64,000 bases of DNA from Cheilinus undulatus (Eukaryota): contig NC_054885.1 of assembly GCF_018320785.1 (NCBI RefSeq), positions 15,045,132-15,109,131 of the forward strand, written 5' to 3'. Shown here piece by piece: positions 1-64,000 of the stretch; position 1 is the stretch's first letter; each line of letters starts with the position of its first letter. Below the pieces are notes generated by a model, which saw nothing but the letters and a program-made list of their open reading frames with translations, was not told the DNA's origin and searched no databases. The translations under genes and the position numbers were made by a program.

Positions 1-359
1 CTGATCACACAAAAGTCCTGGGTCACTGCAAACGGGACTCAGACTGGGAGAGCGGTCACCTGGATATGAAGAGGAACAGAAAAGGTTTCAGATGCTAATT
101 TTAGATCTAAAGTAAGTTTGAAAAGATTGAATATTTAATCACTACTCTGCACACTAAGCTTCTCTCAGCTCCTTGTAATTCTTGCTTTCAAAAACATAAA
201 GACAAACTATTGATAAAAGACTTATTTCAATAGTCTAAGTTGAACAGCAACACAGGCGAGAAGAAATCAAGGAGGAAAAAGAGAGATGATAGCTGACCAC
301 AAGGTGAAAGGAGACTGGTTTTAGTTTTGAGTTACAGATTTGATCATCCATTATCTATA

Positions 360-700
360 TTGCTTCTCCCAGTTGGGGTTGCGGGGTTGCTTTAGCCAAT
401 CCCAACTGTCATTGGGTGAGAGGCGGGGTACACCCTGGACTGGTCACCGGTAAATCACAGAACTGACATACAGAGACAGACGAACACTCACGCTTGTACT
501 CACATCTATGGGCAATTTAGAGTCACCAGTTAACCAAAAGATCATGTTTTCTGTCTTTGGGAGGGAGCCGGAGTACACACAAACGCAAATACTCAGAAAG
601 GCTGTCTGACCAGGATTTGAACCAGGAACCTTCTTGCTGTGAGGCAAAAGCACAAACCACTACTCCCCCGTGCAGCCTCACTAGATTTAGTATCTGTAAC
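360..700. repeat. Interspersed teleost repeat, SINE-like (GGGTTGCGGGGTTGC...GGTACACCCTGGACTGGTCACC...GGATTTGAACCAGGAACCTTCTTGCTGTGAGGC)
   Basis: A sequence I recognise as very abundant in percomorph genomes, with a tRNA-like GGATTTGAACC segment. Confidence 0.55.
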
Positions 701-1379
701 TCCAGTTGTGTACAGACAAATGATGATGCATGATGTAGCTATAAAACAGAAGTCTGAACTATGACCATTATCAGGAATCACTAGAGAGCTTCCTGGAATC
801 ACCTTGAATGATTCCGTGATTTTCCGTGACTTCAATAGCAGGAGGAATATCCATGTTTGTTCCTCAGAGAGGAGAGAGTGAAAGTAAAGAGTTAAATGTG
901 GGCGAGAGGAACATCTGCAGGACATTAGGTCAGAGGACAGGAAGTGTCTGTAATCGACTGACGAACTTTATGTGTATGTGTGAGACAAACCTGATCTGGA
1001 CTCTGCAGGACTCTCTGAGGACAGAAAACTTTGATCTGTGGCAGCCATCTTTGCTGGACTCGGCTCCTGATATTTGTAAGAAAAACAAAAAAAGTATTTG
1101 TTAATATTATGTTAATCAATTTCTCCCACCTCTTTGACATTTACTACCAGTATAGTAACATTAAATATACTTTATGCAAAACAGTTATAATCAGATATTA
1201 AATCTACTTGTGTTTCCCAGCACAACCACAACTTTTCCTTTTTTAGCCATGAGGGCAAAGTGTCATGTTTTAGTTGGTTCTACTGATGATACACCGAGAA
1301 GTCAGCTGTTCATTTCAGTAAGGTATTTTCACAGCTTGTTTATGCTCAAATGTGAAGTGTTGCAACACCATGCAGTGAT

Positions 1380-2030
1380 TCCCAGCACAGAATCATGCCT
1401 GGTTTTAAAGCAATGCCACCTGAGGGCCTGAAGGTCACAAGCATCCAGTCTTTTGATGATACTATGTACTGTAGGTGGTAGGATATGCACAATTTCTGAA
1501 CATAATTTTTCACAGACGGATGAATGTCTGACCATTTTTACTTCTAAGAGAGTCTCTAGAATGCTCCCTTTATACCCAATAATGTTATGACCAGTTGTTA
1601 CTTAACCAAGTTACTTGCAAAGTTCTCCTCCAGCTGATTTTGGTTAGTATCATTTACTTTTCCAGCCTTTGGTTGCCCTGTCCCTACATTTTGAGAAGAG
1701 TTGCTGCCATCAAGTTCAAAATGAGCTCATATTTTTCATGAAATAGTAAAATGTCTCAGTTTAAACATCTAGTACGTTGCTTATGTTCTATTGTGAATAA
1801 AATAAAGGTTTGTGATGTTTGCAAAAAATTTTATTCTTTTTTTATTTACTTGTTAACAGCGCCCCAACTTTTTTGGAATTGAGGTTGAAAAATCAGAGGT
1901 ACTCTGAGGTGCGTATAGGTCTTGCTAGTGCTAATTTAGCAACCTCTCCATTTTCTGTAGCTGCAACCTTCTGTTCATTTGTAATCAATTCTGTCATAAA
2001 AAAAAAGCCAACTCCCAGTGCCGTTTAAAT
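1380..2030. mobile_element. Fragment of the same Tc1-like family (terminal block)
   Basis: Shares CATGCCTGGTTTTAAAGCAATGCCACCTGAGGGCC, GTTGCTGCCATCAAGTTCAAAATGAGC and CCCCAACTTTTTTGGAATTGAGGTTG with 13600-15600 and 54340-54640. Confidence 0.55.
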
Positions 2031-2104
2031 CAGGGATATTTACACCTCTGTGATGTTTCACCTTCAACATGGATATCACAGAAGTATAAAGAGAAACTTG
2101 ATAC

Positions 2105-2189
2105 CTGGGAGGTTACAGGCTCCACTTTACGTTTCTTCTTCTGGTTCTGTTTGTTGGTGCGCAGAAACACAGCCAGTTGATCACTCCAC
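2105..2189 (-). CDS. mprip: mprip exon 5 (GWSDQLAVFLRTNKQNQKKKRKVEPVTSQ)
   Basis: Acceptor CTCAG and donor GTATCA. The phase fits exon 4. The TNKQNQKKKRKVEP stretch is identical to human MPRIP. Further exons lie 5' of position 2105 or outside the window. Confidence 0.75.
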
Positions 2190-2269
2190 CTGAGAAAGGA
2201 TATTCATTATCACTGATGATGCCATTGATCTACTGACTGATTGATCCATAGACTCACTGATCTACTCAC

Positions 2270-2421
2270 CCATTAATGATCTCTTTACTGTCTCCTCTGA
2301 TAAAGACTTCCTGTTGTGGTGTGGTGATGCACAGAGCATTCTTCTGACCCGTCTTTGTTTCAGCATCGCTGACTTCAGAGCACAGATTCAGGTTTGTGGT
2401 CCCCTGAGGAAGAGTGCTGGG
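2270..2421 (-). CDS. mprip: mprip exon 4 (PSTLPQGTTNLNLCSEVSDAETKTGQKNALCITTPQQEVFIRGDSKEIIN)
   Basis: Acceptor CTGCAG and donor GTGAGT. 152 nt, ends in phase 2. Matches human PTTLPQGTINMNQCTDVVDGEGRTGQKFSLCILTPEKEHFIRAETKEIVSG. Confidence 0.8.
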
Positions 2422-2949
2422 CTGCAGGAGAGAAACAGGATTAAACTGTTTTGAAGAGTCAGACTGACAGACTGGTTTATGAGGAACAAATACTACACTA
2501 ACAGAGCATGAGCTTTTAGAGTGGAATAAAGGCACAGTGTGAGATTTAGGGGGATCACACAGTGGGGGAGGGGGGGTCATTACAGAGAAGGTTTGACCTA
2601 AATTATCCTCTGCAGTCTGCTCAGAACATGTGGCCTAAAGATCCTGCTGACATACAGATGCACATACAGAGCAAAATTCACATCACACTCCTGCACCATG
2701 TAAGAGTTTATTAGTTTAATACAAGCAGCAACATCTGGTGTTGAAAAGTGAAGGCAATGCAGAAGTGTAAAAGACTGCATTTCCTCAAGTGTCCACTTGA
2801 TGCTGGCTGCAGAAGCAAAATATGTCACATAAACACCCATGTTAACCTCACAAGACCCAGCATGCACACATAAGACCAGGGGATTTTGGTTCTCCTACAA
2901 CATAATTTCTGCTATTAGAATTATTAAGGCAAATCAAAATGTCCACTGA

Positions 2950-3760
2950 AGTTCAGGTAATTGCTTGAAATAGTGGAAGGATTTGATATTACATTTTCAA
3001 GAAAATTTTAGGGAATTTGCTTAGATATTTGGGGGAGTTTGCTTGAAGTTTTAAAGTATTTTCATGAAAATCTGGGAGATTTGTTTAAACATTCTGAAAA
3101 ACTTTTTGTAAGTTTTGGAATACATTTGCTTTGATTTTTTTTTTTTCTGTTTTTTTTTCTGTTTTTTTCTGTTTGTTTGTTTTTTTAAATTTGGGAAGTT
3201 GTTTGGGTGTTTGGAGGAGTTTGGAAGGTTGATATTTTTCCATGAAGATTTGATTAATATTTTTGTAATTCCTGGGTATTTGATTAAAATGTTTAGCTTT
3301 TTCTTCTTTTTTTTCTTTTTAAGTTATTTTCATCAAAATCTTAAAAAAAATTGTTCTTAAATTTGTGAGAATTTGATTGGGAATTTTCAAGAACTTCATG
3401 GAATTGAAGAGAATTTGTTTGGATATCTGGGGAAGTTTTGTGTAATTTTCATAATTTTTGGGCAATGGACCGTAAATATATGGATATCTGATCATGTTAT
3501 TTTAGGGGCGATTTGCCTTGAAATTTCTTGGAATTTGCTTAAAAATTTGCAGGAATTTACATGGAATTTTGGGAAAATGTTTCAGGAATGTTTAGACTTT
3601 ATGATAAAGCTTCACTAAAACAGGTTAATATTTAGAAATATTTGGGGTACTTTTTATGAAGAATTTTCATAAAAATTCAAGCCAATTTCTTTGAAATTTT
3701 AGAGAATTTGTGTTGATTTTGGAAAGGAAAGTTTTCAAGAAATTTTGAACTTTTGTTGGA
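2950..3760. repeat. Minisatellite / tandem repeat (~45-60 bp units of GGAATTTGCTTGAAATTTT...)
   Basis: Many degenerate tandem copies. They generate spurious poly-Phe ORFs such as 3115-3360. Confidence 0.6.
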
Positions 3761-4415
3761 ACAACAATAACAAAAAAAAAATGACTCAACCATAAATTTC
3801 TCAATAACTTACACCATTTCCTACTGACTGAAGACCCCCTGAGACTTAGCTCAGAACAGAGAACCAAAATGTATGCTTTAAACCTGATCCAGTGCTGTAT
3901 TTTCAGCAGAAACAGGACCCTCAAGATTTGTGGATTTCATTTTTGGTTATAAATAATTCCTGTTCAAAAACGGGCCATTTTTATCCCAAAAAAAAAAAGT
4001 TTAGAAAAAACTTAAAAGCATCCCAAACAAAAGCTAAGGCTTCAGGGGGTTAAAATAATATTTTTCATCCTAGAAATAAAAACGTTTTCAGCACAGTTAA
4101 AAAAAAAATATGGTCAGAAAAGTTCATGTTCTTGTGGGCACACATTGTAAGGACACAAGATTTGCTTAATGGGGGAAATAGCTAATAAAACATTAAGCCA
4201 GCACATCTATAGCTGTTTGTTAGGAGGCCTCACCTCCAACTCTTGTCCTGTTTCAACTGATCTAAAGCTAGTTTGAGATGTTTTTTTTTGTGTGGCTGCC
4301 ACCTTGGACTGGCTTCAAAAGCCCTGTTTGGTTCACTACTTTCTAGAGTCTATGGTTCTATGAAACCTGACAAGTTTCTGTTCATCTTATGTGTGCTTTA
4401 GTTTCAGTTTCTCAC

Positions 4416-4481
4416 CAGTTCATCCAGTGCAAAGCTCAGTCTTCCATCTTCATATAGGATGAAGAAGCGTCGCTGCCATTT
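4416..4481 (-). CDS. mprip: mprip exon 3 (KWQRRFFILYEDGRLSFALDEL)
   Basis: Acceptor GACAG and donor GTGAGA. 66 nt. Matches human KWQRRFFILYEHGLLRYALDEM. Confidence 0.8.
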
Positions 4482-4583
4482 CTGTCATACAAGAAATAAA
4501 ATCACAGCAGAAGAAAAAAAATTATACTAAAAGCAATATAGTGTATTCACATATATTTTGTATATGAGGGTTAAGCACCGTAC

Positions 4584-4661
4584 CCTGGACCTCTGTATGG
4601 GGTTTTCAAAGTCTGTCCCTTCAGGAGCCAAACACAGCCAGCCTCCATACACTGGCTTTAC
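4584..4661 (-). CDS. mprip: mprip exon 2 (VKPVYGGWLCLAPEGTDFENPIQRSR, PH-domain start)
   Basis: Acceptor CTGCAG and donor GTACGG. Phase 0, 78 nt. Matches human AKPIYGGWLLLAPDGTDFDNPVHRSR. Confidence 0.8.
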
Positions 4662-6129
4662 CTGCAGAGAAATAGGAAGTCATCATGGTTGGTTACACGA
4701 CTAGCGTACAGAGCTAAATAAGTAAAAGAACAAGCCACATATATTTTCTTTCTAAACAGATTTCACTAGGCACAAGGTGACAGCTTAACACTTCTATTTA
4801 TAAGGAAATCAGCTTTGCAAAAAAAAAGAATGGAGAAAATAAAAACCAGAGAATATGAATGAAGGGGGAGTTTTCTATTTTCTCTTGTGTTCTCTTTGCT
4901 GTGTAAAGTTGCACCTATTACATTTGTGCTTTGTTTGTTCGGGGGCTATAAGGGTCTATGCAGCAGGAGAGATGACTTCAGCGATGTAACTACCTGTAGC
5001 TTGCATGCAAGGAGCCTGAGTCTGGTGAATGTGCCGATGCTGTTTGGAGGGCCATATAGTAGAGAGGGTGAGATAAGGGATGTCGTGTTGGCTTGATGGG
5101 CAGTGGGAGCTAGGATGGAGGAGGATGGCTCTGCAACGCCAGCGCTATCTGTTAAGTGAGATGAGGCGGGACTAACTGAACAGACCCTTTAGTATCACTG
5201 TTTTATTGCAGGGCACTGGTCTGCGCAGTTCTGTTGCGGTTGCTAATATTAGGGACGTAATTGGGGTAAAGGATTTCATTACAGAGCTCTTATCATTCAG
5301 TAGGGCACAAGTATTTTGTGTTTATTTCACATTAAATAAAAAAGGCATATTTTTCACTATTGTGTGGGGGAAAAAATGATTATTTTTGCATTTCTGCATG
5401 AAAAAACTCAGATTTATTTTCTGACATTATTTATCAATTATTTAATGAAACAGAAAGTTGTAAAGCTGTATCTATTTAGTCAAACTTTTGGAAAAAATGG
5501 CAACTAAGTTTTCATTCCCTCCCTTTAACAGAGGAACAATTGCAACTCTGATTTCCACAAATAGACCATAATCCACACAAGAACACTGGAAATACAGCAG
5601 AAACTATAAGTTGTATTCATTTAGCAAAAAGTCATTCCATAGACTGGACCATGTTGTAAAAAACCTGGTTCAGGTCTTCAGGTTGAGCAACACTGAGCAT
5701 AAATTACAGGGCAGAGAGAGCCAGGCAGCACTCACAATAATAACACAGTAATAACATGTGAACAGAGGCATGTATAAGAGATGTCATGATTGATCATGTG
5801 ATCATAGCAGACCTGCAACAACAAGGTTTTAGACAGGAACCAGACCGTCTTTCAACATGCTTCACAACATATATGGATGATTCAATTTTGCATTTTCACT
5901 GAAACAACTAGTAAAATCCAGATGTTGGGATATTTGTTGGGGTCTTTACAAGGGATGCAGCGCATTCCTGATTTTTAACTTTTTGCATATTTTTCACACT
6001 TAAATCATCAAACAAATTTAAATATAAAACAAAGATAACCTGAGTAAATATAAAATGCCATTTCAAAATAATGATTTTAATTATTAAGACTATTTTATCA
6101 AAAGTCTTGGGGATCATCAAAATGTTTTT

Positions 6130-6720
6130 TTGCAAATGTGAGATACATCTTTGTGTTCTTTTTGGCTATTTTCGCCTTGGACCTCCCATGGATGCCATTT
6201 TTGCCCAGTCTCTTTCTCATTCTTGAATCATGAACACTGACCTTGACTGAGTCCTGCACGTCTTACGATGTTGTTCTGGGTTTTTTTGTGACCCCCTGCA
6301 TCATTGATGCATTCCTGGAGCACTTTTGGTAGGCCAGTCACTGCTCCAAGTTTTCTACATTTGTGGATAATGGCTCTCACCTGGGGTTCGCTGGAGTCCT
6401 AAAGCCTTAAAAATGTCTTCGTAACCCTTTCCAGAATGATAGATGTCTGTGACTTTGTTTCTCATCTGTTCTCGAGTTGCTTCATTTTGTGGCATGATGG
6501 TGTGGTGTGGCATGTGAAATTGAACTAAAAAATGTGGTGAATCATGGTTGATTCATTATTTAACAAGGGCAGGTAATCCCTTTTCACATGCAGAGTTGGT
6601 CTGGACCAAAGAGAACAGGATCCTTTTTTTTGACAGTATCTTAAGGGTGATATGATCACCTAGATAAACTGCTACCTCTACAATCAGCACTGTGACTGTG
6701 CCTCTGGAAAAAGAAGGTCT
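6130..6720 (-). mobile_element. Tc1-like fragment in mprip intron 1 (minus-strand transposase N-terminal paired-like domain)
   Basis: The reverse-complement translation contains ...LGKNGIHGRSKAKIAKKNTKM... and a helix-turn-helix region. It is interrupted by stop codons. Confidence 0.6.
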
Positions 6721-7379
6721 TCAGGTAGTTAAACTTCTCTTGAGTAGCTATTTACATTTCATGTTACTCTACACTTCAGAATAACAGCTCTGTAGAGAAA
6801 AGTTCAGCTTGAATCTTTTAGATTTGCACTAATCTCAGCCTTTACAATGTATTTGGGCCCATCTTTACCTTGTAAACTGCACCCTGGGAGCTTAAAATGT
6901 AGCTGAATTGACACAAACATACAGGACAGTGGAAAGCAATGACTAATACAGATAAAGGCAACATATATGAGCAAACTTTTAAAATTATCCATTCTTTTAA
7001 GGGCATAAAAATGCTCCAATACTTAAAAAAAAGTTTTTAAGTCAGTTTAGGATACTCATATTACAAAAAACATTTTGGCATTTAAGTTTAGAGTGTTTTT
7101 GCTTTATTATTTCAAAATAAAGGCTTAAGCCTGCAGTTATTTTAGAAAAAGTATCCGTGGTATAAGCAGAGGAAAACTACATCTATTTAGGATTTAAATA
7201 CTAAAACACAATCGAAAACGCAGGTTGAGAAACGCTGCTCTGTGTCGTAGAAAAATAGCTTTATTTAAAATAACTTCGCCACCTCATTTGTCCAGACGTC
7301 ACAAACGGGCAAAAATGTGGTCCTAACTGTTAAAGACTCCTCTTCTCTGTCATATTAATACATTTTAGTTTTACCGTAC

Positions 7380-7505
7380 CTGCTCCATGTCCAGGTCGTT
7401 CAGCAGATGAAGCTCTCGGGGTTTGAAGCAGTTCTGACATTTACTTTTGTTAAAAATATTCGCTTGGAATTTGTTGCACGGGCTCGTCGCCCTGTCGGTC
7501 GACAT
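7380..7505 (-). CDS. mprip: mprip exon 1 (MSTDRATSPCNKFQANIFNKSKCQNCFKPRELHLLNDLDMEQ)
   Basis: Minus-strand ORF; ATG is the reverse complement of 7503-7505. The CxKFQANIFNKSKCQNCFKPRExHLLND motif matches my recollection of the human MPRIP N-terminus. Donor GTACGG lies after MEQ. The upstream part of the track ORF starts at TTG, not ATG. Confidence 0.8.
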
Positions 7506-7720
7506 GTTTTCGCCGAGGGAGGTAGCTCCTCTGCCGGGTAAAATTCCAACACACACCGCTGTCCTCTTTCGGGTCTCCTCATTCAGTGAAGCGGGACATC
7601 CCAAGTAACATCTGTCAAGGCAGCGCGAGCTCAGAGATGAGTGACTGCTGGCGTCACGGACGCGGTATCTGACGTAAGAACATCCGGTTATAGCCTACAA
7701 AATAAAGGTGGCAACAAGTT
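7506..7720 (-). promoter_or_regulatory. mprip: mprip 5'UTR and core promoter with a CRE-like TGACGTAA (7670-7677)
   Basis: GC-rich sequence immediately 5' of the start codon. Contains TGACGTAA and GCGTCA half-sites. Confidence 0.4.
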
Positions 7721-9389
7721 TTCTTTTCCTAAAGTAAATAAATAATTCAAATAATACATTGCATATTATCGATATTAATTTGGGAGACAATTCTACTATT
7801 AACTTCAAACTTGTTGAACATGCTTTTGACCAGCCATGTATTAAATAAACTGTTTAAAGTACCATTTATTGTATTTCTTCCTATTGTATTTGATTTTATT
7901 TTAGGCATTTTTCAAAAGTTGAAGGGTTGATTTTTCATTATTTTAATTCAGTATTTTTTAAAAATTTCCAAATGAATAAGTAATGGTGTGAATTTTTGTT
8001 TTCATATCCCATCATATATGTAACAATTTCCATTTCTTTTATCATTGATTCTGATGGTATTAATCATTATGGTGTTATTATGTGCCATTCTTATGTTAAA
8101 TGTAGAGAAGCAGGTTCCCACTGTCTCCATTAGAGGGTAGCAGACACTCAGTATTCTCACAAACATATTGTTAACTTTTTTAGAGCCTTTAAAGACCTAA
8201 TAAAGAAAAATTAATGCCGCTTTTGGCAAAGCAAACTGTCAAAAATTAGAGATTTCTCAGTACACAGAGTACTGATTTGATTTACTGAACTGTTTGTTAC
8301 CGTTTATAAATGGTAAGGCATTTAATTTTTTAGTCATTAACACTCAAACTGGATGATTAATCAAAACATGGACAAGCGTTATAAATCAAAAACATTGGTT
8401 AAAATCAAATGAATAACACTAGAAACAAAGCCTGGATAAAGACATATCTTAATCAAAGTGGCATCTAAAATGTAAGACCTCTTACAAGAAAAAAAATGGC
8501 CTTAAATTTCAGAAGTCCAAATTAAGATTTGTAAGACTTTTCATGGATCTTAGGAACCCATTTTCAACATAAACTATCAGGGAAAAAAAAAACTTTTGAA
8601 AACAACAGGTTTCTGTTTTATCACTTAGAAATAAAACAGACGAAATATCCCAAATAAATAATCCCACACAGACAAACAGTAAATGCAAGCTTTTATTAAT
8701 TTTGATGGCAGTGGCAGGGGTTTTTGGCCATCCATAAAATGTATAAAATACAGAGCCTGCTTTTTCTTCTTTGATTTGTTCAACTCTTGTATACAGCTTT
8801 GTTTGTTTTGAACTAAACACATTGTATGCTGCATCTGGTGATCACGGTAGTCCAAATCTAACATCCTAATGTAAGTAAGTGTTAAAATACTGTTTATATT
8901 TGTTCCTGCAATTTTCAAGAAACAGAAACATAATTTCAGAATAAATTCATCATTTAGTGTTAAAATATTTTATTCACAGACGCAAGTCTATCACACAAAG
9001 TATAAAGCTTTTATATATAACTCAGTATACTATCTACAAAACTTAAAGGTGCATTTTAACATGTACATATCTACTTTATTTTTTTAAATTTGACTATAAG
9101 ACAAATTAGATTTTTGAGTCTGTTATTGATAATAAATGACTGTTATAAATAACAATGGCTGATGACTATAATATAAGCCCCATCCCTCAGTTGAAGTTGT
9201 TGTGGCTGTTATCAGTTTTCAAGCAGCAGATTCTGTGAAATTAAATGAAGAAAGTTTTAGATTTACCAGTTTGAATGAGTCTCAGTTTAACATATTGTAC
9301 CTGATTACAAAACAATTGATAAAGCTGAGTAAACAGTCTGCTTAGGGGAAAAAAAAGCTTTTCCTCCATGAAGACATTCTGACGTAGAA

Positions 9390-9670
9390 AGCATAGCTTA
9401 GGTAGCTCTGTTAGCTGCATAAGCTACAAAGATAACATAGCAATTTAGCTAATGCAGCTAAAGCTAAGTTTACAAATAAAGCTTATTTCACAAAGCAGCT
9501 ATCTAAGCTACATAGATACATTATCTGTGTAGCTATGTTAGCTGGAAATAAGTTTGCTAAAGCTCACACTGCTAAAGCTAACTTAGCTATATTGGCTTAT
9601 GTAGCAATGTTAATTATGTAGCTAACATAGCTATGTCAGTTTTAGCTAAAGCCAACACAGCTAAAGGGAG
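9390..9670. repeat. AGCTAA/TTAGC-rich satellite-like tandem repeat
   Basis: Dense reiteration of AGCTAA, GCTAAAGC and TAGCTATG. Related tracts are at 9890-10290, including (TAGC)6 at 10193-10216 and (GTTTT)n at 10390-10425, at 32090-32300, and at 37960-38010. Confidence 0.5.
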
Positions 9671-10376
9671 CCACTGTTTTGTAATGAACATGTAAGAAAT
9701 GTTTCTTGGTCCGTAATGTTTGTAATATGGTTATTTCCTGGATGTAACAAAGGGACTTTGTGTATGAATACAGTTGAATTAAAAATAAATAAATAAAAAA
9801 AACTGGAAATATGTTCTACCGGTAAATTACGGCACTTCCTTTCTGAGATAAACCATGTCTCAGATTAAACAGTCTGCAGACACCTATCGTTAGCTTTAGC
9901 CTGGTAGCTTCCAGATCACTCTACATAGCTGAAAATATTTAACAGCAAACACATGAGCTAACAAAGCAGGAAATTAAAAAAATAAAAATAGTGCTGCTTT
10001 TCTGCAGATTACAGCTGGGAGCTCCCTGATTGAAGGAACAAAAGTATTAACTTTTTTGAATGCCAACCGTAATCTTTTGGTATGTTTTCTTACATAACAT
10101 TAGCTTAACTTGCTAGCTGATTAAAATCCTTGCAAAAGGGAAAAAATTGCTCCAAATGTTGGCCTTAGCATTAATAGGGCCAACTTCACACCTAGCTAGC
10201 TAGCTAGCTAGCTAGCTGACCAACTAGCATTCATGCTATAATTAGTTGTAAAGTCTTGACAATCTAGCTACTTCAGGAAGTAATCAAAGACTACAGTAAA
10301 TTATTCTTAGCCATCTTATCATCCATTCTTTGGATTTACAGCATTTGAGATGAGATGAGGTCCATGTTGTCTGTTA

Positions 10377-10382
10377 TTTATT
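10377..10382 (-). terminator. u2af2: candidate u2af2 poly-A signal (AATAAA on the minus strand)
   Basis: TTTATT on the plus strand, about 645 nt 3' of the stop codon. Other candidates were not excluded. Confidence 0.3.
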
Positions 10383-11024
10383 GTTTTTTTTTTTGTTTTG
10401 TTTTGTTTTGTTTTTTTGGAGCCACAGGTTAGAATATTTGGCCATATTTTCTTCATATTTTGTTTGGTTTTGTCAGCTGATTTAACTTTTGCTGTTCAGC
10501 GGGAGGGGTTACAAAACAATCAACAGCCATAGAGTGTGAGATTTTTTTAAAAGATGTAAAAAATAAAAATAATTTTGAATGTCTAAGCAGTACTGGTTAT
10601 AGCATCCTATATTTAAGTAACATTAATATTTAAAGAGGGACTTATAGAGGGAATAGTTTTTTCAAAAAATAAATACATAAATAACCTTTTTTTCTCTTAG
10701 AGAAATAAAGTTTGTGCTCAGGAGGAAGATTCTAAACATTTGACTGTTTTTTCTCATACAGTGCATTCTTTATAAACAGATACTGTGTGTTACTGTCAGG
10801 CAGTATTACTTCAGGTTTAAGTAAGATACATGTCACATTCATTCTACAACAGAAGTCAATAATACTAAGTATTTTTTAATCAGTACATGTTTACTGTGTA
10901 TGAGGCTGAAGCTGGGAGTTAGATATTCAGGACTGAGACACATCGCAGTCCAGTTTGTGAAGTAGTTCAAGTCTTTTAGAGTCTCTCTGGACTTATTCAC
11001 AATAAGCACAGACTGGCCTGCGCT

Positions 11025-11225
<201 letters not shown>

Positions 11226-11327
11226 TTAAGTCTTCTGCCATAAGTGAAGGCTTGTATGGAATTTAATGAGGAATGTTAACTTTGAAGAAACTTGGTCAAA
11301 CAGAAACACAGCCTTAACACACAACTA

Positions 11328-11738
<411 letters not shown>

Positions 11739-11741
11739 TTA

Positions 11742-11990
<249 letters not shown>

Positions 11991-12306
11991 CTAGGTCATA
12001 AACCGAGCCTCCTTTAAACAGACGGGACATGTGATGTTCCAAAGCAAATCCAGTTAAACAAGAGGGGTCTAGCAGACTGTGCATCTGTTACTCCGGATTA
12101 GCAGACTTGAGGTTTCTGCTTTGGCGTTTTATTCGTCAGTTAAATCTGTGCTCCTGTTTTTTAAAAGGACTGTGGTTTCACCAGCCAGACATCTTGGTCC
12201 GTCTTAGCTCTAAATTACAATATGTCTGCACTCATGAAAGGGGTATTCTGTCTTCGCTTTTGTACAACAGAGGCAGGCAGTCCATATGAAGAAACAGTCA
12301 ATGTCA

Positions 12307-12441
<135 letters not shown>

Positions 12442-13599
12442 CTACAGAGAAGAGTCAGACAGAAACATCTGAGAGGGGGAGCTACAGTAAACAGGTTTAC
12501 AAAATACAATCTCATTCTAATTGTTGCATTATTTCTATTAAATAACATGAAAATGTGTAAAAAAATAAAACAAGAAAAAAAATTATAAACTTAAAGAAAG
12601 GATTTTCGGGTGTTTTCTTTATTTGTTGATTCTGAATAAGAGGACAGCAAAGACAAAAATCTATTTTGATAGTTCAGGGAAGAAATGAAGGAGTGAAATT
12701 TGATAATGTTTATTTGAGCTACAGAAGAAATACTTCACAGTTTTTTAAGTCACAGATATCCCTATGTCAAATAATAGGCAAAAGAAGAAATATCCTCTTA
12801 TCAGAATTTTGGAAAATCTTTGTGACAAACTGAACAGTAAAAAAAGGGAAATCATCTCATTTTGATAACATTATTTTACTTTTATTAAACAGCTAAATAA
12901 AATGTTTCTTACCCTTACAATAAAGTTGAAAGAACCACCACCATCAACAACAACAACACAACAACAACACCACCCTGTTTCTTAGTGATTAGGTCTATAG
13001 CCAGAAATCCAAGGGACCCTGAACGCGCTCCAAAGCATGATGGGAAAGAGAGCAGCCAGAGGAGGCAGCGGGCTGAAGGAGTGTGTCCCTGCGAGGACAG
13101 AGTGTCTTACTTGCCTTGTGTTACATGTTGGCATGGCAGCAGTAGATGAGAACTACTGAACAAACTATGAGCGCAGACTTAACGATCTTACGGCCCCTAG
13201 CTGGGGACAAAGTGGGGGAACAAAAATGAAAGATCTGTGAGTATCAATGCAGATCCAGAGACTGCAAGAATTCAAAATAAATAAAATAAATGAGTCAGTG
13301 AATGAGAAATATTTGATAAATATAAAAGACATCAAGCCTAAGGTGCTCTAATGTGACAGGATGACAGTTTGGATTTAATTCACTGTTAAACAGAGAAAAT
13401 TCTTATTCTGCTGTCCTGAAAGCTCAGATGGATGTGGATCTGATTGATTAATTGATTGTACTGATTGATTTTGTGATTCCCAAAATGGAGGGAGCACACC
13501 CTAAGGCAGTGGTTCCCAACTTTTTTCCTTAAAGTCTCCCCTAATAGTACAGAAAAAAACCTGAGCCATCCCCAGACACATGGAGGAAAAAGTGATGCA

Positions 13600-15600
13600 T
13601 TGCTTTCAGTCATTTATATCAAGTTCAACTGTATTCATTGACCGAATACTGTATAAAATGGGAATAAAGACCTTCGTAAAGCTGTCCAGTAAGTGTAAAG
13701 CTGAGATTCTACAACCCAATTCCAAAAAAGTTGGGGCGCTGCATAATAGTAAATAAAAACTAACCAGGCACACCAGATGGATTTGTTTCACATATCCGTC
13801 TGGTAAACCTCTCATACACAGCATTTGGGAAAGGGCAGAGGATTTGAAAAAAAAAACTCTTGGAGGGAGACTGGATGAACGTTCTGTCTGTCACATTTTT
13901 ACGGCCCACTCAGAGCAACAAAACACGTGACCTAGCCGCTACCGAAGAGTAAACTCCATACAGAACTGCATAACGCGAACCATGGCAACTGCAGACATCA
14001 GTACACGACTATTGACATTTTTGAAAAGAAAACAACTCAATGCTGTTCTTTATTCTTATTTCAACAAAGAAATGTCATCAATTTCTGATAAAACTGAGGC
14101 TTTAGCAGCATCCACGCTAATCTCTTCCGCCATGTCTGCACCGGCCTCTTGTTGCTACTTGCTTACGTCATGGCTCTGCCGCGCCCAAAAGTACTGCCCC
14201 TGGTCACTGATTGGTCCTGTCACTTTCTAACTGGGCCCAAACGTTTCAGACAGGGAGCTCTGCAAGATGGATTCACCAGTGAGAAACACGGAAATGGGCG
14301 TATCCATCTGTTTTGCAAGATTAAATAAAAACAGAATGCAATGATTTTTGAATCCCGTAGACCCATATTTTATTCGCAATAGAACATGAACAACATATCA
14401 GATGTTGACACTGAGACATTTCCCCATTTCATGAAACACGTAAGCTCATTTTGAATTTTATTGCAGCAACACATCTCAAAAAAGTTTGGATGGGGAACAA
14501 AAGGCTGGCAAGTCCATGGTGCTCATGAAAACAGTTGGAAGATAATTTTGCAAGTATTTAGGTTATTGGGAAACAGGTCAGTGACATGACTGTGTATAAA
14601 AGGAGCATTTTAGAAAGTCAGAGTCTCTCAAAAGTAAAGATGGGCACAGGTTCACCAAGCTGTGGAAAAGTGCATCTAAAAATTGTAGAGGAATTTCAGA
14701 AAATTGTTCCTTATTGTAAAATTTGTATGTCCCACTATCTGTAGTACATAATATCATCAAACGATTCGGAGAATCTGGAGAATCTCTGAGCACAAGGGAC
14801 AAGGCTCAACATTAATACTGGATATTTGTGATTTGTGAGCCCTCAAGCGATACTGCATTATAAGCGGCCTTGAGTACTGGAAATCATTGCATGGGCCCAG
14901 AAACTACTCTAGAATCATTGTATGTCAACACAGTTCACTGTGCCATCCAATGATACAAGTTAAAGCTGTTTTATGTAAAGAAGAATCCATATGCTAACAC
15001 ACTCCAGAAACACTGCTGTCTTCTCTGGACCAAAGCTCATTTAAAACGGACTGAGGCAAAACAGAAAACTGTTCTGTGGTCAGATGACTCAAAATTTTCA
15101 AATTCAGATTCAAAAATTCTTTTGGGAAACCATGAATGCTGTGTCCTGCAGACAAAAGAGAAGAGGGACCACCCAGCTTGTCATCAGCGCACAGTTCTAA
15201 AGCCTGCATCTCCGATAGTGCCTATGGCATGGGCAGCTTACACATCTGGAAAGGCACTATCGATGCTGAAAGTATATAGAGGTTTTAGAAAGACATATGC
15301 TCTCATCCAGATATCTCTTTCAGAGAAGGCCTGGTCTCCTTATTTCCCAGACTGGATGCGGCATGATGGTAAATATGGCCCTGTCCCTACTTTTTTGAGA
15401 TGTGTTGCTGCCATCAAATTCAAAATGAGTTAATTTTTTTTGGGGGGGGGGGTTGGAAAAATGTCTCAGTCTAAACATCTAAGGTGAATAAAATAAGGGT
15501 TTTTGAGATTTGCAAATCAATGCATTTTGTTTTTACTTACATTTTACACAGCACCCCAACTTTTATGGAATTGGGTTGTAGTTGAGATGTACAAATTCAA
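13600..15600. mobile_element. Degenerate Tc1-like element of a second family, ~2 kb, with inverted ~200 bp termini at 13610-13830 and 15380-15600
   Basis: The internal ORF at 15122-15433 resembles a Tc1 transposase. The terminal blocks (CAAAATGAG...CACCCCAACTTTTTTGGAATTGGGTTGTAG) are in inverted orientation. The same family contributes fragments at 1380-2030 and 54090-54640. Confidence 0.6.
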
Positions 15601-17092
15601 TTTTGACAACCTTGGAGCAGGTCAAAACTAGGCCCCTAGGGGGTTCAGACCCTAGGTTGGGAACCAATGCCCTAAGGCCGGCGATATACCTGCTGTTTCA
15701 GCTTGCATTCATGCATGCGTCCAGCCGCGCCACTAGCATCCTTGTAAACATACTAGCTTGTAAGTAATGTGTTGCTGGAGAAAAAACACCAGAGAGCTCA
15801 GGCTGTGTACAACTGTCTGATGTGTGGGATGTAAACTACAAATATGGTGGTGATAATGGTGATAATCCTGAGCTCAAAGCTAATACAATTAACATCAATA
15901 AATAATAGCAAGAAAAAGATCAGCTCAGGCGACTCATGACCAGTGTGAGAACACTCTGTCTGTACTCTGTCCAGTATTTTCCTCTGTGCATGGACATAAC
16001 AGATGCAGGATTTCACTTTAATTAGCAACCATGTTAACTGGTAACTCTCAGAAGAATGTGTTCATTCTTACATGTTGAAAATTTGGGAAATTCATGTTGC
16101 TGTGTCACTTCCTCTGTAAAAGATGTCAGCTTTTATTGTCAGTTTATCTTACAACTGGATTTCTGATTTTGCAGCCAATGTTTCAAATACATTTTATACA
16201 CAGGAATTTGCTTGAAAATTTTAAATCTAAAAGTGTGTTTAATGGTACATGGATAAATGTTAATGTGTTAATATGGATGGATGTTTAATGTGATGATGTG
16301 TATGGTGAGGAGTGGGGGGCCTGAAAATGTTTTCATCAACAAAGGGGTGACCCAGCAGAAAAAGTTTGGGAACCACTGGATTAAATGGTTGGTGAAATAG
16401 TGATGCTATTTATGAGCAAATACTCACTCTGATTTTCATATACTCTCAAAGAAAAGTCAATTTATGCTTTTATCATAATACGTTTCCCATGTTAAATCTA
16501 CTTTGGAGGTGTTGGCGTCTTTCCTTCTAGCTGATTTTATTTAATATCCCATGTCTCTCTACAACCATAAGGAATAAAGGGCAAATTCAGGCACAGGGGA
16601 TTATCTGAAGTTTATTTTCCTGCCTGTGATGTGAATGTTCAGAACATTTCTTACCTTTCCTTTATCAGAATGCTGAGTATGAGAAAGGTATGACCAGTTT
16701 ACTTTAAGAGCCACATTAATCTGATTTTCATGTATAATTAACAACATGATATTATGGATGTTAAATGTTCTTTTATGCAAAATACAAGCTTTTCTTTAAA
16801 GTCTAATCCCTAAAGGAAGTTGTACAAGATTACAAATGTCTAAACACTAAGAAAAGACCATGTATATTAACTGTTTTTTAATATCGTGTATGGATAATTG
16901 CTTTATTTTGTAGTTCGAGGTCACCTTTTGTTTCTGGTTCTTAAACATTAATTCTCTTTATTTACATTCTTATTCTTTTATTACACATTAGTTTAACAGT
17001 TTTATATCACAATAAATAAATACAGAACACATTTTTGCATGTTTATAATATGACACCTGAGCAGGTGAGAGAAAAGAGGAAACATGAGATCA

Positions 17093-17405
<313 letters not shown>

Positions 17406-17439
17406 CTAGAGGGACAAAATAATCAGCCAAAAAGCGAGC

Positions 17440-17700
17440 ATACTAGCACCAAGCAAACATCAGATTATTATGACAATAAAACAAAGTTACACCTCCTTGG
17501 ATGTTTTACCCTTTCACTGAGTTTATAAATCAATCACCGCCAATATATTTCGTTTTTTTTAGACAAAATACAACGAAAAAATCTGATTTCTACAAAGTTA
17601 TATCAATTTAATCAAAATATTTTTTACCTTAAAACAAATGACTGAGTAAATATTCACCCCATTCAAAGGCGACATATTTTACCCTTTTAAGACAAGTTCA
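17440..17700. mobile_element. Tc1-like end fragment (same family as 60780-62040) next to u2af2 exon 6
   Basis: GTTACACCTCCTTGGATG...TTTATAAATCAAT and the following A/T-rich block closely match 60800-61000. Confidence 0.6.
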
Positions 17701-18349
17701 TATTGTTCTCAGAGGTCCCCAAAACATGCCTGTCAATTTATATTGCTGAAAAAACATACCAGTATTGGATTTTTGCATACTAAAAACCCCTCTGTTTCAG
17801 CCCTTCTCAGAGCGAGCCATTTCTTTGTCTGTGGCTTTGAATGGTAATTAGCTGTCTGATTCTGCCCCTGACCACACCCCTCTCAGGAGATGGATGCAGC
17901 ACTCGTAATATTACAGACACTTTTTTTTCCAAAGTTTATACCGGGATTTTAACCATCAATCCCCCAGACCGTAGTCAGCAGGGTAACCCACTGAGCTATC
18001 CAGCATCTCAGCTAGCTGCTGATAGGATCAGTTGACGAAGGCGGAACATTCCTCCAAGCGGGGGAGGGCCAACCAAACCTGGGGGCGTGTGCTTAGGCCC
18101 TTGGTGAGGTCACTAGATGTAAAATCTGGGAACGGCTTGTTTTAGCACACATTTTCTGAAAGGTGGAGGGGGGGGGGGGGGATTTTTCTGGTATTTGAGG
18201 GTATTGTGGACAGGCCAGGGACACATATCTTTTAATTTGAATAGTGATGTGAGAACTAATTCTGTTACTTCTTTGTCGTTTTTGTCCCCAGACAACCAGT
18301 TAAGTGCCAGTCAAAGCGATACCTTAAATAAATACATTGGACTGAAACA

Positions 18350-18960
18350 CCACCTTTCTCTGATGTGCTCTTTGTCTTAACTGACAAAACATTGAGTTGA
18401 TATATAGCATCTAAACCAGCAAACACATCCTCCTGCTCCATAATAGTAAATAATCTTCAACAAGAGTTCACCAAAAGGCAAGTGGGAGACTCCATGGTCA
18501 AGTGGTCTGATGAAACCAAAATGGTGCTTTTTGGCTATGAGACAAGATACTATGTTTGGCAGACAAATTACTGCACATCACCACAAACACACCATCCCCA
18601 CTGCAAAGAATGCTGGTGGCAGCATCATGCTGTGGGGATGCTTCTCAGCAGCCAGCCCTGGAAGGCTTGTAAAGGTAGAGGATAAATTAATGCAGCAAAA
18701 TTTAGGAAAACCCTGGATGTCAATCTTTTTCAGTCTGTGAGAACTACGGCTTATTTTCCAGTAAGACAGTGACCTGAGGCATACAGCAAAAGCTACACAG
18801 AAACAGTGTAAAGACAACAAGGTGAATGTTCTGTAGTGTCCAGATGTGCAGACCTGATTGAGACCTATCCAAACAGACTTAGCCCTGTGATTACAGCCAA
18901 AGGTGCATCTACTGAATACTGATTTTAAGGGGTGAATATTTACATATTGTTATCTGATTA
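18350..18960 (+). mobile_element. Tc1-like fragment (transposase pieces KWSDETKMVLFG..., SIMLWGCFSA...; 3' terminal inverted repeat at ~18895-18960)
   Basis: ORFs at 18482-18740 carry the Tc1 transposase motifs. The terminal GGGGTGAATATTTACATATTG ends the fragment. Confidence 0.7.
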
Positions 18961-19626
18961 ACATTACTTTGTGGAAGTCTGTTTTCACTTTGACATTAAA
19001 TAGGTTTTTTGTCAAAAAATATCTTGACGCTGACTTATTTATAAAATCAGCAAAAGGATAGAACATCCAAATAAATGATTATTTTTTAAAGGCACTGCAT
19101 GAAGGACTCTGGCAGGAGTATTTTTTTTTCAAGAAGTGAATGGACCACAATGTCATCTTCTCTGCATTTAGTCTTTGCAGTACGAGACCATTTTGTTTTG
19201 TTTTTTTTATGTATACTTATGCAGGCAAGGGTTGTGTGCATGTTGTCTTTTATCAGATTATGGATGCAGAAAACGCATCTGAAAAATAAAATGGGCAACT
19301 CTGTGTGCAAAGAGCTTTACTTGCCAGATGGGGCTGATGTGGAGATGAGCCATTCGCTGCTCTCTGATAAAAGAAATTGTTTCAAAAACTGCAGTTATGA
19401 AACCGTGCCCTCAGATGCAAATCAGCAGACATGGATTATGAATCAGTAAGCATGGATTATAAAGTGAACACAGACTTGGACACAGAAATTACAGCTTAAC
19501 TATGGCTCTTTTTGTCTCATGGTACCGGAGAAAGGCACCATAATGAGCCTTAAAGAAGTTGAGAGGTTTTTTTTTATTGTTTTGGCAAAGCCAGGCTAGA
19601 AGTGTCCCTCTGTGGAAGTCTTTTCA

Positions 19627-19869
<243 letters not shown>

Positions 19870-19872
19870 TCA

Positions 19873-20094
<222 letters not shown>

Positions 20095-21711
20095 TTATGT
20101 AACCTCTGATGTGTTTTTATTATTAGGAACACTTTAAGGACCCTTCTCCACAAAATAAATAGGCAAAATGCTTGACGTCAAACCTGTGAGAGGAAACAGA
20201 AATAAATCTCTAAATTTACTCAGGTAACACTTGATGTTATAACAGAGCCTGGCTGGTGTGGGGTTTTTGAGAACATGTCAGCTGATATTATTTTTGAGAG
20301 GGAATAAAGAGACAATTTCATGAGGGTTGTGCACCAATATGACTCAGCCCAGGTACTCAGGAGGCTGCTATTTTTAACAAATAACTAATTAAAATATATT
20401 TAAAGTACCCATGAAACAACTGGAAGAGTGATAACCATAACAAGTATGCTGATTTCCTTTATTTAGTATACACATGGATTTACTGAAAGTTTTACAAGAA
20501 TAACTTCAGCTTGTAAGAAAATTCAAGAGGGGGAGATTTTCAGGCAAATTATGTAATTACAAAGATACTTTCTAGATACTATAAATCTCAAATAAAATCA
20601 CCTCTGTGTCTGCCTTGACTGTATGCTAAACGTATTATATTGCAGCTAATGGTAACAGTAAGCCCTGTCTAAGATGTTCTAAAGGCATTTTTTTTCAAGG
20701 GTAAATATATCTAGTTGAAACTCTGTTGGGAATAGTCATTCATTAAGGTCCTGTGTCCACAGCCAATGGGTCTTAAGTGCAAAAAAAAAAAAAAAACCTG
20801 TGTCAGCTGCTTTTTGCCACCACGCTTACAGTGCTCTCAGTTGAAAAAATGTCTTAAGCTGTGCCATGCTCGTCAGTGTTGCTTCTCCCTCACTGGCCAA
20901 TCGAAATCAAGAAGGGGTGGGACTGTATATCGTAGTTTTGTTTAAAGGGATTATTATGACAAAGCCTACAGTGTTAGAGCACACTCTGAAAAAACAGAGG
21001 GACAGCATAGTATTAAGTGGATATCATTTTGTTTATTCAATCAGAGCTCATCTGCTGAAGCTGAAAAATGAAGCTTCACTATCAGATGAATGCCTGTGTA
21101 AACTTCAGATTTTATAGTCCAATCTCAGATGACTCTCCGTCTCTTGTCTTCATGATTTTTCATTGAGAAATCCGAAACTGAGAAAGCATGCTGCCATCGT
21201 GTTTCCTCCGTTATGTAACCATTGCTGTGTTGTCTCCGTTTGCAGTACATCGATTAATTCAGACTTTTTAAAGTTACGCCTGCTCCATCCTAAAAGTTTA
21301 CACCCAGGTGTACCTGAAACAGTCCTTTTTAGTTCAGCTGGTGCACAGGATAGAACTTAAAGTCAATTTCTAGCTCTAAGTCAAATGTAATGCTAGCCTA
21401 GGTGTGCAACCGGCTGGTGCAGTCAGCCTCTGAAGTGGTATTAAGCACTTAAAATAACAATAGCAGCATAGTTCATCTTGTGACAGTCATTAAGAAATAT
21501 CAGTATCAAATTCAGTCTGTTTCATATTATCTTAAAAACCTTGAAGGGAGCTTTGATGAGTTGATGAAATTACACAAAGCAAAATAGTTCTACATTATTA
21601 TCTTTGAGAAAATGTTGGGTCTCCTGTTCCTGCCGTGTTCAGGTAAGAGATACACAGACTCATGTACATAAACTGAGAAACCCTCTATATGTCTGTAGGA
21701 GTCTGCCTCTA

Positions 21712-21912
<201 letters not shown>

Positions 21913-21974
21913 TCAAAGTCTTTATACGGTAACAGCAGTGCGTTATCACACTAAAAGCCAGTGCTGATACAGAC

Positions 21975-22149
21975 CTGTGCTTTTTGTGGTCACGAGAGGA
22001 GCTCCGGCGGTCACGGCTCTTACGTTCTCGACTGCGGCTTCTCTTCTCACGACTGCGGCTACCGCGTTCTTTGCTCCAGCTGCGATGTTTGTCTCCTCGG
22101 CCTGGAGATCCACTGCGACTCCTCTTTTTATGTCGTTCTCTTTCTCTCT
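21975..22149 (-). CDS. u2af2: u2af2 exon 2 (ERERHKKRSRSGSPGRGDKHRSWSKERGSRSREKRSRSRERKSRDRRSSSRDHKKH), RS domain
   Basis: Acceptor CACAG and donor GTCTGT (weak). 175 nt of Arg/Ser-rich low complexity. Confidence 0.8.
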
Positions 22150-23389
22150 CTGTGTGGACAGCAGCAAAGCACTATGAATAAAAACTCGACTATAACAGGG
22201 GAATTCTTTTTTACATGTAAATTTGTTATTTAAATCTTGCACATTTTTATTTTTCCTCTCTAAAATTTAAATATTTGTAGTTACATAGAATATCAGAGAT
22301 CTATGTCTCATTAAATGAAAACAACTCTTAAATAAAGCCTAAAGCATGTACAGAAAATAATAGAGGTTATAAGATTGACTAGGAAAAAATCATTCAGAAC
22401 TAAAAATTTACTTCTTTCATAAATCAGTTCCTAAATGACCTAAGAATGAACACCTGCTGCTTTATGACTAATACCCTCCTGTGTGTTTTTTTCTTTGAGG
22501 AATCTGACAGTTTATTTTGTTCTTTTTCTCCACACAGAGGGAAAATGTCAGCCTCAACATAACTAATGACCTTTAGACTAATCAACAGAAAGAGCATTTT
22601 ATTTCTGCACAGGAGGCTCAGCCCAAATATAAAAGCTTTGAATTCAGAAGTGTTCTTTAGATTCTTTTTATTTTAAATGTCTTGATAATCTGTTGTTTTT
22701 GTATCTGAGAACACCATTTCTGTTTCTGTAACATTCTTTGAAATTTCACTGTTTAATCCAAGTAAGCACTGTAGGCTGTGCTTACTGCCATATCCAACCC
22801 TTATGCCACCCTAAAGGTGCAGACTTTGTTATTTTCAAAAGATTTTTTTCTCATGCCCCTGATCATATGCAAGGACATCCAGAGTATGACCAGGGTTGTG
22901 TCAATCCTCCTCCTCGAAGCAGTTTACTCATCACATAGATGACTTATTTCACCCTCAAACTTCAGCCAAAACAATGCTTAATTAAATGCTTAATGCTTAA
23001 TTTATTAGTTTCCGATCATTTGGCATTTATCGGGATATTCTTTATCCACAATTTGCTCAGTAATCATCATTAAGGATATTACTGTGGCTACAAGAACGTT
23101 GTGATGGTAATCATCTTACTGAATATCATCCTCTGTTGACCAGTTCATAGAGATTTCATATAAAAATCCATAAAAGGTTGAAGGTTTGTATCTGCTTATG
23201 TTTACTTAATAAAATAAAATTGATTTTCAATGCCATTTAGGGTATGGCAATTTGTTTATATCTACAAAGTTTATGCTGATATTGATTTGAAAACATAGAA
23301 ACTGATACCAGATCTATTGTTCAGTCTAAAGCCTCTATAATTCTCAAAGTTTGGCAAAACCAGAACTCTTCCAGGAGCCAGTCACCTAA

Positions 23390-23950
23390 CTAAACTGAGT
23401 GATGGGGGGAGAGGGGCCTTAGTAAGAGAGATGACCAAGAACCTGATGGTCACTCTGACTGAGCTCCAGGCAGCCTGTGTGATGATGGCTCTCACATGGT
23501 AGTGTATTGCAAACTCACCACTCCGCCATAAGTCCAGATCAGTGGGGGGCTGCAGTGGTGGTTATCCTTGTGGGCCTTTTGTCCCATCGCCACACAGGAT
23601 CTCTGGAGCTCAGTCAGATCGATCATAGAGTTTTTGCAACAATCCTGTCTCTGAGCTATGCAGGCAGGAAAAAGGTGCAGAAACAGACACTTGGCTCAGA
23701 TGCATCCCACCTGAGCCAAGTGTCTTTACATACAGTCTGAATACTTATTTAATGTGATTTTTCCATTCTTTAATTTTAACAAGTTTGCAAAAATTTCTAA
23801 AATTCTATTTTCACTTTGTCATTATGGGGTACTTAGTGTAGATTCATGAGAATAAAAATCATTTTTGTCGACTGTAGCATCAGGCTGCAATATAAGAAAA
23901 CGACAAAAAGTGAAGGGGGGTCTGAATACTTTCTGAATGCACTGAAAGTG
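23390..23950. mobile_element. Tc1-like fragment (REMTKNLMVTLTELQ transposase N-terminus; terminal inverted repeat GTCTGAATACTTTCTGAATGCACTG at ~23905-23945)
   Basis: Translated similarity to the Tc1 transposase helix-turn-helix region, plus the canonical terminal-inverted-repeat end. Confidence 0.6.
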
Positions 23951-24741
23951 CCCCCCTCCTTATGATTTTCTGCATGTGGCTCTTTTAAGGAAAAAGTTTG
24001 GACAGTCCTGACTTAAGATCTTTAAGTTCCTTACTTTTCATTGCACCGATCATTAAATTATAGAGATTTTGTCATTTTGAAATAACAGATTTAAGAGTAT
24101 AGTAAATTTCAATGACCTCTATTCAACAACTAAGACATTAAAAGGTGCCGCCATGGCATAAAGCAAGTATTAATTTCATTTGAATATAACTACAACTCGC
24201 AAAGTTTATATTTCTGGTAGTTTGAGAATAATTTCTCGTATCTTTCTAGAAAAAAAAAAATCAATATCACATATTGCCATTCAGCAAAATAGATGTAATT
24301 TTGGTCCATGCCGAATTAAAAATTAAGAAATGACAATTCTGAAAACGTCACATCAGTTCAATCCCCCTGCTTCTACTTCTATTAAGAGGGAAATAATGTC
24401 AGAGGTGAAACCTTTATATCGAGTTTGGCATCCTGCGTATCACGCAGAGATATGACAGGTGAGTTCACCGTGAGGTCCCCCGGTAACAGGAGCTCGTTCA
24501 CTTATTATGAGGAATAAACGGCGGTTCTGTGGAGGCTTTAACGGGGTAATATCAAGACTGCATGGAGCCAAAGCATTAACATGTTAACGAGACACAGGAG
24601 CGAGCCTGCAGACTTATTTATTGGAAACTTGTGTGGCTGTCAGCTCGGCTTCTTCATTCATAAAATACTGAAGGGGCTAACGTTACGCACTATGCTAGCT
24701 TGAAGATCAAACTGGGACACAGACGGAGCGTTCATACTCAC

Positions 24742-24790
24742 CCTGTCGGTTCTCACTCAGCTGTTTCTCAAATTCCTCAAAATCAGACAT
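24742..24790 (-). CDS. u2af2: u2af2 exon 1 (MSDFEEFEKQLSENRQ)
   Basis: ATG is the reverse complement of 24788-24790; donor GTGAGT. Matches the human MSDFDEFERQLNENKQ. Confidence 0.85.
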
Positions 24791-25271
24791 TTTCCCGGTT
24801 TTCTGTGATGTCTACAGATATGCCAGGTCTGTGTGCTCTGAGGGGATCGATTAACCGATCGGTCCGCTGTGTCAGTGCTGCAAACACCTCCGAAAGCTGT
24901 CAAGAACCACACAGAAAACACTTAATATCCGGTAGAATTTCAAAATAAGACTCGCTGATCCTCATGAGATTGTCAGAGGAAGAAGAGAAAGGACAAAAAA
25001 CTTTTTCATTTTAAGTTCAGTGCAGATAAAACACCGTTTTTAAACTCATGACTCAAGTGGTTTCTTTCAACAAATGACAACAATGGCAATGGCATTATAT
25101 AATGCTTCTCAACTGGTGGGTTGGGGCCCAAAAGAAGGTCACAGCTGTTTTATTTGTGTGTGTGTGTGTGTGTAGGTGTGCGTGTGGGTGTGGGTGTGTG
25201 TGTGTGTGTTCTCAAAGACTGCTGCTAGATGTCTACAAGACATGGAAGCCCTAGGTGGATATACATCCATA
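24791..25271 (-). promoter_or_regulatory. u2af2: u2af2 5' flank and putative promoter, bounded by the Tc1 element
   Basis: This is the sequence between the start codon and the Tc1 terminal inverted repeat; no TATA box is seen. A (TG)n microsatellite lies at about 25155-25210. Confidence 0.35.
25155..25210. repeat. (TG)n microsatellite just outside the left terminal inverted repeat of the Tc1 element
   Basis: A GT/TG dinucleotide run with minor interruptions. Confidence 0.9.
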
Positions 25272-26894
25272 TACAGTCGCTAGGAAAAGTATGTGAACCC
25301 TTTGAGATTTCTTGGATTTCTGCATCGATTGGTCATCAAATGTGTTCCGATCTTCATCTAAGTCACAACAATAGACAAACACAGTCTGCTTAAACAATTA
25401 CCATCAAAAAATGACATATTTTCATGTTTTTATTGATCAAACCATTTAAACACAGTGCAGGGTGGAAAAAGTATGTGAACCCCTAGGCTAATGACTTCTC
25501 CAAGAGCTAACTGGAGCCAGGAGTCAGCCAACCTGCAGTCCAATCAATGTGATGAGATTGGATGTGTTGGTTAAAGCTGCCCTGCCCTATTAAAAACACA
25601 CACCAGTGTTGAATTTGCTGTTCTCAAGAAGCATTGCCTGATGTGAACCATGCCTGGCACAAAAGAGCTCTCAGAAGACCTACAATCAAGAATTGCTGAC
25701 TTGCATGAAGTTGGAAAGGATTACAAAAGTATCTCTAAAAGTCTTGATGTTCATGTGTCCACGCTAACACAGACTGTCTACAAATGGAGAAGGTTCAGCA
25801 CTGTTGCTACTCTCCCTAGGCGTGGTCATCCTGTAAAGATGACTGCAAGAGCACAGCGCAGAATGCTCAGTGAGGTGAAGAAGAATCCTAGAGTGTCAGC
25901 TAAAGACTTACAGAAATCTCTGGCACATGCTAGCATTTGTGTTGACAAATCTACAATAAGTAAAACATTAAACAAGAATGGAGTTCATGGGAGGACACCA
26001 TGGAGGAAGCCACTGCTGTCCAAAAAACACATTGCTGCATGTTTGAAGTTTACAAAAGAGCACCTGGATGTTCCACAGCACCACTGGCAAAACATTCTGT
26101 CCATAGCTGAAACCAAAATTGAGTTGTTTGGAAGGAACACACAACGCTATGTGTGGAGAAAAAAAAAGGCACAGCACACCAACATCAAAACCTCCTCCCA
26201 ACTGTGAAATATGGTAGAGGGGCCATCATGGTTTGGGGCTGCTTTGCTGCCTCAGGGCCTGGACGGATGGCTGTCATTGACGGAAAAATGAATTCCCAAT
26301 TTTATCAAGACATTTTACAGGAAAGCTTAAGACCATCTGTTCACCAACTGAAGCTCAATAGAGGATGGGTGATGCAACAGGACAACGACCCAAAGCATAG
26401 AAGTAAATCAACAACAGAATGGCTTCAACAGAAGAAAATACGCCTTCTGGAGTGGCCCAGTCAGAGTCCTGACCTCACCCCGATTGAGATGCTGTGGCAT
26501 GACCTCAAGAGAGCAATGCACACCAGACACCCCAAGAATACTGCTGAACTGAAACAGTTTTGTAAAGAGGAATGGTCCAAAATTCCTCCTGACCTTTGTG
26601 CAGGTCTGATCTGCAACTACAGGAATGTTTGGTTGAGGTTATTGCTGCCAAAGGAGGGTCAACCAGTCATTAGCCTAGGGGTTCACATACTTTTTCCATA
26701 CTGCACTGTGAATGTTTACATGTTTTGTTCAATAAAAACATGAAAACATATCATTTTTTGTGCAGTATTAGTTTAAGCAGACTGTGTTTGTCTAATGTTG
26801 TGAATTAGATGAAGATCGGAACACATTTGACGACCAATTTATGCAGAAATCCAAGAAATCTCAAAGGGTTCACATACTTTTTCTAGCGACTGTA
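25272..26894 (+). mobile_element. Full-length Tc1/mariner (Tc1-like) DNA transposon with near-identical ~55 bp terminal inverted repeats
   Basis: The left end reads TACAGTCGCTAGGAAAAGTATGTGAACCCTTTGAGATTTCTTGGATTTCTGCAT. The right end is its reverse complement apart from a single mismatch. The element is about 1.62 kb. Confidence 0.9.
25650..26743 (+). pseudogene. Tc1 transposase ORF broken by one frameshift at an A9 run (~26159-26167)
   Basis: Two overlapping ORFs of 185 aa and 196 aa. They carry the paired-like DNA-binding N-terminus and the DDE region (FQQDNDPKHRSKST...WPSQSPDLNPIEMLW). Confidence 0.85.
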
Positions 26895-28004
26895 ACTCAT
26901 TAAACATTGGTGTCAGGGTTCTTGCAGAACCTTTAAAGGCCTTAACTTTGGAGTTTTTTTTTTTAACTCAAGGCCATAAAAGCCGTAAAAGTCCTATTTT
27001 TACTAGGGAGTGGACTGAAATTATAGAAGTCACTTTGACTCAGACATTTCTTTACTAATCTTTGTTTTATAACAACATTTACCCTCCTGAGATTTTGTTT
27101 TAGATGTATTCTAAGTCCTTATAAATCTGAAACCGGAGCCCTGTCTTTGAACAGGAAAGGGTTTTAGCCCAAAAACACAATGTCTGCACTGGAGGACAAC
27201 AGGCTTATCTTATTGTACAGCACACAGACTTTTTTATTCAGTTAGTTTTTGATTTTGAGCGTGTTTCAGCCAGTTGGTTGGGATTCATTCAGATACTAAG
27301 GCCAGGTATGAACTAAAGTTCTGCTAAAGTTCTGGAGGTCTTGGAAAATTCCCTTTAAAATGATCAGAAATTTCCAAAACATAAAAATGACTCCTAAATT
27401 CTCATAAAAAGAGAATCCAAGATATCACTATGTTGTAGGGTCTCAGGAGGTTAGACTCCATATTAAAGTAGGCTACATGTGTTTGAGTACGTCATTAAAG
27501 CCCCAGATAATCTAGCAAAGATAATACTTTTTTATTCTCTTTATTGATATAAGATACAGTACATATCATTCAAGCTTCACAAAACTTCACATAATCATCT
27601 TTATTTTGATTACGTCCCTCAATTTTTCTAAATAAAACCAAAATTAATGAAATAAATCAAAGGCTGAAAAGAAGATGTTATAACTTGGTAGTCTTAGTCC
27701 TTGAGGCTTGAAATTAGAGGAAGATTGTTCTAAACCTTTTAACATCTGTTTTAACTAGGACAACCAAGCTGCTTTGACTGAAGGTCACCCGTTAACACGG
27801 TCGACCACTACACCAAAACACCCGCCCTAATTCTTGAATATTACTGTTTAGTAATTATTCTGAGCAGGGTACAGTTGTACAGTAATGTGGCCAACAAATG
27901 TAGCCCCCCACCCCACCCCGCCTGTCATGTCGTGACATGTGGACAACATACATGGAGAAACTCAGCTGTGCTGCTATTAAAAGAGCTCAAATCCCCAAGT
28001 ATTT

Positions 28005-28115
28005 CTGTTTCAGGGGGCTGTCTGTCATGTTGGAGTCGCTCTGAGAACAAGAGGCTGCAGACTCTCAGAGGATAGAAACCCAGAGTCCAGTACACCTGCA
28101 GACCCCCGAGACGCA
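28005..28115 (+). other. dhrs7b: putative non-coding first exon (TATA-like TATTAAAAG at 27975-27983; donor GTAAGT at 28116), possibly the dhrs7b 5'UTR
   Basis: TATA-like motif followed by a consensus donor. The first dhrs7b coding exon is preceded by an acceptor (TTTTCCAG|ACC at ~32408), so an upstream exon is required. Confidence 0.3.
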
Positions 28116-31100
28116 GTAAGTGTTTAAGCTTTTTCATTTCCTTAAACGCAGAGAGTCAGGAAGAAGTGTTCAGCTGGCTGTGAGAAGTCACAAGAAACAC
28201 CGTCAAAGAGCTTAAAAGTCAATCTTCAGTTTGACAACTGCAGCAGAGAATACAGAGTTGTTAGTTTCCTGTTCAGTCCGACTTTATGATCGTCTCCACT
28301 TTAACGGTGAATACTCTGGCATGTTCTCTGCGTCTCTGAACCTTTGTGACAGATACAGAATCTATTTCTAGAGCAGTTTATATTTAGAAGTTGTTCCTGG
28401 ACAAACAGCCGGAGCTGGTGTGGTATACCGTAACCAAAAAGCTTGTAGGACAAATCAGACGTGCCAAGTTCAAAAAACAAAACTGATCTTATTTAGTTTT
28501 ATGGTTCATTAAGTTTAGGTGCTGAACAGATCTTATTCCCAGGTTTATAACCTATGACTCACTGGAGGTCATGAACAGAGTGTAAAATGACAGTTGGTCC
28601 CGTCTCTATGAAGTCTTTGGTGCCCCCTTGTTGATGTTTGGGTCCAGTTTTTGTATTGTTGTGTTTTTGTTATTTCATTCACATATCTGTGTTTGTTTTT
28701 CCTCTTCTTTGCATTGGACTCAGTTTAATCTCTGTGATCATTTTGCTCTTCTTCGCAGAACTTTTACATTTCTATTTTGTTATTTTGTGTTTGTGTCTCT
28801 GTTGCTGTCTGGGATTTTCTTCATCTCTACTTGGTTATTTTTTTCCACTTTTAATCACTTGTATCTGTTTTTGGTTATTGTTTTCTTTTTTCTCTTTGTT
28901 GTTTTGTGTGCATTTTTCTGTCTTTCTTTGTTTTTTGGTGCCTTTAAATATTTTCCATGTGTCTTTTTTATATCTGTTTTTGTTTGTTTCTGATTTTCTT
29001 TATTTTGTTGTTTTCAACTCACTTTTTTTTTCCCCCACAATTAGGGCCCGAATACTGACCTCACCTCAGAGCAAGGACCCTATGGAACTGTAGTTGTTCA
29101 TTATTATTATTTTGGCTCTGCACAGCTTGTTTCGGAGGCCTAACGTGCCTAAAAAGTTCCAAAAACATTCTAGAAAATTCTCCCCTGTTGGAAATTTTGC
29201 CTGGTAGTGGAACTGTGCAAGTCCATTGCTAAACATGTAATCAGGGACTGGGTAAGAACTGCATGAATGAAAATTTGTACACATATTTATAATAATTGGA
29301 TGGGGAAAAAGTAGTAAAGGAGTAATGCCAGGTGCACATGAAAGTCAGGACTCATGCATTAAAGTTAAAACATCCAGAATGCCATCAGTCAACATTCATC
29401 TTAAAAATCAACTTACTGTGAGAGGCTGTGTTGTCCAAAAATGTGCAAGAAAAGGATCCTGGTCCCCCTGATTCAACATTTGAACAGCAGCTAAATGAAT
29501 CAACCAGTAGGTCGCACAAAGTGACACAGGAAGTATTTGACTCAACCACATGTTTTGGAGGGAAAACACTCCAACATTACTAATGATGGATAGTGTTCAA
29601 ATGAGCACCCAAATATTAGGTTATTGTTTCACACAACATTCATATGTGGGTTTTTGTGTGTGGCTGAGCCAAAAAGTTTAGATTTTTAGATCAAAAATGG
29701 AAATACATAAGCACAGGAAATATCTTGAAGCTCTAAACTGGCACTGAGAAAACATATTAAAAATCCATCAATGGAAAAAAAATGAAACTCACCAAAGCAG
29801 CGTCACGTTTTCATCAAAGCAAGCAGTTGCTTTAGCCTTCCTTACCACAGAGTCTACACGTTTCAGACATGAGCTTTAAATACTTTCCTAGCAAACCCTG
29901 TTCTGCAAACAGGGGGGTCAACATTAACGGTGGCACCAAGCCAAGAGGAAAGTATTAATAACATACATCTTTTAATTCAAATCAATAAAAAAAAATGTTC
30001 AGTAACTGTTTAACACCCTTTCAAAATAGAGAGTAAATCTTAATATTTTTGGTTAGAATTTACAAACAAATCTAAAAATATTATATCCTCCCCCATCTAC
30101 ACGTTTACTTGGTACAGTCCATTTTGAAGCTCAACAAGGTGCGTTCAAGGGAGCTCGTTTATTTGAAAACTGCTCCAAACAAGGAAGTGGTCTTCTTCTC
30201 TACATCAATAGAAGATTGCAAGCCAACATTTAAAGGAACCGCCACCGCTACCTACTGTTCAGGAGTGTTTGAACCTAGGGTGACATAATTTAGGTAACAT
30301 TCTACAAATGATGACAACAAAATTAAATAAAATTAAATAACAAAATAACATTAAATTCATTTCATTTTGATCCATTTTATTTAAATCCTCAGAAAATACA
30401 TTAAGGGAACACCCTCATGTACAATGGTGCCAAGGTACAGACAACAATAAGACAAAACAAAAATACATACAAATACATGTAAATGCATAAGATCAGTCAA
30501 AATTAAAAAATATGTAGTTATATCTTATAACCTAACCCTGAATCTTAGAGAGGAAAAAAGAAGAATGGAAAAATGAAAATGGCAAAAAAAAAAAAAAAAA
30601 AAAAAAGGTTGCTCACTTCGTCAGTTTATCAAGTATTGATATCTCAAAATGGCATAGAAGCAGGATTTTTTTCAAATAAAAAGGAGTGGTTCCTGCAAAG
30701 TTGACCAGATCTGCCATAATTTTGGTGTGAAACATCCTGCAAATGTCCCTGCATATCTTCACGCTCACAGGTCTGACAATGAAGTTGTTGCCATGGTGAC
30801 CCATTATTTGCCAGGAAAAAGGAAGTGGTGCCTTTAAGGGCTTTGAAGGTCTTTAAAAGGGGTTGTACTGCCATGAAAATTGGTCGGTATAAGCCCATTG
30901 AGAAACCTAAACAGTAATATGGGTAAAATTGGTGGGTGTCGCTGAGTGGCTCAGAAGTGCCTCCTACAATACTTTTGTTTCCTGACCTTGTCGTGCACAA
31001 TGGTGTGGGGGCCCGTTCAGTATAGCTCTGGTTTTCTTTAAAAAATTTTCTTTGTTGTTATTTTGTATTTTTGGTTTGTTTGATTCTGACTTTCTGTAGT

Positions 31101-32419
31101 TGCTTTGTGTCTTTTTGTGTTCATTCAAACCCCTGATATGTTTCTTTTTGTCTTTTTTTGTTTGATCCTGACTTTCTGTAGTTGCTTTGTGTCTCTGTCA
31201 CTGATCTCTGTATATTCAGGAATCAATCCATGATCAGTGAAATACATCTTTACCAAGCAGTGACCTCTGTGATTGAAAAGTGAAGTCAATGTGGGCGTGT
31301 TAAAAACTGCAGTTCCTCTAGTGTCCACTTGGGGCTGGCTGCAGAAGTACCAGAAGTCACATACAAACCATTTGACCATTTGTTAAAATATCTGTTTTTT
31401 CACCAGAAATAAAGATGTTTACAGGCTTGTTCAAAAATGACTTTGGTCAGAGTAGTTCATGTCTTTATAGGCACTTGTTCTTCTGGCTGTTTAGAAGTTT
31501 ACAAGTTGTGCATAACGAGGAATCTGTCAGGAGGTTTGAGGCCTACCTCAGCTCCTACTCTTTGATAAAAAGCCCCCCCACCCCATCAAGTTTGGCTTCA
31601 GTGAGGTTTTAATGTAACCAATCATTATCAGTATATTACTGTAACTTTGAATAATCTATATTCTGTCATATGGTTACACTGCTGTTTATCATTTAATATA
31701 AGCACTAACATAAGAACACGGTTTGTCTTTTTTGTTTTTTATTCCAGAGATTAGCTAGATTATAAATGGTTGTAGAGGGTGAGATGGAGTCCAATGTTAC
31801 AGAACCGGAGAGCTTCTGGGTATGAAATGCTTTCTTTAAAATTTAGACATCATCCCATCTCATCTGCATCATCAGAAACAATATTACATCTTAAAAGCAT
31901 GTTTCAACAATTTGAACATGCTTTGACAAGGAAAACGCGTTACTCTAACCTCCATGATGACGCCAACACTGGTAACAGTTTTATGTTGCTGAAGAAATTG
32001 TTTAATTTTTTTATGCATTAACTGTGTTTTGATTAAAAACTGGTGCTACTCTCAAGGATGTAGAGTAAATATTAAGGCACTGTTAGCTTAGCCAGTTAGC
32101 TTAGCTAAGCACAGAGACTAAAAACAGGGAAAAAGCTCTAAATGAACAAATAACTGATGCACATGTCAAAAACTCACAAAATAATAATGATCATAAGGAA
32201 ACAGTAGGGTTAACTATTCTAAAGGGGATTATGTGCTGCCAAGCTAGCTGTTTCACCCCTGCTGATGTCTTTGTGCTAGGCTAAGCTAAACTAAGCTAAT
32301 CATACCAGCTTCTTAATTGTATGTTCCCAAATGCCTAACTGTTCTTTTCATATTTTATTAAAGACCAAAGATAAATGTGTATATCTGTACATACATTTTT
32401 CCAGACCATCCTGCAGGAG

Positions 32420-32582
32420 ATGGATCCACTGTGGACCACCACGGTTCTGCTGGTGCCGTGTGTAGTCGTGCTAACAGCTGGCTTTTTCTACCTGTACGGC
32501 GCAGTTATCGGCCTGCTGTCCAAAACATCAGTGCGCAATAAGGTGGTGGTCATCTCTGATTCTTTGTCTGGGCTTGGAAAAG
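32420..32582 (+). CDS. dhrs7b: dhrs7b coding exon 1 (MDPLWTTTVLLVPCVVVLTAGFFYLYGAVIGLLSKTSVRNKVVVISDSLSGLGK), TM helix and start of the NAD(P)-binding motif
   Basis: ATG at 32420; donor GTAACA. Aligns to human DHRS7B MDFITS...NAVVVITGATSGLGKE. Confidence 0.85.
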
Positions 32583-32666
32583 GTAACAAGAATGATAAAA
32601 GACATCAAAGTTTCTTCTACCTCTTGAATCAATGCAGTTAACGTTGTTGCATGTCTTGTTTTGAAG

Positions 32667-32779
32667 AATGTGCTAGTGTTTTTCATAGTGGGGGAGCCAG
32701 GCTGATCCTGTGTGGGAAAAGTTGGGAGAAGCTTGTAGAGCTTGCAGATGATTTGGCAAACGCCTCAGACCCAACTCTG
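32667..32779 (+). CDS. dhrs7b: dhrs7b exon 2 (ECASVFHSGGARLILCGKSWEKLVELADDLANASDPTL)
   Basis: Acceptor TTTTGAAG and donor GTAAGT. The phase is continuous with exon 1. Confidence 0.85.
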
Positions 32780-33013
32780 GTAAGTCTGAAAGAGAAAATA
32801 AGCTGTTGGGCGACTGATTGTATTTGTTCTGTACCTGGAAGTTCTCCTTTTGGCGGATAGTTTCATCTACAGTGTTAAAGTTTGACCAAAAGATGGAAAA
32901 AGGAAATGATAAGTCCACTTTAAAGGTTATACAGCTGAAAGATGAATGTAGAGTTGTAAAATTACGCAGTAATGTTAAATGGATGGATTTATGAAACAGT
33001 TGTTCTTTCTAAG

Positions 33014-33224
33014 ACATTCCCTCCTAAACTGGTGCTGCTGGATTTTGGAGACCTGGAGAGCTTGCCCGAGGCCATTGAGGAGATCCTGGAATGTTACGGC
33101 TGCCTGGACATCCTCATCCTCAACAGCAGCATGAAGGTGAAAGCCCCCGCTCAGACTGTGTCTCTGCAGATGGATAAACTGCTGATGGACAACAACTACT
33201 TTGGACCAGCAACGCTCGCCAAAG
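33014..33224 (+). CDS. dhrs7b: dhrs7b exon 3 (TFPPKLVLLDFGDLESLPEAIEEILECYGCLDILILNSSMKVKAPAQTVSLQMDKLLMDNNYFGPATLAK)
   Basis: Acceptor TTTCTAAG and donor GTAGGC. Contains the DILVNNAG-like and NYFGP motifs. Confidence 0.85.
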
Positions 33225-33394
33225 GTAGGCAGTAATAACACAAGAACTACAAATCACTGCGCTGTGGTGTCACTTCTTCTTATGCTGATCTGCAGTTTGT
33301 TCAGCATTATTTATGTTTAAACACTGTTGCTTCTGGTTTGTTGAGCCCTACCATACACCCAACATGTGTTTATGAGCAGCAGAGCTGAGTATGT

Positions 33395-34680
33395 GGGTTG
33401 CGCCCATGGAAAATTCGCCACAACTTCTCTGCCAATGCCAAACAGCTTATTCTGCCTTTGACTCTTGTTTGGTGTTGTTTGGTGGAGTAGAAGAACAAAG
33501 TTTGAAGAAACAAGACAAACTGGCAGTGTAACAACATATTAATTTAACACACAGGAGTCTCAGTAGTGGTTGGAAAAACCATACACAGCCACAACAACCT
33601 GGCACCTCTTCCTACTGGTCACCAGCCTGGAAACTCATTGCTGATCATAACGTTCCTCTACATGTTCAGCTTCCAAATTAATGTCCAGCAGACCACTGCC
33701 ATTGCCGGCACCAGTGCAAATAGGCCTGACTATGAAGGGCTGCGCACGGTCTGTTCCAGATTGTCTGGGCAGAGATCCGTCAGCCATATCGTCCTGCAAA
33801 TCTTGACTGCAAATCTCCCAGCCAGCATCTCCATGTGGGCCCTGTATGGGTAATATGGGATTCCATGGTGGCCCCACCTGTGACTGCCCCATCTCTTGAG
33901 ATCCAAGATAGATCCTTCTTGTAGTAGACATGGGCATCTCTAGATGGGGCCTATATGGGACTCATATGATCCATGCTTGCAGTTCACATGGGCAATCACA
34001 GACGGGGCCACCATGGAACCCACAGACAAACACACATGGGACCCATACTGAAGCCCACATGTAATCCATGTGGGGCCCACAAGGACATGCTAGCTGGGCT
34101 GTGGAAGACAGCCTACAGTTCACAGGTGCTGACAGGGTGAGAAAACAGTTTTCTTGATTTCTTGGGATGCCAACTTTGTAGCCTGTCTCTGGCATCCCCC
34201 ACTTATTTTTTTAAAGATTTATTTTTGGGCCTTTTCATGCCTTTATTTGATAGAGGAAGGACAGTGGATAGACTCGGAAACAGGGAAGAGACATGCGGCA
34301 AAGGGCCACAGGTCGGATTTGAACCTGGGCCACCCGCATACATGGGTGGCACCTTAAACCACTCAACCATCTGTGCTCCCGCATCCCCCATTTATATTAT
34401 GGAAATTGGCATTCAGTTTGAACATGGTGCCAGGGCTTACTCCAGATATGCCACAACTTTGTTTTGGGGAACACCAGCTTGAAGTTGCCCTATTGCACTG
34501 TCCTTATCCAGATCAGTGAAACTTGGCATGCCAATTTTTGGCGCAGACACCTACTGACCACTATGGCAGGGCCCATGCTCACATGGCTTCTGGTACCTCC
34601 TTCAAAACAAGTCATTAGCAACAGGGAATCAAGCTGTTTGGCATTGGCAGAGAAGATTTGCCAAATTTTTCATGGACACA
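33395..34680. mobile_element. ~1.3 kb element bounded by ~55 bp inverted repeats (33395-33450 and 34620-34680) in dhrs7b intron 3, probably a non-autonomous DNA transposon
   Basis: CCATGGAAAATTCGCCACAACTTCTCTGCCAATGCCAAACAGCTT is approximately the reverse complement of GCAACAGGGAATCAAGCTGTTTGGCATTGGCAGAGAAGATTTGCCAAATTTTTCATGG. The interior has degenerate CATGTGGGCC/CCACATGGG sub-repeats. Confidence 0.45.
34190..34390 (-). repeat. tRNA-derived SINE copy (GGTTCAAATCCGACCTGTGGCCCTTTGCCGCATGTCTCTTCCCTG...AATAAAGGCATGAAAAGGCCCAAAAATAAATC on the minus strand)
   Basis: T-loop-like GGTTCAAATCC and the characteristic fish SINE tail. Related copies lie at 43083-43215 and 42700-42880. Confidence 0.55.
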
Positions 34681-34878
34681 ATCCACATTTTCAGCTCTGC
34701 TGCTCATCCTACAAACGGTAAAAGATTAATGCCAAGAAGCATTGATACAACAAAGAAATGTGTTGGACAGTTGTATGTCAAGTGTTTTGACGAATCGTGT
34801 ATCCAGTCAATTGAAGGTTTGTGTTAAACTATTTTTGTCCCAAGTCTGTCAAAAAATGTTTTTAGGTGTCATATTTTT

Positions 34879-34900
34879 TGTGTGTGTGTGTGTGTGTGTG
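34879..34900. repeat. (TG)11 microsatellite immediately upstream of the dhrs7b exon 4 acceptor
   Basis: A perfect dinucleotide run 20 nt before the 3' splice site. Confidence 0.9.
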
Positions 34901-34923
34901 CATTTCACACATTTGTGTTTCAG

Positions 34924-35016
34924 GTGTACTGCCATCGATGATCTCCAGGAGGACCGGTCACCTGCTGCTAGTCAACAGCATCCAGGGGAAAATAGCTGTA
35001 CCATTTCGGACTGCAT
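34924..35016 (+). CDS. dhrs7b: dhrs7b exon 4 ([31 protein letters not shown])
   Basis: Acceptor TTTCAG preceded by a (GT)n run; donor GTGAGT. Confidence 0.85.
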
Positions 35017-35205
35017 GTGAGTTCAGGGATTTTTATTCAAAACAATGTTTGAATGAAAATAAAGAGGTTTTAGCTTCCAGCAGCATAGATTGGTTCCTCT
35101 GGCATGTTTCTTAAGCTGAAAAAAACGAATCTGCTTCTTGCTGTTAGTGACCTGAAGAGATAAAATTTTCCTCTAACAATTTTACTGTTTTGCATATCTT
35201 TGTAG

Positions 35206-35352
35206 ATGCAGCCTCCAAACATGCAGTTCAGGCATTCTTTGACTGTCTGAGAGCTGAGGTGGAGGAGTATGGCATCTCTGTGAGCACAATCAACCACACC
35301 TTCATCAGCAGCTCAGCCACTGAATGTCCCTCCTCCAAATCCATCTGGTCCC
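35206..35352 (+). CDS. dhrs7b: dhrs7b exon 5 ([49 protein letters not shown]), catalytic YxxxK
   Basis: Acceptor TTTGTAG and donor GTGAGT. YAASKHA is the SDR active-site motif. Confidence 0.85.
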
Positions 35353-35571
35353 GTGAGTTATCAGTACAAACTTACCAAATCGTTTTCTGTTTTTTAATAC
35401 CAATATTTAGTACAAATACAAGCATACTAACATATCAAGACTGTTTGTCAGTGCTCCTGTCCACCTAAGGTGTAAAGCAAAGATGTAAACTGTAACTTTT
35501 TGGGTAGTTTGTGGATATTTTTCAGTAACAAAAGCTCTACCTGACGTTTTTATTCCCACCCCTTTTTGCAG

Positions 35572-35777
35572 TGCTGTACACAAAGAAACCTCTTGGGGTT
35601 TCTCCAGATGAGGCAGCAGCTGAGATCATGAAAACTTTGAGTAACAAAAGGAAAGAGGTGCTGATCGCTCCCTCGCTCCCAAAGATGGCTCTCTACACCA
35701 GGTCCTTCTTCCCAAACGTCTTCTTTGCTGTGATGGCTGCAGGTGTAAACCATGCAGCTGCCTCTGAGAACATGTGA
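35572..35777 (+). CDS. dhrs7b: dhrs7b exon 6 (LLYTKKPLGVSPDEAAAEIMKTLSNKRKEVLIAPSLPKMALYTRSFFPNVFFAVMAAGVNHAAASENM*)
   Basis: Acceptor TTTTGCAG; stop TGA at 35775-35777. AATAAA at 35851-35856. Confidence 0.85.
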
Positions 35778-36879
35778 GGCTGCAGCTGTACACTGTGATG
35801 AGAATATGAAGGTGAAACTGAAGTGGAAATGTTGCTGTGAGGCTGAGATAAATAAAAAAAAGTGATATAATTTTTCCCCTCTGTTTTTTTTGCTTTCCTT
35901 GACCTCAAAATCCTCAGAACACATATTAAAATAAAATAATGTTACATTTGGTCTTGTATTTGGGACTTGATATCAATGATGTTACAAATAAAAGTCCAAG
36001 CCACAATCATGTCATTTTTATTCTTATCTACTTTCTCATATTTTTATGTATTTTTGTTATAGAAACATTTACTGTTTGAAATTGAGTGCTAAAACATTTA
36101 TTTTTCCAAAGATGGGAGGATGAAGACTCTTGAAGGGATAAAGCTTTCTTTCCGTGTGTGCCAAAAACATTTGAAAGCTCTGGGGTTTCATTTTCAGGAA
36201 AAACAGTGCCATCTAGTGGCAGAATGAAAATACAACAGCTGTTTGAAAGTGAGACAAAAACACCGGTTCAGCTTTTAATTTCTGCAATAAAAGTCATATA
36301 ATGCCAAGTGTCCATTTATGGAATCCATCATATACATCCATTTAAAGAGCTATCTATTATTTTTTTTCTTCCTTCAATGAAATAAAGCACAGTTTAAGAT
36401 AAAGCTACGTGTTCAGAGCAGATTTCAATCCTCCCATAACAGTGTAGAGCCTAAAGATCAAAATGCTCAATACTGCAGGATGCTGTTTTGACCATCCTTT
36501 TTCGAACCCTAACCTCTTTCTGAGGCACTGTGAAAAAAAAGGTTGGAATATGTCAAAGACATGCAACATGTGCCATAGACACATGTAGACAAAAATTGTT
36601 GGTATCCTTCCAGTGAAGAAAGAAAAACCCACAATGGTCAATAAACTAAGCTGAAACTGACAAAAGTAATATAAATAAAAAATTGCTGATAAATAACAAA
36701 TGAATGAATTGTGGTTCAGCAGAATCATTTAATAAAAGCCTAATGAAAGACCTGGACAAAATTGATAGTACGCCTAGAAAAGATGCAAAATAATCAGACC
36801 ATAGAGACATGTTAAACAAAGGTGTGTCCTGTTTATAGTGTCACAGGTGTCTTCAGACTTGTGATCAGTCAGTCTGCCT

Positions 36880-37320
36880 ATTTAAAGGTTGAAAAGTAGT
36901 AACTTTGGTATCATGGTGTGTACCACACTGAACATGGACCACAGAAAACTAAGCTGCTTTGCTGCATCTGGCACAAGGTGTCTGAATCTATGCAGTGCAC
37001 AGTGAAATCTCAAGACAATCAAGGAGCAGAGTGTGCTGCCCAGTGTCAGAAAGCTTGGTCTCATTCGCAGGTCATGGGTCCTCCAACAGGATAATGACCC
37101 AAAACACACAGCTGAAAACAGCCAGAACTGGTTAAGAAGAAAACCTTGGACTATTTTGAAGTGGTCTTCTCTGAGCCCTGATCTAAATCCTTCTGAACTT
37201 CTGTGGAAGGAGCTTAAATATGCAGTCTGGAGCTCTCCTTTGGTACAAAATGCCTTATGCTTTATGTCGGTGAACATGTGAAACTGACTCATTATTACAT
37301 TTAACAAAAAAGAGATTTTT
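36880..37320 (+). mobile_element. Tc1-like transposase fragment (WVLQQDNDPKHTAENSQNWLRRK...WSSLSPDLNPSELLWKELK)
   Basis: Track ORF 37033-37281 carries the DDE-region motifs. Confidence 0.7.
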
Positions 37321-37899
37321 GTTCTTTAGCACATAAACACAGTGTCTAAGATCCACTGTTTGTAACAGCAAGTTTATTTCGGAGTTGTATTGAAATTTTG
37401 ACTTTAATCTCGAAATTTCGACTTTAATCTCAACTTGCCCAAAATCATTTTCTCCTTCAAAGGTTTCCCTAATCTATGGAACCCAATTTCCTCCGGTTAA
37501 AAAAAAAAAAAAAAAAAAGATAGGAAAATTAAAATAATAATGATAAAAAAAAATGTTAAGTCATAATTATGAGATACAAAGTCATAATAATGAGATACTA
37601 AGTCAAAATTATGAGATACTATCTCATGATTACGCACGACAACTTCATGTTGCACGATTTTGACATTGATTCTTTCAACTTTTAAGGGTAGGATGGAAAA
37701 TGTCCTCACATCCTGGAGTGTCCCACCTACATCTTGATCAAGCGAAGTATGAGAAGCCATCTTGAGCTCTTATTTTGAAGGCCGGTAGTTCTCTTACGAT
37801 GTCATGCGGGGTGCCTAAGTGTTACTTGACGTTGAAGAAGAGGGTGTCCATGACTATAATTATAATAAAGCAGCAGCGCAGAGGGTGGGCAGTGATTTC

Positions 37900-38187
37900 T
37901 TGCTCACAGTCACTCGGCTGAAATGTTTTTTCTCCTCTCCGTGTCGTGGCCACATTGTCGTCTCCGTTTGGAGCTAGCTTAGCGGGCTAACGTTAGCCAG
38001 TGAGCTAGCATGAGCTCGCGCTCAGTCTGCTGTTGTTTACATGCAGTGACGATGATGATGATGATGGTGATGGTGGTGATGGGCCTGGAGAGGTGTGTAA
38101 GCTAACTCAACTACAGATCTGTGTGAGGAGGCAGAGTCATCAATTAACCCGCTCTGAGAGGACCACCTGACCCACTGCAGCCTCAGG
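37900..38187 (+). promoter_or_regulatory. CpG-rich putative 5' non-coding exon/promoter of the RAI1-family gene, with a (GAT/GGT)n repeat at 38053-38085 and donor GTGAGA at 38188
   Basis: CpG-rich (CG dinucleotides frequent); the downstream coding exon begins immediately after an acceptor. No in-frame ATG reaches the main ORF. Contains a short poly-Met upstream ORF. Confidence 0.3.
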
Positions 38188-38762
38188 GTGAGACAACCGG
38201 ACAGCTAAGCTAACCCGAGTTAAACCGCTCTCATGAATGTAAGTTAGCTTCCGTGTTACAGGCAGGTTAGGGCACCTTTAAACGGGCCTACCTGTTCACT
38301 CTTATTTTTCAAAACCTCCGCTAAATGACCCAAAATATGTCATTTTTATCAATAATGTACTTAAATCATATCTATTGTATTTAGTTTGAAACACATATGA
38401 CGTATTTTAAAATGAAATATATTCTTATTTTAAATGTTATTGTGAATAATATGATTTAACATTAAATGAAGCGTTTACTTAAAAGTACCTTTATTAAGAA
38501 ATATTTATGAAAAAAAGCGGGTTTAAAGACGTCATTTTTGTCTTTTGAACATCTTGATTAGTTTTCATATGTTTGACAATTCATATAAAATGTTTGTTTT
38601 ACCTACAGAGTAACCAGTAAGTTATGTGGTGCTAGATATCTAAGTTTTAAATGTATATTGTATTAACAAATCCCATAAGAAGCTGTGCTAAGGACATAGC
38701 TTCACCTAATAAAAACAGGTTAAAACACCTATTACTGATGTGTTATTGCATGTCTTGCAGTG

Positions 38763-40667
38763 ATGGATGTGTCCTCTCAGGATCCATCTCTCCTAGTCAT
38801 GGACCTTTCTAAGGGTTACTCTGCCCCTCCCCTGATCCCCCGACACACCGAAGCCAAGAAACCTGAGTGGTACCACCGCCGACCCCCCAGCTCAGAAATC
38901 AGCTCTTCCTACAGATCCAGGCCCTCATCTTCATATACCTCCCTGGACCCAGGTCCTCCTGTCCTCTGCAGGGACATGGATCAGAGTCCTGAGTCTCTTG
39001 GAAACTACATGAATTCGACACTCACTCCCAGACTTGATCTTTACCGCGTGGACGGTGCAGGTAGAGTTGGAGTCCATGGCAGCCTGTGGCATCCAGGTTT
39101 CTACGGACCAAATCAGACAGGGGATGCAGGTCCTGAGAGCAGCGGGGGGGAGGAGAGCGACAGCGGCTCAGATGTGATCTTTCTTGTGTCTTCGTCCAAA
39201 GAGCCGCTTTTGTGCAGTCCATTCATGCAGGACGGAGTAGGACACATGGCGGAGCCGCTGTCCCCCACTGTGTCCTCACTGGATGAGGGACAAGTCTGTT
39301 ACCACCTCCCCCAGCCTCTGAGCTCCCCTAGTCCTGACAGCTCATACTCTGATGATTCGTCAGACAGCTCGGTGGACATCCCTGTCCATCACACACGGCC
39401 TGTCGTCCTCCTGTCAGACCTCAGCACTGGGTTCAGAAACCCTCCTGAGTCCGCAGGGGATGTCTCCAGTGAAGACAGTGATGTGATCGAAGTTTCAGTT
39501 TCCAACAAGAAAAAGAAAAGGGCATTTCTTTGTAAGAAGAAGGAAGTGGAAAAAGCTCCAGAGAGAGAGGTGAGACGCAGCTCCAGGGTCACAAAGTCCA
39601 CCCCTGAGCCTCCAGCGTCCCCCTGCAGCACAAGAAGGAGCGTCTTGATGAGACGAGCCAAAAAGGATGCAGTGGGAATCTACAATGAAAGTGGGGACTC
39701 TGATGACCTGTTGGAGTATGCAGCCAGAATGTCCAGCTCAGACGAGGAGGAGACGCTCTTGGAGCCCAACAAGCTGCAGAGACTGAGTAGCAACTCAAAC
39801 CAGTCTGACATGGACTCACAGACAAGTAGGAAGTCAGTGCAGAAAGAGACGGTGTCTCACCGTAGACTGTCTAAAAGCGTTGGTCGTAAGCAAAAGACAA
39901 GGCTCACTGCTTGCGAAACCAAAACGATAAGAAGAACTGAGCAGAAACAAAAGAGCAGAATCAATTCAATGGCCCAAAGCAATGAGTCAGCAGTCAAACA
40001 GAAACCTGCAATGAAGCGGAGGAGAAAATGTCGCTCAAAGACAGGAGCGTCTCCTCGTTTTCTTCCCAACGAGCCTGAGATCAAACTGAGACACATTAGC
40101 GTTGCAGAGAAAAAGAAAGAGAAGGAGAAGATGTCTGGGTTTTTCCGTCCATTCATTCACATAGAACAGAGGAGGTGTACTGTCATAAACTTTCAGAGGG
40201 AGGAAGAGACAGTGAGGAGCAGAGGAGAAAGACAGCAGCAAATCAGCAGGACTAAGTCTCTGTCTGGGTTTGTCCCTAACTCGTCCTGTTTCCAGCTGGG
40301 CCGTTTGGGACCAGATAGCCTGGGTCAGACCACGTTAAGATGCTGTCTGTGTGGTCAGACAGCCAATGCCATGGGCCTCGGAGATCTTCACGGCCCGTAC
40401 ATCCTCTCCAGCCCATCTGTGGACTGTCAGGTTCAGGACCAGGAGGAGAACAGGGCTTCGGGGACTGAACAAGAAAAGAGTTCATGTGAACTTGTAAACG
40501 GCGACGCAGAAAATCTTTCCTCTCTTAAAGATCTGAACCCTAAGGTGTCTCCTCACCTGGATGAGTGCTGGATCCATGAGGACTGTGGGATCTGGTCTGC
40601 TGGAGTCTTCCTGGTTCAAGGAAAGCTGTACGGATTGCAAGAGGCAGCTCAGCTTGCACAGAAAACT
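38763..40667 (+). CDS. rai1: RAI1/TCF20-family protein, large coding exon (635 codons). Contains EPEIKLRHIS...FRPFIHIEQRRCTVINF, a nuclear localisation signal, and the first half of the extended PHD finger (CCLCGQTAN...ECWIHEDCGIWSAGVFLVQGKLYGLQEAAQLAQKT)
   Basis: ATG at 38763 immediately after an acceptor CTTGCAG. A 651-aa track ORF. The motifs EPEIRLKYIS/TTICTVVN and the extended-PHD half match my recollection of human RAI1/TCF20. Donor GTAAGT at 40668. Confidence 0.75.
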
Positions 40668-42699
40668 GTAAGTCACAGAATGAGATCAGAACTCTGTGTG
40701 GAATTTGCTTTGTGATGTTAATTTACAGAAATATGAAATGTATAGAAATGTCAAGGTCTGAGGTTGTCAAATTGGTGATCCTTTGATACTTTCCAAGCCC
40801 TGAGTTTTAAAGGGAAATAATTTCAGCTCTTTTATTACAATAGCATCAGAAGGGAATTACCAAAGCTTTTTTAAAAAACCCTGCAAACGATCAACCATAC
40901 TTCTTTGCAATTTTGACCTTAGATGGAAAAAATAAATAGGGAGAAATGACTTTAAAACATTTTTAAAAGCACATCATTACAAAAGCCCTGAGGACATGCT
41001 TACATTTTATTCACCTCCATTTTCATGAGATAACACGTCAGTTTGGTTGTTGAGATTTTAGGAATTAACATATCATTGGTATGCCAGGTTTACTATTCTG
41101 AGAAAAGGACAGAAATAAGTCAGAGTCTCAGAGTCAGACTCTCTTGTTGAGGGCTTCTGCAAATCATTGACTTCTTACTAGGTGTGCAAGCCAACAGCTA
41201 GCTAAACTGTTAAAGGCAAATCACTTGGTACATGGCATCAGAATTACTAGTAAGTGAAGTAATTCTTGATATTTTTATCAGCTCAGGCTCAGAATCCCAG
41301 TCAGATGCTCTGTCTAGACTTCATCACAGCCACCCACCTCTACTAGCAACTGTAGCTTTGAGTGATAGCTGCTGTCCTGCTGCCATGATTTTTCAACCTG
41401 ATGCAAACAGCGATGAGCTCATAGCACCAACAAAACCTTGTAGGAACTGTGCACTATTTTGATTCAGAGAATGAGGGTGAAGTCGTATGTCGTCTGTGCA
41501 GGGCTACAATCGCACATAACTGAAGGAGTGAGTGACAACATGTGGCACAGCTTCTAACTGCTAACATTCGCTTGTCTACCCTAATATCGCTATAATACCA
41601 TCTTAGATAAATAGTACTTGATTTAGATTTTTATTGGTGTTTCTTGACCTTTGAGCAGTCAATCAGAGATGAGTATTGATATCCAGTACTGACACAGTAC
41701 CGGTACCAACACATCCAGTACCTACTGGTCCAAATTACAACACAGATATTGATACCATCACCCGGCAAAGGTACAGAATTTATGAGACTGTGTGATTTAT
41801 GTGCATGGACTTTATGTCAGCTAAAAGTGAACATCTTTGATTTGAGGAAATAATCCCACTGACTGACACTTCAACATTATTATTGTATATAGAAGTTGTG
41901 TGTATAGAAGTTAGACCGGTTTCCTTTTCTTATCTTATGTTCTGCTGGTATCTTTCAAAGACATTTTTGCAAATCATTTATGATACCCAGACAGCTTTTA
42001 CTCCCCAGCTGACTTTCAACACGCTCATTTTTTCTCGAAACAGTATTGACTTTGGGCACCGGGACCTATAAAAACTGTCTATGTTGGGCTGAAAGATTTG
42101 GGAAAATAATGTAATTGTGATTTCTTTAACCTGACATTTTGATAATATGCAGTTATTTCTTAAGTTCCTCATCTCATGTATTTTCCAACAAAAACAAGCA
42201 ATAATCCAATCTATACCACAGCCAACACAGTATAAAATAGATTAAACTAGGGCTGAACAATTGTAAAAAAAAATATCTAGTTGTGATGATTTTGACTCAT
42301 TTTGCAAATTGGATATGAACTGTTGTATTAAAGATTGATAATTTTTATGTAATTCTCATATTTAAGATGACAAACATTTAAAAAATGAAGAAAATAGGAT
42401 TTTTTTGTACACTATTCTAAAAATATGTCACTAGAATGATTGCCTGATATGTAATGTATAACAGCTCTGTTGCAAAAAACAATTTAAACTGGTATTTTGA
42501 CACAAATTTTAGGTCAAAGAAATATTGCACCTTCTATGATTTGAAAATTGCAACAGGCCATATTGTGATTTAATCTAAATTGCGATTAATTTCCCAGCCC
42601 TACTATGTATCAGGAGAATATCAATACTCTGCCACAGTGATTTTTCACTGACATGGATTTGTGATAGATGATTAGCATGATAATGCTAAAAGAGAGTCA

Positions 42700-42880
42700 T
42701 GTGCGCTGGGTTGGCTCAGTGGCTAGAGGCGGCCGCCCTGTGCAGAGGCTGGAGTCCTCTGGAGTCCATTGGTCATGGGATCAATTCCTGGTCTTGACAC
42801 TGTTTGGTGCATGTCCTGTGTTTCCTGTCTCTCTTCAGCTGTCCTACCTGATTAAAGGCAAAAATGTCCAAAAAAAATCA
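42700..42880 (+). repeat. tRNA-derived SINE (GGGTTGGCTCAGTGGCTAGAGG...GGGATCAATTCCTGG...CTGTCCTACCTGATTAAAGGCAAAAATG)
   Basis: A-box/B-box-like segments and the conserved fish SINE tail. Confidence 0.55.
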
Positions 42881-43437
42881 TCTTTAGAAAAAAGAAAAAG
42901 ATATTTCTGCAGATATTATCTGGCTATAAAAATCTGGCTATATGAGCTGTAAAAGTTGGCTGTATGATTAAGTTTAAAAAGGGCTATGTATAATTAATGC
43001 TGTTATCACTGAATGATCTGCTTTTCATGATTCACCTTTAAATTGGTGAAAAACAGTAAATTACTATTTTGAATTTATTTAAGTTTTTTTTTTTGCCCTT
43101 ATTTGGAGAGGACAGGGCAGAGAATATTGTTAGAAATCAGACAGAGAGGGGAATGACCAGCAAGAGAAGAGCCATGAGTCAGATTGGAACCTGTGCTGCC
43201 CACTTGGAAGAGTAGCTTCTGTTTATGGGGCGTGGTGTAACAGTATTCTGTGCAAGTCTTTCTTAAGGCCCAGTTTGAAGCCTGTGAAGTTAACTCAAAT
43301 GGAAAACATCAAACCTAAATTTTAATTCATCTAATGATGATGCAAGACTGAGAAAATTCTCAGGTTTAAAAAGTTTGTAGATGTTTTCTCATTACCTCAT
43401 CAAAATATCTTTACTAAATCTCTGTCTGTGTGTCCAG

Positions 43438-43531
43438 GTGTGCTCAGACTGCAAACAGACAGGTGCAATCATGGGATGTTTCCAGAAGGGCTGTGAATTA
43501 AACTACCACTACAGATGTGCCATCCAGTCAG
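43438..43531 (+). CDS. rai1: RAI1-family extended-PHD exon (VCSDCKQTGAIMGCFQKGCELNYHYRCAIQS)
   Basis: Acceptor TGTCCAG and donor GTACAG; phase 0 in. Matches human RAI1 [28 protein letters not shown]. Confidence 0.75.
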
Positions 43532-43683
43532 GTACAGTTTAAAGCCCTTACAGTATAAAAGCATAAATATAAAAGTGAAAGAGAAGATGTGTCAGTATGT
43601 CATAATATTTTAAAACAAACATCACCTCTTCCTCACTGACTTTAAAGCTTTCACATGTAGTTTATTTCTGTCTTTGTTTTCAG

Positions 43684-43733
43684 GTTGTGTATTAAACGAA
43701 GAAAACTTTTCAGTTCTCTGCCCGGAGCACAAG
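43684..43733 (+). CDS. rai1: RAI1-family extended-PHD exon (GCVLNEENFSVLCPEHK)
   Basis: Acceptor TTTTCAG and donor GTAAAC. Matches RAI1/TCF20 ...EENFSLKCPKHK. Confidence 0.75.
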
Positions 43734-44485
43734 GTAAACACTTGCAGTGTGAGGAGCTGAGTGGCCTCTGGGGGGCGCTGCTGTAGTCCTGAATTGTTCT
43801 ACAGTGGTATAAAGGTGTAGATGTGTGTGTGAATTGTTGAAGTTGGTGCATGATGGTGATGTACTCTAAAGATAGAAAGGAGACTGACACACATCAGAAT
43901 AGAAGTGTTTAAGATTTCCACAAAGATTATAATGAAGCAAAATAAAAAGTCAGTGTTATCTAATGTCAGACAACCTGAACTTCACACACTTTTAACCCAA
44001 CAGTGTAATGTTACAGTTGATGTCACATTCTGCTCTCTAAAATCAGACAAAGTTATGATGTGGGGTTTATTTTGGTTGATGTGTGGAATAAAATAAAGTT
44101 TGTTTATATGTGTTTGTTTAAAACAGAACAGGATGTTCAGTACAGTAACCAGACGACACAGGAGGTGACACAGACGGGACACTGCAGGTATAATTTATTT
44201 CTATTTATTTGTCTCTCTGCAGTTGTAGCAGTCTGTTTGAATAGATTTCAAAATATGTGAACATTTTTATTCACATCCATTTTATTCATTGTTTTTCTTA
44301 AGTTCCTAACTGGATTGTAAAAATGAAGCACTTCCTGTTTGTAAAATCTGTGCTGGATGTCGTTTTCTCACTGGAACCACATAAAAGCTGCTGATTGTTC
44401 CAACAGGCTGAATCACTGAGAGAAAATAGCTGATGGATTCAAAAATTGCCTAACTTTAAATGTGATTTCTTGTCCTTTTTTTCAG

Positions 44486-44518
44486 ATGACTCCACAGATC
44501 TCCTCAGGGTGCGACTAG
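44486..44518 (+). CDS. rai1: candidate terminal coding exon of the RAI1-family gene (MTPQISSGCD*); an alternative candidate is 44127-44168 (NRMFSTVTRRHRR*)
   Basis: Strong polypyrimidine acceptor TTTTTTTCAG, phase 0, and AATAAA at 44675-44680 downstream. Neither candidate can be confirmed from sequence alone. Confidence 0.25.
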   Translation: MTPQISSGCD

Positions 44519-45599
44519 TTGTGCCTAACTTCACCTCTGCTGTTTATAACACTGAGTAAAGTGTGCGTGTTTGTGTTGATGTTGAAGGAGTGTGTGTATG
44601 CGTGAGCGAGTGTATTTATTTCCCCTCTTGTTTCAAACTCACCCTGTCACAAACCCAGTTTATCTTATCAACATAATAAAAGTGATATTTTAGAGTTTAA
44701 ATGATTCTGTTTTTGTTTAGAAGATCTTTGTATAAGCTAATGTTTTTTTCTACAGTTTTTGTACTTTTCTATCACTGTTACAGCTGCAGTTATCACACAT
44801 AACACAAATATAACACTTTATTTATTATGAGCAGACTGCATGTTTGCATTTGTGCACTTTACTTTATAATTTGATGGTTAAATATGCCTTTCATTGAATT
44901 TGTTTTGACCTTTTTACCAAATGTATTTAAATTTTATTAAAGCTGCAAAAACATAAATATTGATGTAAATAAAAATGTGTACGTCTTGTTTAAAATCACA
45001 CTATAGTTTTACAGCTGAGGACATCCCCTTTACCTGGGAGGCAAAGTTAACTTATTCATTTTACACTAAGTTTTGTTCCATGGATGTTTGATTCTGCTCA
45101 CAACAATCGAAAATAAAGAGCCTCAAACATAACAGAACATCTGACAGAGTTCACAACAGAAAAATATGCAAACACCACAGTTTAGTGGAGAACTTTCTCT
45201 TATGTGACTGGGTCAGTTTAACTAAATCACAAATTAATCCATGACTTTGCATTGTCTGGTATCAGATGATTGATTGATTTAAATTTGTGGAATAACTCGT
45301 TAAGAAGCACAGGAGCAGGATTCAACCTCGATGATTTCTTTGAATTGACTTTTTAAAATGATGGATTTGTATTTGATGTACATTCTGAACATTTCTGTTT
45401 TTATTGCTTTCATGTGAAGCTGCAGCTTTGATTTCTTACTTTATTGAACCTGAATTGTTTCTGATTTCTTGAAAAATAACATTGATTTAACATTTGACAC
45501 AGTGAAAGGGTTTCATCTGCAGCACCACTTCATTATTTCATATTCATTTTTTTCCTACAAATGTGAGCAGACCTTGTTTGTTGGACTCAAATTGGAAAC

Positions 45600-46660
45600 T
45601 AATTAAACCTGTTTTCTGATCAGTGTGTGGCAATCTCAATTTGTGGAAATTTCTAAATATTTTGATCAGCATTTCATCAAAGTTTTAAGACACTTTTGCA
45701 AGAATGTAAGGATTTCTCTTTAAAATTTCAGATAATAGACAATTTATGTTCAGGCATTATCTAAAATTTACTCTGAAATTTCAGATTTTTAAAATGAAAT
45801 ATTTGATGAAATCTTCCCTGAAGAATTTTATCAAGATTTTGTGTGTGTGAAGATTTCATTTAAAAAATTTGACTATACAGATTTTTTTTAAAATTCAGAA
45901 GTATGTATTTTACTTTGTGTTCAAAAAGAAATTTGAAAAGATTTTTATCTAAATGTAGGTGAAAATGGGATTTTTTTAAGAGATTTTCTTTCTTTTTTTA
46001 ATTTGGATTTTTAATGAGAATATTTAAAGCATAAACATCCAAAAATATTTGGAAAATTTGCAAATATCATCTGAAATGTACATGCACTGCTTAAACAAAC
46101 AGCTTTCATCGCACTTTTCATCAGAATTTGTTGAAATATGTTTCTAAAATCTTAATGTAAAATTTTCAGCAGAAATTTGTGATTTTTTTTTTTTTTTTTT
46201 TTTTTTTTGCTTGCCTTTTTTTTTTTTTTTTTTTTTTTTTCTTTTTGACATTTCAGGATTTATTTATGTGTGTGTCTGTTTGTTTTGGGTGTTTTGATGT
46301 AAATTTTCATCAGCATTTTTGTGAGATTTCCTCAGTTATTGTCATTTCAAATTTTCTTCCAAAAATTTAGATTAAAGGTTTTTTATTTATTTATTTATTT
46401 TTTATTTATTTATTTTTTAAGAAAATGTTAGATATTTTAAAATAAGCTTTTTGTTGGGAAGTATCCAAACATTCATGGAAAATTTCCTGCCCAGTTTTTT
46501 TATGAGATATTTCAGGGAATTTATGTCTAAAATTTTGATGAGAAATTTCCAGTTGCTGTTTTCTTTGGATATTTCCACCAGAAATCAGAAATTCAAAACT
46601 CCATTCTCCCTAGAAGAAATGACAGTGGAATTTAGGCCTTTTAGTGTGTAAAACAGCAGC
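45600..46660. repeat. Tandem repeat region of the same family, plus a T-homopolymer at 46183-46250
   Basis: Reiterated ...TTTCAGATTTT/AAAATTTCATCAAAG... units and a ~65 nt T/C-rich run. Confidence 0.55.
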
Positions 46661-48579
46661 CACAACAGTCCTTGAGCTAATTCCAAATAGAAATGACAAA
46701 ATGTGACAAAATCAGGACATAATTAAACTTTTGACACACACCCTGTGATATCTAAAGGTTAAAAAGCAAGAAGGGGGTGAGAAAGACAAGGACACTAATG
46801 ACTGAATGGATGAGAACGAGTTATCTGCTTCTCTCTTGTTTTTGCTCAAAATAAGGTGCATCACAAAAGCTGCATCCTCATCTCATGCCAGTTCAAGAAA
46901 AAGGCCTGTTTGATCAATCTGTTGTTCCATCTCACAGCCAGAGATCTTTCTAGAGATCTTTTCTTCTTGCATTTGGCTGTTTTAGCTTGTGAGATGATAA
47001 AAAGAACTGAAATAGAGGAAAACACAACGAGGTAGAGAGAAAGAGACAGGGTAGAAATTGAGCTTTGTCTCCTCTAGCCTCATGAATCCTCAGAAAACAC
47101 ATTTTTCAAAACAATTTATTACTTTAGAAGAAAGGGCATGACATATATACAGTATACAATATATATATGTATATATAACACTCTTCAAACATACTATCTT
47201 TCCTTGCTGTATAATACATTTAGTACATCAGACTTTGCACTGCAAGTCCTGTCATGATACATACTCATACATTTACATATAGAGAGATCTCCTAGTCTAG
47301 GTTCATTTGCTTACCACAGGGTTCTTTGTCTTTTTCTTTAAAATGAATAATTGCAACATGTTTTAGCTGCCTTTAGCTTGTAGCGGCCACATAGAGAGTT
47401 CTCATATTAGGCAGCAGGAAGCCCTTTGCCCAGATAATCTTTCAATACTGGACTCGTTTGAACCCTGGGATAAACAAAATTGTCATCTGGGTTGAAAAGC
47501 AGACTCTGAAATCCAGCACTGGCTCTGGTCCGGCTCGTCTTTGGCTCACACACACTTTTTAATTTTACCGCAGTGACTTGTGCATCACATGTTAAAATAT
47601 TCCTGATAGATTTTCTTGTAAATTTGGCCACTACATCCACAGCCCGTCAGGTAATACTGCTAATTGTAGCTAAGAATGTGTATTTTGTTGAGCTGGAACA
47701 CACAGCGTGTGGTCAGAGTCCCTTTTCCACCCATTTTTCATTTAAAAATCATATTCTCTAATGTCTGCAAAACCAGCTGCTTTCAACAATTTAACTACAC
47801 AAAATCCCCAAAGTATCATTCAATGCTGACACAGTCTGAATATAAAAAATAAATCCTTACATAGTATACATTTGCTTATAGAACCCACCTGGACTTGACA
47901 TGGGGATATAAATTAAAAAGAATTAAACTATTTTCACATTTGAAGTAAAAAAAAAATAAAAAATAAAAAATAAATTTGGTAACGAGAACAAAAACTCCAC
48001 AACATTCATTTTACACAAAAAAGTGCATCTGATTGAAAACTGATCCTTAAGCTATAAAGGGAGTGTTTGGTCCAGACACACTAGAAAATAAAACCTTCTA
48101 AATTAAGGCCTGAAGTTGAAAACCATAAAATAAGCATTGTTCGCCTCTTAACATAAAAACCAAGCTCATAGTAAAGCCTTTTACTGCTATTATCTGGCAC
48201 TTTGTCTGCTGATAATACCTTCAACACTAAAGAGCTCAAGCAGGAGCTCTTAGACGGATATGTCACAAGTAAAGGACAGAAGAAGACTGGGGAAAAGGAA
48301 TTTAAAGGAAAAGCACCCTCAGTTTGTCTTGAAAGGTTACAGAGCTAACTCACATTTTCTATGGGAGTTTATCTGGCTAGAATGGTGTGACACAAATGCT
48401 GTTGAAAACAAAAACAGTAGCTTAACAGCTGGGTGTTCGAGAGTCTCTACACATGAATTAAACATTTCTGCATCAGAACAAAATCTGTTTCCAATGTTGT
48501 GACTGAATTTCCACGCAGCTACTGTGCCCATAAAAAGAACTAACCCCCTTTCATTGATTTCATTAATTAATCTTAAACA

Positions 48580-48860
48580 ATATATTTTTCCTTTTTGCCC
48601 AGACCTCAATCCTATAGAGAATTTGTGGCTGGACTTGAGAAGAGCCTGATCCCAGTGCAACCTGACCACGCTTGAGCAGGTTGGCAAAGAATGGAGAAAA
48701 AATGTCTAGCTGTGCTGTGATTGTGGCTGAGGGTGTTTTCACTTTAACATTAAAGGGATTTTTTTTGGTATATTTTGGTCAAAAAGCCAAATTATATTGA
48801 CTGTGATTGATTTATAAAATCAATAATATGGTAAAACATAAAAGAGGTGAAAACATTTTG
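48580..48860. mobile_element. Tc1-like 3' end fragment
   Basis: CAGACCTCAATCCTATAGAGAATTTGTGGCTGGACTTGAGAAGAGC (from SPDLNPIENLW) and a terminal-inverted-repeat-like TTGATTTATAAAATCAATAATATGG...GTGAAAACATTTTGTGGCACTG. Confidence 0.55.
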
Positions 48861-50934
48861 TGGCACTGAAGCTGGAAATGACATTTGTCCTTGTTGGCTT
48901 TGTGAAATAAAGAAATTTAAATTAAATTTTGTATGAACTACAAAAATAAAATGAATTAACACTGATGCAGTTTTTCACTCATAATAAGAATGACAGCTGA
49001 AAATTTCTCTACTTTATGAAAAAGTTATTTTTCCAAAAGTATAAAATTGGATATAAAAACTTGTTTTGCAAAAATGTAAAATGTCTTTCGTCCAGGTTAT
49101 TAGCAGCATGTTTACATTATTCTGGCCCAGTTATATCTCTTCTTAAGGCTTGTGGCCACAGTTTTCTAGCTGGTAGGTCCGTATTTTCTACACAAAACCA
49201 ACATAGGTCAACATTTTCACCACTTTCATCATCCTAGGTTAAAATATGGCCACATTAGCTGTGTTATGCACTGAGACCTCTCACAGTTTTGAATAGTTAA
49301 ACTTTTGGCCACTGCTGCACTTCTATGTCCTTCTACCCCACCAACCAATCAAAATCAAGAAGGAGGTGGACCTCTAACAACAATTGACTGTCACACTTGT
49401 TTCTTATAGGGTAAAGTTTCCAGACAACACAATTCCTTTCCTTTTTGAAATATTAACTTTGTGAAATTTCCTAAATAATTCAAAAATTCAGGATATAGAA
49501 AGCAATTTTAAACAGACTTAAGCCAAGGACAGAGTGTACAATTTAGGCACAATTACACCTCATTTATAAGGATTCAGGTACTGTTGGCACCAAAAATTGG
49601 TAGTTTCATTCTTTACAGTAGTAAATGACAGTCAAGGCTATTTCATCTCACATCCTCCAATGCAAAAGCGAGCGTGTGTGATGTTTGTTTCTGATTCTCT
49701 GATTTGTTCTGTCACATTAGCTGAATTTTAAGTGCAGTCGTGGGGAGGAGGGTTTCCGGTTTGGGGACCTCAGAATTTAATCTCTACTGTTTTCATTTTT
49801 TTGTCATGAAAATCTTTCTGCACTGTTCTTTGCTCTTTATTTGACACAGAAATGTGGTCCAGCTCTGATAAAACTGCAAGGCTAAATGCTACACTGGCGA
49901 CAGCCACCGCTATCTGCATTCCATTGCAACTAAACCCCGCCTCCTTCTCTCCTAAAATGATGCTGATTGGTAAGGTCCCTTCTCAGAACGGGCTTAATCG
50001 ATTGGAGCTTTGCAAGATGTATCTACCTGATGACAGACATGGAATCTGGCCAGTCTGCTATTCAATTTAACTGCCAAAACATAAACCTGTTAGGGGTGTG
50101 GACACAGGCCCTTAGACATCCTTCTGAGTTTTCCAGGATCATCAGATAAATATTTCTGAGCTGCTTTATCACAAATTTAACAGTAATAGAAGGAGTGATG
50201 CTGCAGTGTATTATAGTCCACTAAGAATGCTGTCAGTAGAAGAGGTTGTATTGTTAATTTTGACTCAATGCTGTCTTAATTGCAAAAAACAAGGAAACTT
50301 AGCTAAACATTGTTCTTCTATTAAACTCCAGTGTAGCTGCTCTACACGTGTACATTACTCTTCTGTCTTTCAAACATGCAGTCAGAAATCTAGTCTGCAT
50401 CGGAAATAGCTTAATTGGCTTTCATGGGGTTCAAGAGTGGAATTTCTTTAAAAAAAACAGACATGAGTGAAAAACAAGGAGAAAACCCTTCCCAGCAGGG
50501 TTTAAACCCCACTGGGCAAACTTGAGATTGAAGCTGCTGTAGCTTTAAACCGGTGCTGAGCTAAAAGTTTATGAAGCTCCTACAGAAAGTAAACTCTGGA
50601 GAGGAAACTTTGTAAAGACACAACCGGTGCATAAATGATGGAGGGCATCATTAGGAGTGTTTGTGTGACAGATCAGCAGCCCACCAGATGCTTAGTCTGT
50701 TTGTTTGCCCCACTGGTGAGCATGAGGGCTGTCGCTGGGCACGAAGGCACTGATGATGTAAAATGTCTGGATGTGTGCAAAGATCTCATTGAATCATTTG
50801 AACAGTTGCTAAAGTTTGGTAAGTTTAACATAACACTGACTTCTAGACCACTTCCTGGTCTCCATTCCTGCTCTGGATGTGTTCAGAGAGGCTACAGATA
50901 CTGCTGAGGCGACTGTGCCAACCAGGCAGGCTCA

Positions 50935-51163
50935 TCAGCACAGAATCTGGGAGAAGGGATGTCTGAGCAGCTCCTCTGCGCTGGGTCTGTGTTTGGCCTC
51001 CACAAAAATGCAGCTGATGAAGTTCTGCGCCTGGTCCGAGGTGTGCGAGGGCAGCAGAGGGTTGGTGGGCTGTGTGGCGATCTTGAATATGGCGGCCATG
51101 GCCTCAAATTCAGCCCAGGGAGGTTTTTCTGTCAACATTTCTACCACCGTACAGCCCAGACTC
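50935..51163 (-). CDS. map3k3: map3k3 last coding exon ([76 protein letters not shown])
   Basis: Acceptor TTTTCCAG; stop TGA is the reverse complement of 50935-50937. Kinase subdomains IX-XI of MEKK2/3. Residues [10 protein letters not shown] favour MEKK3. Confidence 0.8.
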
Positions 51164-51882
51164 CTGGAAAAGAAAAAGTGCATTCTGAAGCAGAGTCACA
51201 TAACAAGCTGAAACAAATAACCACGTATTACGTCTCAGCGGCCCCACATCTAAGCTCTAAAGGAATGTTTTGAGTGTAAACTCTCATTCTCCTCCTCCTG
51301 TCTGGGAGGTAAAAGCCCTCCTGGAAGGATAACTCCCCGTCCAGCATGGGACATACCAGCCCCTCATACGACCTGTCTGACTGGCTTACAGCCAATCACA
51401 TCACTCCTCGTCACAACTTGTTCAGTACATAAGAGAAAATGAACTGCTCTGTGTGGGGGAGACATGGTGTGAAGTAGGTTACATACAGAAAACTATTTCA
51501 GCATTCTGCATGGCTCATCCTGACAACTCCTGTTGCAATGTTTCTCTTTAAATTAAAGCTCCAATGAGGAATTTTAAGATAGTGTGGAGTTTGGCACCCC
51601 CCTGTGGACTAAATGGTATCTCTAATCACTACTGCTTTTGTCTGTACATGTACAAGGTATTCTTTTTCAACCAAAAAGGGGGTGTAAAATAAATCACAAT
51701 TTCACCATTATGGAAATAAAGGCTTTTACACTAAACACATTAAAAGAGTCTTGATTTATCACAATAAATAAGAAAAAACTACTCTAGGCAAAAAAGAAAA
51801 ATGTTCTAACTTAGCATGTGTACATTTTAAGATGCTCTCACAGCATTTTAATGCCATCAGACAAAATTCAAGATGGGTTTAA

Positions 51883-52190
51883 GCCAGTGGTTCTCAACAG
51901 GTGGGTTGGGACCCAAAAGTGGGTTGTGAAGCCCTTTTCAGTTGGTCGCTGATGTGTGCCTGAGAAAAAAGTTGCGCAAAACTGTCTATGAGACGCTATA
52001 AAACATGCATTTTTTTACCTTTTTTCATTGTTTTTTTACACCTTTTGTACTGTCTTAGGCCCAGTTTGTACTATTTTTTATTCAAAACATCTGATTAACC
52101 AAAAAGATCTCCAAAATTTGGGTCGCGATTCTCCTTGAGGGGTTGATGGTGGGTCCTGTGACTCAACCAGTTGAGAATCACTGGTTTAAG
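51883..52190. mobile_element. MITE (~310 bp) with ~40 bp terminal inverted repeats (GCCAGTGGTTCTCAACAGGTGGGTTGGGACCC ... GGGTCCTGTGACTCAACCAGTTGAGAATCACTGG)
   Basis: A perfect-looking inverted repeat pair flanks an AT-rich non-coding core. Related half-sites occur at 13495-13540, 15600-15670 and 16330-16385. Confidence 0.6.
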
Positions 52191-52844
52191 CAACTGCCGA
52201 TCCAGTGCTAAAAAAATAACCTAAAGTTATTTTGGATTCACAAGAACCATGTTGTAAATTGCTTAAGCTAATAGGACTCTTTAATATTAGTTTATCACAC
52301 CTCATATCATTTTCATCATTTTGAAAATTGGTACTGCACATCAATTTTTTTCTCATATGGTGCAGGCCTAACATAAAAATAGAATATAAGTCCAATATAA
52401 CAAAAATGTGATTGTAAGATTCAAGTTAATTTCCTATTTTTAAGCCTTTAGAAACTCCCTGAATTTATTTGGAATTATGTCACGTGTAATTTCATACCAT
52501 AATATACAGATCAGAAGGAAAAGATTTTACAACGGCATCAGCCAATTCAGACACAAATTTTTAGTCATACAACTTGCTTGAAAGTTACGTCAACTTTCAT
52601 CCTGATAGGGTGTCGTTTGGTATGGGTATGTTATCTAATGAACAAATTGTTCTGTCAGTTACATGTTTTTATCATGCACTTCCACTTTCAAAGAAGTTCA
52701 AGCACTTTCTAAACCTTAAAAACACAATATAATTCAGGCATTTCAAGCACCTGTATGAACCCTGTAAAAGGTAAATAAAAAGTAAAAATTGTAGTAAAAG
52801 TAGATAGTGACAGGAAAGGCAGCAGCATATATCTTCAGCTCTTA

Positions 52845-53024
<180 letters not shown>

Positions 53025-53147
53025 TTAACAGCAGAGTTGACAAGAAACATAAAAATATTATGTCACCACTGAGCTGCCGTGTCAGCAAACAGAAACTCCC
53101 ACAATAATCCGGTGTTTAAAGAGGCCTCTGTAGTTCAACAGGACTAC

Positions 53148-53277
53148 CTTTGATGTCCCTGTGTACGATCATGTTGCTGTGCAGGTACGACAGTCCTTCT
53201 AGGATCTGTCTCGTGTATTTCCGGGTCACGTTTTCTGTCAGCGCCCCGTAGGCTTTGAGCTGGTCTTTGACTGAACC
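53148..53277 (-). CDS. map3k3: map3k3 exon ([43 protein letters not shown])
   Basis: Acceptor TATCAG and donor GTAGTC. Contains the catalytic loop HRDIKG. Confidence 0.85.
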
Positions 53278-53767
53278 CTGATAGGATGGGAGGGAAAACA
53301 GAAATTCAGGAAAGTGAGTTAAACATCTTATGTTCCACTGTCCCAACATATTTTGATTTGTCAGGGAATTGGGAACAAATCCACAACCAAAACAAAGTTC
53401 TTTAAAAGTTTCCTGGAAAAGTTCCTGCTTTTGAAAGAGCTATAAGTATTTCCTTTCAAAACATTGGGCACAATTTCAGGTAGAAACCTGATCAGCCTCT
53501 TCTCTGCATGTCAAAACATATTTATATCACAGAGTTAATTCATGAAAGCTTAATGTTTTAATTTGTTTTCCTTATTTCTTCACTTTATTCTATTATGTAA
53601 TTGGCTTAGTGTCTTGACTTTAAATTACAGCCTTGCATTATGACTTAAAATGCAATTAGAAAGAAAAACAAAAACATACTGCTGCAGAATCCACTTCTTT
53701 GTCTCAACATGCAAACACTGCTCTAAACCGTTGTTTAAAGTGAGATATTAAAGTGGGTAAGACTCAC

Positions 53768-53899
53768 CCCTGGCATGTACTCCATGAAAATAGTGAGGGT
53801 CTTCTCATTGCGGTCCCTCAGACAGCCGTAGTACTGAACAATGCGCTCATGATGCAGATTTTTTAGCAGCTGGATTTCACACTCCAAAGCGCCGACCTC
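53768..53899 (-). CDS. map3k3: map3k3 exon ([44 protein letters not shown])
   Basis: Acceptor CTACAG and donor GTGAGT. 132 nt, phase 0. Confidence 0.85.
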
Positions 53900-54089
53900 C
53901 TGTAGTAAAAACAAAAGGCTGTCAAATAACACACTAAAGATTTAAACAATCCCTGTGTGATACTGGATTTTTGCTGATAACCAATATGCTCATATTTCAG
54001 CCGATACTATAACATATACAAATTTTTTTTCATTGTAAAAACACTAGCCTCTTAAAGTCTTACTTGTCACTAATTTTTGTCATCAAATA

Positions 54090-54640
54090 AAGCTTAGCTT
54101 CAGCTCATGCAGGAAATAAAAGCCAGCTGACTGAATTATTGTCTCCCAACACTCACAGCCAATCACAGCTTGTTCTCCCGACAAAAAGAAATTCAAATTT
54201 GGATTCATCTGACCACAGAACAGTTTTCTATTTTGCCTCAGCCTATTCAAATGAGCTTTGGCCCTGAGAAGATGGCAGAGTTTTCTGTATGGTGTTCCCA
54301 TATGGCTTTTTCTGTGCATGACACAGCTTTCTTACATTTGTGACTAGCACAGGCAACTGTGTTGACAATGACTTCTGAAAGTGATTCTGAGCCCATTCCA
54401 GTCCAGAATCATGCCTGTTTTTAAGGCAGTGCCACCTGAGGGCTTCATATTCAAAATGAGCTAAGACTTTTTTATGAAATGGTACAATGTCTCAGTTTCA
54501 ACATCTGATATGTATCTATGTTCTATTGTGAATAAAATATGGGTGTTTGAGATTTGAAAATTATTGCATTGTTTTTAATTACATTTTACACAGTGTCCCA
54601 ACTTTTTTGGATTTGAGGTTGTATCTGTATCAGGGGTTTC
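54090..54640. mobile_element. Fragment of the same Tc1-like family, in a map3k3 intron
   Basis: See the 1380-2030 entry. Includes a transposase fragment (track ORF 54083-54319) and the terminal block ending TTTTTTGGATTTGAGGTTGTA. Confidence 0.55.
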
Positions 54641-55498
54641 TGGCACTGTGCTCTCTGGAGAAAAAGGGCATTCTTTGAATTCCACAAACTCTGTCCTATT
54701 TGTTTCCACTGATGAAAACCAATTAATAAACACAGGAAAGAAAAACAGTGATTTTAGACAACATGAGGAATCTACAAGAGTGAAACCAAAGGAGGAAAGC
54801 AAATAAAACCAAAGAGCAAAGTTTCCCAAAAGAGGTTCCTGTGTTTACTTCAGAGAAAGAGGCAAAACAGAGAGATAGAGAGGGGAATAAAGATGAAAAA
54901 AGGAATCCAAATGTTAAGAATTCCTTTTTAATTTCTTTTTTTTTTTTTTTTGCGGGGGGGGGGGGGGCGGGTATAGGACACTTTCTGTTTTATTCAGCTT
55001 CTAGAGATCTGCTGGTAAGGAACCGTCACTGGCAAGGTTATAAGAGTTTTTGATTTTTCATTATTTTAATTCTTATTTAGTTTACCTTTTGTTTTAGATT
55101 TCATTTTAGTTTTTCTTACTGGTTTCTCAGTTTAGTTTAGCTTTAATTTTGAAAAAATGCTTCATTTTAATGTCAGGGGCCAGACCCAAAAGGGCTCTTC
55201 ACTTTTCATTTTATTTATTCAGTTTTGATGTTTGTATACAAATCAAGACCTAAAATTAACCGCTGTGTGAAGTCTTCTTCACACACTTCTTCACTCTCTC
55301 CAGGCCTGGGTATTTGTGTCAGACAGTCTGCTGATGTCAATGACAAAAACTAAGGAGATTTTGTCTCTAATTTTATTTTATTTTAGCTAGTTTTGTCAAC
55401 ACAGTATTAAGTTTTAATTTTTCTCGTAAAGCTCAGTTTTTATTTAGTTTCAGTTAACTAAAATGATTTTTACCTTTAAGTTTTAGTTATTTAATTAT

Positions 55499-55502
<4 letters not shown>

Positions 55503-55560
<58 letters not shown>
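55503..55560. repeat. (TA)n microsatellite, ~29 units
   Basis: A perfect AT dinucleotide run. Confidence 0.95.
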
Positions 55561-55563
<3 letters not shown>

Positions 55564-56653
55564 GTCATTATACTATAATAACCATGGTCACTGGACACTG
55601 GCTGTATCCTGCCACTACATAATCCATCAATATAGAATTATATAATAGTCAAGTATAAAGATGCATGCACTTTGTATTATGATTAGATGTATTAGATTCT
55701 TGCTCTTTGCTTCTGGACAGCCGTTTGACTGTTACACGTCCCGAACCCTTCCTTAAATAAAGAATAGCAAAAGACTTCACCATGGAGGCAGCTGAGTTAT
55801 AAAGACTTTTAATAGTTAATTCTTAGCTAACTGTCCACATACCAGGATGATGACCACATAGTTAAAGATTAAAAAATGAGCTCATTGTTGGTGTTTAAAG
55901 ATCCAAACGGAAGTGCTGACTCATGAACCGTTATTAATAAACAAATAAAGGTTTGATATTTTACAACAGACTGTAATGATTCCATTCTTTAGTTATAAAG
56001 CGAAATGTGAACGAGAAGAGGAAGTTATGCCAGCTACTGACAAATCAGCTTGTTTTAAATGGCCATCCAGATGTACTGAAAATGAAAGAACTAAAACCAA
56101 GTATGAAAAAAGGGATCTAATGAATTTATAATGATTAATTGATCATTTGCATGTATGAATAATAAAAGGAGTGGAGCACACTCACTGCATCAATTGCATT
56201 TGGTTGGTTAATTCTAAGTTCATGGAAACATTTCTCCATGATCTCTTACTTTCTTTAAGTCCTCTCAGTTTTCAGTTGAGCCCGCTTCCAGCATGTTTCA
56301 GCTTGATGCCAATTATAACAATTAGAATGCAAAGGCCATCTGGTCAATTTCAAAATAAAATACCATGCAAAAACTGTTCATCATTTACTGTATCAAGATT
56401 ACATTAAAACATGAGTCAAATAAACAAACAGATCACCCTCCAACAGGTAAGAAAACAAGATGTTTGTATTTGATCCTCTTAATTCCTGCATGAACATGTG
56501 ATTAACCCATCGAATGTTATGGTTTTCCACCACAGTTTACAGCAATTTAAAGCGTGCACTGTAACCATATTAACAACCAATTTAAATTAACAGCCCTAAC
56601 AAATTAGCAGCAAGCGGTCTGCTCCTTTGCAGACATGAGGCTAAGTTTCTAAC

Positions 56654-56802
56654 CTTGCTGGTGTCTGGACTCTCAGGATCAAACTGGACTTGTTTGGCAG
56701 CCAGCTCCCTCCCAGTATCCACATCATAACACAAATACACCCGACCGAACGCTCCCTGGCCAAGGAGCTTCCCCCGCCGCCACGTCATCGGGGCGCTGGG
56801 TG
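56654..56802 (-). CDS. map3k3: map3k3 exon ([49 protein letters not shown]), glycine loop and VAIK equivalent
   Basis: Acceptor CTTCAG and donor [27 protein letters not shown] is diagnostic for MEKK2/3. Confidence 0.85.
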
Positions 56803-57278
56803 CTGAAGAAAAAACACACACTTAGCTGTTAATTTAAGGGTTTTTGTTCCATATAATAAAAAAGAGAGCATATCTTTGTTTCTTTACTTCAGCTATTTTG
56901 CTCACAGCCAGCTGGGTTTCCCCAGCCTGCAGGCTTTGTGGTATTCTGGGCTTTACAGAGCTTTCTCTGTTTTCAAAGCACAAAGTTAAATTTGTTACAT
57001 TTTTACCAATCAGATTCAGACTAAGAAGGCAAACTTGTTTTTAAAAAGTCAGAGGGCTCTTTTAACATCACCCAACTGGTCAGTTTTGCAAAATTACACG
57101 TCTAAATTAATTTGTTCACCTAACAGTTTACATAAAAATCAAACTGAATTTTTGTATAATTACATAACGCTCTACAGCTAATCCTGAAGTGCAATCTAAC
57201 TATTTTTTAAATTATTTTCATACTTAGAATTAAAGTAAATTATGCTGTGGGCATTTTGATCAAGACTGCAACACTTAC

Positions 57279-57440
57279 ACTTGTGTGCAACAGATCGTTC
57301 CTGAGGCCGGAGCCTTCCCTGCGCATCCACAAGCTGCCAGCTGCCAAGACTCTCCTCGCTACCATTGAGTGACCGCCGAGAGGGAACCAGAGTGAACAGG
57401 TTCCCCTGCGGGCGACGGATCCTTGGGAACGTTCGACGGC
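57279..57440 (-). CDS. map3k3: map3k3 exon ([53 protein letters not shown])
   Basis: Acceptor TTTAG and donor GTAAGT. Matches human MEKK3 [26 protein letters not shown]... Confidence 0.8.
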
Positions 57441-57548
57441 CTAAATGGAAAGGTAGAAAGCTGAGGGCAAGACTGCACGGAAAGGGCTGCGTCTTTTAAG
57501 AAAACAGAGACAGGATTGATAAACGAGGCAAGACAGAGATTGGGGTAC

Positions 57549-57644
57549 CTTCACTGTGGTCCTTATGATGCAGGGAGACATGGTACCTACGGGGATAGGT
57601 GCCTCCTTTCCCTGCTACTCGGTCATACACATGATTCTCCCTGT
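57549..57644 (-). CDS. map3k3: map3k3 exon ([32 protein letters not shown])
   Basis: Acceptor CTCCAG and donor GTACCC. Matches human [32 protein letters not shown]. Confidence 0.8.
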
Positions 57645-57779
57645 CTGGAGAAAAAATATCCAAAATTCAAAGTCAAAAGAAGATTTCAAAAAGGTCTGCC
57701 TATGAAATCTCTCTATTACTTTGGTGCATTTCACAACATAGTTGAGAGTAGTTTGGTACAGGTTTGGTGCAGTAAACTT

Positions 57780-58200
57780 TTAACCTCATTTTTCTTTCTG
57801 ATTTTTTTCTTACATTTTTTTTGGGTGATATTTCATGATTCTTCCATTATTTTTCAATAATTTTTTCTTTGATTTTTCCCATCTTTTTTTCCCGTCCTTT
57901 CCATCATTTTTTGCATATTTTTTTGTTTTAATTTTCCATCAATTATTTTCATCATTTCTTAAAGTTATTTTTTCATCAATTTTTTCTCCTTTTTTTATTA
58001 TTTTTTAAATTTTTTTCATCATTTTTACCTTGATTTTTCTTTGTGATTTTTTTCCTTGATTTTTTGACAATTTTTTCATCTCCTTTATGCGTTTTTTTTT
58101 TTTTTTTTTTTTGGCATTTTTTTTCTTAATTTATTTCAGCATTTTTTTTTTCTTTTTTTTCAGATTTTTTTTTTTTTTCTTTTTTTTTACGATTTAGATT
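57780..58200. repeat. T-rich tandem repeat (TTTTTCATCAATTTTTTC-like units) in a map3k3 intron
   Basis: Reiterated ~18-20 bp T-rich units. Similar low-complexity T-rich tracts lie at 28630-29040, 31030-31200 and 63340-63640. Confidence 0.5.
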
Positions 58201-59651
58201 GCATTTCAACAGCCATCGTCTCTCCAGGCTCACTCATGATGATGGGAATTTAAGCTCTTTATAGAGACTAAGATCATTTGGCTGAGCTCAGAACCTTGCT
58301 GGATCGCTGACAATGATCTCAAGCAGTCGCATATGCACTTATTACAATATGTCAAGAACTGTAGGATAGATCTCTATGGAGTAATTTGTGATTGGAAGCT
58401 CAGCTTTTTAATCCAGGTGCAAAGAACGGTGTTTATTCAGAGCTCTGAAATGCACATTGCTAAATCCATGATAATTTGACTATTTATTATGTTTTTATGC
58501 CATGAAAAACATATCAGTCTTACTATCTGTCTTCTGTTTTGACACCAGAAGTAAAAGACAACAATTTCCTGTAAAGCCTTTCAGCCAATCACAATACTCC
58601 AGTCTGTTCTTCCATTGTTTTCTTGGCAGTCAGGGCCAGCCAAAGTTCAAAAAGAGACAAGACAGTTATCTGCAAGTTTGAAAGGTAAAAAAATTATCCT
58701 CTATGGCCCAAATGATTAACAGATAATGCTTGCGCTCCTAAAATGGAAATCATGTGCATTTTACGCACTGGAATACCAAATCTGCACAAAATGTGAATTG
58801 TTTGAAGATAAATGATAGCGATAGCTTCTGTTGTGTGTTTGTTATAAAGCTGTTACTTCTCCTGATAGGCAAGGCTTGTAGTTACTGAATGCAGATGTGA
58901 AAAAGTTTGTTCACTGTTGATCTGGGTGTGATTTGTATAAAGTTTTATGGGATTCAATCTCTGTTTTATTCATTTACTTGGTATTTTGAGCCATACAACT
59001 TTTGATACATTCATCTGAAATCCTTGCAGCGCACATATTCTGATAGTCCAGGCTGTCATGAAAAAATAGATGTCTTTAACTTGTTAGTGCTTAAATGGGT
59101 TGAGACTCTACAGGCATTTTGAATGAAAAATAGGAAAGCAAAAGGGCAACAGTACATGACTGTGTACACGTTTCTTTATAAAGATGAAAAAACTACATAT
59201 CCCAAAATCCATTGGGATTCATTTTATTCCTTGTTTAGGATAGCTTAAAAAGCTTTTAAACCAAAAACAGCATGTACATTTTTTAGATGTATCTTTATTG
59301 TAGTGTTTACATTTTAAATGATAATCTAATATGTCATAGTTTGAGTATTTATTGCTTCAAAATGCGGTGCTGATAACCAAATCGGCAATGGAGAAAATTA
59401 ATGGCAATTTTACTCCTAGAACCACACTCTTGAGCTCTCTAAGTACCACAAACAGCTGCAGTCAGCCTGAACTGTAACATTAAAACACTCAGGAGGGGAT
59501 GGTGGAGAGCTGAGGGACAAAGGAGGTATGCCCAAAGAGAATATTTTGTCTAAGAGACTGGTGCTAAAATGTTTTATCTATTGAACATCTCTGAAAATCA
59601 CACATTATACCTTTGAAGGTTCAAAGGAGCAAATCTTGAAGCTTCTCTCAC

Positions 59652-59719
59652 CTGAGCACTCCTGACGATTATCGGGGTAACTCTTGGCTCTGTGCATGCG
59701 AGACTTCCTCAGTGAGGGG
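59652..59719 (-). CDS. map3k3: map3k3 exon (SPSLRKSRMHRAKSYPDNRQECS)
   Basis: Acceptor CACAG and donor GTGAGA. Matches human [23 protein letters not shown]. Confidence 0.8.
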
Positions 59720-59901
59720 CTGTGAAAAAAAACAGGGAAAGGAAGAAGGGTGAGACATGTGGAAAGGCTTCCTTTGGTGTAAAAGGGCTTTAGATTACAT
59801 GTATTCCTAGGATGCAGACTTACATTTAGAGTAAGGAATGGATAATAGTGAAATATCTATGAGTAGTAAGTCCCTGGTTATAGAGAGCAGCTCAACCTCA
59901 C

Positions 59902-59975
59902 CTGTCCGAGTTGCTGTCCAGAGACTGACAGCTTCCAGAGACAGAGTTTTCTGCACTGCTCCAGGGATCCAGCAC
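59902..59975 (-). CDS. map3k3: map3k3 exon ([24 protein letters not shown])
   Basis: Acceptor GTACAG and donor GTGAGG. Matches human [24 protein letters not shown]. Restores reading-frame continuity between the flanking exons. Confidence 0.75.
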
Positions 59976-60265
59976 CTGTACACGACACAGTGGAAAATTA
60001 AGGGTTTGAATGAGCATTTTCTTTGTGTAAACAAGTTTCAGATTGGAAAAATCCTCAAAAAACAAAACTGAGGTTTTAATATTTTTAGAGAAAGAAGAAA
60101 TAGTTTGATATTTCTAAAACTGCTATGCTGGCAAAGTAGAACTGTAAATGGTTAACACTATGAAGTCATCTCCAACCTTAAACAGCACCCTTTAACTTTA
60201 AGTATCAGGTTGGATACCTTAACAGTGTCAATTTAATTCATATTATATTAATTTGTACTGATTCA

Positions 60266-60541
<276 letters not shown>

Positions 60542-60779
60542 TTAGATACATGAAAAGAAGAACATCAAAAATTATCTGGAGTTCATAGGCAGTAGGAAGA
60601 GGTCAATGTCTATGATTCAGATTACAGTTGATGGCAGGATACTATGTGAAAAACTGCTTGATGTATTTCCACAGCAGACATCACTTGTGGAGCACCCCGA
60701 GGCTCAATTCTTAGACCCCCACTATACTACTTATACACGCTCCCCCTGATAATGTTATCAGTCAACACAATTTCTTATC

Positions 60780-62040
60780 CCACCCATACAGTGCCTATAA
60801 AGTATTCACCTCCTTGGATGCTTTACTTTTTTTTATCAATATTATAAATCAATAATGGTCAGTATAATTTGGCTTTTTTGACAATAAAAGATGAGCAAAA
60901 AACCTCTTTAATGTCAAAAGTGAAAACAGATTTCTACAAAGTGATGTCAATTAACAAAAAATATGTAATGTAGAATAAGACACTGCATAAATATCCACAT
61001 ATTCACAGCCTTCATTTTTATTTACCTTCTGCTACAATCACAACACTGAGTCTGTGTAAAAAGGTCTCAATCAGGCTTTCACATCTGGACAATGAAATAT
61101 TACTCCATTCTTCTTTGCTAAACTGCTCAAGAGCTGTCAGATCACACAGGGATCAGGCGTGAGCAGCCCTTTACGAGTCCAGCCACATATTTTCTGGTGG
61201 ATTGAGGTCTGGGCTTTGACTCAGCCACTCCAGAACATTCACCTTGCTGTCTTCAAACCATTTCTGTGTAGCTTTCGCTGTATGCTTCAGGTCATTGTCT
61301 TGCTGGAAAATATATCTTCTCCTAAGCTGTAGTTCTCTTGCTGACTGAAAAAGATTGCCCTCCAGGATTTTTAAAAATAACAAGTCATATTCATTTTACC
61401 TTCTAACTTTACAAGCCATCCAAGGTTGGCTGCCAAGAAGCATCCCCACAGCATGATGCTGCCACCGCCGTGCTTCCAAGTGGGGATGGAGTGTTTATGG
61501 TGATGTGCAGTGTTTGGTGTCCACCAAACATAGCGCTTTTTTTTGTGTGATCTCATCAGACTTGTCCATGGAGCCTCCCTCATGCCATTTGGCAAACTCT
61601 AGAGGAGATTTAATCTGAGTTTTCTTAAAGTTGGTTCACCCATCTCAGCTGCTGAAGCTTGAAACTCCTTCAGAGTGGTCATAGGTGTCTTGGTGGCCTT
61701 TCTCACTAGTCTCCATGGCCACTCATGTTGTGATGATGGCCTGATCTAGACAGATTTACATATGTGCCATAATGCTTCCATTTCTTGAAGGTGGATTTAA
61801 TTGAACACTAGGGATGTTTAGTGCCTTGAGATTTTATTATCCATTCCCTGACTTATACTTTTCAATAACATTTTCTCTTAGTTGCTTGGAGTGTTCTTTT
61901 GTCATGTAATGGTAGCCAGGAAGACTTGACATTATTTTTTTTAGCAAAAAAGCCTTATTATATTGACCATGATTGATTTATAAAATCAATTAAAGGCTAA
62001 AACATCAAAAGGGGTGAATACTTTTTATAGGCACTGTATG
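60780..62040 (-). mobile_element. Degenerate Tc1-like element in a map3k3 intron, with terminal inverted repeats CAGTGCCTATAAAGTATTCACC... (60789-60860) and the inverted copy at 61995-62040
   Basis: Minus-strand transposase fragments in the track ORFs at 61171-61383 and 61371-61595 (HTAKATQKWF...WLSQSPDLNPPENMW; SIMLWGCF). The terminal inverted repeats are still recognisable. Confidence 0.8.
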
Positions 62041-62809
62041 CTGATTATACACATATATACTAACCTTTAAAAATGAGCATCTGAACTGCCTCAAATCCTT
62101 CAGAAACAGTTTAGAAGTCTCTGAAGTAAAGGTAGGGTCACACAGCCTAGTCTGTACTATTTTACCATAAAATAAGTTGAGTCATCTGTCATTTATTTGA
62201 TTATATCCTCAGAAAACAAAGTGAGGGACAGTCCTAATTTTCAATGGTGCCAAGGTGTACAACAAAGCAGATATGGAGAAATCAAAAACAAATGAGAGTA
62301 ATGATAAAGACAACAACTGAGTCAGCTCTCACTGCTTAAACTCTGACTGAAAACAGCAACCTCTTAGCAGAATTTAGCATAATATGAGCTGTTATAGTTT
62401 AGTTCTACAGCCCTCTAGCAGCCACTTCATACTCCTCCTCCAGGAAAAAAAACCAAAACAAACCAGGCCACTGGTCCACTGCTCTAATAGCATTCAATAA
62501 TCTGATTGGCTGCTTTCCAGCAGGCATGGTCTAGTGATGGTGAACAGGAAAAAGGAAGAGGACCCATTGCTAAAAGGGGAAGCCAAAGAAGGAAGAGTTA
62601 GAGAACGAGTGAGCGAGAAGGTGACAGACTAGGAAGTCCAGGTGGTTAGAAAAGACGTGACATAGCACAATGACATGGCAGCTTATTAGTGCACATTTTT
62701 GAATATACTGAGACTTCAGAGAAAAAACAGTCTCCTTCTCGTTATGCTACTTTAAATCAGATTTTGAACTATTTTGTTGCAGATGAAGTGAGAGACAGCC
62801 TCAACGTAC

Positions 62810-62930
62810 CAGTTGATAGGTGGCGCCCCCTGGGCTCAGGGGATTGATATACCGTGCTAACATCTCCTGTCGACTGGGAGGACTTAATTCTCACCTGCTT
62901 ACATGACACAGGGTGTGAGGGGGAGGAGGC
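62810..62930 (-). CDS. map3k3: map3k3 exon ([40 protein letters not shown])
   Basis: Acceptor CACAG and donor GTACGT. Matches human [38 protein letters not shown]. Confidence 0.8.
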
Positions 62931-63115
62931 CTGTGGTTGGGAAGAAAAGGGGAGAACAGGATCTTTAAACACTACCATTAACTGAACGAGCTCTTCATGT
63001 CAACACACCTCTAAGTGTGATGTAAACCTGATGAGGAAATGGATCTTTTCACAACAAGTCTCTGTGGGGAAATGATGTGGTGCAACTCTGTAGTTCACCC
63101 GTGTTTGTGTCTTAC

Positions 63116-63229
63116 ATTACTGTGTTCCTGTGTTAGCAGAAGGATCCTGATGCTCTTCATGTTGGAGCTGCGGTCGAGCAGGTCAATGGCCTTGTCAAGG
63201 TCATCCTGATCTCGCAGAGGGATCGACAG
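63116..63229 (-). CDS. map3k3: map3k3 exon ([38 protein letters not shown]), end of the PB1 domain
   Basis: Acceptor CTGTAG and donor GTAAGA. Matches human [39 protein letters not shown]. The 5' exons lie beyond position 64000. Confidence 0.8.
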
Positions 63230-64000
63230 CTACAGCAATACAAGAAAAAAAAAGCATTAACTAGCTTATGTAAAGCCACATGAGCACTGAGAAAATAAAA
63301 CATAAGTATATATACATTCACATACAAAAACCATTAAGACATCTGTGTCATTATTTGCCATTTATTTTTTCAGATTTTTATATTTTATCATCTTTAATTA
63401 CCTTTTTATCTTTTTTTCACTTGGAATCCTATCTTACTTTTATTATTCTTCCAATTGCTTTATGTCCCTAAAATCCTCCATTTCCCTTTATTTTTTACTT
63501 CCTTTGATTGCTTTTTATGTTTTCTTATGTTTGTTGCTTTTATTACCTCCACCAAGGAGGTTATGTGATCGGGTGAGTTTGTTCGTTTGTTTGGTCATTT
63601 GTTTGTTCATTTGTTTGTTAGTTTGTTAGCAACATGACTCAAAAAGTCATGGATGGATTTTCAGGAAATTTTCAGGAAATGTCAGAAATGGCATAAGGAA
63701 GAACTGATCCGGATCGCCATCTGGGTCCAGGAATTTTTTTAAGGGATTCTGTACTATTGGGAGATAGGGCAAATGGCGGAGGTCTGCGCTGTTACAACTT
63801 TACACCAGGAGATGGCAGACATGAGTAACTTATTCAAAGTTTTGGAGTTTATAGAGTTTGAAAGACGCCCAGTCAAGGAGATGAGTCTGGATGTAAAAGA
63901 GAGAAAGACGGTGAATTGTAGCGAGAATACTCAGTGCTGGGAGGAACAGAGGAATATACACCCTCTGCCATGGCTTCCACACGTAGCGAAGCTAAGGCTT

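Follow-up and report, generated by a model that had tools for sequence, protein, structure and literature searches.

The closest well-described relatives of the gene reported herein are the human RAI1 and TCF20 (SPBP) proteins. RAI1, the Smith-Magenis / Potocki-Lupski gene product, shares with it a C-terminal E-box, an ePHD/ADD with its long loop and both tryptophans, and intron positions, whereas it is 1906 aa long and has Gln-rich activation regions without counterpart here; TCF20 has the same C-terminal module but differs in its length (1960 aa), its N-terminal activation domain and its AT-hook DNA-binding domain. Nucleosome binding by SPBP and RAI1 in vitro has been mapped to regions homologous to this module (PMC3799622). 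RAI1(1569-1906) co-precipitates with the PZP domain of PHF14, and no histone-tail binding was found for the RAI1 ePHD (bioRxiv 10.1101/2021.10.12.462922). The single-copy invertebrate homologues (Drosophila CG5098-like, mollusc), which are older than the vertebrate duplications, likewise carry the E-box and ePHD at the C-terminus (28-34% identity over ~240 aa) but comprise 1100-1700 aa with unrelated N-terminal regions. The zebrafish gene si:ch211-165g14.1, named 'transcription factor 20-like' at NCBI, and its teleost orthologues are predicted and uncharacterised, and our literature search for this gene or its zebrafish names found no experiment or paper.

The window, a 64-kb stretch of Cheilinus DNA, contains the orthologue of si:ch211-165g14.1, a compact six-exon gene with four coding exons, an intact ORF, canonical sites at every splice junction and a 696-aa product (Table 1). 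Within the RAI1/TCF20 (SPBP) family of jawed vertebrates we assign it to a third branch, neither rai1 nor tcf20, with a probability of about 0.85. It aligns over ~99% of the length, at 45-97% identity, with more than 120 teleost proteins measuring some 580-800 aa. The zebrafish protein and its teleost orthologues, of 650-800 aa in more than 120 teleosts, match it along its length at 45-75% identity and share its start, motifs, C-terminal tail and size; nothing essential distinguishes it from them, and the window holds another species' copy of one gene. We regard it as an ordinary conserved but uncharacterised gene, not previously studied and of modest interest.

Table 1. Coordinates of the compact gene and its sequence features within the window.
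Feature	Position	Strand	Remarks and basis
Exon 1, non-coding 5'UTR	37838..38187	+	5' limit is merely the end of L001
Main exon	38761..40667	+	CDS from ATG 38763, 635 codons; ORF list, splice sites, colinear with L001
SIM-like motif A, DVIFLV, aa 137-142	39171..39188	+	Motif scan; context eesdsgsDVIFLVsss
SIM-like motif B, VIEV, aa 241-244	39483..39494	+	Motif scan; context ssedsdVIEVsvs
Basic cluster KRRRKCRSK, aa 417-425	40011..40037	+	Likely NLS
E-box EPEIKLRH...FRPFIHIEQRRCTVINFQ, aa 437-480	40071..40202	+	BLASTP and tblastn alignments to RAI1, TCF20
ePHD/ADD first half	40260..40667	+	GATA-like finger; alignments
Coding exon 3	43438..43531	+	Atypical PHD finger, first part, VCSDCKQTGAIMGCFQKGCELNYHYRCAIQS; L001
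Coding exon 4	43684..43733	+	PHD finger end, GCVLNEENFSVLCPEHK; L001
Exon 5	44127..44187	+	Encodes NRMFSTVTRRHRR, then TGA; CDS end 44168
Last exon, 3'UTR only	44486..44613	+	3' limit is the end of L001

The C-terminal 270 aa carry the hallmarks of RAI1/TCF20, namely the box before the ePHD, a split GATA-like finger, two tryptophans and an atypical PHD finger, and the family membership and compactness claimed in the original prediction were borne out; the peptides quoted there were all found in frame (DVIFLVSSS at 39171, DSDVIEVSVS at 39474, EPEIKLRH at 40071, FRPFIHIEQ at 40143, VCSDCKQ at 43438 and EENFSV at 43698), and the predicted ePHD was recognised by Pfam as zf-HC5HC2H (E 3.8e-10). As judged from the alignments, the EPEIKLRH box is the homologue of the 'E-box', the C-terminal portion of the region through which SPBP/RAI1 bind nucleosomes as defined in PMC3799622, with E437, F461, P463, F464, C472 and N476 invariant. 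The GATA-like finger, with Zn ligands C527, C530 ... H605, C608, is split by a 74-residue variable loop, and W603 and W611 align with the two tryptophans that, together with the long loop, are given as ePHD/ADD hallmarks (PMC3799622). Intron positions in this region are common to the compact gene, true rai1 and the elephant-shark gene. The KMT2D ePHD was the top sequence match among solved structures; in an AlphaFold2 model the ePHD alone was folded (pLDDT 75-86), and Foldseek matched it to the ePHDs of PHF7 and PHF6 and the PZP domains of JADE1 and BRPF1. The cluster KRRRKCRSK, the sole 8-residue stretch with at least six K/R (RRKRKRR in the orthologue consensus), is a likely nuclear localisation signal, and the protein has no AT-hook core.

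Bootstrapped neighbour-joining trees over ~270 columns, with mollusc proteins as the outgroup, resolved an RAI1 clade (97-100%) that takes in teleost RAI1 (Scleropages and Triplophysa proteins), a TCF20 clade of shark, lungfish, mammal and teleost proteins (84-96%), both leaving out the compact gene, and a third clade including it (69-77%), for which we consider this sequence-based support moderate. The third clade also holds the si:dkey-94l16.4-type teleost genes (~900-1275 aa) and genes from elephant shark (1296 aa), coelacanth (1066 aa) and lungfish (LOC122799216, 1931 aa), the latter three coexisting with both TCF20 and RAI1, and its members have N-terminal blocks in common that are absent from RAI1 and TCF20. 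The split between its two teleost copies was weakly resolved (55-57%). The si:dkey-94l16.4-type genes, those of elephant shark, coelacanth and lungfish included, share with the compact gene these blocks, the surroundings of SIM-A and the PH-gene neighbour, and Clarias has the same order of PH gene, family gene and kinase throughout; they differ in being longer, in having no strongly acid/Ser-flanked V-I-x-V motifs and in having the 'RG.RLEAIVQNI' box intact where the window protein shows just a remnant, EREVRRSSR.

It appears improbable that the gene is a teleost-specific tcf20 duplicate, as the NCBI name implies. Apart from such database names, a slightly higher BLAST identity of the ePHD to TCF20 than to RAI1, and the presence of the compact gene and tcf20 on one chromosome in several percomorphs, as inferred from contigs of equal length, are in favour of this origin; however, it conflicts with the exclusion of the gene from the TCF20 clade, with its grouping with genes from elephant shark, coelacanth and lungfish, species that have TCF20 and RAI1 as well, and with the N-terminal blocks and PH-gene neighbour, which are common to third-clade genes and not tcf20.

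The spliced mRNA contig L001, which derives from a close relative (97% identical, dS 0.086) and not from the window's own organism, spans all exons of the compact gene when aligned to the window: bases 1-362 match 37838-38191 and then jump to 38760, bases 2409-2471 match 44125-44187, and bases 2469-2599 match 44483-44613, 3' of the stop codon. The gene is real, intact and transcribed. As originally predicted, the 635-codon exon is open from 38763 to the GT donor that follows 40667, its third base begins the ATG right behind an AG acceptor (38759-38760), and the upstream exon is unable to extend the ORF; it ends at a GT donor (38188) and contains an in-frame TAA at 38145-38147, seen in both the L001 translation and the window sequence, 14 codons upstream of the ATG, and no other ATG intervenes. 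This in-frame stop in the non-coding first exon, which also carries short upstream ORFs and a GAT/GGT repeat, indicates that translation starts from the ATG at 38763. Thus, although the position of the ATG 2 nt into an exon behind a splice acceptor, and the existence of an upstream exon, could hint at a long gene with N-terminal coding exons further upstream, of which this would be a short isoform from an alternative promoter, as had been suggested, this is very unlikely: besides the stop, the next gene upstream ends at ~35780, just ~2 kb from exon 1, the orthologues begin with the same MD/EVSSQDP start, and no RAI1- or TCF20-like N-terminal coding sequence lies anywhere in the 64-kb window, in which full-length wrasse, percomorph and zebrafish RAI1/TCF20 matched at 40143-40685 and 43441-43533 only. 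The 3' end of the earlier model required correction. Instead of two small ePHD exons there are three small coding exons, and with the overlooked third one the ~690-aa (693-aa) protein becomes 696 aa; its NRMFSTVTRRHRR followed by the stop agrees with the C-terminus conserved in all orthologues, CPEHKN[KR]xF..TR..[KR]R, and the stop lies 19 nt upstream of the last exon junction. The segment 44486-44518, formerly read as coding (MTPQISSGCD and a stop), follows the stop codon of the mRNA and therefore belongs to the 3'UTR.

That the gene is rai1 itself, N-terminally shortened in this lineage, as also proposed in the original prediction, is hardly credible. Its C-terminal third aligns to RAI1, certain automated annotations carry that name, and it belongs to the same block as mprip, whose human orthologue lies at 17p11.2 near RAI1. 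The RAI1 clade nevertheless leaves the compact gene out, and full-length rai1 occurs separately in Labrus bergylta, Dicentrarchus, Cottoperca, Cyclopterus, Danio and others, including many percomorphs, with full-length tcf20 in the same species; the RAI1 of one wrasse comprises 2030-2264 aa. In Cottoperca gobio, rai1 lies at 11.04 Mb by an srebf1-like HLH gene and the compact gene at 0.46 Mb by a PH-domain gene, 10.6 Mb apart. Nor is the size a lineage-specific truncation, since the same compact class is found teleost-wide, in salmonids, Chanos, the knifefish Brachyhypopomus, cod relatives (Lota) and >100 acanthomorphs. Identity with rai1, contradicted by the trees, the separate full-length rai1 and the separate Cottoperca locus, was rejected.

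A decaying fragment or pseudogene retaining just an ePHD might be imagined from the two-thirds of the usual family length that are missing and the low-complexity, Ser-rich, predicted disordered N-terminal region, but the chance of this is negligible given the intact, canonically spliced and expressed ORF, dN/dS values of 0.12 against the L001 mRNA and 0.22 against Labrus mixtus (0.195 for the N-terminal 430 aa on their own) and many short motifs invariant across 68 species, and it was rejected on this selection and expression evidence.

The main exon encodes this N-terminal region ahead of the basic cluster, the E-box and the first half of the ePHD. The N-terminal 430 aa, predicted to be disordered and under purifying selection, had no match among 159 RAI1/TCF20 proteins, and the window-wide search with full-length RAI1 and TCF20 upheld the claim that the Gln-rich N-terminal half of RAI1 has no counterpart here. 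The protein is indeed Ser-rich (14.4% S), and the two acid/Ser-flanked SUMO-interaction-like motifs proved to be real and strongly conserved, each in ~95% of orthologues, and both lie in predicted disorder. SIM-A occurs as SD[VI][VI][FV]L[VL]S in 111 of 117 orthologues with columns at least 90% conserved; SIM-B is kept in 112 of 117, including salmonid, Chanos and Brachyhypopomus orthologues, but its DVI is lost in Labrus mixtus, and SIM-B is thus not indispensable.

The compact protein keeps the family's C-terminal module (an NLS-like basic cluster, a conserved E-box like that in the nucleosome-binding region of SPBP/RAI1, and an ePHD/ADD with long loop), and a 430-residue predicted-disordered region replaces the Gln-rich activation half. 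By analogy with the same region of RAI1/TCF20, the module would dock on nucleosomes and/or the PHF14-HMG20A core complex, and the two V-I-x-V motifs may bind SUMO, linking the chromatin platform to SUMOylated partners. Homology and motif content together thus suggest an adaptor in the nucleus, for chromatin or for the PHF14 complex, which carries putative SUMO-binding motifs and, because it lacks the activation domain, could stand in for Rai1 and Tcf20 as a subunit or compete with them. The compact gene is a third member of the family of the human disease genes RAI1 and TCF20, widely conserved in fishes, that keeps just their presumed chromatin-docking end.

The teleost orthologues have the same neighbours, a PH-domain gene and a map3k-like kinase gene. 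A PH-domain (mprip-like) gene adjoins the family gene in Labrus, Cyclopterus, Cottoperca, Clarias and Callorhinchus; the Cheilinus window differs from other teleosts in this respect, mprip lying not next door, as had been stated, but ~31 kb off on the opposite strand with u2af2 between. The upstream SDR gene, previously called dhrs7b, appears to resemble dhrs7c more closely in a sequence comparison. Some automated annotations name the orthologue 'retinoic acid-induced protein 1'.

As listed in the table below, a 2,599-nt Logan assembly contig (run SRR19345933) encoding the closest database protein (P0001, 97% identity) aligned to the compact RAI1/TCF20-family gene of the window as a spliced mRNA in six blocks, and its divergence (~97% DNA identity, dS 0.086) indicated that it derives from a close relative, maybe another species. 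The main exon begins at 38761, directly after the AG at 38759-38760, with the ATG at exon base 3, and provides 635 open codons on the plus strand (38763 to 40667), with GTAAGT as the donor. From there the frame is carried through the PHD finger by two small exons (43438-43531 and 43684-43733), whose splice sites are canonical. Up to this point the model agreed with the predicted coding structure of one 635-codon exon plus two small exons for the extended PHD domain (ePHD), and every peptide quoted from it was found in frame where expected.

Features located in the window (all coordinates window-based)
Feature	Position	Strand	Basis or remark
mRNA block 1	37838-38191	+	contig alignment
mRNA block 2	38760-40669	+	contig alignment
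mRNA block 3	43438-43533	+	contig alignment
mRNA block 4	43680-43733	+	contig alignment
mRNA block 5	44125-44187	+	contig alignment
mRNA block 6	44483-44613	+	contig alignment
SDR gene	32375-35780	+	Pfam adh_short on two exons
u2af2-like gene	11328-22171	-	by eye, six-frame translation
u2af2-like RS domain	21824-22171	-	
u2af2-like RRM exons	19627-19869, 11742-11990, 11328-11738	-	
map3k3/map3k2-like kinase gene	50800-63000	-	Pkinase exons by Pfam; converges on compact gene 3' end
Tc1/mariner-type transposase remnant	25647-26740	+	ORFs of 186 and 206 aa
Tc1/mariner-type fragments	14954-15430, 18401-18737, 36918-37307, 61374-61598		

Exon 1 extends to 38187, and its GT donor is found at 38188. 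The spliced mRNA has an in-frame stop 14 codons upstream of the ATG with no intervening ATG, and the same in-frame TAA is present in the window at 38145-38147. Exon 1 is non-coding, and the relative's transcript supports the predicted start at 38763. Within 37850-38110 (+), the 5'UTR exon also contains two short upstream ORFs starting at ~37850 and ~38010. The second crosses a trinucleotide repeat (GAT/GGT, 38040-38080) that is not of the same length in the window as in the mRNA contig. No Rfam family matched anywhere in the window.

The 3' end required correction. The exon at 44127-44187, overlooked in the original prediction, encodes NRMFSTVTRRHRR and then TGA, so that the true stop is at 44168; since the orthologues all end in the form CPEHK-N-[KR]-x-F...TR..[KR]R, this terminal coding exon, now added to the gene model, encodes the conserved C-terminus. 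The previously proposed ending at 44486-44518 (MTPQISSGCD*) lies after this stop and belongs to the 3'UTR, and the corrected protein has 696 aa. Skipping of exon 5, which would yield the C-terminus MTPQISSGCD, was rejected, as neither transcripts nor orthologues supported it. The stop codon (44166-44187 region, +) falls in the last exon but one, 19 nt upstream of the final exon-exon junction; stops within the usual 50-55 nt of that junction escape nonsense-mediated decay, and this one is close enough to do so.

The C-terminal 270 aa of the protein carry a basic cluster, a conserved box, a GATA-like finger and an atypical PHD finger. Pfam identified zf-HC5HC2H (extended PHD) at aa 605-683 with an E value of 3.8e-10, above the curated cut-off, all the ePHD Cys/His ligands were invariant in 68 sequences, and the closest sequence match among solved structures was the KMT2D ePHD. 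An AlphaFold2 model calculated from an input alignment of 68 sequences was low in confidence overall (mean pLDDT 47), and the ePHD part alone was used; this PHD part reached pLDDT 75-86 and was matched by Foldseek to the ePHD domains of PHF7 and PHF6 and the PZP domains of JADE1 and BRPF1. The single strong basic cluster, a probable nuclear localisation signal, is KRRRKCRSK (aa 417-425), the box EPEIKLRH...FRPFIHIEQRRCTVINFQ is located upstream of the ePHD, and the orthologue alignment placed the two halves of the GATA-like finger at C527/C530 and H605/C608, parted by a variable 74-residue loop. The hallmarks described for SPBP/TCF20 and RAI1 are a Trp two residues ahead of Zn ligand 3, another Trp three residues past ligand 4, and a loop of extraordinary length joining Zn ligands 2 and 3 (Darvekar et al., PMC3799622). 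All three were found in the compact protein, namely E-C-W603-I-H605-E-D-C608-G-I-W611 plus the long C530-H605 loop, with W603 and W611 invariant across 68 orthologues. In both BLASTP and tblastn, aa 429-546 aligned to RAI1 and TCF20, corresponding to approximately residues 1605-1728 of a mammalian TCF20, and in this alignment they overlap the strongly conserved C-terminal "E-box" part of the nucleosome-binding region SPBP 1551-1666. No AT-hook core was found in the compact protein.

The gene layout was likewise that of the RAI1/TCF20 family, in which a single very large coding exon stops within the ePHD and small exons follow, and the ePHD intron positions were identical among the window, the true rai1 of Cottoperca gobio and an elephant-shark relative, with shared exon breaks after "...A(Q/R)xT" and after "...(Q/E)(S/I)G". 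The ePHD, both Trp residues, the long loop, the box with the basic cluster and the gene layout were all in good agreement with the predicted family membership. RAI1 and TCF20 comprise ~1900 aa with an N-terminal Gln-rich activation half, whereas the 696-aa compact protein lacks that half, as originally predicted: tblastn over the whole window with full-length RAI1 of a wrasse, sea bass, Cottoperca and zebrafish and with percomorph TCF20 gave matches only for the C-terminal parts of the queries (40143-40685 and 43441-43533). Moreover, BLASTP of the first 430 aa against 159 RAI1/TCF20 proteins gave no match, and the Gln content of these 430 aa was 3.5%. The ~1900-aa length and the Gln-rich half are traits of the RAI1 and TCF20 subfamilies, not of the shared module.

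In order to place the gene within the family, relatives were collected by a full HMMER search with aa 436-635, which returned 355 sequences, 30 of them with names, and trees of 28 and 46 taxa were built by neighbour-joining only, from ~270 trimmed columns with bipartition bootstraps and mollusc CG5098-like proteins as outgroup. The RAI1 clade, including RAI1 of Scleropages and Triplophysa, was recovered with 97-100% bootstrap and the TCF20 clade with 84-96%. The compact gene fell into a third clade (77% with 28 taxa, 69% with 46 taxa), which in the 28-taxon tree comprised a compact subclade (100%) and a teleost subgroup of ~900-1275 aa (94%), and which also holds elephant-shark (1296 aa) and coelacanth (1066 aa) proteins, both named si:dkey-94l16.4, together with lungfish LOC122799216 (1931 aa), which groups with these two. 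RAI1 is also present in lungfish and coelacanth, and TCF20 in lungfish. We put the probability of the gene's identity and of its classification in this third branch of the RAI1/TCF20 family at about 0.9.

The original prediction suggested rai1 itself on the basis of the gene's neighbours. Given the relation of the region to human chromosome 17 this is understandable, yet rai1 resides at a separate locus in Cottoperca. On Cottoperca gobio chromosome LR131938.1, rai1 (2230 aa) is found at 11.04 Mb adjoining a 1249-aa HLH (srebf1-like) gene, and the compact gene at 0.46 Mb beside a PH-domain gene, 10.6 Mb from rai1. In human, RAI1 and SREBF1 are adjacent, an arrangement matched by the HLH neighbour at 11.04 Mb. 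In addition, many acanthomorphs, among them the wrasse Labrus bergylta (2030 and 2264 aa), have a full-length rai1, and species with the compact gene also have a full-length tcf20 (2400-2500 aa). The exclusion of the compact gene from the RAI1 clade (97-100%), the separate RAI1 of a wrasse and the separate Cottoperca loci show this identification to be wrong.

The third clade itself was further backed by two independent lines of evidence, shared N-terminal blocks and, in five other fishes, a shared PH-domain neighbour. The N-terminal HMM of the compact clade matched proteins of Chanos, Oncorhynchus and Scleropages; in turn, the Chanos and Oncorhynchus N-termini matched that of Scleropages, and the latter matched Latimeria. 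Protopterus and Callorhinchus were matched by other N-termini of the si:dkey-94l16.4 type, and matches were likewise obtained among the three basal proteins, every step of this chain being significant. The compact-clade profile did not directly match the shark, coelacanth and lungfish proteins, the link being made via these intermediates, and the third-clade blocks found no match in RAI1/TCF20. As to the neighbour, a large PH-domain (mprip-like) gene abuts the third-clade gene in Labrus, Cyclopterus, Cottoperca, Clarias and Callorhinchus, and the 909-aa copy of Clarias shows the same arrangement, PH(+)/gene(+)/kinase(-), as the compact copy in Labrus and Cyclopterus. This common arrangement fits a pair of copies retained from the teleost genome duplication, at a weak tree support of 55-57%. 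No tetrapod member of the third clade appeared among the 30 named matches of the 355 or in a word-based search with the lungfish protein, which gave one close full-length relative, an unnamed Logan protein; such a search is no proof that tetrapods lost the third paralogue. A family member of 1815 aa from Logan (P0178) falls outside the three named clades, next to TCF20 on a long branch, and may be a further lineage, e.g. cyclostome, or a divergent copy.

In the window, the compact gene is flanked by the SDR gene and the map3k-like kinase gene. The mprip first exons (2269-7694, -) lie ~31 kb upstream and point away, with u2af2 and the SDR gene between; in Labrus mixtus, Cyclopterus and Cottoperca, a PH-domain gene shares the strand of the compact gene and ends 1.4-6.5 kb upstream of it. 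The window order, mprip(-), u2af2(-), SDR(+), looks like that expected from a local inversion of the block. Contigs of equal length were listed for rai1, tcf20 and the compact gene in several percomorphs (Cyclopterus lumpus, Clinocottus analis), and all three probably share one chromosome there; for rai1 and the compact gene of Cottoperca gobio, this was directly verified. In human, RAI1 is located on chromosome 17 and TCF20 on chromosome 22.

A lineage-specific truncation, one of the two forms of rai1 considered originally, was not supported. More than 120 teleost proteins of ~580-800 aa aligned over ~99% of the query with 45-97% identity, the best named match being that of the wrasse Labrus mixtus (72% identity in the search, 75% in the alignment), whose locus is colinear with the window from 37755 on. 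Salmonids (742 aa), Lota (742), Chanos (810) and Brachyhypopomus (736) have proteins of this size class as well; a 670-aa protein of Denticeps is of similar size, with no clear assignment to either teleost copy. The dN/dS was 0.12 against the mRNA contig and 0.22 against Labrus mixtus, and 0.195 for the N-terminal 430 codons alone. These teleost-wide sizes and ratios (dN/dS 0.12-0.22) ruled out a recent truncation, and the compact size is old and under selection. A decaying fragment was ruled out by the same two observations.

In its N-terminal region, the compact protein consists of short motifs strung along a disordered chain under constraint: AlphaFold2 predicted aa 1-430 without secondary structure at pLDDT <50 nearly throughout, and MDLSK, KKPEWYH, LWHPGFYG and VGIYNE were invariant. 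Two further motifs, A (sdsgsDVIFLVsss) and B (ssedsDVIEVsvs), were present in 111 and 112, respectively, of 117 orthologues of at least 600 aa; a motif scan returned them as the sole acid/Ser-flanked [VIL][VIL]x[VIL] cores in the protein, and B was also conserved in Chanos, Brachyhypopomus and salmonids. Neither motif occurred in such form in the longer relatives or in the RAI1/TCF20 proteins scanned. Both combine a hydrophobic core, an acidic/Ser run and disorder (pLDDT <50, no secondary structure), as expected of SUMO-interaction motifs (SIMs); of the original proposal, the sequence pattern was borne out, and SUMO binding stays putative. In the closest named orthologue, that of Labrus mixtus (P0002), a 3-residue deletion relative to window aa 239-243 removes D-V-I of motif B (SSEDS---EVSVS), which is thus disrupted there though otherwise found in 112/117. 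By our reading, the flanking S-D-S-D runs resemble CK2 sites.

Of the family architecture, the compact protein has kept precisely the portion responsible for contacts with chromatin and complex partners, without the activation half. In vitro, nucleosomes are bound by the homologous regions SPBP(1551-1666) and RAI1(1523-1627) and by the ePHD of either protein (PMC3799622). The PHF14 PZP domain and RAI1(1569-1906) co-precipitate, the TCF20 and RAI1 C-termini cross-link to PHF14-HMG20A, and no histone-tail binding was seen for the RAI1 ePHD (bioRxiv 10.1101/2021.10.12.462922). The compact protein might accordingly be imagined to enter the nucleus via the basic cluster, to dock on nucleosomes and/or Phf14-Hmg20a through aa 430-696 and to bind SUMOylated partners through motifs A and B, and, having no activation domain, it could serve as an alternative or competing subunit. 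We offer this mechanism as a whole tentatively, at somewhat under even odds. An extended scenario, in which an ancestral jawed-vertebrate third paralogue was lost in tetrapods and its clupeocephalan copy was pared to a PHF14/nucleosome-docking module with new SIMs, becoming a SUMO-directed, possibly antagonistic rival of Rai1/Tcf20 for Phf14-Hmg20a, appears unlikely in its entirety.

In human, RAI1 and TCF20 are neurodevelopmental genes sensitive to dosage, and what each of their domains does is still under debate. Two extra family members, si:ch211-165g14.1 and si:dkey-94l16.4, are present in the zebrafish and medaka models of the associated disorders and could buffer or confound rai1 and tcf20 knockouts, and the compact protein, a natural version of the family consisting of the C-terminal module only, lends itself to asking what the module does alone. 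Most of its orthologues go under "transcription factor 20-like" or "uncharacterized protein si:ch211-165g14.1", whereas "retinoic acid-induced protein 1" is used for a few; the first and last of these names are misleading for the compact gene in fishes. A full-text literature search found no mention of either zebrafish name, and one phylogenetic study of the family, with sequences chosen partly by protein size, gave just two vertebrate clusters (PMC3799622). The gene is therefore a new member in an undescribed branch, already predicted in many fish genome annotations; it is a further member of a known family rather than a new kind of system, and otherwise an ordinary conserved gene.

Among the other genes of the window, the SDR gene scored 379 summed bits in tblastn with human DHRS7C vs 236 bits with DHRS7B, and its nucleotide-binding motif is degenerate (VVVISDSLSGLGK); a resemblance to DHRS7C rather than DHRS7B, the original assignment, is only indicated by these sequence scores. 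The identities of mprip and u2af2 are presumed from the human sequences, and Pfam on single short exons of the two gave no match. The Labrus orthologue of the kinase gene encodes PB1 and Pkinase domains, and conserved non-coding similarity to Labrus mixtus was found between the compact gene and the kinase gene at 44426-44966 and 47159-48311. The Tc1/mariner copy at 25.6-26.7 kb, with two long ORFs in different frames, is nearly intact and frameshifted, and one of the fragments occupies the stretch that separates the SDR gene from the compact gene's exon 1.
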